From the NCBI GenBank assembly GCA_052327205.1, contig CM126220.1:51894001-51958000 (forward strand): a stretch of DNA of 64,000 bases, in the 5' to 3' direction. Source of the DNA: Somniosus microcephalus (lineage: Eukaryota). This document shows positions 1 through 64,000 of this stretch, in pieces (within the stretch, counting starts at the first letter, position 1; every line of letters begins with the position of its first letter). The position numbers were made by a program, and so were the translations under genes. The notes beneath the pieces were generated by a model, which saw only the letters and a list, made by a program, of their open reading frames with translations, was not told where the DNA came from and made no database searches.

Positions 1-139
1 ATTTTACACACCACGCCCGACTGCCACCGGGCCCCCGGACCCGACGACCGCCTCGCCCGCAGACGACAACGACTCGCTTACCTACACGCTAGCCTCCGTC
101 ACTCTGGATCAAGCCCGCCCACACCACCTGTCCAAGTCG

Positions 140-2890
140 ATGATGGACATCAAAGTAAACGGCCACGCCACGACCTGCCTGTTCGACAGCGGAAGCACGG
201 AGAGCTTCATCCACCCAGACACGGTGAGCCACTACTCCCTCCCTGTCCTGCCAACGCGCAACCGAATCTCGATGGCATCGAGGTCCCACGCCACGGACAT
301 TAGCGGCTACTGTGCTGTGACCTTGTCGGTTAAGGGTACAGAGTATAAAAACTTTAAACTCCTCGTCCTCCCCCAGCTCTGCGCTGCCGTCCTACTAGGG
401 CTGGACTTCCAATCCCACCTCCAAAGTGTAACCCTAGCATACGGTGGACCCCTCCCCCCACTCACAGTCGACAACCAGCGAAGGTTAAACCGCCCACCGC
501 GTAACACCTGCAGCCTATCCACCCTCAAGGTGCCGCCACCTTCCCTGTTCGCTAACCTCACCCCCGACTGCAAACCCGTCGCTACCAAGAGCAGGCGGTA
601 CAGCGCTGGGGACAGAGCTTTCATTAGCTCGGAGGTGCAGCGTCTCCTGAAGGAGGGCATCATCGAGGGGAGCAACAGCCCCTGGCGTGCCCAGGTCGTG
701 GTCGTTAAGACCGGCGATAAAAATCGCCTGGTCATCGACTACAGCCAGACCATAAACAGATACACCCAGCTGGACGCATACCCCCTTCCCCGCATATCTG
801 ACATGGTCAATCAGATTGCACAATACCGCGTATTCTCGACCATCGACCTTAAGTCGGCCTACCACCAACTCCCTATCCACCCCGAGGACCGCCAGTACAC
901 CGCCTTCGAGGCGAATGGGCGCCTATACCACTTCCTTAGGGTCCCCTTCGGTGTCACCAACGGGGTCTCGGTCTTCCAAAGGGAGATGGACCGGATGGTT
1001 GACCAGAACGGACTGCAGGCCACATTCCCCTACCTAGATAACGTCACCATCTGCGGCCGCGACCGGCAGGACCACGACGTGAATCTGGAGAAATTCCTCC
1101 GTACAGCCCAACGGCTGAACCTCACCTACAATAAGGAGAAATGTGTGTTTAACACCTCGCGCCTTGCCATCCTTGGCTGTGTAGTAGAGAACGGACTCAT
1201 CGGCCCCGACCCCGAAAGAATGCGCCCCCTCATGGAGCTACCCCTCCCCCACTGCCCTAAGGCACTTAAGAGAACCCTGGGGCTCTTCGCCTACTATGCC
1301 CAATGGGTGCCCAATTATGTGGACAAAGCCAGACCCCTCATGAAGTCCACATCCTTCCCCCTTACGGAGGAAGCGTGCGCAGCCTTCTCCCTCATTAAGG
1401 GAGACATTGCCAAGGCCACTATGCACGCAGTGGATGAGTCCATCCCCTTCCAAGTCGAGAGCGATGCATCCGACTTCGCCCTAGCCGCCACCCTTAACCA
1501 GGAGGGGAGACCGGTGGCCTTCTTCTCAAGGACCCTACAGGGCCCTGAGATCCGACACTCGTCGGTCGAGAAGGAGGCCCAGGCGATTGTGGAGGCGGTA
1601 CGACGCTGGAGGCACTACCTGGCAGGCAAACGATTTACCCTCCTTACCGACCAACGTTCGGTCGCTTTTATGTTTAATAACAAGCTGAGGGGCAAAATCA
1701 AGAATGACAAGATCTTGAGGTGGAGAATCGAGCTCTCCACCTACGATTATGATATCTTGTACCGGCCAGGTAAGCTGAACGAACCCCCCGATGCTCTGTC
1801 ACGAATTACATGCGCCAGCGCGCAAAGTGATAGACTTCAGACCCTCCACAACGACCTCTGCCACCCCGGGGTCACCAGACTTTACCACTTCATTAAGGCC
1901 CGCAACCTGCCCTACTCCATCGAGGAGGTCAGGACCATGACCAGGAACTGCCAGACCTGCGCCGAGTGCAAACCGCACTTCTTTAGGCCGGACAGAGCAA
2001 GCCTGATCAAGGCCACCCGCCCCTTCGAGCGCCTGAGCATCGACTTTAAGGGGCCCCTCCCGTCCTCTGACCGTAATGTGTACTTCCTCAACATTGTTGA
2101 TGAGTACTCCCGTTTCCCCTTTGCCTTCCCCTGCCCAGACATGACCAGTACCACGGTCATTAAATGCCTGAACGACCTCTTCGCCTTGTTCGGGTTCCCA
2201 AACTATATACATAGTGACCGGGGCTCCTCTTTCATGAGCGAGGAACTCCGTCAGTTCCTACTAGCGAGAGGTATTGCAGCAAGTAGGACCACCAGCTACA
2301 ACCCCCAAGGGAACGGCCAGGTGGAAAGAGAGAACGCGACGGTATGGAAGGCCGTCCTCTTAGCCTTAAAGTCTAAGGGCCTCCCAACCTCCCGCTGGCA
2401 GGAAGTCCTCCCGACAGCGCTGCACTCCATCCGGTCACTACTTTGCACTGCCGTTAACGCCACCCCCCATGAACGAATGTTTGTTTTCCCCAGGAAGTCG
2501 ACTACGGGAACCACTCTACCAACCTGGCTGACCTCTCCGGGGCCCGTCTTGCTGCGAAAGCACGTGAGGGCCCATAAAACAGACCCCCTGGTCGAAAGGG
2601 TGGACCTCCTGCACGCCAACCCCCAGTACGCCTACATGGCTTACCCAGACGGGCAGGAGGACACTGTCTCCTTACGAGACCTCGCACCCTCGGGCACTCC
2701 GGAGACACCACCTTTACCCCCCCCCACCACCCCCCCAATTCCAGCCCAGGTAGACGGCATGCCGAAACCCCACGAGCCTTCGCCGACCACGCAGACACCA
2801 GCACTAACACCGGATAATGCAGCACCGCCGCTGCGACGATCGGAGAGGCTTACGAGGCCTCCGGACAGACTGACATACCAGAACTGGTAG
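140..2890 (+). CDS. Gypsy Pol polyprotein (protease-RT-RNase H-integrase); frame is open from base 2, so probably the tail of a single gag-pol ORF
   Basis: LFDSGS protease; IDLKSAYHQ, PFGV.NG and YLDN in RT; ESDASD/EKE/TDQ/DALSR in RNase H; HNDLCH..CAEC zinc finger; SIDFKG, SDRGSSF, QVEREN DDE integrase; LRRSER..RPPDRL tail. Confidence 0.95.
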   Translation: MMDIKVNGHATTCLFDSGSTESFIHPDTVSHYSLPVLPTRNRISMASRSHATDISGYCAVTLSVKGTEYKNFKLLVLPQLCAAVLLGLDFQSHLQSVTLAYGGPLPPLTVDNQRRLNRPPRNTCSLSTLKVPPPSLFANLTPDCKPVATKSRRYSAGDRAFISSEVQRLLKEGIIEGSNSPWRAQVVVVKTGDKNRLVIDYSQTINRYTQLDAYPLPRISDMVNQIAQYRVFSTIDLKSAYHQLPIHPEDRQYTAFEANGRLYHFLRVPFGVTNGVSVFQREMDRMVDQNGLQATFPYLDNVTICGRDRQDHDVNLEKFLRTAQRLNLTYNKEKCVFNTSRLAILGCVVENGLIGPDPERMRPLMELPLPHCPKALKRTLGLFAYYAQWVPNYVDKARPLMKSTSFPLTEEACAAFSLIKGDIAKATMHAVDESIPFQVESDASDFALAATLNQEGRPVAFFSRTLQGPEIRHSSVEKEAQAIVEAVRRWRHYLAGKRFTLLTDQRSVAFMFNNKLRGKIKNDKILRWRIELSTYDYDILYRPGKLNEPPDALSRITCASAQSDRLQTLHNDLCHPGVTRLYHFIKARNLPYSIEEVRTMTRNCQTCAECKPHFFRPDRASLIKATRPFERLSIDFKGPLPSSDRNVYFLNIVDEYSRFPFAFPCPDMTSTTVIKCLNDLFALFGFPNYIHSDRGSSFMSEELRQFLLARGIAASRTTSYNPQGNGQVERENATVWKAVLLALKSKGLPTSRWQEVLPTALHSIRSLLCTAVNATPHERMFVFPRKSTTGTTLPTWLTSPGPVLLRKHVRAHKTDPLVERVDLLHANPQYAYMAYPDGQEDTVSLRDLAPSGTPETPPLPPPTTPPIPAQVDGMPKPHEPSPTTQTPALTPDNAAPPLRRSERLTRPPDRLTYQNW

Positions 2891-2932
2891 TACACTTCAC
2901 CCCGCCGGACTCAAATCTAAACAAGGGGTGAA

Positions 2933-3233
2933 TGTGGTAAACCACTTTTATCGTTACACTATAGTTATCACTGTTGTATTGTTATCACCGTTATCACTGT
3001 TGTATCACGATACGAGGTCGCCTCTTGTCGCGCTGTTATACCTGGGCTGACCACCTCCGACTCCGCCCATGGCTCCACCTACCTGCCCAGGTATAAAGGT
3101 AGTCGACTGGCTGGTATTCCTCCTTGTTGGACCCGATCACCCACGAGTGTGGGCTCTGTTATTTAGTCAATAAAAACCTTTAGTTACGTTCCTAACTCGT
3201 CGCTTTTTATTGGACAAATTGATAGGTATATCA
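2933..3233 (+). repeat. 3' LTR (301 bp) of the first Gypsy element
   Basis: Starts TGTGG directly after the PPT and ends TATCA; TATAAA at 3092-3097 and AATAAA at 3169-3174. Confidence 0.85.
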
Positions 3234-3357
3234 ATGGGTTTTTACGACAATCCGATAGTTTCATTATCACCATTACTGATACTAGCTTTTTATTCCAGAT
3301 TTATTTAATTAACTGAATTTAAATTCCCCAGCTGCCGTGGTGGGATTTGAACTCACG
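3234..3357 (-). mobile_element. 5' part of a tRNA-derived SINE, truncated by the Gypsy insertion
   Basis: Reverse complement matches the SINE copy at about 27650-27775, including the B-box-like GAGTTCAAATCCC. Confidence 0.7.
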
Positions 3358-3489
3358 TGTGTGCGTATAATCTATTCGTAATACTACTTCACCAAACATT
3401 AACCTTGGTTACCAAATAATTTAGAAATGATTTTTGTGCCTTACTCAGCTAATTTTACCATCAACAAGTACATCAGATCAAATGGGATT

Positions 3490-5200
3490 ACCATCGCTGA
3501 ATCCCCCACCATCAACATCCTGGGGGGGTCACCATTGACCAGAAACGTAGCTTAACTAGCCACATAAAAACTATGGCTACAAGGGCAGGTCAGATGCTGG
3601 GTGTTCTGCGGCAAGTGTCTCACCTTCTGACTCCCCAAAGCCTTTCCACCATCTACAAGGCACAAGTCAAGAGCGTCATGGAATAATCTCCACTTGCCTG
3701 GATGAGTGCAGCTCCAGCAACACTCAAGAAGCTCGACACCATCCAGGACAAAGCAGTCCGCTCGATTGACACCCCATCCACCACCTTAAACATTCACTTA
3801 CTCCACCACCGGCGTACCGTGGCTGCAGTGTGTACCATCTACAAGATGCACTGCAGCAACTCGCCAAGGCTTCTTCAACAGCACCTCCCAAACCCGCGAC
3901 CTCTACCACCTAGAAGGACAAGGGCAGCAGACCCATGGGAACACCATCACCACTAAGTTCTCCTCCAAGTCGCACACCATCCTGACTTGGAAATATATCG
4001 CCGTTCCTTCATCGTCGCTGGGTCAAAATCCTGGAACTCCCTCCCTAACTCCCTTCTGCAGGGCTCAGTACTAGGTCCCTTGCTTTTTGTGGTATATAGC
4101 AACGATCTTGACTTGAATATAGGGGGTATGATTAAGAAGTTTGCAGATGATACTAAAATCGGCTATGTGGTTGATACTGAAGAAGGAATCTGTAGACTGC
4201 AGGAAGATATCAATAAATTGGTCAGGTGGGCAGAACAGTGGCAAATGGAATTCAATCTGGAGAAGTGTGAGGTAATGCATTTGGGAAGGGCTAACAAGGA
4301 AAGGGAATATACATTAAATGGTAGGACACTGAGTAGTGTAGAGGAACAAAGGGACCTTGGAGTGCATGTCCACGGATCCCTGAAGGTAGCAGGCCAAGTA
4401 GATAAGGTGGTTAAGAAGGCATATGGAATGCTTGCCTTTTGTTAGATGTGGCATAGAATACAAGAGCAGGGGGGTTGTGTGTCAACTGTATAAAACACTA
4501 GTTAGGCCTCAGCTAGAGTACTGCGTGCAGTTCTGGTCACCACATTACAGGAAAGATGTGATTGCACTAGAGAGGGTACAGAGGAGATTTACAAGGATGT
4601 TGCCGGGAGTAGAGAATCTTAGCTATGAGGAAAGACTGGGTCTGTTTTCCTTGGAACAAAGGAGGCTGAGGGGAGACCTTATTGAGGTGTATAAAATTAT
4701 GAGGGGCATAGATAAAGTGGATAGGAAGGACCTATTTCCCTTAGCAGAGGGGTCAAAAACCAGGGGGCACAGATTTAAAGTAATTGGTGGAAGGTTTAGA
4801 GGGGATTTGAGGGGAAATTTCTTCACCCAGAGGGTTGTGGGGGTCTGGAACTCACTGCCTGAAAGGGTGGTAGAGGCAGGAACCCTAACCACATTTAAAA
4901 AGTACTTGGATGTGCACTTGGGATGCTCTAACCTGCAGGGCAACGGACCAAGAGCTGGGAAGTGGGATTAGGCTGGATAGCTCTTTGTTGGCCAGCGCGG
5001 ACACAATGGACCGAAATGGCCTCCTTCCGTGCTGTAACTTTCTATGATTCTATGATTCCTAACAGCACTGTGGGAGTACCTTCACCTCACGAACTGCAGC
5101 AGTTCAAGGCGGCTCACCACCACCTTCTCAAGGGTAATTAGGGATGGGCAATAAATGCTGGCTCTGCCAGTGACGTCCACATCCCATGAATGAATTTTAA
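3490..5200 (+). mobile_element. 3' fragment of a non-LTR LINE, split by a CR1 insertion at 4050-5057
   Basis: Encodes MSAAPATLKKLDTIQDKA..RRTVAAVCTIYKMH; near-identical copy at 56805-57417; host sequence CCTAAC..AGCACTGTGG resumes after the insert. Confidence 0.8.
4050..5057 (+). mobile_element. 5'-truncated CR1 LINE
   Basis: QGSVLGP, FADDTK and RPQLEYCVQFWSP motifs; (ATTCTATG)n tail; apparent CCTAAC duplication at 4044-4049 and 5058-5063. Confidence 0.92.
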
Positions 5201-5719
5201 AAGTCTTCAAATTGTCCCATTAGTACGTGCTACCAAATATGCTGGTGAAAAGGTTCAAGTCAAGTGTGCAGCCATGTGAACTTTAACTACTTTTTCTTGT
5301 TCGTGACATATTGATATTCACAAATATATTTCTTAAATGATTGCAACTAGGGCAGAAGTGAACAGTTCAGGCCTTTCTTTTTGTTCAAATGTCAGGCACT
5401 GGACTCTGCTCTTTTACCTCTTGGATAACAGCACAGATTCAGCTGAGCCCAAACCGAGTAGATAAAAACATATAGCACAGAATGACATTCAACCCATTAA
5501 ACTCACTCACTTCCATTAACCATGTATAAATCACTCTACTGTGGCCTGTAACCAAACTATTTATTCTGCCGAGTAAAGTTCTGCAGAAATACTGCTCAAT
5601 CCCCAAAGGCAATCAACCCAAACGCCACATTATTCAAACCTAACTGCTGCCATCCACAGGCAAACTCTCTCCTTTTCCTGCAGCAATGGAACCAGTGAGA
5701 ATTTGATTATCTTGGTGCA

Positions 5720-6330
5720 TATTTAACTCTATACCATTCAAAGCTGTTCCTAACCAGATATTTATTCAGTTCCTTCTGAAGAAGTTGATTGACCACATCA
5801 GCTGCTGTCAGTGGCACTCTGTTCTGCATATCCACTTAGATACATTGCTTCTCATCTCAGATCTTGCTCGAGGCTTATTAACTTAGAATCAATGTTCTCC
5901 ATTTCTACATTTTCGATGCATCTCAGGATTCTAAAGATCTGGATTATGCTCTCAAGACTCATTTTTTCTCCAATTAAAACAAGTTCAGCTCCACAGTCTC
6001 TCCTCAAAAGAATTCCGGTACATTAGTACATGAAATATTTCCAAACCCAGGACAAGTTTTCTTGGTTGCCTCTGTGTTGTTCACGAGTACTGTTAGTATC
6101 CCATAATATACATTCAAACATGTTCCCCCATGCAGATATCATGCTCACTGGCATAGTTTAGAGTCATGTATCACTTCTTTCTTTCAATACTAGAAATGGC
6201 TTTTGCTATCCTTGGGTACAGTTCCTGAATTGACAGTTCACAAAAATGTTATCCAAAATCTGGCCGATTTCCACTCTCATTTCTTTAAGGATTCTCGGTG
6301 GACCTGCATCTAGCCCTGGGTGCCTTGGAG
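5720..6330 (-). mobile_element. highly decayed CR1-like fragment
   Basis: Minus strand reads ...GAGGAGAGACTGTGGAGCTGAACTTGTTTT...ATCCAGATCTTTAGAATCCTGAG, resembling the EERL..L.LF / IQIFRIL segment of CR1 ORF2. Confidence 0.4.
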
Positions 6331-6489
6331 ACAATTGAGGTTGCTGTTCCTTCACAACTTACTTTACTGTGCCCACTATGCTGTTTGGATGAGAATTGTT
6401 AGATCTGGAATTTGGCTAGACTATTTATGAATTAAACCATGCCTTTATAGAGTGCTTTTATCACATTTCTCAGAAACATCCCAAAACAT

Positions 6490-6760
6490 CAATTTGCATT
6501 TACTGTATATAGAGCCTTTTGACATAGAAAAATGTCCAACGGTGCTTCACAAAAGCACAGTCAGATAAAAATCGATACTGAGCCAAAGGAGATATTGGGA
6601 GGGGTGAGCAAAAGCTTGGTCAAAGAGGTGGTGGGTTTTAAGGAGGGTCTTAAAGGAGAGAGAGGTGTAGGTTTATGGAGAGATTTCCAGAGCATAGGGC
6701 GTAGAGAGCTGAAGGCACAGTTGTGGGAGAGAGTGGAGGATGCACAAAAGGCCAAAGTTC
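6490..6760 (-). mobile_element. L2 LINE 3' end fragment
   Basis: Reverse complement of the L2 tail seen at 44545-45080 (CCTTTAAGACCCTCCTTAAAACC, TTTGACCAAGCTTTTG). Confidence 0.65.
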
Positions 6761-6764
6761 AAGG

Positions 6765-8915
6765 AAAGCACTTTGCATACAACAAGTTACTTTGAAGTAC
6801 AGTCACTGTTGTTATGTAGCTGAATGGAGGAGCCTTTTTGCACACAGTAAGGTATCACTGGTGTTGACTGAGGGAAGAATATTGGTCAGGATACCAGAAG
6901 AATTCCCAGCTCTGTTTCATATGTTACCATGAACATAAGAACATAAGAAATAGGAGCAGGAGTAGACCATTCGGCCCCTCGAGTCTGCTCCGCCATTCAA
7001 TGAGATCATGGCTGATCTTCTGCCTCAACTCCATTCACCGGCCCTATCGGCATATCCTTTGACGCCTTTACTAATCAGAAATCTATTGACTTCTGTTTTG
7101 AATATACCCAATGACTGAGCCTCCACAGCCCTCTGGGGTAGAGAATTCCAAAGATACACCACACTCTGTGAAATTTCTTCTCATCTCAGTCCTGAATGGC
7201 CTACCCTTTATCCAGAGGCTGTGGCCCCTGGTTCTAGACTCCCCAGCCAAGGGAAACATTCTCCCAGCATCCACCCTATCAAGCCCTGTAATAATTTTGT
7301 ATGCTTCAATGAGATCCCCTCTCATTCTTCTGAATTCAAGAGAATACAGGCCTAGTTTACTCAATCTCTTCTCATACGACAGTCCCGCCATCCCAGGAAT
7401 CAATCTTGTGAACCTTCGTTGCACTCCCTCTATGGCAAGTATATCCTTCCTTAGGTAAGGAGACCAAAATTGTACACACTACTCCAGGTGTGGTCTCACC
7501 AAGGCCCTATATAATTGGAGTAAGACTTCTTTACTCCTGTAATCAAATCCTCTTGTAATGAAGGCCAGCATACCATTTGCCTTCCTAACTTTCAGTGACT
7601 CATGTGCAAGGACACCCAGGTCCCTTTGAGCATCTGCATTCCCCAATCTTTCACCATTTAGGAAATACTCTGCCTTTCTGTTTTTTCTACCAAAATGGAT
7701 AACTTCACATTTATCCACATTATATTCTATCTGCCATGTTCTCGCCCACTCACTGAGCCTGTCGAGATCCCCTTGAAGCCTCTGCACATCCTCTTCACAA
7801 CTGACACCTAGCTTTGTATCATCAGCAAATTTGGAAATGTTACATTTAGTCCCCTCATCCAAATCATTGATATAGATTGTGAACAGCTGGGGCCCAAGCA
7901 CCGACCCTTGCGGTACCCCACTTGTCACAGCCTGCCATCCTAAAAAAGACCAGTTTATCCCTACTCTTTCTTTTCCGTCTGTTAACCAATTCTCAATCTA
8001 TGCTAGTATATTACCCCCAATTCCATGTGCCCTAATTTTGTTCACCAAACTCGTGTGGGACCTTATCGAATGCCTTCCGAAAATCCAGATACACCACATC
8101 TACCGGTTCTCCTTTGTCTACTCCACTAGTTACATCCTCAAAAAACTCCAATAGGTTTGTCAAACAGGATTTCCCTTTCATAAATCCATGTTGACTCTGC
8201 CCAATCTTACTATTAGTTTCTAAGTGCCCAGTTATTGCATCCTTTATAATAGATGCCAGCATTTTCCCAACTACTGATGTGAGGCTAACAGATCTGTAGT
8301 TCCCCGTTTTCTCTCTCTCTCCTTTCTTAAATAGCGGAGTTACATTTGCTATCCTCCAATCTGCAGGAACCGTTCCAGAATTTATAGAATTTTGGAAGAC
8401 GACAACCAATGCGTCCACTATCCCAATGGCCACCTCTTTCAAAACCCTAGGATGTAGGTCATCCGGTCCTTGGGATTTATCGACTTTTAGTCCCATTAAT
8501 TTTGCTAGTACTGTTTTTCTACTATTAATGATTTCTTTAAGTTCCTCATTCTCACCACACTCTTGGTTTTCTCGTATTTCTGGGAGGTTTTGTGTGTCTT
8601 CCTCTGTGAAGACAGAAACAAAGTATTTATTTAATTTCTCTGCCATTTCCTCATTCCCAATTATAAATTCTCCCGTCGCTGACTGTAAAGGGCCTACATT
8701 TACCTTCGCCAGTCTTTTCTTGTGTGGGATGACATCTCGAATACTTAACCCACCAGAACAAACTGACAAGGCATCGGTTTAACAGCTCATCCAACAGTGC
8801 AGCACTCCTTTAGTATCGCACTGAATCGTCAGGCTAGATTATGTCCCAAATCCTGAGGTGGGGCTTGTACCCCAACTTTCTGACTCAAGGGTGCAACCAA
8901 CTGAGCCAAATTGAC
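6765..8915 (-). mobile_element. DeuSINE/SacSINE1-like SINE in two pieces (6765-6931 and about 8722-8915), split by a CR1
   Basis: Both pieces match consecutive parts of the SINE at 47171-47620 (CCAACAGTGCAGCACTCC, CTGACTC). Confidence 0.6.
6932..8720 (-). mobile_element. 5'-truncated CR1 LINE with frameshifted ORF2 RT
   Basis: Minus ORFs contain [30 protein letters not shown] and FADDTK; tail repeat AACATAAG at 6932. Confidence 0.92.
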
Positions 8916-9062
8916 ACTGTAAGGACTTATATGAAGATCCATTTGACATTGTACTGATGCTCAGTATTTCTACCCAATCGCTTAAATCTGCAGTCTTTAA
9001 CACACCCCTATTGTGCATCCCTCTTCATGCGATCTAGAATCTGTCTCTCTTTTGCCCTTTCC

Positions 9063-10368
9063 TTGGAAAGCAGTGACAGGATCGGACAAAGTCAACATGG
9101 ATTTACAAAAGGTAAATCATGCTGGACTAATCTACTGGAATTTTTTGAGGATGTAACTGGTAAAATAGATAAGGGAGAACCAGTGGATGTGGTGTATTTG
9201 GACTTTCAGAAGGCTTTCGATAAGGTCCCGCATAAGAGATTAGCATGCAAAATTAAGGCACATGGGATTGGGGGCAAGGTATTGACTTGCATAGAGAACT
9301 GGTTGACAGATAGAAAGCAAAGAGTTGGAATAAATGGGTCGTTTTCCGAGTGGCAGGCAGTGACTAGTGGGGTACCGCAAGGATCGGTCCTAGGACCCCA
9401 GCTGTTCTCAATATATATTAATGATCTGGACAAGGGAACTGGATGTAATATCTCCAAATTTGCAGATGACACAAAGCTGGGTGGGAGGAGGATATCGTGA
9501 AACTCCAGTATGATTTGGACAGGTTAGGTGATTGGGCAGAAACATGGCAAATGCACTATAATGTGGATAAATGTGAGGTTATCCACTTTGGTGGCAAAAA
9601 CAGGAAGGCAGATTATTATTTGAATGCACTTCCCCTTCTCCCAATCTATTGCCAAAGAGACCTGGGTGTTCTTGTGCACCAGTCGCTGAAGGTAAGCATG
9701 CAGGTGCAGCAGGCGGTTAAGGCGGCAAATAGTATGTTGGCCTTCGTAGCAAGAGGGTTCGAGTACAGGAACAAAGATGTCTTGCTGCAGTTGTACAGGG
9801 CCTTGGTGAGACCGCACCTTGAGTATTGTGTGCAGTTTTGGTCGCCTTATCTGAGGAAGGATGTTCTTGCCATGGAAGGAGTGCAGCGAAGATTCACCAG
9901 GCTGATACCTGGGATGGCAGGAATGACGTATGAGGAGAGACTGTGTCGATTGGGCTTATACTCACTGGAGTTTAGAAGATTGAGAGGGGATCTCATCGAA
10001 ACCTATAAAATTCTGTCAGGCCTGGACAGACTAGATGCAGGATGTTCCCGATTGCCGGGGAGTCCAGAACCAGGGGTCATAGTATAAGGATAAGGGGTAA
10101 GACATTTAGGACTGAGATGAGGAGGAATTTCTTCACCCAGAGAGTGGTGAACCTGTGGAATTCTCTGCCACAGAGGGCAGTGGAGGCCAGTTCATTAAAT
10201 ATATTCAAGAAGGAGTTGGATATATTTCTTAAGGCTAAAGGAAACAAGGGATATGGGGAGAAGGCAAGGACAGGGTACTGAATTTGGATGATCAGCCATG
10301 ATCTCATTGAATGGCGGAGCAGGCTCGAAGGGCCGAATGGCCTACTCCTGCTCCTATCTTCTATGTTT
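9063..10368 (+). mobile_element. 5'-truncated CR1 LINE
   Basis: [40 protein letters not shown]; 3' end CCTACTCCTGCTCCTATCTTCTATGTTT. Confidence 0.93.
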
Positions 10369-10605
10369 CCTTCCTCATCCCTTCTCCACTGGCTTTATAA
10401 AAACATAGAAACATAAAAGATAGGAGCACGAGTAGGCCATTTGGCCCCTCGAGCCTGCTCCGCCATTTAATCAGATCATGGCTGATCATCCAAATTCAGT
10501 ACTCTTTCCCTGCTTTCTCCCCATATCCCTTTAGCCTTAAGAAATATATCTAACTCCTTCTTGAATATATTTAATGAATTGGCCTCAACTGCCTTCTGTG
10601 GTAGA

Positions 10606-10818
10606 TGTAGTGCATGTACCTTTAAGGGGAGAACTACTTTTTACAGCTCCCGTATACTGTAGTACCGGCAGTGTCCACACTTGTATATAAACCCTGAGTA
10701 GGGATCTGTACTTTAGTTTTAGAGTAACCTGCATCCAGTAAACACCTGTTAATTGTTCCTCTGCAGTCTCTGTCGATTTATTGAAGAACACCATACATCA
10801 ACATTCACGGATTCAACA
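10606..10818 (+). repeat. 5' LTR of outer Gypsy
   Basis: TGTAGTG...TTCAACA; direct repeat of 19533-19745 with about 8 substitutions by eye. Confidence 0.95.
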
Positions 10819-11279
10819 GTGGCGACGAGTCGATTCGAACCTACCTCCAATTCTGTAGAAGGCCGATTCCACCAGTGCGGGCATCGACCATCTGGAGAGG
10901 ACTTGAACATCGCAGAGGAGGCTGTGGAGAGCTGGGCTTGGTTCCCCAGTCGAGACGATCCAGCACAGCGGGCTGGCAGCAGGTACGGCGCAGACCCTTC
11001 CCGGACGGCAGCGGCTGGAGCCGACCGACGGCACCGAAAAAGGCCGAGCAGCGTCGACGGGGTAAGAGAGAGGGTGAAGCGCACAGGGCGCAGCCGGGGT
11101 TGAAGACCGAGCGACGTCAACGAGAGAAGGGAAAACGCGCAGAGCGCGGCCGGGGTTTCAAGGGCTGAGCAGCGTCCGCGGGGGGAAGAAAGAAGCGCGG
11201 GAGACGCCATTTTGAGCCAGCGGAGAAGAAGGGAGAGCGCGGGAGACGCCATTTTTAGCCAGTCTAACCACACCCAAGG

Positions 11280-12611
11280 ATGCAGAAGAGTGGCAGTGTC
11301 ACAGGGTTCGACAATGAAGTCGAAGATTGGGCAACATATATAGAACATGTAGAAGTGTACTGCAAGACGAATGAAGTGCCAGATGCCAGGAAAGCACTGG
11401 TATTGTTGAATTCCATGGGTGCAAAAACGTACGGCTTACTGCGAAACCTAATAACCCCAGAGAAGCCAGTGGAAAAGGATTTTGAAAGCATAGTGGCAAT
11501 CCTACAGGACCACTTAAACCCCACACCGCTGCTGATAGCCGAAAGATTTAAGTTTCACAAAAGGAACCAGCATAAAGACGAAAGTAATGCTGAGTATTTA
11601 ACGGAACTGCGCAAACTATCGAAACACTGCCAGTTTGGAACGGGACTAGCAGATACTTTAAGGGACAAGTTTGTGTGTGGGCTTCAAAGTGAAGGAACCC
11701 AGAAACGGCTTCTATCAGAAAAGGATCTTACGCTGGACAAGGCTTTCAGCATGGCAGTATCACACGAAGCAACCGCACGGGGCGCTGCAGAGATACAACG
11801 GAGATCGCAAGAATATGGCACAAATGAAATGTCATATGGAGCAGTGAAGTGTTATCGCTGCGGCAAAACAACACACGACCACAAGGACTGTTGGTTCAAG
11901 GACCAAGTGTGCAGACAGTGTGGAAAAGTAGGACACAGAGCAAGTGTCTGCAGGTCGGGAAAGAAAACCAGCAGCAAGAAATCTCCACAGGAGAAGTACA
12001 AAAAGGTACATAAGGTGACGGAGAGTAGTTCAGGCGAACAGAAAAGTGATACAGACTCCGGAAGCAAGGAGCTGGGTTGTCTGAAACTACATCATGTAAT
12101 CAAAATGGAAGATCACCAAACTATCTGGGTCATGCTCAAGATAGACGGAGTCCAAGTGAAAATGGAATTGGACACAGGATCAGCCCTAACAGTCATAAAC
12201 CAAAGGGACTACAAGCGGCTATTCTCACATATACCCTTGAGAGATACAGAGATTGTCTTGAAGACGTACACGGGGCAAAAGGTCTACCCCAAAGGAAAAA
12301 TAAGGGTGAACGTGATATACAACAGCAAGGAAACACCAAAAATGGACATATATGTATTGCCAGATGGAGGACCGCCACTACTAGGGCGTGAATGGATCCG
12401 GAAGATACAGCTAGATTGGCATTCCATACAAGCACTGACTGTAGATGCCAAAAAGGATGACGACATCACACCGGGACGACTGTCAAAAATGCTAACTGAT
12501 GCACAAGAAGTGTTCCAGGAGGGACTCGGAACACTAAAAGGCATAACAGCAACGATCAAAATAGAGGAAAATGCAAGGCCAAAGTTTTTTTTTGTTGTTT
12601 TTTTTTTTTAA
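11280..12611 (+). pseudogene. Gag-protease region of outer Gypsy; pol continues in broken frames to 13379 and at 18282-19440
   Basis: LIAERFKFHKRNQ, LRDKFVCGL, CYRCGKTTHDHKDC, CRQCGKVGHRASVC, MELDTGSA; ends in an expanded T tract. Confidence 0.9.
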
Positions 12612-14016
12612 AAAGGCCAGACCGGTACCTTATGCGATCCGCCCAGCCGTCGAAGCAGAGCTGGAAGGTTTGGAACGTTCAGGAGTGCTATCCAAAGTGG
12701 ACTGGAGCGAGTGGGCTACACCCATCGTTCTTGTAATGAAGAGGTCGTTGAGTAATACGCCTGGGGAACCAAAGAAGGTTCGCATTTGTGGGGACTTTAA
12801 GGTGACAGTGAACCCAGTCCTTCACACTGTACAATATCCGCTTCGGCGGATTGAAGATATTTTTGCCTCGCTATCTGGAGGGAAACGCTTCACTAAGATT
12901 GATCTGGCCCAGGCGTACCTGCAAATGGAGGTAGAAGAAGCCTCGAAACAGTACTGCACGATCAACACTCATAAAAGGTCTCTACCAGTACAACCGGCTG
13001 GTGTTCGGGGTAGCATCAGCTCCGGCTATTTGGCAAAGGGCAATGGATCAAGTCCTGCAAGGGATTCCAGGGACCCAGTGTTATTTGGACGACATCCTGG
13101 TCACGGGCGAAAATGACAGTGATCACCTCGCCAACCTGGAGCAGGTGCTCACTAGATTGAAGGATTATGGGCTCCGAGCTAATCGCCACAAATGCGAGTT
13201 TTTCCAGAAGCAGATCTCGTATTGTTGCCACGTTATTGATGAAGAGGGGTTATATAAGTCCCCTGAAAAGATTGAGGCAGTAGTCAAGGCTCCAGCACCG
13301 GAAAATGTGTCACAACTGAGGTCGTTCCTCGGGTTGGTGAACTACTACCATAAGTTCTTGCCGAATTTGTCTACAGTTCTGTAGTGTATGTACCTTTAAG
13401 AGCCCCTGTGTACTGTAATACTGGTAGTGACCACTCGGGTATATAAGCCTGTATAGTGTCTTGTATCTTTTAGTTCACCTCCAGACTTTGTTCAGTAAAC
13501 ACCTGTTAAACCAACTCCTGCATTGGCAACGAATTGGAAACGGACTTACCTGCAATTCGGCAGCACCTCAAGATCGATTCCTCAGACGAAGGTCGAAGAA
13601 AAAAAACAAAAAACTGTGCTTTCACCAGCTAGCCGGGCTGGTGGCAGGTACTGCACTAATCCTTCCTGGGCGGCGGGCTGGGGCTCGATCGGGTGGCTCT
13701 GCAGCGGGGCCGAGCAGCGAGTCGGGAGGCGGAGGCAAACAGAGACGGAGGGTGGAGCACTCGGGAGACGGCTGGCGCTGCAAAGCAGGTCGGCCGGCGC
13801 TGCAAAGCAGGTCGGCCTTCGGACCAAGCAGAGGGAGGGAAAAATCCCAGAGTGTCCGGCGGGAACGAGTCTCCAACTATTAAAAATATGTGTAAATAAA
13901 AACCGCGGAGAACGGCGTTGTCAGCAGTGGCAGCGGTGGGAAAGCACGGGAGGCGCCATTTTTTCCTCGGCAGGGAAGAAAGGAAAGCGCGGGAGGCGCC
14001 ACTTTTGATTTTCAGG

Positions 14017-17000
14017 ATGCCTAAGACTGGCAATATTACTGCTTTCGATAGTAATATAGAGGATTGGACCACATATGTGGAAAGAGTGGAGGTATATTGC
14101 ACAGCGAATGAAGTAGAGGATGATAAAAAGGCATCGGTACTTCTAAATCTGATGGGCGCAAGGACATACGGGCTGTTACGAAACTTAATCACTCCAGCCA
14201 AACCGATGGACAAGAATTTTAAGGAGATTGTTGATACCCTACAGGAGCACTTAAACCCAACACCGCTGCTGATAGCGGAACGATTCAAATTCTTCAGGAG
14301 GAATCAGCACAAGAATGAAAGTAACGCTGATTACCTCACCGAATTAAGAAAGCTGTCAAAGCACTGCCAATTCGGGGCAGGACTGGCAGATTCTCTACGA
14401 GACAAATTCGTCTGCGGTCTCCGAAGTGAAGGAACACAGAAAAGGCTACTTTCTGAGAAAGATTTGACACTGGACGAGGCTTTCAGTGTGGCTGTATCAT
14501 ACGAAGCAGCAGCAAGAGGAGCTGCAGAGATACAGCAAAAGCCACAGGACTTCGGCACCCATGAAATGACACGGGGTTGAGAGAGATGTTATCGCTGCGG
14601 CAGATCCACCCATGACCAGAGGGACCGCTGGTTCAAGGACAAAGCATGCAGGCAATGCGGAAAGATGGGACACATTGCACGTGTATGCCGATCTGGAAAC
14701 AAAAAATCCACTGACAGAAAAAAAATCAATAAGGAAAAGTACAGAAAGGTACAAATGATGGCGGACAGTAGCTCCGAAGACCAGAAGAGCGATAGCGACT
14801 CCGGAAACAAGAAACTAAGCTGTCTCAAATTACATAATGTAATTGCCAAAGAAGATTACCAGACCATTTGGGTTACCCTCACGATAGCGGGGTCCCCAGT
14901 TAAAATGGAGCTAGATACAGGATCAGCTCTGACCGTCATAAGTCGACGGGATTACGAGCGGCTATTTCCGCATATACCTTTGAAAGACACATCCATTATC
15001 TTGAAGACATATACGGGGCAGAAAGTATACCCCAGAGGGAAAATAAGGGTGCCTGTTGTATACAACGGCAAGGAAATACAGAAGTTGTATTTATACGTTC
15101 TGCAAGATGATGGTCCACCGCTGTTGGGACGTGAATGGATCAGGAAGATACATTTAGACTGGCACTCCATTCAGGCACTGACGGTGACCAGTAAGAAAAA
15201 AAATGATGACGTCATACCTGAACGATTAAAAGACATCTTGGCCAACGCCAAAGAAGTGTTTCAACAAGAACTAGGAACCTTGAAAGGCGTCACCACCTCA
15301 ATAAAAGTGGAAGATGCGGCAATTCCCAAGTTTTTTTTAAGGCAAGACCGGTGTCATACGCAATTCGTCCAGCAGTCGAGGCAGAGCTGGAGAATTTGGA
15401 AAAGGCAGGCGTGTTATCCAAGGTAGACTGGAGCGAGTGGGCAACACCCATCGTCCCAGTCATGAAGAAAACGTTGAATAATGATAAATCTGAAGAACAG
15501 AGAAAAATTCGCATCTGTGGGGACTTCAAGGTGACTGTAAACCCGGTCCTTCACATGGTACAGTATCCTCTTCCGAGGATAGAAGATATTTTCGCCTCAC
15601 TATCCGGAGGGAAACGTTTCACCAAAATTGACTTGGCACAGGCATATCTACAGATGGAGGTTGAGGAGGCCTCTAAAAAGTATCTCACGATAAACACACA
15701 CAAAGGCCTGTACCAGTACAATCGACTGGTTTTCGGAGTAGCATCAGCTCCAGCTATCTGGCAAAGAGCTATGGAGCAAGTCCTGCAAGGGATTCCGGGG
15801 ACTCAATGCTACCTAGGCGACATCCTTGTAACAGGAGAAAACGACAACGAGCACCTTGCCAATTTGGAGCAGGTGCTCACGAGGCTGAGAGAACGGGGCC
15901 TACGAGCAAATCGTCCCAAGTGCGAATTTTTCCAGAAACAAATATCATATTGTGGCCATATAATTAACGAAGAAGGGTTGCATAAGTCACCTGAAAAAAT
16001 TGAAGCGGTCATAAAAGCCCCAGCACCTGAAAATGTCTCACAATTAAGGTCGTTCCTGGGATTGATAAATTACTATCTTAAATTTTTACCGAACTTGTCA
16101 GCTGTTCTGCACCCTCTTAACGCACTGCTACAAACGGGAGTAATTTGGAAATGGAGCGAAGACTGTAAACGTGCCTTCCATAAATGCAAAGGCTTAATCA
16201 CGTCCAAGGAAGTGTTGGCTCATTACAACCCATCACTGCCAATCAGACTGGCGTGCGATGCATCCCCTTACGGCGTAGGAGCGGTATTATCGCACAGATT
16301 CCCTGATGGCTCGGAGCGGCCAATAGCTTTTGCGTCACGCTCATTGAACTCAGCTGAGTGTAACTATGCCCAGATCGACAGGGAAGCACTCAGCCTGGTA
16401 TGGGGAGTGAAGAAATTCAACCATTACCTACACGGACAAAAATTTACCTTGTTGACTGACCATCAACCCCTCGTCTCCATATTCAACCCTAAAAAGGGCG
16501 TTCCCATTATGACAGCGCAAAGGCTACAGAGGTGGTCCCTTTTCCTAGGGGCACACCAATATGACATAGAATACAAAGGATCAAAACAGCATGGGAATGC
16601 TGACGGTTTATCACGCCTACCGTTGCCAACGGTAGAAGAGGCACCTACAGTGGACCCAGTGGAGATGTTCCACTCAACCATAGTGGAATGTCTACCAGTA
16701 ACAAATTCTACCATTGAAAAGGAAACGAGAAATGACCCGACTCTCTCACGAGGCTACAATTTAACGGTGAAGGGATGGCCAGCACATGGCGAACCACTGT
16801 TGCCAGCATTCTCGCAAAGAAGAGAACAGCTGTCAGTGTGCCGAGGAACCTTGATGTGTGGATCCAGAGTGGTGATTCCACCCAAACTCCAGGATAAAGT
16901 GCTAAAGGAGCTTCACGAGGGGCATCTGGGTGGAGTGAAAATGAAGAACCTAGCCAGAGCGTTTGTGTGGTGGCCAGGTATCGATGGAGACATCGAAGAA

Positions 17001-18005
17001 ATGACCAAGAGCTGTCTAGGATGCCAGAAGGTCCAAAACGCCCCACCACAAGCCCCTCTACATCCATGGGAGTGGCCCTCATCTCCATGGCAAAGGGTAC
17101 ATATCGACTTTGCTGGTCCATTTATGGACTCAATGTTCTTAATTGCGGTTGATGCACACTCCAAGTGGCCGGAGGTAATAAAGATGTCCTCCACCACCAC
17201 GGAAAAAACCATCACAGTATTAAGGACCATATTTGCCAGGAATGGGCTGCCAGAACAGATCTGTTCTGATAATGGACCGCAATTTGTGTCCGAAGAATTC
17301 AGGAAGTTCTTAAAAAAACAATGGGGTTAAGCACTACACGTCCGCCCCATACCATCCCACCACCAATGGATTAGCTGAAAGGTTTGTCCAGACCTTCAAG
17401 AAGGCCATAAAGGCCATGGGTAATGAAGACATAAATCTACAACATAAGGTAGATAACTTCTTGTTTGCGTACAGGAATGCAACACATGTGGTTACAAACC
17501 AAACTCCCGCCATGATGTTTTTCAATAGAAGACTAAGATCCCGGCTGGATTTGATCAAGCCAAACATCAGAAGGGACGTAGAGAACTGGCAATTTCAAGG
17601 CATGAATGAAAGGCCAACTAGAACCTTCCAGATAGGTCAACAAGTTTGGCCCGGGACTACCGTACCAAGAAATGGCAGCCTGGAACTATTTGCACACGAC
17701 TAGGACAGCTGATGTATACCGTGGACATTGGAGAAAGCATAATAAGGCGCCATGCTGCCCAGATCATAGAGTCATCCGAAAAGGGACAACCTACACCACA
17801 ACTCTATACGCCTAATGATGAAGCAGAGATACCCATAGTATCTACCTCCGATCCGGTGATACTGGAACCAGATGAACCCGACACTGGCATTCAAGCCGAA
17901 TCGACCTTGCCAAAAGAACCTACTACACCACCGAAAACTACTACACCACCGAGGCGTTATCCGGACCGAGTCAGGAAGCCTCCAGAGAGACTGACTTATA
18001 ATTGA
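14017..18005 (+). pseudogene. gag-pol of inner Gypsy in several broken ORFs
   Basis: MPKTG gag start, LDTGS, RT with YLGD (YLDD mutated), CDASPYG RNase H, HEGH..CLGC, HIDFAGP/SDNGPQF/GLAERF integrase; frameshifts near 14580, 15335, 17315 and 17645. Confidence 0.92.
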
Positions 18006-18103
18006 TTAACTGCAGCAAATGTGCAGATTATTGTTCTTGTAAACATGTTAATTAATGATTACTTATAAAATGTTATGTACTAATTATCTAAAAGGGGAGG
18101 AAT

Positions 18104-18276
18104 TGTAGTGTATGTACCTTTAAAGAGCCCGTGTACTGTAATACCGGTAGTGACCACTCGGGTATATAAGCCTGTTTGGGTCTTGTATCTTTTAGTTCAC
18201 CTCCAGACTTTGTTCAGTAAACACCTGTTAAACCAACTCCTGAATTCCGTGTCTCCATTAACACACGGATACAACA
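18104..18276 (+). repeat. 3' LTR of inner Gypsy (173 bp)
   Basis: TGTAGTGTATGTACC...GGATACAACA; the 5' copy lacks about 30 bp near its 3' end. Confidence 0.93.
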
Positions 18277-19532
18277 AGTTCTACACCCACTGAACACCCT
18301 ACTGCAAACGGGGGTACCATGGAAGTGGAATGACGAATGTAAACGAGCTTTCCAGAAGTGCAAAGAATTGATCACATCAAAAGAGGTGTTGGCTCATTTC
18401 AACCCAGCACTACCAATTCAGCTGGCGTGTGATGCATCACCCTATGGCATTGGATGTCGCACAAATTCCCGGACGGCTCAGTAGCCTTTGCGTCTCGGTC
18501 ACTAACCTCAGCCGAGCGTAACTACGCCCAGATTGACAGGGAGGGCCTCAGCCTAGTGTGGGGAGTGAAAAAGTTCAACCACTATCTGCACAGGCAGAAG
18601 TTCACCTTGCTGACTGACCACCAACCACTTGTCTCCATCTTTAACCCAAAGAAGGGCGTTCCGGTGATGACTGCGCAACGGCTACAAAGATGGTCCCTTT
18701 TTCTAGGGGCGCACCAATATGATATCGAGTATAAGGGTACGAAACAGCATGGAAACGCTGATGGGCTATCACGCCTGCCACTACCTACTGCGGAGGAAGC
18801 ACCAGCAGTGGATCCTGTCGAAATATTTCATTCGACTATAATTGAATGCTTGCCAGTAACTAACGCTGTTATAGAGAAGGAGACCTGAAAAAAGCAGTAA
18901 GGGCCATGTGCAATGACGACATTCCACTGCAGCATAAGGTGGACAATTTCCTGTTAGCCTACAGAAATGCGACACATACAGTCACCAACCAGACCCCGGC
19001 CATGATGTTCTTTAACCGAAGGTTGAGATCTCGTCTGGATTTGCTCAAACCAAATGTACAAAGAGATGTTGAGAATAAGCAATTCCAGCACATCAATGAG
19101 AAGCCGACAAGGAGCTTCAATGTAGGGCAACCAGTCTTGGCTCGCGACTACCGAACAGAGAAATGGCAACCAGGAATGATATGCACACGGCAGGGGCCAC
19201 TAATGTACACCGTGGATGTTGGGGAGAACATTGTGAGACGCCATGTCGACCAGATCCTAGAGTCACAGGAAAGAGTCAACCCCAGGTCTCGCGTACCTGG
19301 TGATGAACCCGACATACCGGTAACATCTACCCCAGAAACAGTAGCATCGGAAGCTGATGAACCAACCGACGACAAGAGCAAGACACTCAGGAAAGGCGCT
19401 ATCCAGAAAGGATCAGGAAGCCGCCCCAAAGACTGAATTTATAAATGGACTATTTGCTGTTAATGTTGCATGTTAAAAGTGTTAATTGTTAAATGAATGT
19501 TATGGTACTGTTAATCTAAAAAGGGGAGGAAT

Positions 19533-19745
19533 TGCAGTGTATGTACCTTTAAGGGGAGAACTACTTTTTACAGCTCCTGTATACTGTAGTACCGGCAGTG
19601 ACCACACCTGTATATAAACCCTGAGTAGGGATCTGTGCTTTCGTTTTAGAGTAACCTGCATCCAGTAAACACCTGTTAATTGTTCCTCTGCAGTCTCTGT
19701 TGATTTATTGAAGAACACCATACATCAACATTCACGGATTCAACA
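19533..19745 (+). repeat. 3' LTR of outer Gypsy
   Basis: Follows the PPT; direct repeat of 10606-10818. Confidence 0.95.
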
Positions 19746-22429
19746 GGAGAGAATTCCACAGGTTCACCACTCTCTGGGTGAAGAAATTCCTCCTCATCTC
19801 AGTCCTAAATGGCTACCCCTTATCCTTAGACTGTGACCCCTGGTTCTGGACTCCCCCGCCATCGGGAACATCCTTCCTGCATCTAGTCGGTCTAGTCCTG
19901 TTAGAATTTTATAAGTTTCAATGAGATCCCCTCTCACTCTTCTAAACTCCAGCAAATATAAGCCCAATCGACCCAATCTCTCCTCATATGTCATTCCTGC
20001 CATCCCAGGTATCAGTCTGGTGAATCTTCACTGCACTCTCTCCATGGCAAGAACATCCTTCCTCAGATAAGGCGACCAAAACTGCACACAATACTCAAGG
20101 TGTGGTCTCACCAAGGCCCTGTACAACTGCAGCAAGACATCCTTGCTCCTGTACTCGAATCCTCTCGCTATGAAGGCCAACATACCATTTGTCTTCTTAA
20201 CCGCCTGCTGCACCTGCATGCTTACCTTCAGCGACTGGTGCACAAGGACACCCAGGTCTCGTTGCACTTCCCCTTTTCCCAATCTATTGCCGTTCAGATA
20301 ATAATCTGCCTTCCTGTTTTTACCACCAAAGTGGATAACCTCGCATTTATCCACATTATACTGCATCTGTCATGCATTTGCCCAATCACCCAAACTGTCC
20401 AAATCATACTGGAGTTTCTCTGCATCCTCTTCACAGCACACCCACCCAGCTTTGTGTCGACTGCAAACTTGGAGATATCACATCTAGTTCCTTCGTCTAG
20501 GTCATTAATATATATTGTGAATAGCTGGGGTCCAAGGACCAATCCCTGCGGTACCTCACTCGTCACTGCCACTGGGAAAAAGACCCGTTTATTCCAACTC
20601 TTTGCTTCCTGTCGGCCAACTAGTTCTCTATCCAAGTCAGTACCTTACCCCCAATCCCATGTGCTTTAACTTTGCACGCTAATCTCTTATGCGGGACCTT
20701 ATCGAAAGCCTTCTGAAAGTCCAAATACACCACATCCACTGGTTCTCCCTTATCTATTCTACCAGTCACATCCTCAAAAAATTCCAGTAGATTAGTCAAG
20801 CATGATTTACCTTTTGAAAATCCATGTTGACTTTGTCCGATCCTGCCACTGCTTTCCAAGTGCTCTGCTATTACATCTTTTATAATGGACTCTAGCATTT
20901 TCCCCACTACCGATGTCAGGCTTACTGGTCTATAATTCCCCATTTTCTCTCTACCACCTTTTTTAAATAGTGGGGTTACATTAGCTACCCTCCAATCCAT
21001 GGGAACTGTTCCAGAGTCTATAGAATTTTGGAAGATGACCAGCAATGCATCTACTATTTCTCGGGCCACTTCCTTAAGTACCCTGGGATGTAGATGATCA
21101 GGCCCTAGGGATTTATCAGCCTTCAATCCCGTCAATTTCCCAAACACCATTTCCCTACAAATATTGATTTCTTTCAGTTCCTCCCTCTCATTACACCCTA
21201 TGTTCCCCGACATCTCTGGGAGGTTATTTGTGCCCTCCTTTGTGAAGACAGAACCAAAGTATGTATTTAATTGGTCTGCCATTTCTTTGTTCCCCATTAT
21301 AAATTCCCCTGATTCTGACTGCAAGGGACCTACGCTTGACTTCACCAATCTTTTTCTCTTCACATATCTATAGAAGCTTTTACAGTCAGTTTTTAGGTTC
21401 CCTGCAAGCTTACTCTCATACTCTATTTTTCCCCCCTCTTAATTAATCCCTTTGTCCTCCTTTGCTGAATCCTAAACTGCTCCCAATCCTCAGGTTTGCT
21501 GCTTTTTCTGGATATTTTATATATATTTTATATTAAAAGGAATTATGGCCAATTTCAACCTGGTTTCTGCTGGAGTTTTCCCAGTATTCCGAAAGCTCAG
21601 AGCCTCTGCTACTCTTTGGGTTCTACCACAGGAGTCCGTTAATCGAGAGCGAGAGAGACTGTCTTCTGCCCTGCCACGGAGCTTCTTTTCCTCTCTCTCT
21701 TTTGCACTTATAGGACGGCCTGTTACTCCCACTCTCTCTTCTGCCTCCGACAGGGGAGCTTCTGTACACTCTCTTTTGCCCCCACTCAGAATCTTGTGTT
21801 ACTGGAAGGCTGTACTTGTCTGGTTCCTATTCCCAGAGCTATCAATATTAAAATGTTAGGTGTGATCAAAAGGAGCTGAATTTATTTTTAAGAGTGAAAT
21901 GCATTGAATTTTGACAGTTATTGTTGCTGTAACCAGCCAAGGGCTGATACTGACCCCAATCACTGGTCATTCCTGCTCCACCTTTCAGCCTGTTTGTCTA
22001 TGCTCTCCCAAACCCACTTCATCCTGTTACCTCTCCCCATCCTTAACAAATCTTTTAAAAACCTCCCTTTTTGACTGTGTCTGAAGAATCCCTTGCACTC
22101 TCTCTTTCACAGTGCATGGGGTATCCTGCACTCACTCTGTCCCTGTCCCATTGTACCTGAGTTCGCTCTCACTGTACCTGGGGTATTCTGCACTCACTCT
22201 ATCCCCGTGCTCTCGGACTGTGCCTCGGGTATTCTGCTCTGGGCATGCCTGGGGTATCCTCCCTCTTTCCAACTGTGCTTGGGATGTCCAGCCCAGCTCC
22301 AACTGGTAACGAGTGCCAAAATGTTCCTCCACTAAAAAATGCCATACTCAATGTGCAACATCTCAGAGCTTAGGCCAAAGACCTACCTGAAGTGGAGGGC
22401 ACTATCCTGTCTTGGGGTCCGGAGATTTT

Positions 22430-23462
22430 TGGGGGGGGGGGGGGGGGGGGGAGGGGGGCACTGACCTGTCTCAGTGTGGGGGGGAGGGGGGCACTGACCT
22501 GTCTCAGTGTGGGGGGGAGGGGGGGCACTGACCTGTCTCAGTGTGGGGGGGAGGGGGGCACTGACCTGTCTCAGTGTGGGGGGGAGGGGGGCACTGACCT
22601 GTCTCAGTGTGGGGGGGAGGGGGGCACTGACCTGTCTCAGTGTGGGGGGGAGGGGGGCACTGACCTGTCTCAGTGTGGGGGGGAGGGGGGCACTGACCTG
22701 TCTCAGTGTGGGGGGGAGGGGGGCACTGACCTGTCTCAGTGTGGGGGGGAGGGGGGCACTGACCTGTCTCAGTGTGGGGGGGAGGGGGGCACTGACCTGT
22801 CTCAGTGTGGGGGGGGAGGGGGGCACTGACCTGTCTCAGTGTGGGGGGGAGGGGGGCACTGACCTGTCTCAGTGTGGGGGGGAGGGGGGCACTGACCTGT
22901 CTCAGTGTGGGGGGGAGGGGGGCACTGACCTGTCTCAGTGTGGGGGGGAGGGGGGCACTGACCTGTCTCAGTGTGGGGGGGAGGGGGGCACTGACCTGTC
23001 TCAGTGTGGGGGGGAGGGGGGCACTGACCTGTCTCAGTGTGGGGGGGAGGGGGGCACTGACCTGTCTCAGTGTGGGGGTGTCTCAGAGTGGGGGTCAGCA
23101 CTGACCTGTCTCAGTCTTGTGTGTTGGGGGGGGGGGGGGCTCACTGACCTGTCTCAGTCTTGGGGGGGGGGGGGGGGCACTGACCTGTCTCAGTCTGGGG
23201 GGGGGCACTGACCTGTCTCAGTCTGGGGGGTGGAGGAGGCACTGACGTGTCTCAGTCTGGGGGTCCCGGGGGGGCAGACACTGACCTGTCTCAGTGTGGG
23301 GGTCCCGGGGGGGCAGACACTGACCTGTCTCAGTGTGGGGGTCCCGGGGGGGGGGGGGGGGCACTGACCTGTCTCAGTGTGGGGGTCCCGGAGGGGGGGG
23401 GGGGGCACTGACCTGTCTCAGTGTGGGGGTCCCGGGGGGGGGTGGACACTGACCTGTCTCAG
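22430..23462. repeat. G-rich minisatellite, core unit CACTGACCTGTCTCAGTGTGGGGGGGAGGGGGG (33 bp), about 29 core copies
   Basis: 19 near-perfect 33/34-bp units (22459-23075) plus about 10 variable-length units up to the SPRING1 exon boundary. Confidence 0.97.
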
Positions 23463-23564
23463 CGTGCTGCTCAGGAAGTAGATGAGCGAGAGGCCAAACA
23501 CCACGGCGAGGACCCAGCGCTTCCTGAGCACCTTGCGCCACACCATAGAGATGCACTGCACCAT
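23454..23564 (-). CDS. SPRING1: SPRING1 (C12orf49) coding exon 1, N-terminal transmembrane anchor
   Basis: Translates [37 protein letters not shown] (37 codons), matching recalled human [37 protein letters not shown]; ends at CAG|GTCAGT; head-to-head with RNFT2. Not listed in this frame in the ORF track. Confidence 0.95.
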
Positions 23565-23880
23565 CGAGTCCGCGCTACCGGCCCCAAGTCATCGCATTCC
23601 CCGGCCAGTTACGCCACGACTGAAAATCGCGCTGGGCTCGATTCGGCCCAGCCGCCGCCTCTCCAGCGCGGGTCGGAAAACAACGGCCAACCTCCCAGCG
23701 GAAGTCCCGCCCCTCTACCGCACTCCAATTGGACCGTTATCCTCGCTGACCGCTCGGTCCTCGATGTTCTTTGGAGCAGCCAACTGCCAATTAAACGTCC
23801 AGCGCTCGCTTTACGTGCCGTGACGTGACGCGTCAAGGCGTGCCAAAGGTCAAAGAGCTCAAAACAAAGGGCTGTCAGTC
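23565..23880. promoter_or_regulatory. CpG-rich bidirectional promoter of SPRING1/RNFT2
   Basis: High CpG density; ETS CGGAAGT 23699-23705, GC box CCCGCCC 23706-23712, CCAATTGG 23725-23732, CCAAT 23787-23791, CRE-like TGACGTGACGCGTCA 23821-23835. Confidence 0.75.
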
Positions 23881-24374
23881 ATGGTGACTGTAGCTGGGGG
23901 GAATGAATGGGGGTGAGATTGCAGCACTGGGGGGGTTTAATCTTAATCCCAAACTGCGCGGCGTGCACTACACTTAAAACGAAGCAATGTTATGAGCTAG
24001 TGCAAAGTGAACTGCATGTAGTGTTAAGTGTTAAACCTGGCGTTTCCGCGAGTGCTGTTAAAATGTAGTCGTCAGGTTATTATTGGCTGCAGGTAATGCT
24101 TAATTCCATTGTGGTATTAACGGCCTCAATCGGACAAGCGCAGCAAACCTGCTATTTGATAAGTTCTTAAGAGAATGTCTTAACATAAGGCAGAAGGATT
24201 CAATATTATGTTCTCTGTGATATGTAATTTCTGAAACGGCTCCATTTACTATTCGTCATATAGGAAAAAAATGTTGATTCGTGTTTCATTTTGTTGTTTT
24301 AATATCTATGTCAGTAAAACAACTTTTCATTGCATTTAGATTTTTTTTTCCAATTTAAGACGGACTGGAAGAAG

Positions 24375-24421
24375 ATGCAGAGAAGGCATAGTAGCAATGC
24401 TGATAACATCCCACCAGAAAG
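24375..24421 (+). CDS. RNFT2: RNFT2 first confident coding exon (MQRRHSSNADNIPPER)
   Basis: Matches recalled human MQRRHSSNTDNIPPER; acceptor TTTAAG ending 24359; donor AG|GTAAGT. Confidence 0.92.
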
Positions 24422-24896
24422 GTAAGTGTCTGCAGTGATTTGTGCAACCTGTTGGTTAAGTGTCAAGGCTGTCAATTTTGGAAATATGTAAAAAAAAATC
24501 GAACACTTGTACATTGCCTTATTGTGGGGATTTATTTTTTAATTAATTTCCTATGTTTAGAAATGGCAGTTGAAAAATGGAATCTTCTGTAACCCAGCTG
24601 TTTATTAAACTTCAGCTTTATTTAAATCATTTTGGTTTAAGCATAGCTCACTTCTCATCACTTAAGAAAAGATGTAATAGCATTGGAATAAGTTCACAAA
24701 AGGTCAGCATGCATTATATTGTGTTTTTTGGATTTCTTTGTGTTCCCTTTTAATGTCAGTTTGAACATTTTTAACTACTAACATCCAAGCCCCGATATTT
24801 ACAGGGGGTGATATTTGATACAGGTATAGTTACATTTTTAGGCACAACTTTTAAATGCAGTGTAGTTTGTGAACTTGGCTCATTTTCTCTTTTTAG

Positions 24897-25375
24897 GACA
24901 AGGAGTCAGACAGTTGGTTCAGAGACCAGTGTGGATGAGAACGGTGTTTTTGAAGGACTCAAACCTGAAAGCCCATCACCTCAGCAGATGTTTTCTGGTT
25001 TGACAGGTCTGCAATCAGGCCCAGTAACTGCCACTTCATTCCAGTCTGGTCTAGTTTTGGGGTCTTCTCTCAGTGCATCAGTTGGAAGTGGAGATGTGTT
25101 TATTCAGATGACCCCACAGGAAGAGGGAGCCATTCGCACAGAGAATATGCAGTACCATCATCGCCATCGGCATCATCATTATCACCACAACCACCATCGT
25201 TCCTCCCTGTTGCACGTTTCTGGTGATCGCCATGGAAATACAGAAGATGGCAGCGATGAACCTGGAACTCCTGCCCCAGCACTTTCAGAACTCAAGGCTG
25301 CAGTCACCTGGCTTCAGAAGGGGCTTCCTTTTATCTTAATATTGCTGGCTAAAGTTTGCTTTCAACACAAGCTTG
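24897..25375 (+). CDS. RNFT2: RNFT2 coding exon 2 (Ser-rich, His tract, first TM helix)
   Basis: SVDENGVFEGLK, GDVFIQM, His tract, PGTPAPALSELKA..WLQKGLPFILILLAKVCFQHKLG; TTTTAG acceptor and GTACGG donor; phases fit. Confidence 0.96.
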
Positions 25376-27189
25376 GTACGGGCATGTAGATGCTTCATTT
25401 AAAATTGTATTTACCAGTAACAGTTTGCCTGAGATGCATGTTGTTTGTTGACTGTTACTGGATTATTTATTACACTACGACAAATCTTGTACTTTCTCCT
25501 TGGCATCCCAGAACAAATTCTTTGGAGTCTCTGTGCTCACAGCAAGAAACCGGGTCAGTTGAGACATCTGTTCTTACTTACAGTTGTCTACATCTGCACG
25601 CTGTTACGGCAGCGAATACATCAACAATGTAACTTTAAGGGCAGAAGGTGATCTGCTTAAAGTCCTCAAAATACGTCTAACCAATTTTAAAAAAATAATA
25701 ATAATCTGCCCTTGTATGTAAACATTTTTATTCTGTTGGTCTGGAAGCTCATAATTTGTTATAAATTATTTCGTTAAGGAGGCTCTTTTCAATACATCCT
25801 AGTCCCCTTGAAATAATAGGAGTGTACATGCCTGTATCGTTGTGGATGCATTTTTTGTGCCCTCCTGTGCTACTGTTGTTAGTAAATTGTATCGTTTGAA
25901 CCTATTTTAAAATTTGATGAGATTAGTACCAGTGCATTTTAAGATAGCTGTCCTTTTGACTCCAGGCTTTACTTTTTAATTCAGGCTTGACATTAAGGTT
26001 TATTTAAAGGAGACATATCTCATTGAATTTTACCTTGATTCTAAATTTTGTGAAAGAAGATACCTATATAGTTATTTGTGTGTGTGTGTGCCAGTTTCCA
26101 GTTAATATTCCTGCATAAAAATCAAAGGCTGACATTTTACCCAGAACTCCGCCCAACGTGGCACTGGGTCAGTTCTGCTCCTGTGACATGAGGAGGATAG
26201 TGGGGAGCACTCCTTATTACTGGAACTTTATAGTTCTGCACAAAATGGCTGATTCCTGGCTGCCTCTAACTAACCAGCAGTTTTTTTTTAAAAACATATA
26301 AACAGGGGATGGCCAACTTATTTGGACATAACTTTTCTTTCCCCCTCTATTTAGCATTCAGATTATCTGAGTTTAAAAGTTCCAGTTTAGCATCCAACAA
26401 GCTTGGGCGTGCTCTATAAATCACATTAAATTGACCAGTTGTGACGAAAGGTCACTGACCTGAAACGTTAACTCTGTTTCTCTCTCCACAGATGCTGCCT
26501 GACCTGCTGAGTATTTCCTGTTTTTATATTACATTGACTAGAACTGTTTTATTTGTGATCTGTATAATGGAGCTGTGCCTTTTTATATTTTGGCTTTGTT
26601 CAGATTTATTTTTCAAATCTGAGTGGATACACAAAAACACGTAGTTTTAAGGTCAGACTGTTCTTGTGTGATTTGTCAGAGGTCCTGTTTTTAAAAAAAA
26701 AAACACTTATTTTTATTGCTTTTAATTGTTCAGGTCATAGCAATATTGAATTGAGCAACTATCACCTAGGAAACTTGTTCTGGCAGCGTTGATATCACTA
26801 ACACATTGCAGCTATGTTTGGGAGTGTTCCCAGTGATGCTAATTACAAGTAAGCCATAACTATCCAGTGCAAGAGAAGGATCACGATCATCCTGATTAGG
26901 AGGCCTAAGTGCACTTTGCCATTCTAAAATATTGCCAAGTAAGACACCTGGGGCTAAGCATTGCTCAGAGTGCCCTGAATATAATGGATATGTAATTAAT
27001 CCTGATTCATATGATACTTGTGTGAATGACACTGGATCCAGATGTTATTTGTTAATTCAGCTGTCTTGTGACGGTGTCCTGTTAAAACATTGATTTTTAA
27101 CTTCTAACATTTTTTGGCAGGGATAATCCGCTGACACCTTTCTAAATCTCCGGTGACACTACATACAATCTTGTTTTTTTTTAATGCAG

Positions 27190-27266
27190 GCATTGCTGTG
27201 TGTATTGGAATGGCAAATACCTTTGCATATGCGAACTTGACAGTTAAACACCAAGTTTCTTTAAGA
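27190..27266 (+). CDS. RNFT2: RNFT2 coding exon 3
   Basis: (G)IAVCIGMANTFAYANLTVKHQVSLR; TGCAG acceptor, GTAAGT donor. Confidence 0.95.
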
Positions 27267-27584
27267 GTAAGTATTTTACTATTTAGTGATTTTTCTGTCT
27301 CCTTCAATATACATTAAAAAAATATCCAATGTCCCTGGCCCCCCCAAAAAAATATTTTCTCGGCCTTTTTAGTTTCACTCTTTGTCTTTTGTCATGTGCT
27401 GTTCTGCAGATGAAGAAGAGCAGAATAGCATGGGTTGCCCCCAGTTTTTCTTTCTAGTACTATTGGAAAGTGCCTTTGCTCCACTTTGGATTTGCAATAC
27501 CCTTTCCTCACCATCACTTGGTTAAAATCAGTGGAAAGTCATAGGACTCTGACCTGCCACTCAAAACCTTGGGGTTCCTTAGGT

Positions 27585-27960
27585 TCAGGTAGCATAGTGG
27601 TTATGTTACTAGACTAGTAATCCAGGTAGGCCTAATTAAGTATCTGGAGGAGCTAGTTCAAATCTCACCACGGCAGCTGGGGAATTTAAATTCAATTAAA
27701 ATAAGCTGGAATTAAAACAATAGTATTAGTAATGGTGATCATGAAACTACCAGATTGTTGTAAAAACCCATCTGGTTCACTAATGCCCTTCAGGGAAGGA
27801 AATCTGCCATCTTTACCTGACCTACATGTGACTCCAGACCCACAGCAATGTGGTTTACTCTTAACTCTGAAATGGCCTAGCAAGCCCCTCAGTTGTACAA
27901 AGTGGCTCACCACCACCTTCTTAAGCTTGCCAGTGACGCCCACATCCCATGAATGATTTT
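27585..27960 (+). mobile_element. tRNA-derived SINE with LINE-like 3' tail
   Basis: A-box-like AGCATAGTGG and B-box-like GTTCAAATC; 3' end (GCTCACCACCACCTTC..CACATCCCATGAATGA) shared with the LINE ends at 5110-5200 and 57330-57417. Confidence 0.75.
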
Positions 27961-29284
27961 TTTTTTTAAAGGTACATTTCTTAAGTGGGTTAGGACAGTA
28001 TAAATTCAGTATAGTAAGATGTATTGGGATCCGGTGTAAACTGGAAGTGAATACACATGCCACTGTTTACTGTCAGTAAATAAGTGGATTTGAAAGATCG
28101 TATCAGATTCAGCTTCTGTCATTTTCATGATTTATTAGCATAGAATAGAATCATAGAATGGTTATAGCACGAAAGAAGGCCATTCAGCCCATCGAGCCGG
28201 TGCCAGCTCTCTGCAAGAGCAGCTCAGCTAGTCCCATTCCTCCGCCCTTTCCCCGTAGCCCTGCAAATTTCTTTCCTTCAGATACTTATCCAACTCCCTT
28301 TTGAAAGCTGTGATATTGTCATTGTATTGATTACTTGACTACAGCTAGGTTTTGACATTTTGCCTGGGGTATTGTTTCATGGGTGCTGGCTTCCTTCCAG
28401 TAGCTTACCCAAATTGCCATCCTCATGTGAGCCCAGATAGTAAGTCTTGACAAGCAGTTCAGCTATCGGAGAGCATTACAACAGAGTCCAGTCTGTCCTC
28501 AATCGACATCCACACAAGCAGTTTCCAGCAGGACCCACTGGATCGCTGTCGGGGGTGGGAACCTTGTCTGATTTCTCCTCTCTGTAGCTCCCTACTGCTA
28601 TCCTGTCTGAGATCAACTAACTTGGCACAGACAAGGTCTGTAACTAATTACACAGTTGATTATAGTTAATGTTCTGTCCGCAGTTCCTGCTTCTGACATT
28701 TTGCAGAGGTGGAAAAATGTTATTTGTGTTATTTTCTGTTGATTAGCTATCGATTTATCAGTTGACAATGTTGTAGTGATTCTATCATAGCGAAGAATCC
28801 TTTAACATTGACATTATCACAGACCAACCACATGGAACATGATCCTGGCAGTTGAGGTTCCCTTTATAACTTTCCTGAGGAAAAAAGAGCAAGGCACAGT
28901 AAAATTGCTTCACGTTGTGTTATAAAAATAGAGATTACGGAGCAATTTACAGTGGAGTAATCTCCTCTTCAAAGTTGAGCTCACTCTTATAAATCATTCA
29001 GGTTTTGTTGTCACTTTGGACCCCTGAGTGAGCTCACTGCCCTGTAATTCTTCTTGAGTAGTTTCATGTGTATAAAATGGAAAGTGTCATTCACTGCTCT
29101 TGCCACATGTTGCACTCACTATGTATTGCACTTTCCAATTAATCTAAAGAGCTGACTAATGATGTTAAAGGCATTACTTGACAGCTGACTGCTGCTCTAC
29201 ATGTGGGCCCACTTCTGTTTTTAAAAATTATGTCCACAATTGTTTTTTGTAACCTATTGACTGGATTTTTTTTTCCCAGCCTCA

Positions 29285-30312
29285 CATCGTTACCTCCAAA
29301 GCCCCCAAGGATGTATCCTTGGCCCCCTTCTCTTCTACTTTCTGCCTCTTTGTGACACCATCAGCAGACATGGGGTCAGCTTCTACATGTATGCTAACAA
29401 CATTCAGCTCTAATTCTCCACCACACCTCTCGACCCTTCAACTGCCTCTCTGTTGTTAGACTGCTTATCCGACATCCAGGCTTCGATGAGTTGCTATTTC
29501 CTGCAGCTAAATATTGGGGAAGACTGAAGCCATCGTCTTCAGCCCCCGCCACAAACTCCATACCCTTGCCACTGATTCCATCCCCCTCCCCGGCCACCGT
29601 CTCGGACTGAATCAGATTGTTCACAACATCTGTGTCCGAGTCAGCCCTGAGCTGAGCGTCTGACCCCCATATCTTCTCCATTACAAAGACCACCTACTCC
29701 CAACTCCGTAACATCGTCGCATCTAACTCTACCTCAGCCCATCTATTACTGAAACCCTCATTCATACCTCTACCACCATCAGTTTTGACTCCTGGCCAGC
29801 ATCCTATCCGTCACCCTCCGTAAACTTCAGTTTATTCAGTACTCTGCTGCCTAGATCCTCCCCTGCACCAAGTCCTGGTCACCCATCACCTCTGCCCTCG
29901 TTGACCTATATTGGCTTCTGGATCCTCAAATTTAAAATTCTCATCTTGTGTTTAAATCTCTTCATAGCCTTGCCCCCTCCCTATCTCTGGAATCTCCTTT
30001 AGCCCTATAACTCCCTCCCCCCCAAACTCATCATTCCTCTGACTCTGGTCTCTTGTGCACCCTCCTTCCTTCACCCCACCATTGGTGGCCTTGCCTTCAG
30101 TCGCCTAGGCCACACACTCTGGGATTCCCTCTCTAAACCCCTCTGCTTCTCCACCTCCCTCTCTGCCTTTAAGACCATCCTTAAAACCCACATCTTTTTG
30201 GTCACCCCTGTTAATATCTCCTTTAGCTCAGCATCCATTTTTTTGATTATACCTCTGTGAGGCGCCTTGGCTCATTTCTCTGTTAAATGCACTATATCAA
30301 TACAAGTTGTTG
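29285..30312 (+). mobile_element. L2 LINE 3' fragment
   Basis: Decayed PQG..LGP, YA, KTEAIVF and H/YWL motifs; tail TACAAGTTGTTG. Confidence 0.8.
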
Positions 30313-30521
30313 TCGATCTCCCATGGTGCAGCTTCTGATCGGTTAGAGGTTACACTATTTTATATAGACAAGAGCTTTACATCGTGCAAAGCGCAATGTA
30401 TGTGCAATATCTATATTCCTTAAAAGTAAACATGAACCCTGAAAGAAAAACAGCCAGCAGATCCTTTTTTTTGTTTTTGAACCTTTTTAATGTTCTTGTT
30501 GCTTGATTTTTTTTTGGACAG

Positions 30522-30622
30522 GAAAAAAGATCAGTACTTGTAACCCTGTGGATACTGATGTTCCTCACTGGGAACACGTTGTTTTTGTATTATACTTTCA
30601 GTGCCCAGCAGCTCTATAAAAG
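30522..30622 (+). CDS. RNFT2: RNFT2 coding exon 4
   Basis: EKRSVLVTLWILMFLTGNTLFLYYTFSAQQLYK(S); GACAG acceptor, AG|GTAAGA donor. Confidence 0.95.
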
Positions 30623-32167
30623 GTAAGACTCTTGAGTATAGTTTATTGTGTGCTTTAAAATTGTATTTTAAAAATTGTATTGCTTATTGGAAGTTGAGTT
30701 GTGATTGAGTTTTATTTTAAAATTCTTGGGATATGGACGTCGCTGGCAAGCCCGGCATTTATTGCCCACCTTTAGTTCCCCTGAGACGATAAAGGTGGAC
30801 CTTCCCCTTGAATCACAGATAGCAGTTTGAGACAACTGAGTGGCTTGCAAGGCCACTTCAGAGGGCAGTTAAGAGCCAACCATGTTGGTTACCTTCCCTA
30901 AAGGGCATTAGTTATTGGACTTGATAGTAACAAAAAAATTGGAATTGAGCTCAACAACGCTAATGTTATGTTAGCTTTTTGAATTCTGCATCAATACAAA
31001 CAGCAGCAGGAGTATTGACGCATGTTCGACCACTGTTTATCCATCGCTCAGTCTGTGAATTTGTAATTTATTGGATTGGGTAGGATAAAAGTAGAAATAG
31101 ATAAAGAGGAGGTAGTAAAAAGGTTGGCAGTACTCAAAGTAGAAAAGTCACCCGGTCTGGATGGGATGCATCCTAGGTTGCTGAGGGAAGTAAGGGTGGA
31201 AATTGCAGCTGCTCTGGCCACAATCTTCCAATCCTCCTTGGATGTGGGAGTGGTGCCAGAGAACTGGAGGATTGTAAATGTTACACCCCTGTTCAAAAAG
31301 GTGAGGGGGATAAACCCGGCAATTACAGGTCAGTCAGCCTAACGTCCGTGGTAGGGAAACATTTAGTCATTAATCGAGGACAAAATTAATTGCCATTTGG
31401 AAAAATATGGGTTAATAAATGAAAGCCATCACGGATTTGTTAAAAGCAAATCGTATTTGACTAACTTGATTGAGTTCTTTGAACTAACGGAAAGAGTTGA
31501 TGAGGGTAGCGCGGCTGATGTTGTGTACATGGACTTTCCAAAGGTGTTTGATAAAGTACCACATAATAGATTTGTTAGCAAAATTGAAGCCCATCGGGTT
31601 AAAGGGGCAGTGGCTACATGGATACGAAATTGGCTAAGGGACAGAAAGCAGAGAGTCGTGTTGAACAGTAGTTTTTCAGACTGGAGAGAAGTGTGCCGTG
31701 GTGTCCCCCAGGGGTCGGTGTTGGGATCACTGCTCTTTTTGATATATATTAATGACTTAGACTTGGGTATACAGGGCATCATTTCAGCGTTTGCAGATGA
31801 CAAAACTCAGAAATGTAGTAAAAAGTAAGGAGGATAATAATTGACTTCAGGAGGACGTAGGCAGACTGGTGAAATGGGCAGACACATGGCAGGTGAAATT
31901 TTACATCGAGAAGTGTGAAGTGATACATTTTGGTAGGAAGAATGAGGAGAGGCAATATAAACTAAATGGTACAATTTTAAAGTGGGTGCAGGAACTGAGA
32001 GACCTGGGGGTGTGCGTATACAAGCCTGAAGGCAGCAGGACAAGTTGAGCAGGTTGTTAAAGCCAAGGATCCCGTATGCCTTTTTATTAATGGAGGCATA
32101 GAGTACAAAAGCAAGGAAGTTATGCTAAATCTTTATAAAACACCGGTTAGGCCCCAGCTGAAGTATT

Positions 32168-34002
32168 GGCCCCGATTTTCTGGCCACCGTCGAGCGGCTT
32201 TTCAGGCGGCCGGGGGTCGAAAAAGCGGGTCGCGACCCCCCCCCCCCCCCTTCTGACTTTCGGACCGCCGTTTCCCCGCGACCCGCTTCAGTCCCGGTCG
32301 CCGCTGGCGGGACTGGGAGTCGGCACACTAATGACCAATAATTACCTTGTTGAAGATGATTTTTTGGGGCAGTTGCGACTTTGGGGCTTTCCCCACATCA
32401 AACACGCCTGCGGGGAACACCGCTGATGAGACCTGGTGTGAAGCTTGCCGGCTTGCTTGCTGTCAGCTGCAGGTCAGGGAAAGCTGCGATTTAAAGGGAC
32501 AGCACTTGTATGTTGAAGGACCTTGTTGTTGCAGGTTTGGGGCTACTTCTTCAAGGCTTAGGCACAGCTGTGGAAGGTTGGAGCCTCACACACTTCTCCA
32601 ATGTGATCTCCTGGGAAGCCCCTCTCGCCACCCTCACTCAGCACTTCCTCAGCAGAGGCATCTGCGAGAAGCATGGGACGCCATTTTTTCCTTCCCTTCT
32701 TGCCATTACAGGATCTCCAGCAGCAGAGGCGGCAGCAGCAGAACCAAGAACAGCAGGATGAGCACCAGGCTGCTGCTCACTCACCTGAAGCTGCACAGGC
32801 CAGAAGGGGCCAGCGCTTGGAAGTGGCTTGAGAGCACCTTGCTGCGCTTTTGGGGGCCATGGGGACCCGTTTCTGCACTGGCAGTCCTACTCAGAAGGAC
32901 TTCCATGAAGATCTGGTTTCTCTGTTCAACAGATGGCCAACGCTCCTCAAGAGATGTCATTCTCTTATGAGCACTCACCATGTTTTCCGTACCCTGGCAA
33001 GTTATCTCCTCCATGGAGGTTGCCAACCTTTCCATGGTGATGCGTTCATGCGCCAATGACTCCACAAAGGCTCTGCTCATGGTCGCTATGGACTCCTCCA
33101 TTCGCTCCACACTTGCAGCGACCCTGGAGACAAAACCTGCCAGAGACTCCTGCATCTGTGCATGGAGATCCATCACCTCTTCTCTTGCGGATGGACCCAG
33201 AGGCAGAGGGTCGACATGCAGCGCAGCTGAGCTGGCAGAGTCCTGCGCCCTCCGACGAGGACTCTCCACTGCTGTCCCTGTCTCCAGAATCTGCTGAGGC
33301 TCACTTGTGAAACACCAGGTGACAACACTACTCTGTCCCGAAGGTCCCCCCGATGTGTGAGTGTCTGCGCTGGTGCTGGGTGCGCTTACTTCTGCTGACG
33401 CTGTGCCCTCAGAGGTTGGAGCTTCCTCTGAGGAGTCTGGCTGCACAGCCTCTTCCTCCTCCACAGTGAGGACGGGGGCTCTGGATGGTACTGTGGGGGA
33501 GTAAAGGAAGGAGTTAGAGATGTAATGCCAAGGTTCTTCTGGTGACTCCCAGTGAGTTGGCATCTGCTGACACCTGCATCCATGCAGCATTGGTCTTAGT
33601 GGGAGGCCTCTTCCTCCCTGACCTCGGGAAGAGGACCTCCCTGTGGGCCCTAACCCCATCCAATAATGCCTGCAGTGAAGCCTCGTCCAATTTGAAGGCA
33701 GCTCGGGGTCTGGCACTGGCCACAGCTGCTACAGGCTCCTCTGCCATCCTGTATGGTTCGTTTGGAAGCCTTCAGAGGATGCAGTGCTTGCTATGGACCT
33801 TGAAAACACCATGAATGATGACATCATACTGTGGTGATTTCTGACTCAAATTGGACAATTAGCAAGGCTTCCTACATGCTGGGAATTAATTAGTCAATTG
33901 AGGGAAAATTGCGTGGAGCTGGCTGACACTTTTTTATGTGTGTCAGAAACCCCACATTCGGGGAAACCCGACCATTTCCCACACAAGCCGAAAATCGGGG
34001 CC
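32168..34002. mobile_element. Internally deleted PIF/Harbinger DNA transposon with Myb/SANT-like ORF remnants (minus strand 32781-33747)
   Basis: Perfect 13-bp TIR GGCCCCGATTTTC/GAAAATCGGGGCC; 3-bp TSD ATT; RAAFKLDEASLQALLDGVRAHREVLF..AW.QV..TRRT Myb/SANT-like segment; no DDE core seen. Confidence 0.88.
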
Positions 34003-34382
34003 ATTGTGTCCAATTTTGGGCACCACACTTTAGGATGGATGTCATTGCCTTCGAGAGGGTGCAGAGGAGATTTACTAGAATGGTACCAGGGATGAAAGAC
34101 TTCAGTTACGTGGAGAGACTAGGGTTGTTCTCCTTAGCGCAGAGAAGATTAAAGGGAGATTTGATAGACATGCTCAAAACCATGAAGGGTTCTGATTGAC
34201 TAAATAAGTAGAAACTGTTTCCAGTGGGAGAGGACACAGATTTAAGATAATTAGCAAAGGAACCAGAGGCGACATGAGGAGAAAAAAAATTACACAGCGA
34301 GTTGTTATGATCTGGCATGCACTACACAAAGGGCAGTGAAAGCAGATTTAATAACTGGCAAAAGGGAATTGAATAAATACTG

Positions 34383-36109
34383 TTGGGGCGGGGGGGTTCA
34401 GGAGGTCAGTGGGCGCGTTTGGTGGGAGGTCGGGTGGGAAAAATTTTTTTGACCGGGTAGGGAACCCACTGTCAACCTGCCTCCACGCTAGTCTTCCAGA
34501 TGTCTGGTCTGTCATTGCTGAACAGACCTGACACCAAGCGGCGGGGGAGACACTTCAGAATATTAAGAGCTTGTTAATAGGCACTTAAAATCTAAAGGTG
34601 CGTTTAAAATAGTTTTTAAGAGTTCGCCCACAGCTTTCCTGCTGCTCGGGGATCACGTCAGGTAAGGAGGTCGGGAGTTGCGTCAGCAGGTGATGATTTC
34701 TTAACTTGACAGCTGCAAATCTTCTATAAAAGCTCCCATTTCATAGCTGTTCACTTTCCAAGGTTAGATGCTGTTGCTTACTTCATTTGAAAGACCGGTT
34801 GAGCTTTATGCAGCTTGCAAGCAAACTCTATCCAGTGTCACCTCATTGGAACAACCTCTCTCACCATTGACATCGCTTCTGTCTTGTCAACTTCACCTGC
34901 CATCTATTCCATAAGCATCGGTGCCCTTGAAACGATCTCACCGTGGTCCTCAGAATCCCACCACGATCAGCCCGCACACAAGCAGCACCACCAACAACAA
35001 CACCAACCTTCTCTGCAATCAACTGATGCTGCACAGGACAGAGGGCATCAGCACCCAACCATATTGCTGCCCGGGACGCCAGGGATGGCCTCACCATAGC
35101 CAGATTTACTTCACTTGACGCTAAACGCCCTGACTGCCACATGATGTGCCAGGTTGGCACCGCACCACCCCAGACCAACACCATAAAGCATCCCTACAAT
35201 GCCCAAGCCATTCCTTTCACACTCATCGCCATTGCGGGAGTTACTGTAATGTCTCACCATTCACTGCAACTCACTAAGCCACTTCCAAAGGTGCACACAC
35301 ATCTGTCCAAGAAAAAATAAAGATTTCAATGTTTGACAGCACATTAACAGAAACTTCACATAAACATTGGCTAAGACACCCCAGAGCCTACCCTTGTGTG
35401 TTAGTTGGCATGATTGGACTAGGATGAGGGTGAGTGTGAGGGCTGGCTAGTGAGATGGGGATGTGATGATGTAGATAGAGAGGGATAGGTGGAGGTGCAA
35501 GGTAAGTTGGTGTGAGTAAGGATGTGCAGGAGTAGGATAGGGCAGGCAGAGTGATGGGGATCTGATGAGTGGCACAGTAGGATGAAGTTGAGTGTGGCTT
35601 TGCAGTAACATTTTGTGATCTACTGAGATCATTGAAAGGTTTGCGCCACTGAAGCCTGGTCCTCCTGACGACATCCCTGCTTTTGTCCTCCTGTGCAATG
35701 TGCAACCAGGCTGCATTGATCTCCTGTGGAGGTCTCTTCCACCCATTGGAAGGGAAGAGAATCTCCCTGCGTGCAGTGACTCCCTACATAAGCATATGGA
35801 GGGAGTCATGGGAGAACCTGGGTGCAGCCTTGCACCTCTGTGCAGTTCTTGTCAGTGTTTGCAGCACCTCAATGCTGTAGAACACTGACAGCACAACTGT
35901 CAAAATCAATTTGCGCATGGTCCCTTTAAGGATCAAGTGACGTCATCAGACCCGCTTCCTTCAATTGGCCGGGAAACGTGCTGGGCGGGCTTAACAAGCC
36001 CAATCAGCGTAAAATCATTTCACATAGCGGGATGGAGCCAGCAGCGGGGTCGCATCCCACCACCGACCCCGGCCGCCCCGGACCCACCGAGGTAGGCGAA
36101 ATCACGGCC
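34383..36109. mobile_element. Second deleted Harbinger-type element with decayed Myb/SANT ORF (minus, about 35610-35850)
   Basis: AAPRFSHDSL..REILFP..AWLHIAQE..RRTRLQWRKPFNDL; right end GAAATCACGGCC resembles the neighbour's TIR; left TIR not found. Confidence 0.75.
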
Positions 36110-37569
36110 TTGAAATGGGAAAAAGTTGCAGGTCTATGGTGAAAGAACAGGGGAGTGGAACTAACTGGATAGCTCTTTCAAAGAGCCGGCACAGGCACAA
36201 TGGGCCGAGGTCTGCCTTCTGTGCTGTGTCATTCTATGATTACATGCAATAACATTGAACAGTTTTATGCTTTTTAAAAAATATTTCAGTGTATTTATTA
36301 ATCCTTTCTTCAGTGTTAGCTGTCATCTCTTTTAGGCTTTACTTTTCACCGACGTAAAATTATAGTGTAAATCTGGAATCGGGACCCAACCTAACTCTGG
36401 TGTGAAGTAGAGTGAGACTCCCTGGAGGAGGAACTTTCACTCCTTTTGCTCCGGTGGGACCCAGATTTACACAACACTGTCAGTGGGAAGCAAAACCAGT
36501 TGTAGTGTAAGTGCAAACTTCGAGCCCCAAGTGAAATATAGTTAAGCAGTCTCCACTGAGTTGAGACCACTGCAAAAAAAACTGCCAGCATTTGGAATTT
36601 ACACAAGGACGGCTGATACGGGAATTGGGAATAAACTGGTATTGTTGAGAGAGTTCTTTTTATATAAAAAAAAAAGTTGACAAAATTATTGGAACTTTCT
36701 ATGCATAGCTGAGCCCTGGATTTCCCGTGGTATATCTGACCAGGGAGTGCTTGATGCACTATATGCAAAGAGGAAAAATGTTTGATTCCCTATTGTGTAT
36801 GTTCCTTGCCTTAATAAGAATAATGACAGAACCATTAAAAATACTTTAAAATATATTTAGGAAATAAAAGAATTTATGCACCCTGCCCATCAATGTAAAT
36901 GTTCTGTTCCTCTAAATCTGTTATACTAATGGGCAGGTATTGATTATAACACAATCTTTTGCTACTTTCTATTTTTGAATTATGCAAATATTTTGGGTCT
37001 TTATTTTACCCCTGCATGGTTTGCAAGGTACCAATTTTTTTTACATTGGTTTCTTTATAGGTTTGATTTGTACATTCAGATTTTTGAACATTAGTTGAGG
37101 CTGTTGTGTTAATGTGAATCTCATGCAATGTGAGTATTTGATTTTGTTTCCATTATTTGATTCTGAACTGAAATCTTTTTGTTAATTTTTCTGTTGCTTT
37201 GTGTAATCGCTAAACCCAAACCCAATTTACATTAAGATTTTGAATGTCTTTAATTAAAGCTAACATTTCTCATGTCCAACTAGCTTGGTGAACAGACTTC
37301 GAGTACTGGTATTTGCTTTGTAGTTTTCATCCAGCACCAGTGACGATAAAGGTTTTCTTTAATACAGGACTGTCCAACCTGAAGCCCTGCCAAGGGCTGG
37401 CAATCTGGCCATCGAAGCCCAAATAACACCGTCCTACTTGTCCTTTACTTCTTATTTGCTGGTGTGTTCTGTTTGTGAGCCTTAAGGTTTGGAAAGGGTT
37501 ATCTTTAGTGCCGTTGCCAAATTGAAAAATAAATCCTAAATCAGAACACTAAAATTCCAATGGTATCAG

Positions 37570-39480
37570 TAGAAACAACTTGCATTTTATAGCCCATTTA
37601 ACGAAAAAAAGTCCCGTAGCATTTCCCACATGGAAGCAGACAGAGGGCGAGATCAGCAGGGTTGACCAAAAGCTTGGTAGAGAGATGGGTTTTGAGAAGG
37701 CTTTTAAAGGAGGAAGGAAGTGTAAAGGTGGAGGACTTTGTGAGTGGGGCTGTGCCAACTGAAGGCTCTGCCACCAAAGGCGATGTGAATGGATAATAGG
37801 ATGCACAAATGGCCAGAGTCAGAGGAGCGAATGCTGTGGGATGGGAGGAAGAAATCAAGGCTGAAGGAGGTTGCAGAGTTAGAGTGCAATAAGTTCATGA
37901 TCACTTTGAAGATGAGCACAAGGGCTTTAAATTTATTTGTGTTGAGGGACAGAGAGCTAGTGTATGTTTGTGAGGAGGGAGTAATTGGTAAGCGAGACTT
38001 TTCGCAGGACAGTATATGTGTAGCTGCATTTTCCACAAGCTGAACTTTCTATAGGATGAAAGATGGAAGGCCAAGAAGGAGTGCATTGGAATAATGGAAT
38101 AATCAAATCTAAAGGTGAAAAAACATGGATAAGAATTTCAGTGCCAGAGGAGTTGAGGTAGGGGAAGAGGCAGACAACGTTGTACTGGTGGAATTTGGTG
38201 ATGGATAGAATGGCAGAGGAGGGGCGGGGGGGGGGAAGCGTTCAAAGCTTCGAACGGGGTCAGAAGGATGATGACGTTTGCACATTCGTATTCAGTCTGA
38301 GCAAGTGGCCAAGGGGGGAAATGGAGCAGTGGTAATTGAGCACAGGTTCTGGGGAAGTTGGGGCAAAAACAATGGCTTGGGTCTTCTCACTGTGAGGTTG
38401 GAAGAAGCAGTGGCTCATCCATGATTTGATGTCAGACAGACAGTCTGGCAGCATGGAAATGGCCATGGAGTCGAGCTAGTGGAGAGGTGGAGCTGGAATG
38501 TCATCAGTGTACATGTGAAAGCTGACACTATTTCTGCCAAGGGGCAGCATTTAGGTAAGGAAGAGGAGGAGGCTAAGGATACAACTTTGGACTTCAGAGG
38601 TGACCGTACTTGGATGGGAAGAGAAGCCATTGCTGGAGTTGCAGCGACGGCATTCAGATAGATAGGAGTGGAGCGCGAGGGGAGTGCCATGAAGCTTGAT
38701 GACCAGAGAGGTTGGATGAGGAAGGATCAGATGCCATAGAGAGAACAAGGAGGGATAACTCCACGTAGTCACCGGGAATGTCATTTGTGATTTTGGTCAC
38801 GGCCATCTTGGTGCTGTGCAATATTCCCTGTAATTTTTTTTGGCCCTGCATGGCCCCTTTAAGGTGCTGCGCAGGCCATTCAAAATACCGCGCATGCACG
38901 GTTTTTACATTGAAAAGCTAGCTGCGCGGGTTCCCTGGAGCTCTGCGCGGCTGCGCATCTTAAAGGGAACATTGGTGCTGGAACCAGACTAGAGGCATTC
39001 GGACATATAATTCTGAGAGACCTGTGCATGGAACTGGGAGGCAACAACACACAAGAACTTTGGAGAGGGAAGGAAGGTTTGAAATAGGCAATAGTTGGAG
39101 AGGACAAGTCGAGGGTGATGACAGCAGTTTAAAAAGGAAGAAGGCTGGTGCCTGAGGGAAATACATCATTTATAGGGTAAGCTAAAATGTGAGCCAGGAG
39201 GAGGAGAAGTTGATAAGTCAGAAATTAATTCAGGAAGGGATCAAGGGGGCAGGAGGTGGGCCTCCTGGAGGATATAGCCAATGAGAGGAGACTTGGGAGA
39301 AGCTGAAGAGTGAGGTGCGATCGGGGCTAGAATGGGTGGGTGACTGCGTGGAGATCAGAAGAGAGGAATGGGAGTTAGCAACAGAGGCAAGTGCACAGAT
39401 CCATGAGCTCTTCACATTTGGTATTGAAAGTGAAGGTGGAAGAGACAAGAAAAAGTAGTTAAGGAAGCCATTAGTTGTGG
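37570..39480 (-). mobile_element. Decayed L2 LINE
   Basis: Minus-strand CLSDIKSWMS..KTQAIVF and L2-type 3' tail near 37575. Confidence 0.75.
38819..38974. mobile_element. hAT-type MITE (156 bp) inserted in L2
   Basis: TIR CAATATTCCCT / AGGGAACATTG; imperfect 8-bp flanks GTGCTGTG / GTGCTGGA; CpG-rich interior. Confidence 0.7.
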
Positions 39481-40138
39481 TGAAAAGGAGCCCTGATTTG
39501 TTCTCGTCATTCAGGATGATCCAAAAGCTGGAAATGAATGTAAATTAATCGGAAAATGGCCTCAAACTTTATTTCAGACCATCATGACACAACAGTACAT
39601 ACCAATGTGGCCCATGAAGACCAAAGCTTGAACACTCATGCCTTAATAGTCAATTTTAAATATGGAAATCCAGCGTTTTTGACTGTTTGCAAGCTATGCT
39701 TTGTTGTATCTCTGGCTGTACACAAAATAATAATGAATTCATCCTCTGTAAAATATTGCATTCTAATTGTTTGAAAAGTTGCAAATCCAAAATGTAATTG
39801 AGGATCCCCAGAATGATCCAGGATGCTCTCATCTGATGGGACATGTCACATACAACCATCAGGAGGATTTCCCCACTAAAACTTCTTCCACAGAAAAGGA
39901 AGAGCGAAGTAGTCCTTTACATTGAAAGTACTCTCCATTGCACCTCCTTTCTCGTTTATTTTCATTATTCTTGTAAGATATTGTATCACCAATTTACAGG
40001 CATACTTAATACACGGTGTAACTTTACTTGCTGCTTTGCCTTTATGCTGCTACATTACCTAGATGATTAGGTTTAATGGTATTTGCAGTACATAAATCAA
40101 ATATTTTACTTATACTCTTGTGCTCTTTTTCTCTTCAG

Positions 40139-40292
40139 TTTGATATTTCTGAAGACTAGTGTGGAAAGCATGGATTTCTTTGATTTGCTTTGGATTGCAG
40201 GAATTACAGACTTTGTGCTGAAATACATCACAATTGGTTCCAAGTGTTTGGTCCTCGTTCTGCCCAGACTCATCTTAGCTTTCAAGTCGAGG
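40139..40292 (+). CDS. RNFT2: RNFT2 coding exon 5
   Basis: LIFLKTSVESMDFFDLLWIAGITDFVLKYITIGSKCLVLVLPRLILAFKSR; CTTCAG acceptor, GTATGT donor. Confidence 0.96.
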
Positions 40293-40889
40293 GTATGTTG
40301 GTCCAGCTTTCCTGGATTTGTTTCTATGCCACTGATTTATTATATTTTTAACTGTGACACTTTAATTGATTTTTAAACTGATTAATTGAACACATTTATA
40401 ATACCATTTATAAATGCTATAATGTTCCAAAGAGCAGATTCAAAGAGAAGGTGTGTATTGTGTTAACTGAGCAGAAGAGAATTTCCTATGGTGGTGCCGC
40501 TGCTTAGCAACAGCGAATGCCTGCTGCTAATGTAGTCTATGGCGACTATCTGACTTTAGGGGCTCTTTATGGGCAGAAAGCCTCTGTACAAAATCAAGTC
40601 AAAAATCATTGTGAGCCTGAATTTGTTGCACCTGGATTGTACGATCAGTCAAAGGATAATGATTTGCAATGCACTATTGCCTTGTCTGCTGCTGATGCAA
40701 CATGATAAAACATCATTTTTTTGTGGCTTGGCATTTATATTACCACATGTGTGGTTTTAGCTATTCAAAGAAAAACTAAAGCTTGTGGAACGCAAACTAT
40801 AGTTTGTAGAATGCATTATGCTACAGCGAGGATTTTTTAAATTAAAGGATGCCACAAACAATGCTAATTTTTTTTGGTGATAATATGTA

Positions 40890-41219
40890 CAGGAAACTTT
40901 GGTTTATCCGGAGGTTGCATGTCTGGAAACCTCGATCAACCGGCAGAAATCAGGAGCCGTTTTGTTAGGTTTTTTTTCTTCTCGTGGCTTTTTTTTCAAC
41001 AGTCAGGCTCTGCAAAGTCTCTCTGAAGCTGTTGCTAAGCTACAGAGACGCTTCTAAGGTACGGCTGACTGTTTAGAAGCTGTTGCTAAGCAACAGTGTT
41101 TGTTGCCAGATAAGGAGCTGCAAATCTCCGTATGCTTCAACATTAACACTGGTATGTCTGGCAGTTTTGATAGATCGGCAACAGCTCGGTCCCGTCGGTG
41201 CCGGATATAACGTTTCCTG
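40890..41219. mobile_element. Tc1/mariner (pogo/Tigger-like) MITE
   Basis: TA|CAGGAAAC..TATCCGG and CCGGATA..GTTTCCTG|TA ends; internal direct repeat GAAGCTGTTGCTAAGC. Confidence 0.7.
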
Positions 41220-44200
41220 TATTTGATTGTTCTTGTGATTGGCTACTGTATCTGAGATTGCTTATTGTTGTTAAAGGATGCATCAAAATTGCTGTGTGGG
41301 GATTGAAAATGTTGTGGCTTTGGTTGTGTTGTTTAGGTGGTTGTTGTGCTCTCGCTGGGACTGATGTAGGTTAAGGCCCCAATATTCATGCACGCCACTC
41401 TTTGCCAAGGCATTAGACAGGTGCCGCATGCCCAAAGTGCAGTGTGCCTGCCCGGGCCTCTGAGAATCCACTGCTGCAGGCTCATCCTCTTCCCGGGCTG
41501 TGCGATGGAAACACAGGTGCAGCGTCAAGCCTGAGAGACAGGACTGGCCACTGGTCTTGGGGCATTCTGGCTGCTGAAGAGGGGAACATCTCATCACCTC
41601 CTGAGCACCGAATTGTGTTCTCAATTCTCTTTCTGCCTCAACGCAAAGTAGTCATACCTCTTCCCCCCACCCACCACCCTTGACCAATTCAGAACTTGTC
41701 ATCATCTTCCCTCCCTTTTAATGGTTATCAAAGAAATTAGAGACCTTACAGGAAGTTCTTTACTGCCATTACTCAGTCGCTCATCCCCTCTTCTCTTCCC
41801 TCCTTTGCACTGGTTTCATCTCTCTGTCCATGCTTTTACATTTTTGTTCTCTGAACTTCTTTCTTGAACTTGGATGGGATATTTTGAGTGCAGGGGATGA
41901 GCCTCGACCGAATAATGCTCAGATATTGTAACTTTGTGGTTAATGTGTCTCTGCACTCTGTGCAGCTCTCCTGCAATGAGTGATGCTATTGTGATTTTTG
42001 ATACTTGTGTTTAATGCCCTCTTAACCAGTAGATCTCCCATGGTGCTTCTCACTGGTTGTGAAGGGCCCTTTAATATTATTACTACGAGTGACTTTTTTC
42101 TACTTTGATGGTCTATAAACCACAGTTTCTGAAAATGTAATGAATGATAACCTCTCATTCCATCAATATTTTAAAAGGTGAAAGCAGGGCAGATTAAACA
42201 TTTATAAATGCCTAAAGAGACTATATTTAAAATATATATATTTTTTTTTTTGCCTGTCATTTAAAATAAGGATTGTGGGATTTTACCTGATGTCCTTGAC
42301 TGTTTGATCCTGACCAAGGTCTCTGAGGCGGTGCAGAATTTGCTTGGGTGAATGTTTTGAACAAGGCATTGAAAGTGCAGTAGAGTTAGATTTGGGAAGC
42401 AGCAAGCCCAGCACTGAGAGCAGAGTAGCTGTAGACCTGGTAGAGACACCTGGCGTTCAGGCCCATGAGTGTGAGGTCCATCGTATTGGCTGAGGGCAAG
42501 AGGTCTGGCACTGAGATCTGAGAGTGGGCGGAAGATCGTGGACCGGAGAACGGTTGCAGCTGCTGGGAATGGCAGCCAGAGGAGTAGCGTGGGGGAGGGG
42601 GAAAGCGAGCAGGAAAGTACTGAGCGCATTATCCTCACGCCTGCACAAAGTGACACCAAGGACCTGTGACGTCTCGTGCATGCATAGAGACCACAAAAGC
42701 GTCATCAAGGAGCACTGACCTCGCACACGCGAGAAACATCAAAAATCAGTTTTGGAAGGTGCAATAAATTCACAGCTCCGGGAATGGGGCAACGCACAAC
42801 GTCATGGCACTTGAGCAAGGGAAGGCCTGTGTGGCGGAAAAGTTGTTGTAGCTATTGGAAATAGATCATGATAAACTTAGCTGAATTTTTGTGATTTTTC
42901 CCCCCCCCCCCCCCCCACACACACACAATTGTTCATTACTTTACTGTTTATTATTATTGTTGTATACATGTAATTTTTAGGAGTGTATATAGGGGAAGCA
43001 ACATGGCAGCTGGCACACATGCAACAATCATACAGACAAGTCCCTGAAAAGCTGCTGTGTTTTTTTTTGCAGTGTTACAAACCGGTTGATGTGTGGGGTT
43101 CAGGTTTTAATATATCTCAGTACATGCAAGACAAATCTCAGCTGGATTAAGCAGCGTCTATTTATTGATTTACTTCAACCCGTACACAGTACATGTGATT
43201 GCCGTACATGAATGCAGCAGCTTTTCATTACTTAAATAAATCTGTTATTTTGAATGTGAAAAGGAATGAGTTCTGGATGGATTCCATGGTTTTGTTAACC
43301 TTTTCTGTATTAAACAGATTAAAGTACAAGGAGAAAGCATCAGATAGATGAACAATTTAACCACTGCTGAAGATAAATTGTACTCCTTTCACAGTTCGTG
43401 CCCTTGTCGGATTGTCTGACTGACTGTTTAAATTGCAATAAATCTCCCTCAGATGTCACCCTTAAATTTAGGTCACTTGATGCCACCCCCTGCTCGACTC
43501 CTGTTTTCCCAGCATTTACTGAAACCACATTAGAAGGGCAGAGTGTGTGGTTTCTGCACTTCAGTCTGTGAGGTATGATGTCATTATTTGAATTGAAAGA
43601 CCTTTCAGGTCTCATTAGCACAAGCTGCTGTTGGGACGTAACTTTCTTGCCACTCTGTTCCTGTTGCTTCTGTCTGCTCTGGCTTTGGTTACCTTCAAAA
43701 AAATTTTGTGACAATTATACAAATTCATGTCATTGTAAATACAGTTATGTTTTGTACAAGTTGCTAAATGAAGTGTCTACTTGACCCCCAATTACTTTAA
43801 CTTTCTATAAAAGCTAAATGCTTAAGAGGCAGAACATAAGGCAAAACTGAGAGATTGCCTCTTTATTTAGGGCCATGTTCAGAGCACGTACAACACGCGC
43901 TCATTTTCTTTACCGCTTCTCTGCCAACTCTACCTATTAAACGTAACATGTTGATCAAGTTGAAGGAAGTTCTTGGAGAGAAGGGTACAGGAACTAAGAG
44001 GGCAGATAAATGTGAGGGAGATTATCAAAAGCATGTGGATAGTACTAGACTCAATAGATGAGCCAATGAAGTGGGCAGACTAGATATTGGATGAAATAAC
44101 AACAGAAAATGCTGGAAAAACTCAGCAGGTCAGGCAACATCCGTGGAGAGAAATTTGAGTTGACGTTTCGGGTCAAAACCCTTTTTCAAAACTGGAAAGG

Positions 44201-44544
44201 AAATAAAATAGATCGAAGGCAGGGCTGCGATCGAACAAAAGAAGTAAAAGCTATCGTACTAGATATTGGATGAGCTAGGGCTATACAAATTACTGGTCTT
44301 CGATAGTGGCATCTTCTAATGAAGGCTATTTCCCACTTTCTGCTGATTTTGTTCTTGGGCATCTTTATGCCTGGATAACTTTTGATTCCTTGCTGACCAG
44401 GAGAGTGGGTCCAAGAAGCATCAGCTTCCATACTGATGAACTATCTGTGGCATAGCTGAGTCATTGGGAGTTGAGAACAATGTAGCCAAGTATAAGAGCA
44501 CCAAGTTAAAGAGGCAAATATTGAGGGGTGTAAAGGAAATGCGG

Positions 44545-45080
44545 ATATCTTCCATCCTCCATAAACTTAAGTTCATCTAAAACTCTGCTGCCCATATCCT
44601 AAAACTCTGCTGCCCATATCCTAACTCACCAAGTCCCGTTCACCCATCGCCCCTGTGCTCGCTGACCTATATTGGCTCCCAGTTCAGCAACGGCTTGATT
44701 TTAAAATTCTCATCCTTGGTTTCAAATCCCTCCATAGCCTCGGTCCTCCCTATCTCTAACCTCCTCTCAACCCTCCAACCCTCCAATATCTGCGCTCCTC
44801 CAATTCTGGCCTCTTGCGCATCCCCGATTTTAATCGCTCCACCATTGGCGGCTGTGCCTTCAGCTGCCAAGGCCCTAATCTCTGGAATTCCCTCCCTAAA
44901 CCTCTTCCCTCCTTTTAAGAAGCCCCTTAAAACCTACCTCTTTGACCAAGCTTTTGGTCCCTGCCCTAAGGTCTCCTTGTGTGGCTTGGTGATAAATTTT
45001 GTTTGATAACGCTCCTGTGAAGCGCCTTGGGACGTTTTACTACATTAAAGGCGCTATATAAATACAAGTTGTTGTTGTTG
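44545..45080 (+). mobile_element. L2 LINE 3' end inserted in an older CR1 fragment
   Basis: CCCTGTGCTCGCTGACCTATATTGGCTCCC...GGCGCTATATAAATACAAGTTGTTGTTG; near-identical to 52355-53001. Confidence 0.85.
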
Positions 45081-47170
45081 ACGGACAAAATTAGAAACGA
45101 GTCACAGCAGAGGACAGAAGGTTAGAGATGTCCCTAAGGAAGGTACAATAGTGAACAGATACCAGGCTCTGGCCTACACCGAAAGCAGATTAGGTCATAG
45201 AGGAAGAGGTGAGAAGATGCAGGCTGCAAGGCATGGGGGATATTCTAAGTAGAGAATTCACACAGAGTGATCAATACTGGGAATAGTCTTCCAGTAGGAT
45301 AGTGGCAACAAATATTGTGAAATAATTTAAGAAACCGTTCGACACTGTCATGGGGAATGTCACTTTTCTTTCTGGATGGATGAACTGAATGTCCTTCCAC
45401 CCCTGTATCAATCTCTGCTATACATTCACTTCTGTCAGTGCTGTGGTGAAACTTGGAAATCTTGCCCTTTTGTCATCTTAACTATCTGACAGGTCTAAAT
45501 GTAAGGTCTGAACTCAATTTTCATAATTTCCTGGGGAGAAGAGGATAATAATGCACGAGTTTCCCTTGCCTGTTTATGTAAGTTAATTTTAGCAAGAGAA
45601 CAGATTCAGAGTAGCAGTAAAATCAGTGGGAAAGTCTGTTTCTTGCTTTCTACCAATTCTTGCTGTTCTGTTTGCACATTTACTTTTTTTGTACGAACTA
45701 AAGAAAATAATCACTGTTACATTTAACTTGCCAGCGCCTTGGCGTTGTGCCTTCACACGAAGAATTTCTCCGTGGCCCTCTGTGAGTTTGAAATCATGGA
45801 TCATGTTTTCTTTCAGCCAGAACAACAACTGCATTCATATAGCCCCTTAATTTAGTAAAATATCCCAAGGCACTTCACAGGAGCATTATCAAACAAAATT
45901 TGACACTGAGCAACATATGAAGAGATTGGGACAGGAACTTAGTCAAAGTGCTAGGCTTTAAAGAGCGTCTTAAGAGGAGAGAGGTAGCAATGCAGAGATT
46001 TAGGGAGTGAACTCCAGAACTTAGGGCCTAGGCAGCAGCAATGATAATGTTCTCTTGCCCTATTCTTTTAGATATGAGGGGAAAACCCATCCTTGTCATT
46101 CTTTTGTAGTTCCTTTCCCAGAGCTCCCTTTCTGAGCACACCATGTATAATCTTAGTAATCTTGTTTTTAAATAGAACAGCGACAGGTTTATTATAACTG
46201 GAAACATTCAGAAATATATATTAACACTTATTTACAGGGCTATTCCAGGATAAGATGCCACAATGGCCTCATTTTTGAGAATTTTAGTGCAAAAATAATT
46301 CTTCAACCCCCCCCCTCCCCCCACCCCCAACTCAACATTTGACACTTTAAAACTAATTCTGAGCAAAACAATTCATCCGTACACTCATAAGGTCACCAAT
46401 CAAGGTTACCATCTAGGCTATAGTTTAGTGACTGAATGTAGTAACATGACATTTCTTTGCTTAACAACTCCCCCCCCCCCCCCCCCCTTGTCTCCCATCT
46501 GATCCTCTGAAACCTTGTAACAGTGGGGTGGGGTGGGGAGGAAAGCGGAGAGTTCTTGCTGGAAATGGAGGGTGAATGAAGAATTGTTTCCGCACTAGCC
46601 TGAGAAATTCTGTGAAAATGATGCTCCCAATTAGAAGGCAAACCGCTGTGTGGCGAGTTTATTTACTTTCAAAAACATTACTTTAACAGTGACTTTTTTG
46701 TTTTACTATTACGTCCAGAGAGAGGTTGTTTTATTCCCCAAAAAAATTGACAAGCTCATTATTTGTGTTTGTTCAGTCGTAACACCTTAACTACCTGTAT
46801 AGATATTTAATTAGCAATGCAATTGGCAAACTTTCTCAATGCAGACATTTTGGTTGTGGTTTTAAGTTTTGAAACTACACTCTATGCTGTGGTAATTTGT
46901 CCCTTGAATGGTAACCTAAAGATCAATGAACTTAAGCTATGTCTAAACCGCTGTCACCCACTAACATTCCTGTGAATTCTCATCAGCGGTGTACAAAAAG
47001 ACTTGAAAGAAAGACTTGCATTTATATAAAAACAGAAAATGCTGGAAATAGTCAGCCGGTCAGGCAGCATCTATGACTCTGTTTCTCTCTCCACAGATGC
47101 TGCCTGACCTGCTGAGTATTTCCAGCATTTTCTGTTTAGATTTTAGATTTCCAGCATCTTTTGCTTTTGT

Positions 47171-47620
47171 ACTTGCATTTATATAGTGGTTTTCACAACC
47201 TCGGGTCATCCCAAAGCGCTTTGCAGCCAATGAAGTACTTTTTTGAAGTGTAGTCTCTTGTGACATAGGAAACACAGCGGCCAGTTTGTGCACAGCAACG
47301 TCTCCCAGACAGCAATGCGATAATGACCAGATGATGTGTTTTTAATTATGTTGGTTGAGGATAAATATTGGCCCGGACACCGAGAGAACTCCCCTGCTCT
47401 TCTTCGAATAGTGCCATGGGATATCTTATGTCCATTTGAGAGGGCAGACCGGGGGCCTTGGTTTAACGGCTCAACCGAATGACGGCACCTCCAACAGTGC
47501 AGCACTCCCTCAGCACTGCACTGGAGTGCCAACCTAGATTTTGTGCTCGAGTCTCTGAAGTGGGACCTGAACCCACAACCTTCTGACTCGGAGGCAAGCA
47601 TGCTACCCAATGAACCACAA
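47171..47620 (-). mobile_element. DeuSINE (SacSINE1-like) tRNA-derived SINE
   Basis: tRNA-like head, then a Deu-domain-like core GAGGTGCCGTC...ATCCCATGGCACTATTCGAAGAAGAGCAGGGGAGTTCTC; L2-like tail. Confidence 0.8.
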
Positions 47621-49334
47621 GTCCAGTGCACCACCTACTGCAGAAAGTGGAAGCAGCAGACACAACATTGCTTACAGAACCAGAAAGGGGGGAAAAGGAG
47701 CTTATGTCAGATAGCATTGCATTGTAAGATTGTTTTACATTTTCTAACTTGATAATTTTCCAGACATTTTGCAATTCTGATTGCAGCTAAATCATCTATT
47801 TTTACCAACAGGAATGTTTTCCTCATCATTTTATTATGGAAGTTCACCTATGTGCCAATTAAACGTTAAAATAGCAGGGGGGGAAGGAAACGGCTACAGT
47901 GGAACCCCCATTGTGCACACTGAGTTTTTGCAGGAGAGCCTTTACTCATTACATGCCTCCTTTTGCTATTTTTATTTTATTTTCTTTAACAATAAAATCA
48001 CAATGTTCCACTTTTTTTTTTAATATTGTACTTGTCATCATTCTCATACCTAGGGTATTGTATATGTGCATGGTAAAAATTTGGAGACTCGCAATTTGTA
48101 TCATCCACCAGGGATGGATCATAGGTTCCTTTGTACTTCAAAATGCCATAAAATATGTTTGTAGTACTGGCTGTGCAATGATGTTTAATATCTGGCCCTG
48201 CATCACTGTCACCTTTTTTACTCTTTTTTTAACATTATGGTGCCTTTAATTCATGTTCGGGGTGCCCATTGTTTACTGGCAAGAAGAATTCAAAACAAAT
48301 GTTTAAAATGTACATCTATTTATAGCTATTGCCGATGAAGTTAAATCCCAAACAATTTTACGTATATTGATAAACTGCTGAAGCTTTGCTGCTGTGGATT
48401 ACTGCATGCTGCTTGTATTTTTCACTTCAACGCAACGGAAATAAAAATCGGTAGAGATGTAAAACGGCAAATCGGCAGCCTGTACCCAGGTTTACACTAT
48501 CGCACAAAGTCAAAATCTACCCCAATGTGTGGAATTTAAGGAATTTGGCACTGAACATTATTACTTCACAGAAAACGTTGCCTTTATTTGCATTTAAAGC
48601 CTCGTAACCTTACAGGATTGGTTCTGAAGACACGTGGAACTGAGAACCCCACGCAGAATAAAAAAAGTCCCGTGCTACTGGCCTAGAGACCCCTAAAACC
48701 CTCCCCTGGAAGTAAGTTCACTGGCGACTCCTGCAGCAAGCTGCCGCTGGCAGCAAAGGTACACTCCCAATGCCAGCAGCACTTCTGATCAGGTCCACCA
48801 TTTTCATTCTGCACGTCGTGTTACTCAGCAGTCAGTCACTTTGTACAAGGCCAGTTTCCATTGATCTCAGTGAGTCCAAGGCAAGGATGGAAAAGTCGCA
48901 AATGCAACTTTACCGCAATTGTGTATGCGGAAACTCGAATGCACACACAACTGTTGAGGCATATGCAGTTGTTTAATTATTACCGAACCTGCCAAACAGT
49001 ATAAACCAGGGGAATCCAGCACTGATGTCATGTGTATGACAGAACTGCTTCCATTGGAAGCATTCCATAATATAAAAGCGACCAGAAAGTCCACTAACTA
49101 GATCAACTATGCAGAAGTTACTTGTATGTCCAGAGAGTGAATATCACCATCTAACATTTTTTTTTTAAGAGTCAGGTTGTTACTGACCGTTAACTCGACT
49201 TTAACATTAATTTTGTTTTTCTGTATATTTGTTTAAACTATAAGAACTGATTACATCATTGAAGGATTTTAAATAACAACAGAAAATGCTGGAAAAACTC
49301 AGCAGGCCAGGCAACATCTGTGGAGAGAGAAATA

Positions 49335-50174
49335 GGGCCAGAATTTCAGTGTGCCGTGAGGCGGGCTTTTAGGCGTGCAGGGGGCAAAAATCCCGAATTC
49401 GGGGGTCCCGACACCATCCCGCCCAAAACCCGCCTCAACGTAAGTTTCAGAGGAGGCAGGTACCCGCCCTGCACTGGGACCCGCCGACCCGAGGTGGGAA
49501 GGGATTAGTGCCAATTAACTGCCTGTTAACAGGTAGTTAACGGGCAGTTTTTAGCCTAATCCCTATTTTGAGGGGTGTCGTGTGGGATTCCCGACGGCTC
49601 CAAACCACGCCAGGTTAGAGCAGGCGGGCTGTCGGGTTGAAGGACTTGGAGGGGTCGCGATGTCGGTGTTCAGGTGAGTGATGGGTGCATGAGTGCAAAG
49701 GTAAGTGTGTTTGGTGTGTCTGAAGTGTGTAAAGAAGTTTAAATTACCTGTACTTACCTTAACAGCCTTTTTTCCTGTAGGCGTCGGAAGTCCATCACTC
49801 AGCCGGCACTGAAAGCTGAACGGCTGCGATGTCAAAAGTGACAGCCTTCAACTTTGTGTGCCGGTGACGGTTCTAACTGAGTCTGCGTAGAAGGACTCGG
49901 GTTAGAAGTCAGACTGTCAGTGTTTGACAGCTTCAAACAGCTGTGAAACACTGATATTTCATCTGTCAAAAACTCTTGACAGATGAAATTTCAGTCTGTG
50001 ACATCACCTGTTGCCGGGTGGCCCTTAATTGGCCTGCTGAGCCTGCTGGGTGGGCTCAACAAGGTCAATCAAGGGAAAATCGAGTGGATTGGCCGGACGT
50101 CGATGGAGGCGGGACTACAACCCGAAAGTTGTAGTCCCGCCTCCTTCCCGACTGCTGAATTGAAAATCCAGCCC
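49335..50174. mobile_element. Non-autonomous Harbinger-type element (840 bp) inserted in a Penelope-type repeat
   Basis: Imperfect TIR GGGCCAGAATTTCA / TGAAAATCCAGCCC; 3-bp TSD ATA; host repeat rejoins as GAGAGAAATA|GAGTCAAC. Confidence 0.78.
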
Positions 50175-52354
50175 ATAGAGTCAACATTTCGGGTCGAAAC
50201 CCTTCTACAGAACTGAGAGAAAAGGCAGGAAATGAAGGATTTTGCTTGGAGGAGCTAGTGTCAGTAGAGATCTAACCATTAATCGGAGTACTCCAGCTCT
50301 AATTGTATAGTCCGAGTTAATTTTAGTTCCCTTACACCACTGGGCTCAAAGATTGCTCCAACCCAATTGTATTTATGTTATCATGATATCTTCCTCCGCA
50401 CTTGCCTTTTTAAACAAAAAAATGATTTCCAATTTAATTTTATAATAAGAGGTCATGATGCATTTAAGGGGAAGCTAGATAAGTACATGAGGGAGAAAAG
50501 AATAGAAGGATATGCTGATGAGGTTAGATTAAATAGGGTGGGAGAAGGCTCGTGTGGAGCATAAAAACCAGCATAGCCCAATTGGGCCAAATGGCCTGTT
50601 TCTGTGCTGTAAATTCTATGTAATGGTAACTATACAATTGAGCAAAAAGCATTGCTTTTTTAAAATGTCTTTGTCCCGTTTCCTCTCTGATTTACTCCTC
50701 CACTCCAAGGACAGTTAATTATATCAGAGCATGGTTCCAGGGGTGCTGGCAAACCTCCCGTCCTTTGCCCAAGTGACCATTCTTCATGTTTGAGTCTGGA
50801 CTGTGAGTGCCAGCAAGCTCAACTGTCGGACCCATCGCAGCCAAGCCAGATCCTGCCTGCACCTGTCATCCACACACACTATCCAGCAGGGGTCACTGGA
50901 TAGTAATCAGGAGTGGGGAATCCAGGCCAGTTTCCCCCCCCCCGCCCCCGCGCTCCGAGCTCAAGGATGCAGAGCCTAATTGTAGCAACAATATTATTTT
51001 TAAAACAAAACTACTGCGGTTGTTTTTCCCTAGCATTTGTCAAGTCTGAATTAGGCATCTCATCTGGAAATAGAATGAGTCATTTGAGTCATGTCAACAA
51101 AACCTAGCCTTATGTAACTGGCTGGGTTTTAGTGGATTATTATTGCTTCAATCTCATTTTGTGCAAGGGTACTTCTGAAATGAAGAAGCGGTTCTATTAT
51201 TGTATTCTCTGCGTTAAAAAGTCTCACTGTGCAAAATGTGGCCAGATTAATGGGCCTATTGGGCAGTGGAGATGTTGGAGCTAAAATGATTGCTGTTATA
51301 TATTTGTCCCAAGCTGTCAGCTGCATAAACCAGAAACACAAACTGCACTGGCTGCCTGCTGCAGAACTGACATCACTCAATTCCCTGGAGATATGAGATC
51401 ACAAATGCCAAAGCTATGAATGATTATAATTGTTCAAAGCACAAAAGATTAGAGTGACAGCTTGTTATATGATCTCATCCCCAAGTCCCATGAGAGATCT
51501 GTGCTGTTTTATTGGGTGTTGCAGCATCGAGCCTATCCTACAGCACCAGGCATGGGGGAAAAGGATGACACGTGAATGTGGCTGTGTCAAATTTGACTCG
51601 TGGTCTTTGGAAGGCAAGCAGGTGACTTTTTATTCCTGTTGCAGTGACATCATTGCTATCTTCACAAGGAGCCATGGTTTCCACGCCAACTGTTGTGATG
51701 CAGCTGCTCTTGATGCAATTTTGTGTTTATACCTGTAAATATTTCAGTTGCAGCCATTTAAGCAAACAGTCAGATTAGGAAAATTAAATTCCCTCTTTAG
51801 GTTTGAAAAAAATTCACTTGTTAAGAATCAAGGTACTAATTGTTGGGATGTAAGCAAAATGCTGGTGTCTCTACAGAGCTAATCTGTCAGCATCTGACAA
51901 AAGAAAAGAGAAAAACAACTTGCATTCTTATAGTGCCGCTTACACTGCAGCACATCTGAGTGCTTTATAAGGTGTTGCTGACTTGGAGGTGTGAAGAATT
52001 AAAGGTGGGGAAGGAAAGAATGCAGAGTCAAACTAATAGGTTTTTGAAGAGACTTTTGAAGGAAGGGGAAAAAGGGATCAATGCTAAATGGCTTTTGGAG
52101 AGAGTTTCAAAGAGCAGAGATCTAGAGCTGTCTCTGATGACGACGCTGCAGGTGAGGGAGGGGGAGGCGGGTGAGGCATGCATCTGAGAAATTGATTCTT
52201 ATGTTAATGGCATGCATGAGGGTCTCAGTCACAGAGGGAGCAATTTTTGTTTTGCTGATGTTGAGCTGAAGGAAATTTCAGCTCATTCAAGACTTGGCGT
52301 CTGATGGGCAGTCAGATAGTGTGGCGCCTCCTTGCTCTATATCATGGTTGGCCT

Positions 52355-53001
52355 CTTTCCACCTCCAGAACATCGCCCGACTCCACCCCTGCTTCAGCTG
52401 ATCCGCTGCTGAAGCCCTCACCCATGCCTTTGTTACCTCTAGACTTGACTATTCCAACGCACTCCTGGCCAGCCTTCCCCGTTCTACCCTTCGTAAACTT
52501 GAGGTCATACAAAACTCTGCTATCCGTGTCCTAATGCGCGCCAAGTCCCATTCACCCATCATCTCTGTGCTCACTGACCTACATTGGCTCCTGGTTAAGC
52601 AACGCCTCGATTTTTAAAATTCTCATCCTTGTTTTCAAATCCCTCCATGGCCTCGCACCTCCCTATCTCTAATCTCCTCCATAACCCTCCCATAGCTGCG
52701 CTCCTCTAATTCTGGCCTCTTCAGCATCCCTGATTTTAATCGCTCCACCACTGGTGGCCGTGCCTTCAGCTGCCAAGGTCCTAATCTCCGGAATTCCCTC
52801 CCTAAACCTCTCCACCTCCCTACCTCTTGTTCCTCCTTTTAAGATGCTCCTTAAAACCAACCTCTTTGACCAAGCTTTTGGTCATCTGCCCTAATATCTC
52901 CTTATGTGGCTCGGTGTCAAATTTTATTTGGTAACACTCCTGTGAAGTGCCTTGGGACGTTTTACTATGTTAAAGACACTATATAAATACAAGTTGTTGT
53001 T
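52355..53001 (+). mobile_element. L2 LINE 3' end
   Basis: HAFVTSRLDYSNALLA motif and TACAAGTTGTTG tail. Confidence 0.88.
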
Positions 53002-53224
53002 GGCTGGGAGTGGTAGAGTTGGATGTTGTCATGAAACATGCGCTAACTGATCCTTTGCTTGAGGATAATGGCACTTAAACATAACATGTAGATGATAAAT
53101 AGGGTGGGACCAAGGATGGAGCACTGGGGCATATCATAGCTGGGAAACCATTTTGGAAATTTAGTAGTTTGTGTTAGGACAGATAAGAATGGAACTAGGA
53201 GAGGCTGGTGTGAATTTGTCAGAC

Positions 53225-53655
53225 ATGGATTAATGGAGCACTCTCATCTGAGTCAGAAGATTGTGGGCTAAAGCCCCAAGTCCAGAGACTTGTGCACGTA
53301 ATCTAGCCTGGCACTTCACTGCAGTACTGAGGGAGTGCTACACTGTTGGAGGTGCCAACTTTGGATGAGATGTATAAACCAGGGCCGCATCTGCCCTCTT
53401 AGGTGGCACTATTCAAAGAAGAGCAGGGGTTTTCTCTCCATGTCCTAGCCAACATTTATCCCTCACCCAACATTGCTAAATAAAAGATTATCTGGTCATT
53501 TACCTCATTGCTGTTTGTGGGACCTTGCTGTATGCATATTGGCTGCTGCATTCGCCTACATTACAGTAGGGACTACACTTCAAAAGTACTTAACTGACTC
53601 TTGAAGCACTTTGGGGTGTCCTGAGGACGTGAAAGGCACTATATAAATGCAAGTT
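53225..53655 (+). mobile_element. DeuSINE (SacSINE1-like)
   Basis: Plus-strand paralogue of 47171-47620. Confidence 0.8.
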
Positions 53656-55042
53656 CGTCAGTCAGTCAAGATGGACCACAAAAAATAGGCATTGGAGGAG
53701 AATTGAGCGATCAAATGTGCTGAAGGCAGTGAGTTAACCAAAGTATTAAGAAGGACAACAAGTCAGAGTCGCAGCAGTACAAGATGTCTTTTGTGGCATT
53801 CACCCGGTGCTGTGAAAAGACAAGTTCATTTTCCAGGTGAGACCTCCTTGTCAGAACAACATTAACCTCTTTCAGACTTTAACACACCTGCTGTGTATTT
53901 CTGGTATTTTCTTCCAGATCTACGGCATTTGCAGTTTTTCTTTTTAATCGGTGGTGTTGGTCTCAACTAGTCTATTAGTTATATTTCTATTTTCCACACC
54001 GGTTTTTCATTTTAGAGACAGAGGATGCTACTAAAATCATTGTGAATTATGAAATAGAACAAAAAACAACTATAAATTAGATTTACAGGTTAAATAATAT
54101 GGAACTTGTTCTTTTATTGAATAAAGAAGTCCGTCACATTTAATTGTAGACCCGAATCTCTAATTCTATTTCTATTCTAGTGATGCTGGCCAAAGTGAAT
54201 AGAAACCAGATCAACTTAAAGCTTCACTTTGGCATCACTGCTGTAAAATAATTTTATAAACAAAAATAGTGATTAGAAGACTGCCTTTTCATAAATGGGA
54301 CACAAGTTTGAATTCAGACCAGCCTACTGGAATGAAAAGCATCTCTCTCTGCTAGCTGTAAGAGTTCGAATTGAAGTGAGTTTGGGCACTCAACTCAATT
54401 CCCAGTGGTTACGAGTTCAGAGCTTTGAACAATGAGCATTGAACAGTTCTCCATGAATTGGCACTAAATGGATAATATCACAGAGAGAGGAGAAGGATGA
54501 CTGATCTTTGAAATACAAATTGTCACATTGATGCAGTAGGGGGCATGCTTCTGATGTTGGATGAAGGCTTATTGCTGGGGCAGTACAAAGAGGAACTTCA
54601 CCCTGCATCTAACCATCTGTACCTGACCTGGGAGTGCTTCGCGCTAAGATTGTATGGAAACTGTTCATTTGCTTACATTGGAAACCCTCAACCCATATAG
54701 AGCAGGAGAGTTATTAAAATTAAATAAATTTTAATAGTTTACGTAGCCACATACATTCATGTAAATTACCTTTTAGAAAATGCAATTGTGAAAATGTTCC
54801 TTAAAAAGGCATTACAGTATTACTCTTGTCTATTTTTGTTTAAGGGCTGTCACTCGTACTCCCCCACTCACTTTTATTTACAGAATGACAATTTGGGGTG
54901 GAACAATTTTACTTCTTATTGTGTTGCAATCAGTTAAATGTTGGCATTAAAGGAATATTGTTCATTAATGAGCACAGTTGGCCAGTTCTGCCCACCAGCA
55001 ACACCCTGACAATTGAAAATGTATAATCTAAATATATTACCT

Positions 55043-55417
55043 TGTAGGAATGCCTAGTTCCTATCCAAAGACTGAAGTCCACTCAGGCGCTCAAACAAAA
55101 CGAAGTTTAATGGAAACTAACAGGTTTAAACAAGTAACTGCAGGAGAACATCGAGTGTAGGTCTATTCAGTTCGGAGGCTCCACGAGGACTGCTGGCTGG
55201 TCCCGTGGTTGACGTCATGACGTCATCATGTTCTTCCCGCTAGTGGGGGATCACGTGATGTACGGCGTGACGTCATCGCATTTACCCGCGCTGTTAAAGT
55301 AATCACGCTCTGTACAAGTAAACAGCATAAATAAAGATACAGACTCGGGCTGTAGCTAACATGTTGTTAAAGGGAATTATATACAAACGATCTGAGTCCT
55401 TTAGTGGCTCCGCCACA
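55043..55417 (-). mobile_element. Probable solo LTR (375 bp)
   Basis: TGT...ACA termini; near-duplicate 4-bp flanks ACCT/AACT; CpG-rich in an AT-rich intron; ATTAAA on minus strand near 55110. Confidence 0.65.
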
Positions 55418-56299
55418 AACTTAAAAAAAAAGTTAGTGCATCCTCTCCTGATGGCACTGTGGATACGAAAACACCATGTGGTGTGGTGAGATCCAGAACC
55501 ATACTGACCAGGAAACTCCAGGTTTGATCTGTAGTCCTTGCTCCGTTAGCTCACTCACCTCAACCAGAGTAGCAGTGGGGATGCAACAGTTGCCTTTGGA
55601 GTTCCTGAGTTGGGAGGGGAAATTACTAAAGGTTCTTTGTCCTGATTGCTCTCTAGTAACCTTGGCTGGAAATTGTGCATATGTGGACATAGTGTGAGGA
55701 CAAGATGTGGTTCAATGTTCTGGAATCTCAGGCAGTTTGTCCACTTAGACAAAGTAACCCAATGGTTCCCTGTGGAACTGTACCCCGGTATAAGTTGTGC
55801 CCTTAAGAAGTGAAAGGGAGAAAATTGGGGGTAAGAAATAGCAGAGCAGCATTCCTGATACTTTCCCAGGTTGGTACTTTGAATGTTAGTGAGGTGAACT
55901 GACTGACTCCTGCCCACCCATAGCTTGATCTGTTTCCCAGGAGTGACATGATGTAATAGCAGACAGAGTTAATAGACTCAATATTAGGTCTGTCACTCCA
56001 GCTGAAGTGAAGGGACCTGGGTTAGGCATTTACCGGATAAACTTTTAAAATCGAGTTATATTGTTTGAAAGCACCCTTTAGAGTGATGGGTATATTAAAA
56101 ACAAGATAATACTCCTTTTCATCCCTGTCTTAAACCATTTTAAACCTGTAGACTGAATAGAACTTTCAGAGCATTTCTGAACAAAGTATCATTACTCTAA
56201 ACAACAACACTGGAATAGAAGTATCTGGTTGGTTTAAAAGCAAAGGTAAAATGTGTCTTATTCACAGTAGAATTAAATCTTTTAAAACTGTTTTTGCAG

Positions 56300-56449
56300 G
56301 GAACACTCTACCTTCTGATAGAAGAAATGAGCCAGTTATTGAGATCTTTGATACCTATCCAGCTATGGTACAAATGCATCATGGGAGGAGACTCCACCAA
56401 TAGCTACTTGTTGGAAGGCACCCTGATTGTTCTGTACAGTCTCTGCAAG
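56300..56449 (+). CDS. RNFT2: RNFT2 coding exon 6
   Basis: GTLYLLIEEMSQLLRSLIPIQLWYKCIMGGDSTNSYLLEGTLIVLYSLCK; TTGCAG acceptor, AAG|GTGAAT donor. Confidence 0.96.
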
Positions 56450-56804
56450 GTGAATACTCAGAAGCAAACAGAAGATGACTTGTTACAGAAACATTTTCTT
56501 CCTTTTTGTTTCTTGTGGTTTGCACAGGGGTGTACTGTTTTCAGTTTGCATTCATTCTATTTACAATTATGATGCATGAAATCAGAATAAAAATACATTT
56601 ATTGCATATGGGTCTTTGAGCGTTCTCCAGCTTTTAGACCTATTAATTGTTCTGCCAAAATAATCTTTGTAGGTCAACTACTGGTTTCACTAAGTAATTA
56701 TGAACAAGAGGTGCAATTTGAAACATTTACAACCTCGCTGCATTTTTGGAGAAGACTTCCTCTGTTTGAAATTTGTAGCAAGACCACAATTTGTAGCAAG
56801 ATAA

Positions 56805-57417
56805 TAAACTTAACTGGAGCAGCTACATAAATACTGTGGCTACAAGAGCAGGTCAGAGGCTGGGTATTCTGCAGCAAGTGTCTCACCTCCTGACTCCGCA
56901 AAGCCTTCCAACATCTACAAGGCACAAGTCAGGAGTGTGATGGAATACTCTCCACTTGCCTGAATGAGTGCAGCTCCAACAACACTCAAGAAGCTCAACA
57001 ACATTCATGACAAAGCAGCCCGCTTGATAGGCACCCCATCCACCACCTTAAACATTCACTCCCTCCACCACCAGCGCACCGTGGCTGCAGTGTGTACCAT
57101 CTACAAGATGCACTGCAGCAACTCGCCAAGGCTTCTTCAGCAACACCTCCCAAACCCACGACCTCTACCACTTAGAAGGACAAGTTCCCCTCCAAGTCAC
57201 ATACCATCCTCACTTGGAAATATGTCACCATTCCTTCATAGACGCTGGGTCAAAATCTTGGAACTCCCTCCCTAACAGCACTGTGGGAGTACCTTCACCA
57301 CAGGGACTGCAGCGGTTCAAGATGGCGGCTCACCACCACCTTCTCAAGGGCAATTAGGGATGGGCAATAAATGCTGGCCTTGCCAGCAACGCCCACATCC
57401 CAGGAACGAATAAAAAA
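56805..57417 (+). mobile_element. Non-LTR LINE 3' fragment, same family as 3490-5200
   Basis: Direct sequence similarity and the MSAAPTTLKKL ORF. Confidence 0.82.
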
Positions 57418-57596
57418 GTACCTCCTTTATATTCAAGTCTACAATTTTGCTACAAATAACAAACAGAGGAAATGTCCCAAACTCCTGTGGCATATGGATA
57501 ATTTATCATTTTATTGTATACTGCTTATCTTTGACAATTTATCCAACATTGTTTCTTTTGACCAGTAGTATATTCTCTCTTTGTAAAATGCTGCAG

Positions 57597-57662
57597 TTCT
57601 TGGATGTCTGTGGTCGAATAGGTGGTTTGCGAAAGGCCTTGAAGATCTTGTGTAAATCACAG
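57597..57662 (+). CDS. RNFT2: RNFT2 coding exon 7
   Basis: FLDVCGRIGGLRKALKILCKSQ; CTGCAG acceptor, CAG|GTAAAT donor. Confidence 0.95.
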
Positions 57663-59873
57663 GTAAATTGCGTTTGATCAACAGAAGCACTCTGCACCGT
57701 TGGCTATACTTATAACCAATTTCTGACAGGGAAAAGTACTAAGTGGAAACCAGTTATTTCCTTACAGGGAGGAAGGGAACATCCAAGGGGCTCTTCATCC
57801 CATGCTGTTGCTACACACTTGGAGGTCAAATTGAGAGCACTGGCAGAGACATGGCCGAAAGTGGTCTGTCCCAGATACAGAAGTGCCTAAAGGAAATGAT
57901 GAAAATAAATCTAAATGAAACAAAATTCTGAACTAGATTTGGTGTTTAGACACATTTGTCATTAAAATTGTTCAACATTTACTGTTACAGAAAAACCTGA
58001 GACTTGAGGTTGAGCATTAATCAGTGCTCAAAATTGCAGAGTTGGGAACATATCCATAAAAGCATTTTTAACTGTGTACACTCACCACGCAAGCTCTCAC
58101 TCATTCTGTAAGGAAAACCATCCGAAGTTGTGATTGCATCTCTTATAATTTATAGTTAAGTGCACTAAATGTTATAAAGTGTTTACGACCATGTTTCTCT
58201 GTCACATTTAAGCGTTAGTAACTCTCAGCTCAGGAAGGTTTACTGCAGTTGGTTGTAGCTGCCCGGGGAGCTATCGCTTTATTACTATCCAGTGACTTCA
58301 GCTGGAAATGGCATATGTGTGGACAGCGTTGATTGTTTGTGATGCCACCTACAGTTTATTAAGCCACTAACACTGCCCATGCTCACACATGCAGTGTGGC
58401 TAAGTGGGCAAGGTAGTGGAGGCCTATTAACGCCAGTGCAATTATACCCAGCATGACATACTGCCTTCAGGAAAAGAGGGTTAAGGAGAGAAAGCAGGAG
58501 GAACAGGAAACATTTACCTTTACCTTACAGCCACGCAAAAGTGACAGTACAACTCCAGAGTTAGGACCTAACCTGACTCCCAAGCAGTGAGACCTCCTCT
58601 GAAGAGACAGTTTCACACTGCTGGGGTTTAACACCACATGGGCCAAAACTCCAGTCCCATGTAATACCTGCCTTAAGAAGTGCTCATGGGTTCCTTTGAC
58701 CTCCTTGGCACTTTTTTTTTTACAAGCTTACAGTGCTGCTTTGAGTGCGTGGAAACTCCAGCCCACAAACTCAGGCCATTTAAAATGTAACAGCAAGGGG
58801 CAGAGCTCTGAGCATAAGCAGACGAGGCACAGGTGGAGCTCTTCCCTAAACCTGAGAATCTGATTTGAAGCGAGGGAGCATTCTCCCAGGATGAGATCAA
58901 TTCTGTAGGCTCTCAATCCTGGGCAAGTGAATACAGGTATGGTAGAGGAGTGGGTAGAGGATTGGAATAGCGACTCCAGAGGTCAGGAGCGCAAGTTTCA
59001 TTATGAAATTGAATTCAGTAAATCTGGTAATTTGTGGGGCTGGCAGCATAACAACGACTATGAAAGCTGCCAGATTATTGTAAAAACCCAGCTGGTACAC
59101 GCATGTCCTTCAGGAAAGGAAACCTGCCCACCTGGTCTGGCCCACCTGCCATTCCAATTGCTCACCATGTGGTTGACTCTTGATGCCCCTCTGAAGTGGC
59201 CGAGCAAACAATCACTACTATCTTCTCAGAGTAACTGGGGGAGCTGATAAATGGCATTGGGAGTGGGTCAACGTTCTGTCTTTACAAGGACACGAGAGTG
59301 TCGACATAAATGAAGAAGAAAATAAAACTTTTAAGTGGGGGCAAAAAGAAAATCTGTACCAAGTCAAAATAACTAGCCCTGCAAAAGACTGTGGAACTTT
59401 ACAACATAATTGATGCCTGAGACTAAAAGCTGCGTGGATTTTACAGCGACTGATGTAATCTTCAATTCCAGAGGAGCGTTTATGTTACGGGGTTGGATGC
59501 GGAGTCTATTGTAATTAGGTTATACGGCTCTTGACTTCACAACTGTGAAAGGGTCTCCTTGGTCTTTCAGCACAATTAGCATTATGTCAGCCGCACTTCT
59601 ATTACATAAAGTGAAACTTTCGCATTGATTTTTAGATTAATTTCTTCTTGGGACCAATGCCTTGTTTTGCGACTATCCTCAGTCTGCACAACTACATCTG
59701 CTGTTTTCCAAAGGCTGAAAAGTATCAAAACAATGGGAGACCCAGCATCAGCGCGCTTTATAAATTAAAGCCACAGTATTGGCACGATCTGCATTGGGTT
59801 TTTGTTGTTGTTGGAAAATAGCAATATTAAAGCTGTGCTTCTGACTTGCTGCAATTGCCTTCTCTCCTGGCAG

Positions 59874-59975
59874 AGCTGTGGCGTGCGAGCCACCAGCCAG
59901 CAGTGCAGCGAAGCCGGAGATATCTGTCCGATCTGCCAAGCAGAATTTCGAGAGCCTGTGATGTTGGTCTGCCAG
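59874..59975 (+). CDS. RNFT2: RNFT2 coding exon 8 (RING N-half)
   Basis: SCGVRATSQQCSEAGDICPICQAEFREPVMLVCQ; GGCAG acceptor, CAG|GTAGGG donor. Confidence 0.96.
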
Positions 59976-60431
59976 GTAGGGGAGAGAAAAACAAACAAAA
60001 AGACTCTGGATTGTTTTTAGCGGTTATAGAAAGGATTATTTCTGTGTGTGTGTGCAAACCGATCCTCAATGGTCTGTTAAACCCGGCGTTGCAAGCACTG
60101 GCCGAGAGTTTCCCTGAGCAAGATTTGATGGTTTTAATTACCTGATCAGCAGATACATGATAAGCGATCAGTCTGATTGTTACAAATGGGGGAGGTCGGT
60201 CCATTACCAGACAAACAGCCCTGTTAAGGCAGAGAAAAGTGACATTTATCATTGGTGCATTGCATTGGGAAGCGTGAGACATGACAAAAATCGAATGAAG
60301 CACTGTGCTTAAGAATCAATTTATAATTGTGGGAATGATATGTAAAGAACCAGCAGAGAACAGGCCTGTAGGGCCATTGGTGCTGTAGTGCACAGTACTG
60401 CTCGAAGCAGGGTTCACAGTTAGTACAGTGT

Positions 60432-60645
60432 AAACAGGAAATGCTGGAAATACTCCGCAGGTCAGGCAGCGTCTGTGGAGAGAGAAACAGAGTTAATGTT
60501 TCAGGTCGATGAATGTTCTGAAGGGTTATCGACCTGAAACTTTAACTGTTTTTCTCTCCACAGATGCTGCCTGACCCGCTGAGTGTTTGCAGCATTTCCT
60601 GTTGTATTTCAGGATTTCCAGCATCCGCAGTATTTTGCTTTTGTT
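60432..60645. repeat. Palindromic short repeat, Penelope-like terminal repeat type; partial copies at 26437-26525, 44098-44195, 47030-47170, 49278-49334/50175-50215 and about 53810-53940
   Basis: About 75-bp inverted arms (AATGCTGGAAATACTC.GCAGGTCAGGCAGC.TCTGTGGAGAG..) around a short spacer containing CTGA..GACCTGAAAC. Confidence 0.7.
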
Positions 60646-61189
60646 GATCATAGTTAGGGCCAGCTTTGCATCTTTAACAATACAGTTGCCATGTTGAGGG
60701 ACTTTCTTCAATGTGTTTGGAAGACACATTCGGCAGAAACCCAATTGTGGAGTAGGAGCACACAATCTTATTCATACGTTTATGAGCACTTTATTTCTGT
60801 ATCACACGTAGAGTGGGACAACATAAACTGTGTTCACGCGCAGCCTATCTACGTGTATTCAAGGCAATATATTTAAACATACAATCGAGTCTTAGATTTG
60901 AGTTGTATTTTTGAAAGGTGCACTGGGAGTTCTAATCAAAAGGTGGAGGCTTTAGAATGTGAAATTGCAGCGGCTAACGTGCACCCCGCCCCGCCCTTTC
61001 TTAATGAGAGGATTGAATTGCCACTGCATGCTTTCGGTGCTAGTGTAGAGAGATGAACGGTTCGGTTGTAGTGTGGCTGATGTGACTCCGTTCGCTTACC
61101 GGTACGTCTCCTGCAGCTTCACAAGTGCGGATCTCACTGATTCTGTTCTGTGCCCTTGTCTTCTCCACCTCCTCCTCCTCCTCCTCCAG

Positions 61190-61324
61190 CACGTCTTCTG
61201 CGACGAGTGCGCTTGCCTGTGGTTCGACCGGGAGAGGAGCTGTCCAATGTGCCGAACCGCTGTCATCGAGACCCTGCGCTGCTGCAAGGACGGGACCACC
61301 TCAGCGCACTTCCAGGTCTATTGA
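61190..61324 (+). CDS. RNFT2: RNFT2 last coding exon (RING C-half, stop)
   Basis: HVFCDECACLWFDRERSCPMCRTAVIETLRCCKDGTTSAHFQVY*; completes a C3HC4 RING; (CCT)n CCAG acceptor. Confidence 0.97.
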   Translation, partial: HVFCDECACLWFDRERSCPMCRTAVIETLRCCKDGTTSAHFQVY

Positions 61325-61508
61325 TGGCCCGCGTGGAATCGATCCACGGCGCTCGCTCCCCGCCGCAGAGACCTCTTTAGCACTTCCGCACTCCTCGGGG
61401 ATGCGTGTGAATGCAACTGTGCAACAGCTGGGATCGTGCTCAATGTTATTTAGTGCGAAGAAATTGTACAATCTCCACGTGCGACACTAATCATAACATA
61501 TGTAGCTT

Positions 61509-61514
61509 AATAAA
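61509..61514 (+). terminator. Candidate RNFT2 polyadenylation signal (alternative at 62212-62217)
   Basis: AATAAA about 185 nt after the stop codon. Confidence 0.45.
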
Positions 61515-63289
61515 TATTTCAAAATCAGCACGTGTCTGTTAGGTAAAGGTATTCTATATTTACGTTTTAAAAAGGCCTCGCTAAACAAGGGGAATGTATC
61601 CTAGCGTGGTTGTTTCAACATCAGCCTTCATCTTGCGGTTGGATATTCTATTAAATATGTTATTCTGTCACTTGATTCATGTGGTTTGCAGAAGGACATC
61701 TTCATGAAATATTTGTTTTCGCTCAATGCAAATTTAAGGTCCTTTAAATGATACCGGAGAACATGTTCTGGTATTGAAACATTTATTTAGAGTTTCAAGT
61801 TTATTTTTCAAACATTCTATGAAACAACAGACTAAAAAAGTAACCAAAGTCGTCATAAGTGTATTTACAATAAGACACTACTACAACTTTTTAAAAAATC
61901 TCGTACTTTTGTAATTACATGCAGTAACATCAACAATTGTATTCAACTGGTATAAAATTGCGGTAACAAATGTTACATTCCAAATTTAAAAGCATGCATG
62001 TTTTAGTTGTTCTGATGTCTTGTAAAATGTAACCAGTGCAGTTTTCCGGCCCAACTCCTTCACATTCCGGTAGTTTGTTCAGCCCAAGTCTGCGGCTGAG
62101 TTTCACTCCAGGGCAACGCTCTGACCTTTAGTGCGTCGACGGAATGACAGATACTCCACCTGTCACCTGCAAAGGAGGAGAAGAAATTCATTGCAGTGCT
62201 GCTTACTATTGAATAAAATAAAAGTAAAGCTCGTTTTCTGAAACGGAAGTTGCTGTAACTGCCTTTCCTCAGTAATCTCATGCACCACTTCTCTTGAAGG
62301 AGGCACGCGAACACTACTTTGGGAGCGATACTTGTGAGTTGGGCTTATGGAATTTGATTTAATACTGGTAACTTTGAAGTCATTTTCAGAAGAGAATAAA
62401 ACTCCTTAGTGCCTTACCGTAGTGGGGGTGGGGTGTAGCTGTGTCATAAGTGCTAGAGCAAATGTAAACTTGCTTGATAGTTGACTGAGCATGCAGCAAA
62501 AACATTATTAGTAAATAGCCCACAGCTCAGAAGACCATATCTTAAATTCAATCAAGATTATCTCTTCCCCCCTCCCCTCCATTTCCCCTCAGTTCTACTC
62601 TTCCTCTCCTTGGGAGGTAGCTCGTGCACTGGCGCACTGTGTCGCCCAAGTGGCCCCACAGTGAGAGTTGGCGGGCTATTTCACTGGTGGACGAGAAGAG
62701 TACTCAGCATGATTGTATCCTCAGAACACACACACACACGCGTTGCAGCTGGGGTGACTGGCCATGGATCAAAAGGAACGCTGGCTGATTTTCACCATCA
62801 GCTCTGAGATGGTCAGGCCAATTGTATCATCCCTGGTACTGTCCAGCTGAGATCAGCTGTCTCAATGAAGCCCGAGACTTTCCACAATATGGCTCAGTGC
62901 CACGCCACCAGGTGATCCAGAAGTTAGTTAATAGGCTCACTTTTAAAAAAAATTGCTGTCTTTGGAGTTCTGCATTTGGAACCCCTTGGTCAAAATGACC
63001 AATATTAAAACTGACTAGAAGTTCCCCTCCACAGATATTTACATTAAAAAAATTATGATATCAGCTTGTTTCTGGTTTAAATCAAGCTACTCCGGCAAGG
63101 CAAGATAATTATTTCAATGTTAGTATTAAAATAATAGGATCAGCATCTGAAGTTGTAGTTGATAATTGCACTCGTGTCGGAGCAAATTAAGTACTGTAGC
63201 TCGAATATGTTTAATCACAGTATTCGGGCGAATGCAAAGCCGACGGCTCCTCTTACCTGTTGAAGTCCAGATCCCAGGTGTCAAACTTC

Positions 63290-63547
63290 CTACAGGTGTT
63301 TTTTTCTGATGAGCATGAGGATCGCTGTGACATGGACGAGCGTGCAAATGGTGTAAAGGTGCCTGTTGCTGACGTTAGTATGGATTCTGTTCCTGTCGGC
63401 GGCTTTCCTCTGTGCCCTTTCTTGCAAATGGTCCCCTATAAGCCTCAACCTTCTGGCGACCTCCTGCACTTCGGAGCAGCGTTCCCCCGGCCGGCCGGAG
63501 GCGCACACACACACCGTCCTGTCCACATCGTCTGCTTGCTGACACAT
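63290..63547 (-). CDS. HRK: BH3-only pro-apoptotic protein, HRK/harakiri (DP5) orthologue, 85 aa, single coding exon
   Basis: MC..VCVCASGRPG resembles recalled human MCPC..VCACSAGRLG; BH3 VARRLRLIGDHLQ (LxxxGD); C-terminal hydrophobic helix followed by RKKHL; convergent with RNFT2 as in mammals. Confidence 0.88.
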   Translation of the reverse strand: MCQQADDVDRTVCVCASGRPGERCSEVQEVARRLRLIGDHLQERAQRKAADRNRIHTNVSNRHLYTICTLVHVTAILMLIRKKHL

Positions 63548-63604
63548 TGCTAACCAACTGCAGCCACCGAAAACCTCAAAAGTCAGTGCCTCTGTCGTTA
63601 GGAG

Positions 63605-63665
63605 CTCTATTATTAATTAAAGCTGCCTCCAAGTGTCACATGGCGTTCCGAGGGATTTACATCAT
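63605..63665 (-). promoter_or_regulatory. HRK proximal promoter (ATF site, E-box, TATA-like box)
   Basis: Minus strand TGATGTAA (63657-63664), CATGTG (63637-63642) and TTAATTAATAATA (63608-63620), 60-120 nt upstream of the ATG. Confidence 0.7.
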
Positions 63666-64000
63666 CTCTCCCCCCCACCCCCCCCCCCCCGCGTTCAGTT
63701 TGTGTTGGAAGGTAATTCTTAACCGTTTAGTTGCTGGAGCTATTAGACAGTTGTTTCTCACGGCTTCCAGAGATTGCATGGCAGGTGTACTTTTTCCTGC
63801 AGTGAAAAACATTTATTTTTCTTTCTGTCCTAGAGTTTTTATTTATTTATTCATTCACGGGATGTGGGGATGGTTGAATTCAGAGGTGGAGCCTCTTAAA
63901 CATAGTCGGGAAAAGAAAGGCATTACTTGCAATTGTGGGATTTGGAAGCAGGGGACATATACCGTGCCAAACAAACTAAGGCTGGTGTGCGAGCAGATTC

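Follow-up and report, generated by a model that had tools for sequence, protein, structure and literature searches.

At the first exon-intron boundary of the shark gene SPRING1 (C12orf49), we found a tandem array in which the authentic exon-1 splice donor is the first of 29 copies of the same junction. The array lies on the minus strand of a 64,000-nucleotide stretch of cartilaginous-fish DNA (hereafter the window), and it is in our judgement probably a locally born minisatellite whose first unit spans the exon-intron boundary and which is most likely tolerated rather than selected, with the upstream donor winning and leakage into the downstream copies being minor.

The identity of the gene and the position of the junction were established by protein homology. 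A minus-strand frame of 37 codons, with its ATG at 23564 and a phase-0 end at 23454, matches SPRING1 of Scyliorhinus torazame (97%) and Mustelus asterias (95%), and its translation is identical to the aligned entries from Heptranchias, Chiloscyllium and Hemiscyllium; the gene name comes from this protein search and a cluster match, the 37-aa exon having no Pfam coverage. When full-length shark SPRING1 was searched against the window by tblastn, residues 1-37 alone were matched, ending exactly at 23454, and in all 19 cartilaginous-fish SPRING1 proteins of our alignment (one cluster being represented by the 15 of its 23 members that are listed) Q37 is followed by E38 without interruption. Hence, homology places the exon-1/intron-1 junction at 23454/23453, where the first-pass annotation had also put it as the terminal copy of the array. 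The same search found no later SPRING1 exon anywhere in the 64-kb window, and therefore intron 1 passes the window edge and is longer than 23 kb, given a correct assembly. The remainder of the intron within the window (1-22380, minus strand) is rich in retroelements, with reverse transcriptase, protease or integrase domains in six of the seven intron-1 open reading frames scanned, in keeping with the earlier description of a long intron filled with transposable elements. Antisense to SPRING1, at 11268-19436 on the plus strand, are at least two and probably three nested or tandem LTR-retrotransposon remnants with gag-protease, reverse transcriptase, RNase H and integrase, one of them with a 702-aa open pol stretch; several LINE-type reverse transcriptase fragments occur in both orientations at 3957-10087 and 19962-21438, and large inverted pairs are formed by two regions, ~7.1-8.8 kb on the minus strand with 9.0-10.1 kb on the plus strand. 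Five isoform models of shark and ray SPRING1 (P0015, P0020, P0024, P0028 and P0030) diverge after residue 178, which reflects an alternative last exon and not the exon-1 junction.

A scan with the 16-mer around the junction (-9 to +7), allowing at most one mismatch, returned 29 copies on the minus strand from 23462 to 22459 and none in 100 dinucleotide shuffles of the window. The first copy is the authentic donor (23447-23462), and the estimate of about 28 extra copies made in the first-pass annotation was confirmed, 28 being found over 1 kb. Its further claim that every unit carries an identical junction holds for 27 of these 28, whereas the copy at 23240-23255 has a C at -1 and reads CAC|GT at 23247/23246. 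The units are arranged head to tail and are of minisatellite size (28 units of 28-44 nt; Tandem Repeats Finder, period 33, score 1310), and two blocks can be told apart by their unit lengths. In the heterogeneous 5' block (23062-23453), ten units of 41, 44, 44, 39, 39, 34, 28, 36, 43 and 44 nt, in this order, each end in an exon-derived tail of ~13 nt, and the first of them contains a C9 run (23434-23442). The homogeneous 3' block (22466-23061) comprises 18 units, and the proposed 33-nt unit is accurate for 16 of all 28 units but not for the two of 34 nt in this block nor as a description of the first ten. On the plus strand the 3' block presents G7/G6 runs that are predicted to be prone to G-quadruplex formation, and it contains no CpG across 22601-23000. 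The array ends with the last donor copy, a C21 run and a degenerate remnant unit (together 22391-22465); the donor of the remnant reads AG|GA (22407/22406), and its local alignment score of 35 compares with a maximum of 24 in 484 intron pieces of the same length.

The composition of the units points to the gene itself as their source. Over 13 nt the unit ends differ from the conserved end of the exon by one synonymous change (12 matches), and this exon end codes for TLRQ in 18 of the 19 cartilaginous-fish proteins; because the unit tail matches a conserved exon end, the repeat was copied from the gene and not inserted into it. Neither blastn nor a 16-mer scan placed the unit anywhere in the window outside the array, and an origin from a dispersed repeat or mobile element was rejected at this scale, as blastn matches outside the array were at most 28 nt long and lay at G-run positions. 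At 26453-26462 (minus strand), in an intron of the neighbouring gene RNFT2, 10 nt of the donor core recur in isolation, probably by chance. The variants are polar, with the diversity concentrated in the 5' block, a uniform 3' block and the remnant unit at the far end, which suggests an old diversification and a recent expansion; the remnant itself is either what is left of a decayed array end or a chance likeness that seeded the first duplication. In a comparison of 23453-23466 with the unit ends, ACG (Thr) in the exon corresponds to ACA or AGA in the copies; the change of CpG to CpA suggests deamination in a founder copy, and the exon ACG to copy ACA difference turns a G-U pair of the stem described below into an A-U pair. 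The mean G4Hunter score is 1.39 in the array, where 42% of windows reach 1.5 or more compared with 0.8% elsewhere, and G-quadruplex proneness has been tied to the instability of human GC-rich minisatellites (PMC3486850). Some elasmobranch genomes are described as abundant in simple tandem repeats (10.1101/2025.06.08.657570).

Translation of the read-through shows what use of a downstream copy would entail. The first in-frame stop is a TGA at 23420-23418 (codon 49, 145 nt from the ATG), as had been noticed for the 41-nt first unit, and it lies upstream of all 28 downstream donors. Use of any of these, or of a further donor at 22386 just past the array, would include this stop, and a premature stop ahead of the later junctions is one of the features of poison (NMD-coupled) splicing. 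However, a start-proximal zone of ~21-100 codons, varying by gene, is described as inactive for NMD (PMC12776119), and with the stop so close to the ATG, in a region of frequently weak decay, leaked transcripts would not surely be degraded; 'poison' is here more likely to mean non-productive than degraded. By simple arithmetic, the length of the C9 run modulo 3 sets the frame of the donor-2 transcript. The suggestion that one extra C would remove the stop is correct for donor 2 but for no other donor, because the 44-nt second unit returns the same TGA to frame. A coding role for the 11-codon unit was rejected on account of the upstream stop and of the absence of an insert after Q37 in all 19 aligned relatives, the latter being weak evidence since the relatives may themselves be without the array; behind that stop the 11-codon period read as VSAPLPPTLRQ has little meaning. 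The 192-aa repeat frame, used as a protein query, brought up one unnamed match of 38% among 8000 scored candidates, an uninformative result. Exon 1 extended by 11 read-through residues gave 12 matches from 17 candidates, all confined to at most 77% of the query, which is the share of the exon.

Which of the donors could bind U1 was estimated from duplex energies, a rough stand-in for a trained splice-site score that was computed with the sequence of the U1 5' end. The real donor is predicted to pair at -9.9 kcal/mol and the 27 exact copies at -8.8 to -9.9, compared with -2.7 for the CAC|GT variant and -11.8 for the site at 22386, so that the copies are, as proposed, potential U1 sites with pairing close to that of the real donor. 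Of the 1473 GT sites in the more distal part of the intron, 15 pair at least as well as a typical copy, and three of eight provisional RNFT2 donors outscore it; none of these eight (the placement of 57699 being doubtful) has donor copies next to it, and therefore the array is not a generic feature of the window. Each copy is predicted to form a 6-bp stem over +2 to +7 (-7.7 kcal/mol), as the first-pass annotation stated, but the authentic donor is at least equally stable with its 7-bp stem (-8.5 kcal/mol), and over four array folds the stability did not exceed that of shuffled sequences (z -0.28 to -0.99). The predicted cost of opening the donor is 6.4 kcal/mol for the real site, 4.3-10.3 for the copies and 5.3 (median) for 15 background donor-like sites; when the fold is limited to a short co-transcriptional context, most of the 33-nt copies are predicted to open more readily, at 3.4 versus 6.4 kcal/mol for the real donor, and so could bind U1. 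The stem was consequently rejected as a silencer of the copies, since that of the real donor is as stable and the opening costs overlap; it follows that structure does not pick out the first donor and that position must. A known structured RNA family was likewise rejected, as an Rfam scan of 21500-24500 gave no match, the single hit being at chance level (E 0.38; 17.7 bits, where the cut-off is 80) and located outside the array.

We propose that a segment of ~40 nt, made up of the last ~13 exon bases and the C-rich start of the intron, was duplicated in tandem and diversified into variants of 28-44 nt, of which one 33-nt variant expanded recently, slippage or unequal exchange probably being favoured by the small hairpin as well as by the G-runs. 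Nearly all mRNA would then be spliced from the donor that lies furthest upstream and closest to the cap, helped by cap-assisted recruitment of U1 to a first-exon donor, which has been discussed for flies (PMC4889658), while the second and perhaps the third copy would be used at a low rate to give transcripts stopping at codon 49. Such leakage would yield the N-terminal anchor and nothing of the protein beyond it, SPRING being a membrane protein anchored at its N-terminal end. The precedents for this choice of donor are all mammalian. In F7 minigenes none but the most upstream of identical donors was used, even against stronger downstream ones, and across 50 constructs identical downstream donors were functional but unused, splicing being diverted only by a perfect consensus site; the same report mentions opposite results with duplicated donors by another group (PMC1557585).

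Among the alternatives, the one that survives best is that copy number or the C9 run alters the share of productive SPRING1 mRNA, either through donors that bring in the stop or through additional U1 that assists or impedes the real donor. We regard it as unlikely, although it has points in its favour: the full donor is kept in 27 of 28 copies with pairing near that of the real site, every downstream copy includes the stop, and there are precedents in ABCA7, where one retained unit of an intronic repeat causes a frameshift and a premature stop at a low level (PMC5954066), in PAH, where U1 bound downstream can enhance an upstream donor (PMC5933811), and in the 9537 splicing-associated tandem repeats reported genome-wide in humans (PMC10078293). 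Against it, recent expansion already predicts the identity of the copies, identical copies in F7 give no competition, and the stop is start-proximal, so that decay may be weak. An effect of copy number on splicing is possible by analogy with PAH and ABCA7, yet the idea of a decoy or poison device that tunes a regulator of the SREBP pathway, the role described for SPRING (PMC10457316), is unsupported as a purposeful arrangement, given that identical donors in F7 stay unused. Its fullest version would be a heritable dial on SPRING1/SREBP lipid signalling, in which copy number sets the leakage, the C9 run switches the donor-2 product and the site at 22387/22386 rescues transcripts recursively, and this we hold to be quite improbable. 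If it were true, the donor-2 product would be either a stub of 48 aa that consists of the anchor alone and may avoid decay, or an in-frame protein with 14 additional residues, and a single recursive step at the AG|GT (22387/22386) would excise the complete array.

An effect at the DNA level, independent of splicing, seems similarly improbable to us; here the G-rich array, flanking the CpG island of SPRING1 and RNFT2, would alter initiation or early elongation through G-quadruplexes or through zinc-finger proteins that bind GC boxes. The array does abut the island (CpG observed/expected 0.59-1.19 over 23401-24400), contains 13 non-overlapping four-run G motifs and holds 19 GGGAGGG in 1 kb versus 22 in the other 63 kb, and motifs of the GGGAGGG type bind MAZ/SP/KLF-type factors, but such counts are a trivial result of repetition. 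By its CpG content and the RNFT2 match, the island presumably serves as a bidirectional promoter for SPRING1 (minus strand) and RNFT2 (plus strand). The short CpG-island interval between the SPRING1 ATG and RNFT2 (23561-24345) contains a GC box, CCAAT-like boxes and a TGACG/CACGT cluster near 23812-23835, which we take to be CRE/UPRE-like, and is likely to be the shared promoter. RNFT2 stands head to head with SPRING1 and runs from ~24339 to 61321, with its first coding match at 24339-24422, its best match in Pristiophorus japonicus (96%) and a His-rich stretch at 25110-25200 (plus strand) in a large coding exon. Downstream of it and on the opposite strand, a frame resembling the BH3 protein Harakiri (HRK) is found at ~63290-63616 (Pfam PF15196, E 7e-07); the order SPRING1, RNFT2, Harakiri is presumably the same in mammals.

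The strong CAG|GTAGGT donor that the first-pass annotation noted past the array is indeed present at 22387/22386, although it is not exceptional. Together with the pyrimidine tract ahead of it (22381-22399, minus strand; 10 of 12 positions before the CAG are pyrimidines), it has the shape of a recursive splice site in a duplex-energy and motif scan, and the real donor could in principle be spliced to the AG at 22387, excising the whole array (1067 nt) and rebuilding a stronger donor for the rest of the intron, a reading to which we give little credence. Recursive sites are described as AG|GT motifs that rebuild strong donors (PMC6110456) and as commoner in first introns (PMC13105047), and the site resembles them in its AG|GT with pyrimidine tract, its long first intron and its re-created donor, whose predicted U1 pairing exceeds that of the real one. 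Unlike them, it is without a branch-point motif, no yTnAy being found within 100 nt upstream. Furthermore, AGs occur at -17, -22 and -26, the tract can be explained as a remnant of the C-rich unit, an equal tract precedes two of 19 other YAG|GTRRG sites in the window (1125 minus, 7455 plus), and the motif was noticed post hoc.

Telescripting, by which the cluster of U1 sites would guard a long, retroelement-rich intron against premature polyadenylation, is scarcely credible. The intron contains 16 AATAAA/ATTAAA hexamers (14 when counted without overlaps), and the first intronic AATAAA (21881-21886, minus strand, by hexamer scan) lies 579 nt past the last donor copy, that is, less than 1 kb from this copy and more than 1 kb from the real donor, the range of U1 telescripting being given as ~500 nt in fly and ~1000 nt in mammals (PMC4889658). 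However, 15 of the 16 hexamers are separated from the last copy by more than 1 kb, and the protection of an intron of more than 23 kb, as had been suggested, fails on this distance. It was moreover the array itself that displaced the nearest signal from the real donor by 988 nt, the distance without it being ~580 nt, and the intron already contains, scattered along its length, 15 other donor-like sites that are no weaker. An assembly artefact, in which the array or most of its length would be absent from the animal, is just as hard to believe, for although long C/G homopolymers, single-base 33/34 variants and the C21 end are error-prone features, the window contains no N, and several distinct unit classes marked by common substitutions, together with a degenerate remnant, resemble evolution rather than sequencing stutter; the array is real, though its exact copy number and the lengths of its C-runs may be in error.

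The tolerated boundary minisatellite that we favour has known relatives. A class of minisatellites whose first unit lies across an exon-intron boundary has been described for F7, IFI6, CBS, LMNB2 and PDGF (PMC1557585), and the shark array shares the features of F7, IFI6 and CBS, namely units of minisatellite size, the authentic junction (placed by homology) in the first unit and the donor reiterated in the intron. Repeats at exon-intron boundaries have also been surveyed in human duplicated genes (PMC2812944). Among the titles and abstract openings of the literature matches listed, which cover the literature in part, we found no report of such an array in a shark, at a first exon or at this locus. 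Like the shark array, the 37-bp VNTR in human F7 intron 7 has its first unit over the boundary and presents identical donors every 30-40 nt. F7, however, has 5-9 units at an internal exon, each with four exon bases, and no structure that would mask its donors was found, while the shark array has 29 copies at a first exon with ~13 exon bases and a predicted hairpin on every donor. The architecture of IFI6 (6-16) intron 2, CBS intron 13, LMNB2 and PDGF is as in shark SPRING1, and the 25 pseudo-sites of IFI6 and the 15-20 units of CBS come near the 28 of the shark. In these four genes the use of donors has been measured, with two extra sites used in IFI6 and CBS and none in LMNB2 and PDGF (as cited in PMC1557585), whereas donor use in the shark array is a prediction.

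The VNTR in ABCA7 intron 18, a C-rich repeat of 25 bp that starts at the donor (PMC5954066), is comparable in that the array is C-rich from the donor onwards and the next unit gives a premature stop. It differs in that it is polymorphic and a dependence of splicing on its length has been demonstrated (PMC5954066), while the stop in the shark is start-proximal and the copy number, called variable in the first-pass annotation, comes from a single haplotype, its polymorphism being putative. The minisatellites CEB1 and CEB25 (PMC3486850) are likewise built of GC-rich units with G-runs on one strand and form G-quadruplexes; in the shark array quadruplex formation and instability are predicted only. 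Most likely, the present array extends to cartilaginous fish and to a first exon a class so far described in a handful of human genes. If its length changed SPRING1 output, it would amount to a tunable allele in lipid control. With 29 donors at a spacing of 28-44 nt, one weakened variant among them and a stronger donor at the end, it offers a clean natural substrate for studying the unsettled choice among many identical 5' splice sites.

Follow-up and report, generated by a model that had tools for sequence, protein, structure and literature searches.

The window, by which we mean the whole 64-kb stretch of DNA that was analysed, carries on its minus strand an 85-codon open reading frame (ORF) that is almost certainly a shark orthologue of the BH3-only gene HRK. 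This assignment is based on the Pfam match, region-by-region profile tests, synteny, a promoter site and the predicted gene structure, and it bears out a preliminary description that had called the ORF a probable HRK gene. The best explanation of the locus, which we hold with high confidence, is an intact and unannotated HRK orthologue that would act as a JNK-induced, tail-anchored BH3 protein.

The open reading frame and its locus

The ORF runs from ATG to TAG at 63547-63290 on the minus strand. The following features were assigned to it:

63290..63547, minus strand: HRK coding sequence without interruption, 85 aa followed by TAG (translation; Pfam PF15196 Harakiri)
63476..63514, minus strand: N-terminal Cys motif, residues 12-24 (VCVC..GRPGERC), also found in frog HRK and predicted to be disordered (frog-profile score, invariant Cys, low-pLDDT coil)
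63425..63460, minus strand: BH3 motif, residues 30-41, with h1 V30, R33, h2 L34, R35, h3 I37, G38, D39, H40 and h4 L41 (translation and register against human HRK)
63359..63424, minus strand: basic linker, residues 42-63, poorly conserved in sequence (net charge +4; alignment gaps)
63293..63358, minus strand: C-terminal tail anchor, a hydrophobic helix of residues 64-80 followed by RKKHL (Kyte-Doolittle; structure model; weaker profile support)

All the elements previously described, namely an 85-aa ORF with VCxC..GR, LRLIGD, a basic linker, a tail and RKKHL, were present; the strand, which had not been given, is minus. The segments VCVCASGR and LRLIGDHL are residues 12-19 and 34-41, respectively, and the BH3 register was set against Thr33/Arg36/Leu37/Lys38/Leu40/Asp42/Glu43/Leu44 of human HRK. 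The ATG has a purine at -3 and is preceded by 93 nt without another ATG. C15 and C24 were invariant in all 10 alignment rows, and the hydrophobic 17-mer of residues 64-80 had a mean Kyte-Doolittle value of 2.16. The structure model, of modest confidence (mean pLDDT 65, pTM 0.33; pLDDT 87 over residues 71-80), showed coil up to residue 25, followed by helices at residues 26-55 and 61-84. It concurred with hydropathy on a disordered cytosolic part, a helical BH3 and a C-terminal membrane helix. Human HRK is described as disordered in its cytosolic part, with one helix at 29-53 and another in the membrane (PMC3121775).

Since the window holds 113 ORFs of at least 60 aa (ATG or open-ended), the length of the ORF is by itself no evidence. 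The combination of a BH3 core and a hydrophobic tail was found in one of 141 ATG ORFs of 50-250 aa in the window. The shark ORF shows the BH3-only pattern, with h1-h4, the invariant Gly-Asp and neither BH1 nor BH2. No credible BH1/BH2 motif was present in the 2061 window frames, the sole BH1-like match being antisense to a retrotransposon. A multi-helix BCL-2 fold does not follow the BH3, as the ORF ends at residue 85 with two helices and no BH1/BH2 exon pattern is nearby. No Pfam match was obtained for the plus-strand frames that cover the ORF or lie upstream of it, and the 64-kb window gave no Rfam match.

Two neighbouring genes were recognised:

24339..61324, plus strand: RNFT2, in tail-to-tail arrangement with HRK, with matches to nine coding exons (tblastn with sawshark RNFT2)
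23454..23564, minus strand: first coding exon of probable SPRING1/C12orf49, head to head with RNFT2 (translation)

The coding end of RNFT2 (61324) lies approximately 2 kb from the HRK stop, on the opposite strand. The syntenic position previously claimed was thus confirmed on the side that is visible; the window ends 453 nt upstream of the HRK ATG, and FBXW8, the other expected neighbour, would fall outside it. The second RNFT2 exon (24895-25376) was closest to that of the sawshark Pristiophorus japonicus (94%), followed by 92% for Cetorhinus and Heterodontus, 86% for chimaera and 76% for coelacanth among the best 120 of 290 matches. Of the 11 matches that came next after the best one, 10 were named records of cartilaginous fishes and the other was unnamed. 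These closest relatives indicate that the window is of shark origin, in keeping with the cartilaginous-fish-like genome suggested before. We take the exon at 23454..23564 to be SPRING1/C12orf49; it had no Pfam match, and no further SPRING1 exons were found with three motifs. The exact human gene order and orientation at the HRK locus are likewise our assumption. RNFT2, HRK and FBXW8 lie at one locus in human (PMC6445783, PMC3732286), and SPRING1, RNFT2, HRK and FBXW8 lie within one interval in goat (PMC12686773). The protein KAG2470675.1 (P0115) of the bichir Polypterus senegalus, named FBXW8, is a fused RNFT2-FBXW8 gene model, and therefore RNFT2 and FBXW8 adjoin in ray-finned fish. The fusion probably arose as an artefact of annotation, in which the interval expected to contain HRK was skipped.

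Several other features were observed in the window. An open Ty3/Gypsy-type pol frame of 962 aa (2-2890, plus strand), which encodes protease, RT, RNase H and integrase domains, is cut by the window start. Several copies of LTR-retrotransposon gag-pol, fragmented, tandem or nested, lie at 11280-19436 (plus strand). Many broken LINE-like reverse transcriptase fragments, presumably of CR1 type, occur on both strands at 4100-10300, 19800-21300, 31500-31830 and 33900-34200; the fragment at 9027-9497 matched Pfam RVT_1. A G-rich 33-bp minisatellite (26 copies, 90% match) with related 44-bp units occupies 22445-23466, directly after the probable SPRING1 exon. A 292-aa ORF without a Pfam match lies within an RNFT2 intron (32781-33659, minus strand); together with the adjacent ORF at 33514-33747, it resembles what we take to be a Harbinger-type Myb/SANT-like transposon gene.

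Relationship to HRK of other vertebrates

An HMM comparison, which the preliminary description had proposed, placed the shark protein in the Harakiri family. Residues 11-54 matched PF15196 with an E value of 3.6e-7 and 31.1 bits, above the curated cutoff of 27.9. Harakiri was the sole match at E up to 10 among 24736 Pfam models, and no BIK, BIM, BMF, PUMA, NOXA or PXT1 model was reported within that limit, at which HMMER filters conceal most matches above E 0.1.

A frog-HRK profile was then made from eight named frog proteins; the seven that were scanned with Pfam (all but P0138) exceed the Harakiri cutoff. Neither this profile nor the tree included P0130 or P0136, a 115-aa X. tropicalis protein with divergent ends. 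The profile scored 53.2 bits against the whole shark protein, 28.4 bits against its N-terminus (residues 1-26) and 12.5 bits against its BH3, and in each case none of 2000 shuffles reached the score. For the C-terminal half, which contains the tail, the score was 6.6 bits and was reached by 10 of 2000 shuffles. Therefore, the likeness to HRK reaches beyond the BH3. Over the 2061 stop-to-stop frames of the window, the shark ORF alone matched the profile (E 3e-14; runner-up 0.62).

The PDB was searched with three queries. With a profile of the shark, frog and unnamed proteins, HRK peptides, which in the PDB span the BH3 only, were four of the five best matches. With a fish-only profile, BCL2L15 (E 0.012) was level with HRK peptides (E 0.019-0.35) and unrelated helices, and the single shark sequence returned unrelated helices only.

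Exact look-up did not find the shark protein in a collection of 15 billion proteins, and a single-sequence word search found no relative sharing words with it. A phmmer search over 1.84 billion representatives gave four matches. An 88-aa protein, P0123, and a frog hypothetical protein, P0124 (39% each), were kept; a cricket fibronectin-like protein (P0125) and a repetitive protein (P0126) were dropped as repeat artefacts. A four-sequence profile had 10 matches among 151 candidates: two query members, one frog-like protein, six further frog records and one turbot protein. No amniote HRK was returned among these candidates, and with a search of such limited reach distant annotated HRKs of fish may have been missed. 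No close cartilaginous-fish relative was found by word search, exact look-up or phmmer, though the sister protein collection contains RNFT2 of eight or more cartilaginous genera. Since a close shark orthologue would far outscore every match obtained, cartilaginous HRK seems to be unannotated in the proteomes searched. In the ESM Atlas, all scores with the shark and turbot proteins were under 0.9 and the top clusters were unnamed chordate proteins; none of the matches listed for the shark protein belonged to the Harakiri family. A tree of 11 HRK-like rows, which held no outgroup families, had long fish branches and did not separate the deep branches.

The frog HRK-like proteins exceed the Harakiri cutoff, yet they are named hypothetical, uncharacterised or transmembrane protein, which agrees with the earlier remark that short divergent ORFs are often missed by annotation. 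Xenopus is represented by P0134 (KAE8635333.1), P0135 (OCU02117.1) and P0138 (OCT98455.1), the first two of which are above the Pfam cutoff. Frog HRK (Xenopus tropicalis KAE8635333.1, Eleutherodactylus coqui KAG9487800.1) was 36-40% identical to shark HRK and resembled it in length (83-85 aa), MC start, VCVC..ERPGE.CS motif, RLR..GD.L and tail anchor. However, Thr at h1 and Val at h3 were found in seven of seven frog rows, and the frog linker is shorter and more basic.

The turbot protein F2P81_014303 (KAF0034237.1, P0137, 93 aa), found by the four-sequence profile with E 1.1e-4, aligned with shark HRK from end to end. It shares the MC start, CS before the BH3, RLRRIGDQL and a tail anchor ending RRHL; it differs in Leu at h1 and a Gly/Ala-rich linker. 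Against the frog profile, no shuffle of 2000 reached the score of the whole protein, the BH3 or the tail, whereas its N-terminus was weak (30 of 2000). Its Pfam Harakiri score, 11 bits (E 0.64), was below the cutoff. We consider it a good candidate for a teleost HRK, and this identification is likely to be correct.

Mammalian HRK (harakiri, DP5) resembles the shark protein in size, in the BH3 register Arg-Leu-x-x-h3-Gly-Asp-x-Leu, in the C-terminal membrane helix and in the basic end. The mammalian gene also lies beside RNFT2, has its entire ORF within exon 1 and a donor shortly past the stop (predicted in the shark), and has the promoter site discussed below at a similar distance. In the shark, Thr33 (h1) is replaced by Val, Leu40 (h3) by Ile and Glu43 by His.

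Promoter, predicted transcript and alternative explanations

The following elements were recognised around the coding sequence:

63657..63664, minus strand: ATF site TGATGTAA, the same as the c-Jun/ATF2 site of mammalian Hrk/dp5 promoters (assigned by position and match; putative function)
63630..63642, minus strand: two hexamers of E-box type, CATGTG and CACTTG, flanked by the ATF site and the TATA-like element; such hexamers are common and count as weak evidence
63610..63620, minus strand: TATA-like element of A/T, located 73-63 nt ahead of the ATG (sequence)
62167..63256, minus strand: predicted intron of 1090 nt within the 3' UTR (donor and acceptor consensus; prediction only)
61782..62166, minus strand: exon 2, predicted and non-coding, which contains AATAAA at 61805 and 61787 (prediction only)

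In the rat Hrk promoter, the same octamer at -96 to -89 binds c-Jun/ATF2 and is required for induction after NGF withdrawal, and transcription starts 37 nt ahead of the ORF (PMC2685101). The shark octamer, which is also on the sense strand, is 117-110 nt away from the downstream ATG, as compared with 133-126 nt in rat. It occurred four times in the window against 2.48 expected, which is no enrichment, and the chance of finding it in a 200-nt sense window is approximately 0.004; its weight thus comes from its position and not from its window-wide frequency. The site can be extended to a 10-mer that it has in common with the rat probe and that is found once in the window, but this extension was picked after being seen. 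The TATA-like element would place the shark start site approximately 40 nt before the ATG, close to the rat distance. Mammalian Hrk promoters have a conserved E box (PMC2685101); no GC box was seen between the shark ATF site and E box.

Rat Hrk exon 1 consists of the ORF and a short piece of the 3' UTR, followed by an 18.9-kb intron (PMC2685101). In the shark, a donor, CAG|GTAAGA, lies 33 nt past the HRK stop; it fits eight of nine consensus positions and is the best in 2.1 kb, and the chance of a donor within 55 nt of the stop is approximately 0.03. The best acceptor, at 62167|62166, has 16 of 16 pyrimidines. As a sequence prediction, this donor and strong acceptor agree with the rat exon structure, the predicted shark intron being 1.09 kb long as against 18.9 kb. 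The gene had been described as single-exon; this stands for the coding sequence, whereas the gene probably has a second, non-coding exon. Under the usual 50-nt rule, the predicted transcript would escape nonsense-mediated decay, because the donor is only 33 nt after the stop. Poly(A) signals within 61324-62400 were located at 61509, 62212, 62217 and 62395 on the plus strand and at 61805 and 61787 on the minus strand. The 3' UTRs of RNFT2 and HRK may overlap in antisense.

We consider it very improbable that the gene, although an HRK orthologue by descent, is silent, decaying or put to non-apoptotic use in this lineage. Such a fate would fit its absence from the 15-billion collection, the lack of a word-sharing relative and the lack of a close relative among the 1.84 billion representatives, though RNFT2 of at least eight cartilaginous genera is present. 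However, the frame is open, the BH3 and tail anchor are intact, and the promoter site and donor are retained. Moreover, the CpG observed/expected ratio is 0.76 over the ORF versus 0.47 window-wide. Frog HRKs are also merely 'hypothetical' proteins, so that missed annotation is the norm for HRK. By analogy, the shark HRK is very likely a functional pro-apoptotic gene.

The Cys motif and BH3 were also matched by BCL2L15 (BFK), which has a Cys...GEPCS segment ahead of an RLR..GD motif. PDB 7ccl (BCL2L15) matched window positions 63425-63530 with E 0.003-0.012, that is, E 0.0028 with the profile of shark, frog and unnamed proteins and E 0.012 with the fish-only profile; in addition, ESM Atlas neighbours of the shark protein included PXT1, BIM, BIK, NOXA and BMF at 0.80-0.86. 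These matches would be expected if the ORF were a different BH3 gene (BIK, BIM, PXT1 or a BCL2L15/BFK-derived fragment) that is HRK-like by convergence or in its BH3 exon alone, which we regard as very improbable. No other Pfam family was matched, within the limits of the HMMER filters above E 0.1. The N-terminus and tail resemble frog HRK outside the BH3, the locus, promoter site and intron position are those of HRK, and the 2061 frames hold no credible BH1/BH2. We take BFK to be a folded BCL-2-like protein at another locus; its PDB chain has 183 aa, whereas the shark ORF ends after the tail anchor. The BH3 exons of BCL2L15 and HRK possibly have a common origin, or are alike by chance. Finally, short ORFs are plentiful and a BH3-like core occurs by pattern in five frames, but a chance ORF in the gap behind RNFT2, to which we attach almost no probability, is refuted by the Pfam match above cutoff and the frog-profile tests, with three regions matching in the right order at the right locus.

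Function, binding selectivity and the age of HRK

An orthologue of HRK in the shark is likely to act, by analogy with mammals, as a JNK-induced, tail-anchored BH3 sensitiser that neutralises BCL-XL. Stress such as the loss of trophic support would activate MLK-JNK signalling, and c-Jun/ATF2 would bind the conserved ATF site and switch on the two-exon transcript. The 85-aa protein would enter the mitochondrial outer membrane via its C-terminal helix, and its disordered cytosolic part would fold so that the BH3 helix lies in the groove of pro-survival proteins. There, V30, L34, I37 and L41 would occupy pockets 1-4 and D39 would pair with the BH1 arginine. Neutralisation of BCL-XL and its relatives by the sensitiser would free BAX/BAK, and apoptosis would begin.

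Hot spots of human HRK have been mapped in a Thr33-Leu44 register (PMC12396273). Arg36, Leu37, Asp42 and Leu44 are unchanged in the shark, whereas Lys38, Leu40 and Glu43 are replaced by Arg, Ile and His, respectively. At h1, the shark has Val, and both turbot and P0123 have Leu; the seven frog rows have Thr, as does human HRK (Thr33). In human HRK, T33I, T33M and T33L raised BCL-2 binding, and T33L was a dual BCL-XL/BCL-2 inhibitor (PMC12396273); the turbot h1 Leu is the residue of this engineered inhibitor. Ile at h3 was preferred for MCL-1 binding in BIM-based libraries (PMC9171138, citing Dutta 2010). This preference lends backing from the literature to the earlier suggestion that the shark BH3 might bind a different set of pro-survival proteins. 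Because of the h1 substitutions and h3 Ile, fish HRK is predicted to be a broader binder than human HRK. For the shark, we predict by analogy that h1 Val and h3 Ile give stronger BCL-2 and MCL-1 binding than in human HRK, noting that the binding rules derive from human proteins and that the h1 changes assayed were to Ile, Met and Leu rather than Val. His40 in place of Glu43 may weaken binding, and BCL-XL is expected to be the main target. The preliminary description had considered the shark IGD to be Bim/Bik-like; this did not hold, as BAX and BAK also have IGD (PMC9171138) and frog HRK has VGD. The better-documented difference from human HRK is at h1 (Val30 versus Thr33).

Absence of HRK from fish or zebrafish is asserted in three papers (PMC8998228, PMC6148235, PMC6124574). 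The first of these writes that 'Hrk appears absent', and in one of the three HRK is said to be restricted to higher vertebrates and missing from Xenopus (PMC6124574). The absence from the zebrafish BCL-2 family, which the preliminary description had mentioned, is thus in print (PMC6148235). The main text of BCL2DB does not mention Hrk. No published shark or fish HRK was found in the literature searched, which included few subscription journals, and an earlier annotation may exist somewhere. A 2026 preprint containing 'Hrk' was set aside, as it concerns mouse testis. The general statements that fish and Xenopus lack HRK are contradicted by the gene found in the shark and by the Xenopus proteins.

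With a shark orthologue at the RNFT2 locus, the earlier proposal that HRK predates the split of bony and cartilaginous fishes is upheld. The shark gene belongs to a known family, and the novelty is its earlier origin, not a new kind of system. Together with the frog and probable turbot counterparts, it places the origin of HRK in the jawed-vertebrate ancestor and implies a failure of annotation; judging from the promoter sequence, the HRK stress switch probably also dates to the first jawed vertebrates. A wider reading, to which we give somewhat less than an even chance, is that HRK is pan-gnathostome and has been missed in shark, teleost and frog annotation, that the JNK/c-Jun-ATF2 switch is ancestral, that the ancestral BH3 was broad and that the BCL-XL selectivity of human HRK arose in tetrapods. 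The broad ancestral BH3 would combine a hydrophobic h1 with Ile at h3 (Val/Ile in shark, Leu/Ile in turbot), and two tetrapod steps would follow, h1 to Thr by the frog-mammal ancestor and h3 to Leu later. If this is true, zebrafish may carry an unrecognised hrk beside rnft2. The shark gene offers a recipe for locating hrk in two animals well suited to the study of neuronal death, zebrafish and Xenopus. At h1 and h3, which govern selectivity among BCL-XL, BCL-2 and MCL-1, it supplies natural variants, so that evolutionary change in binding selectivity becomes testable.
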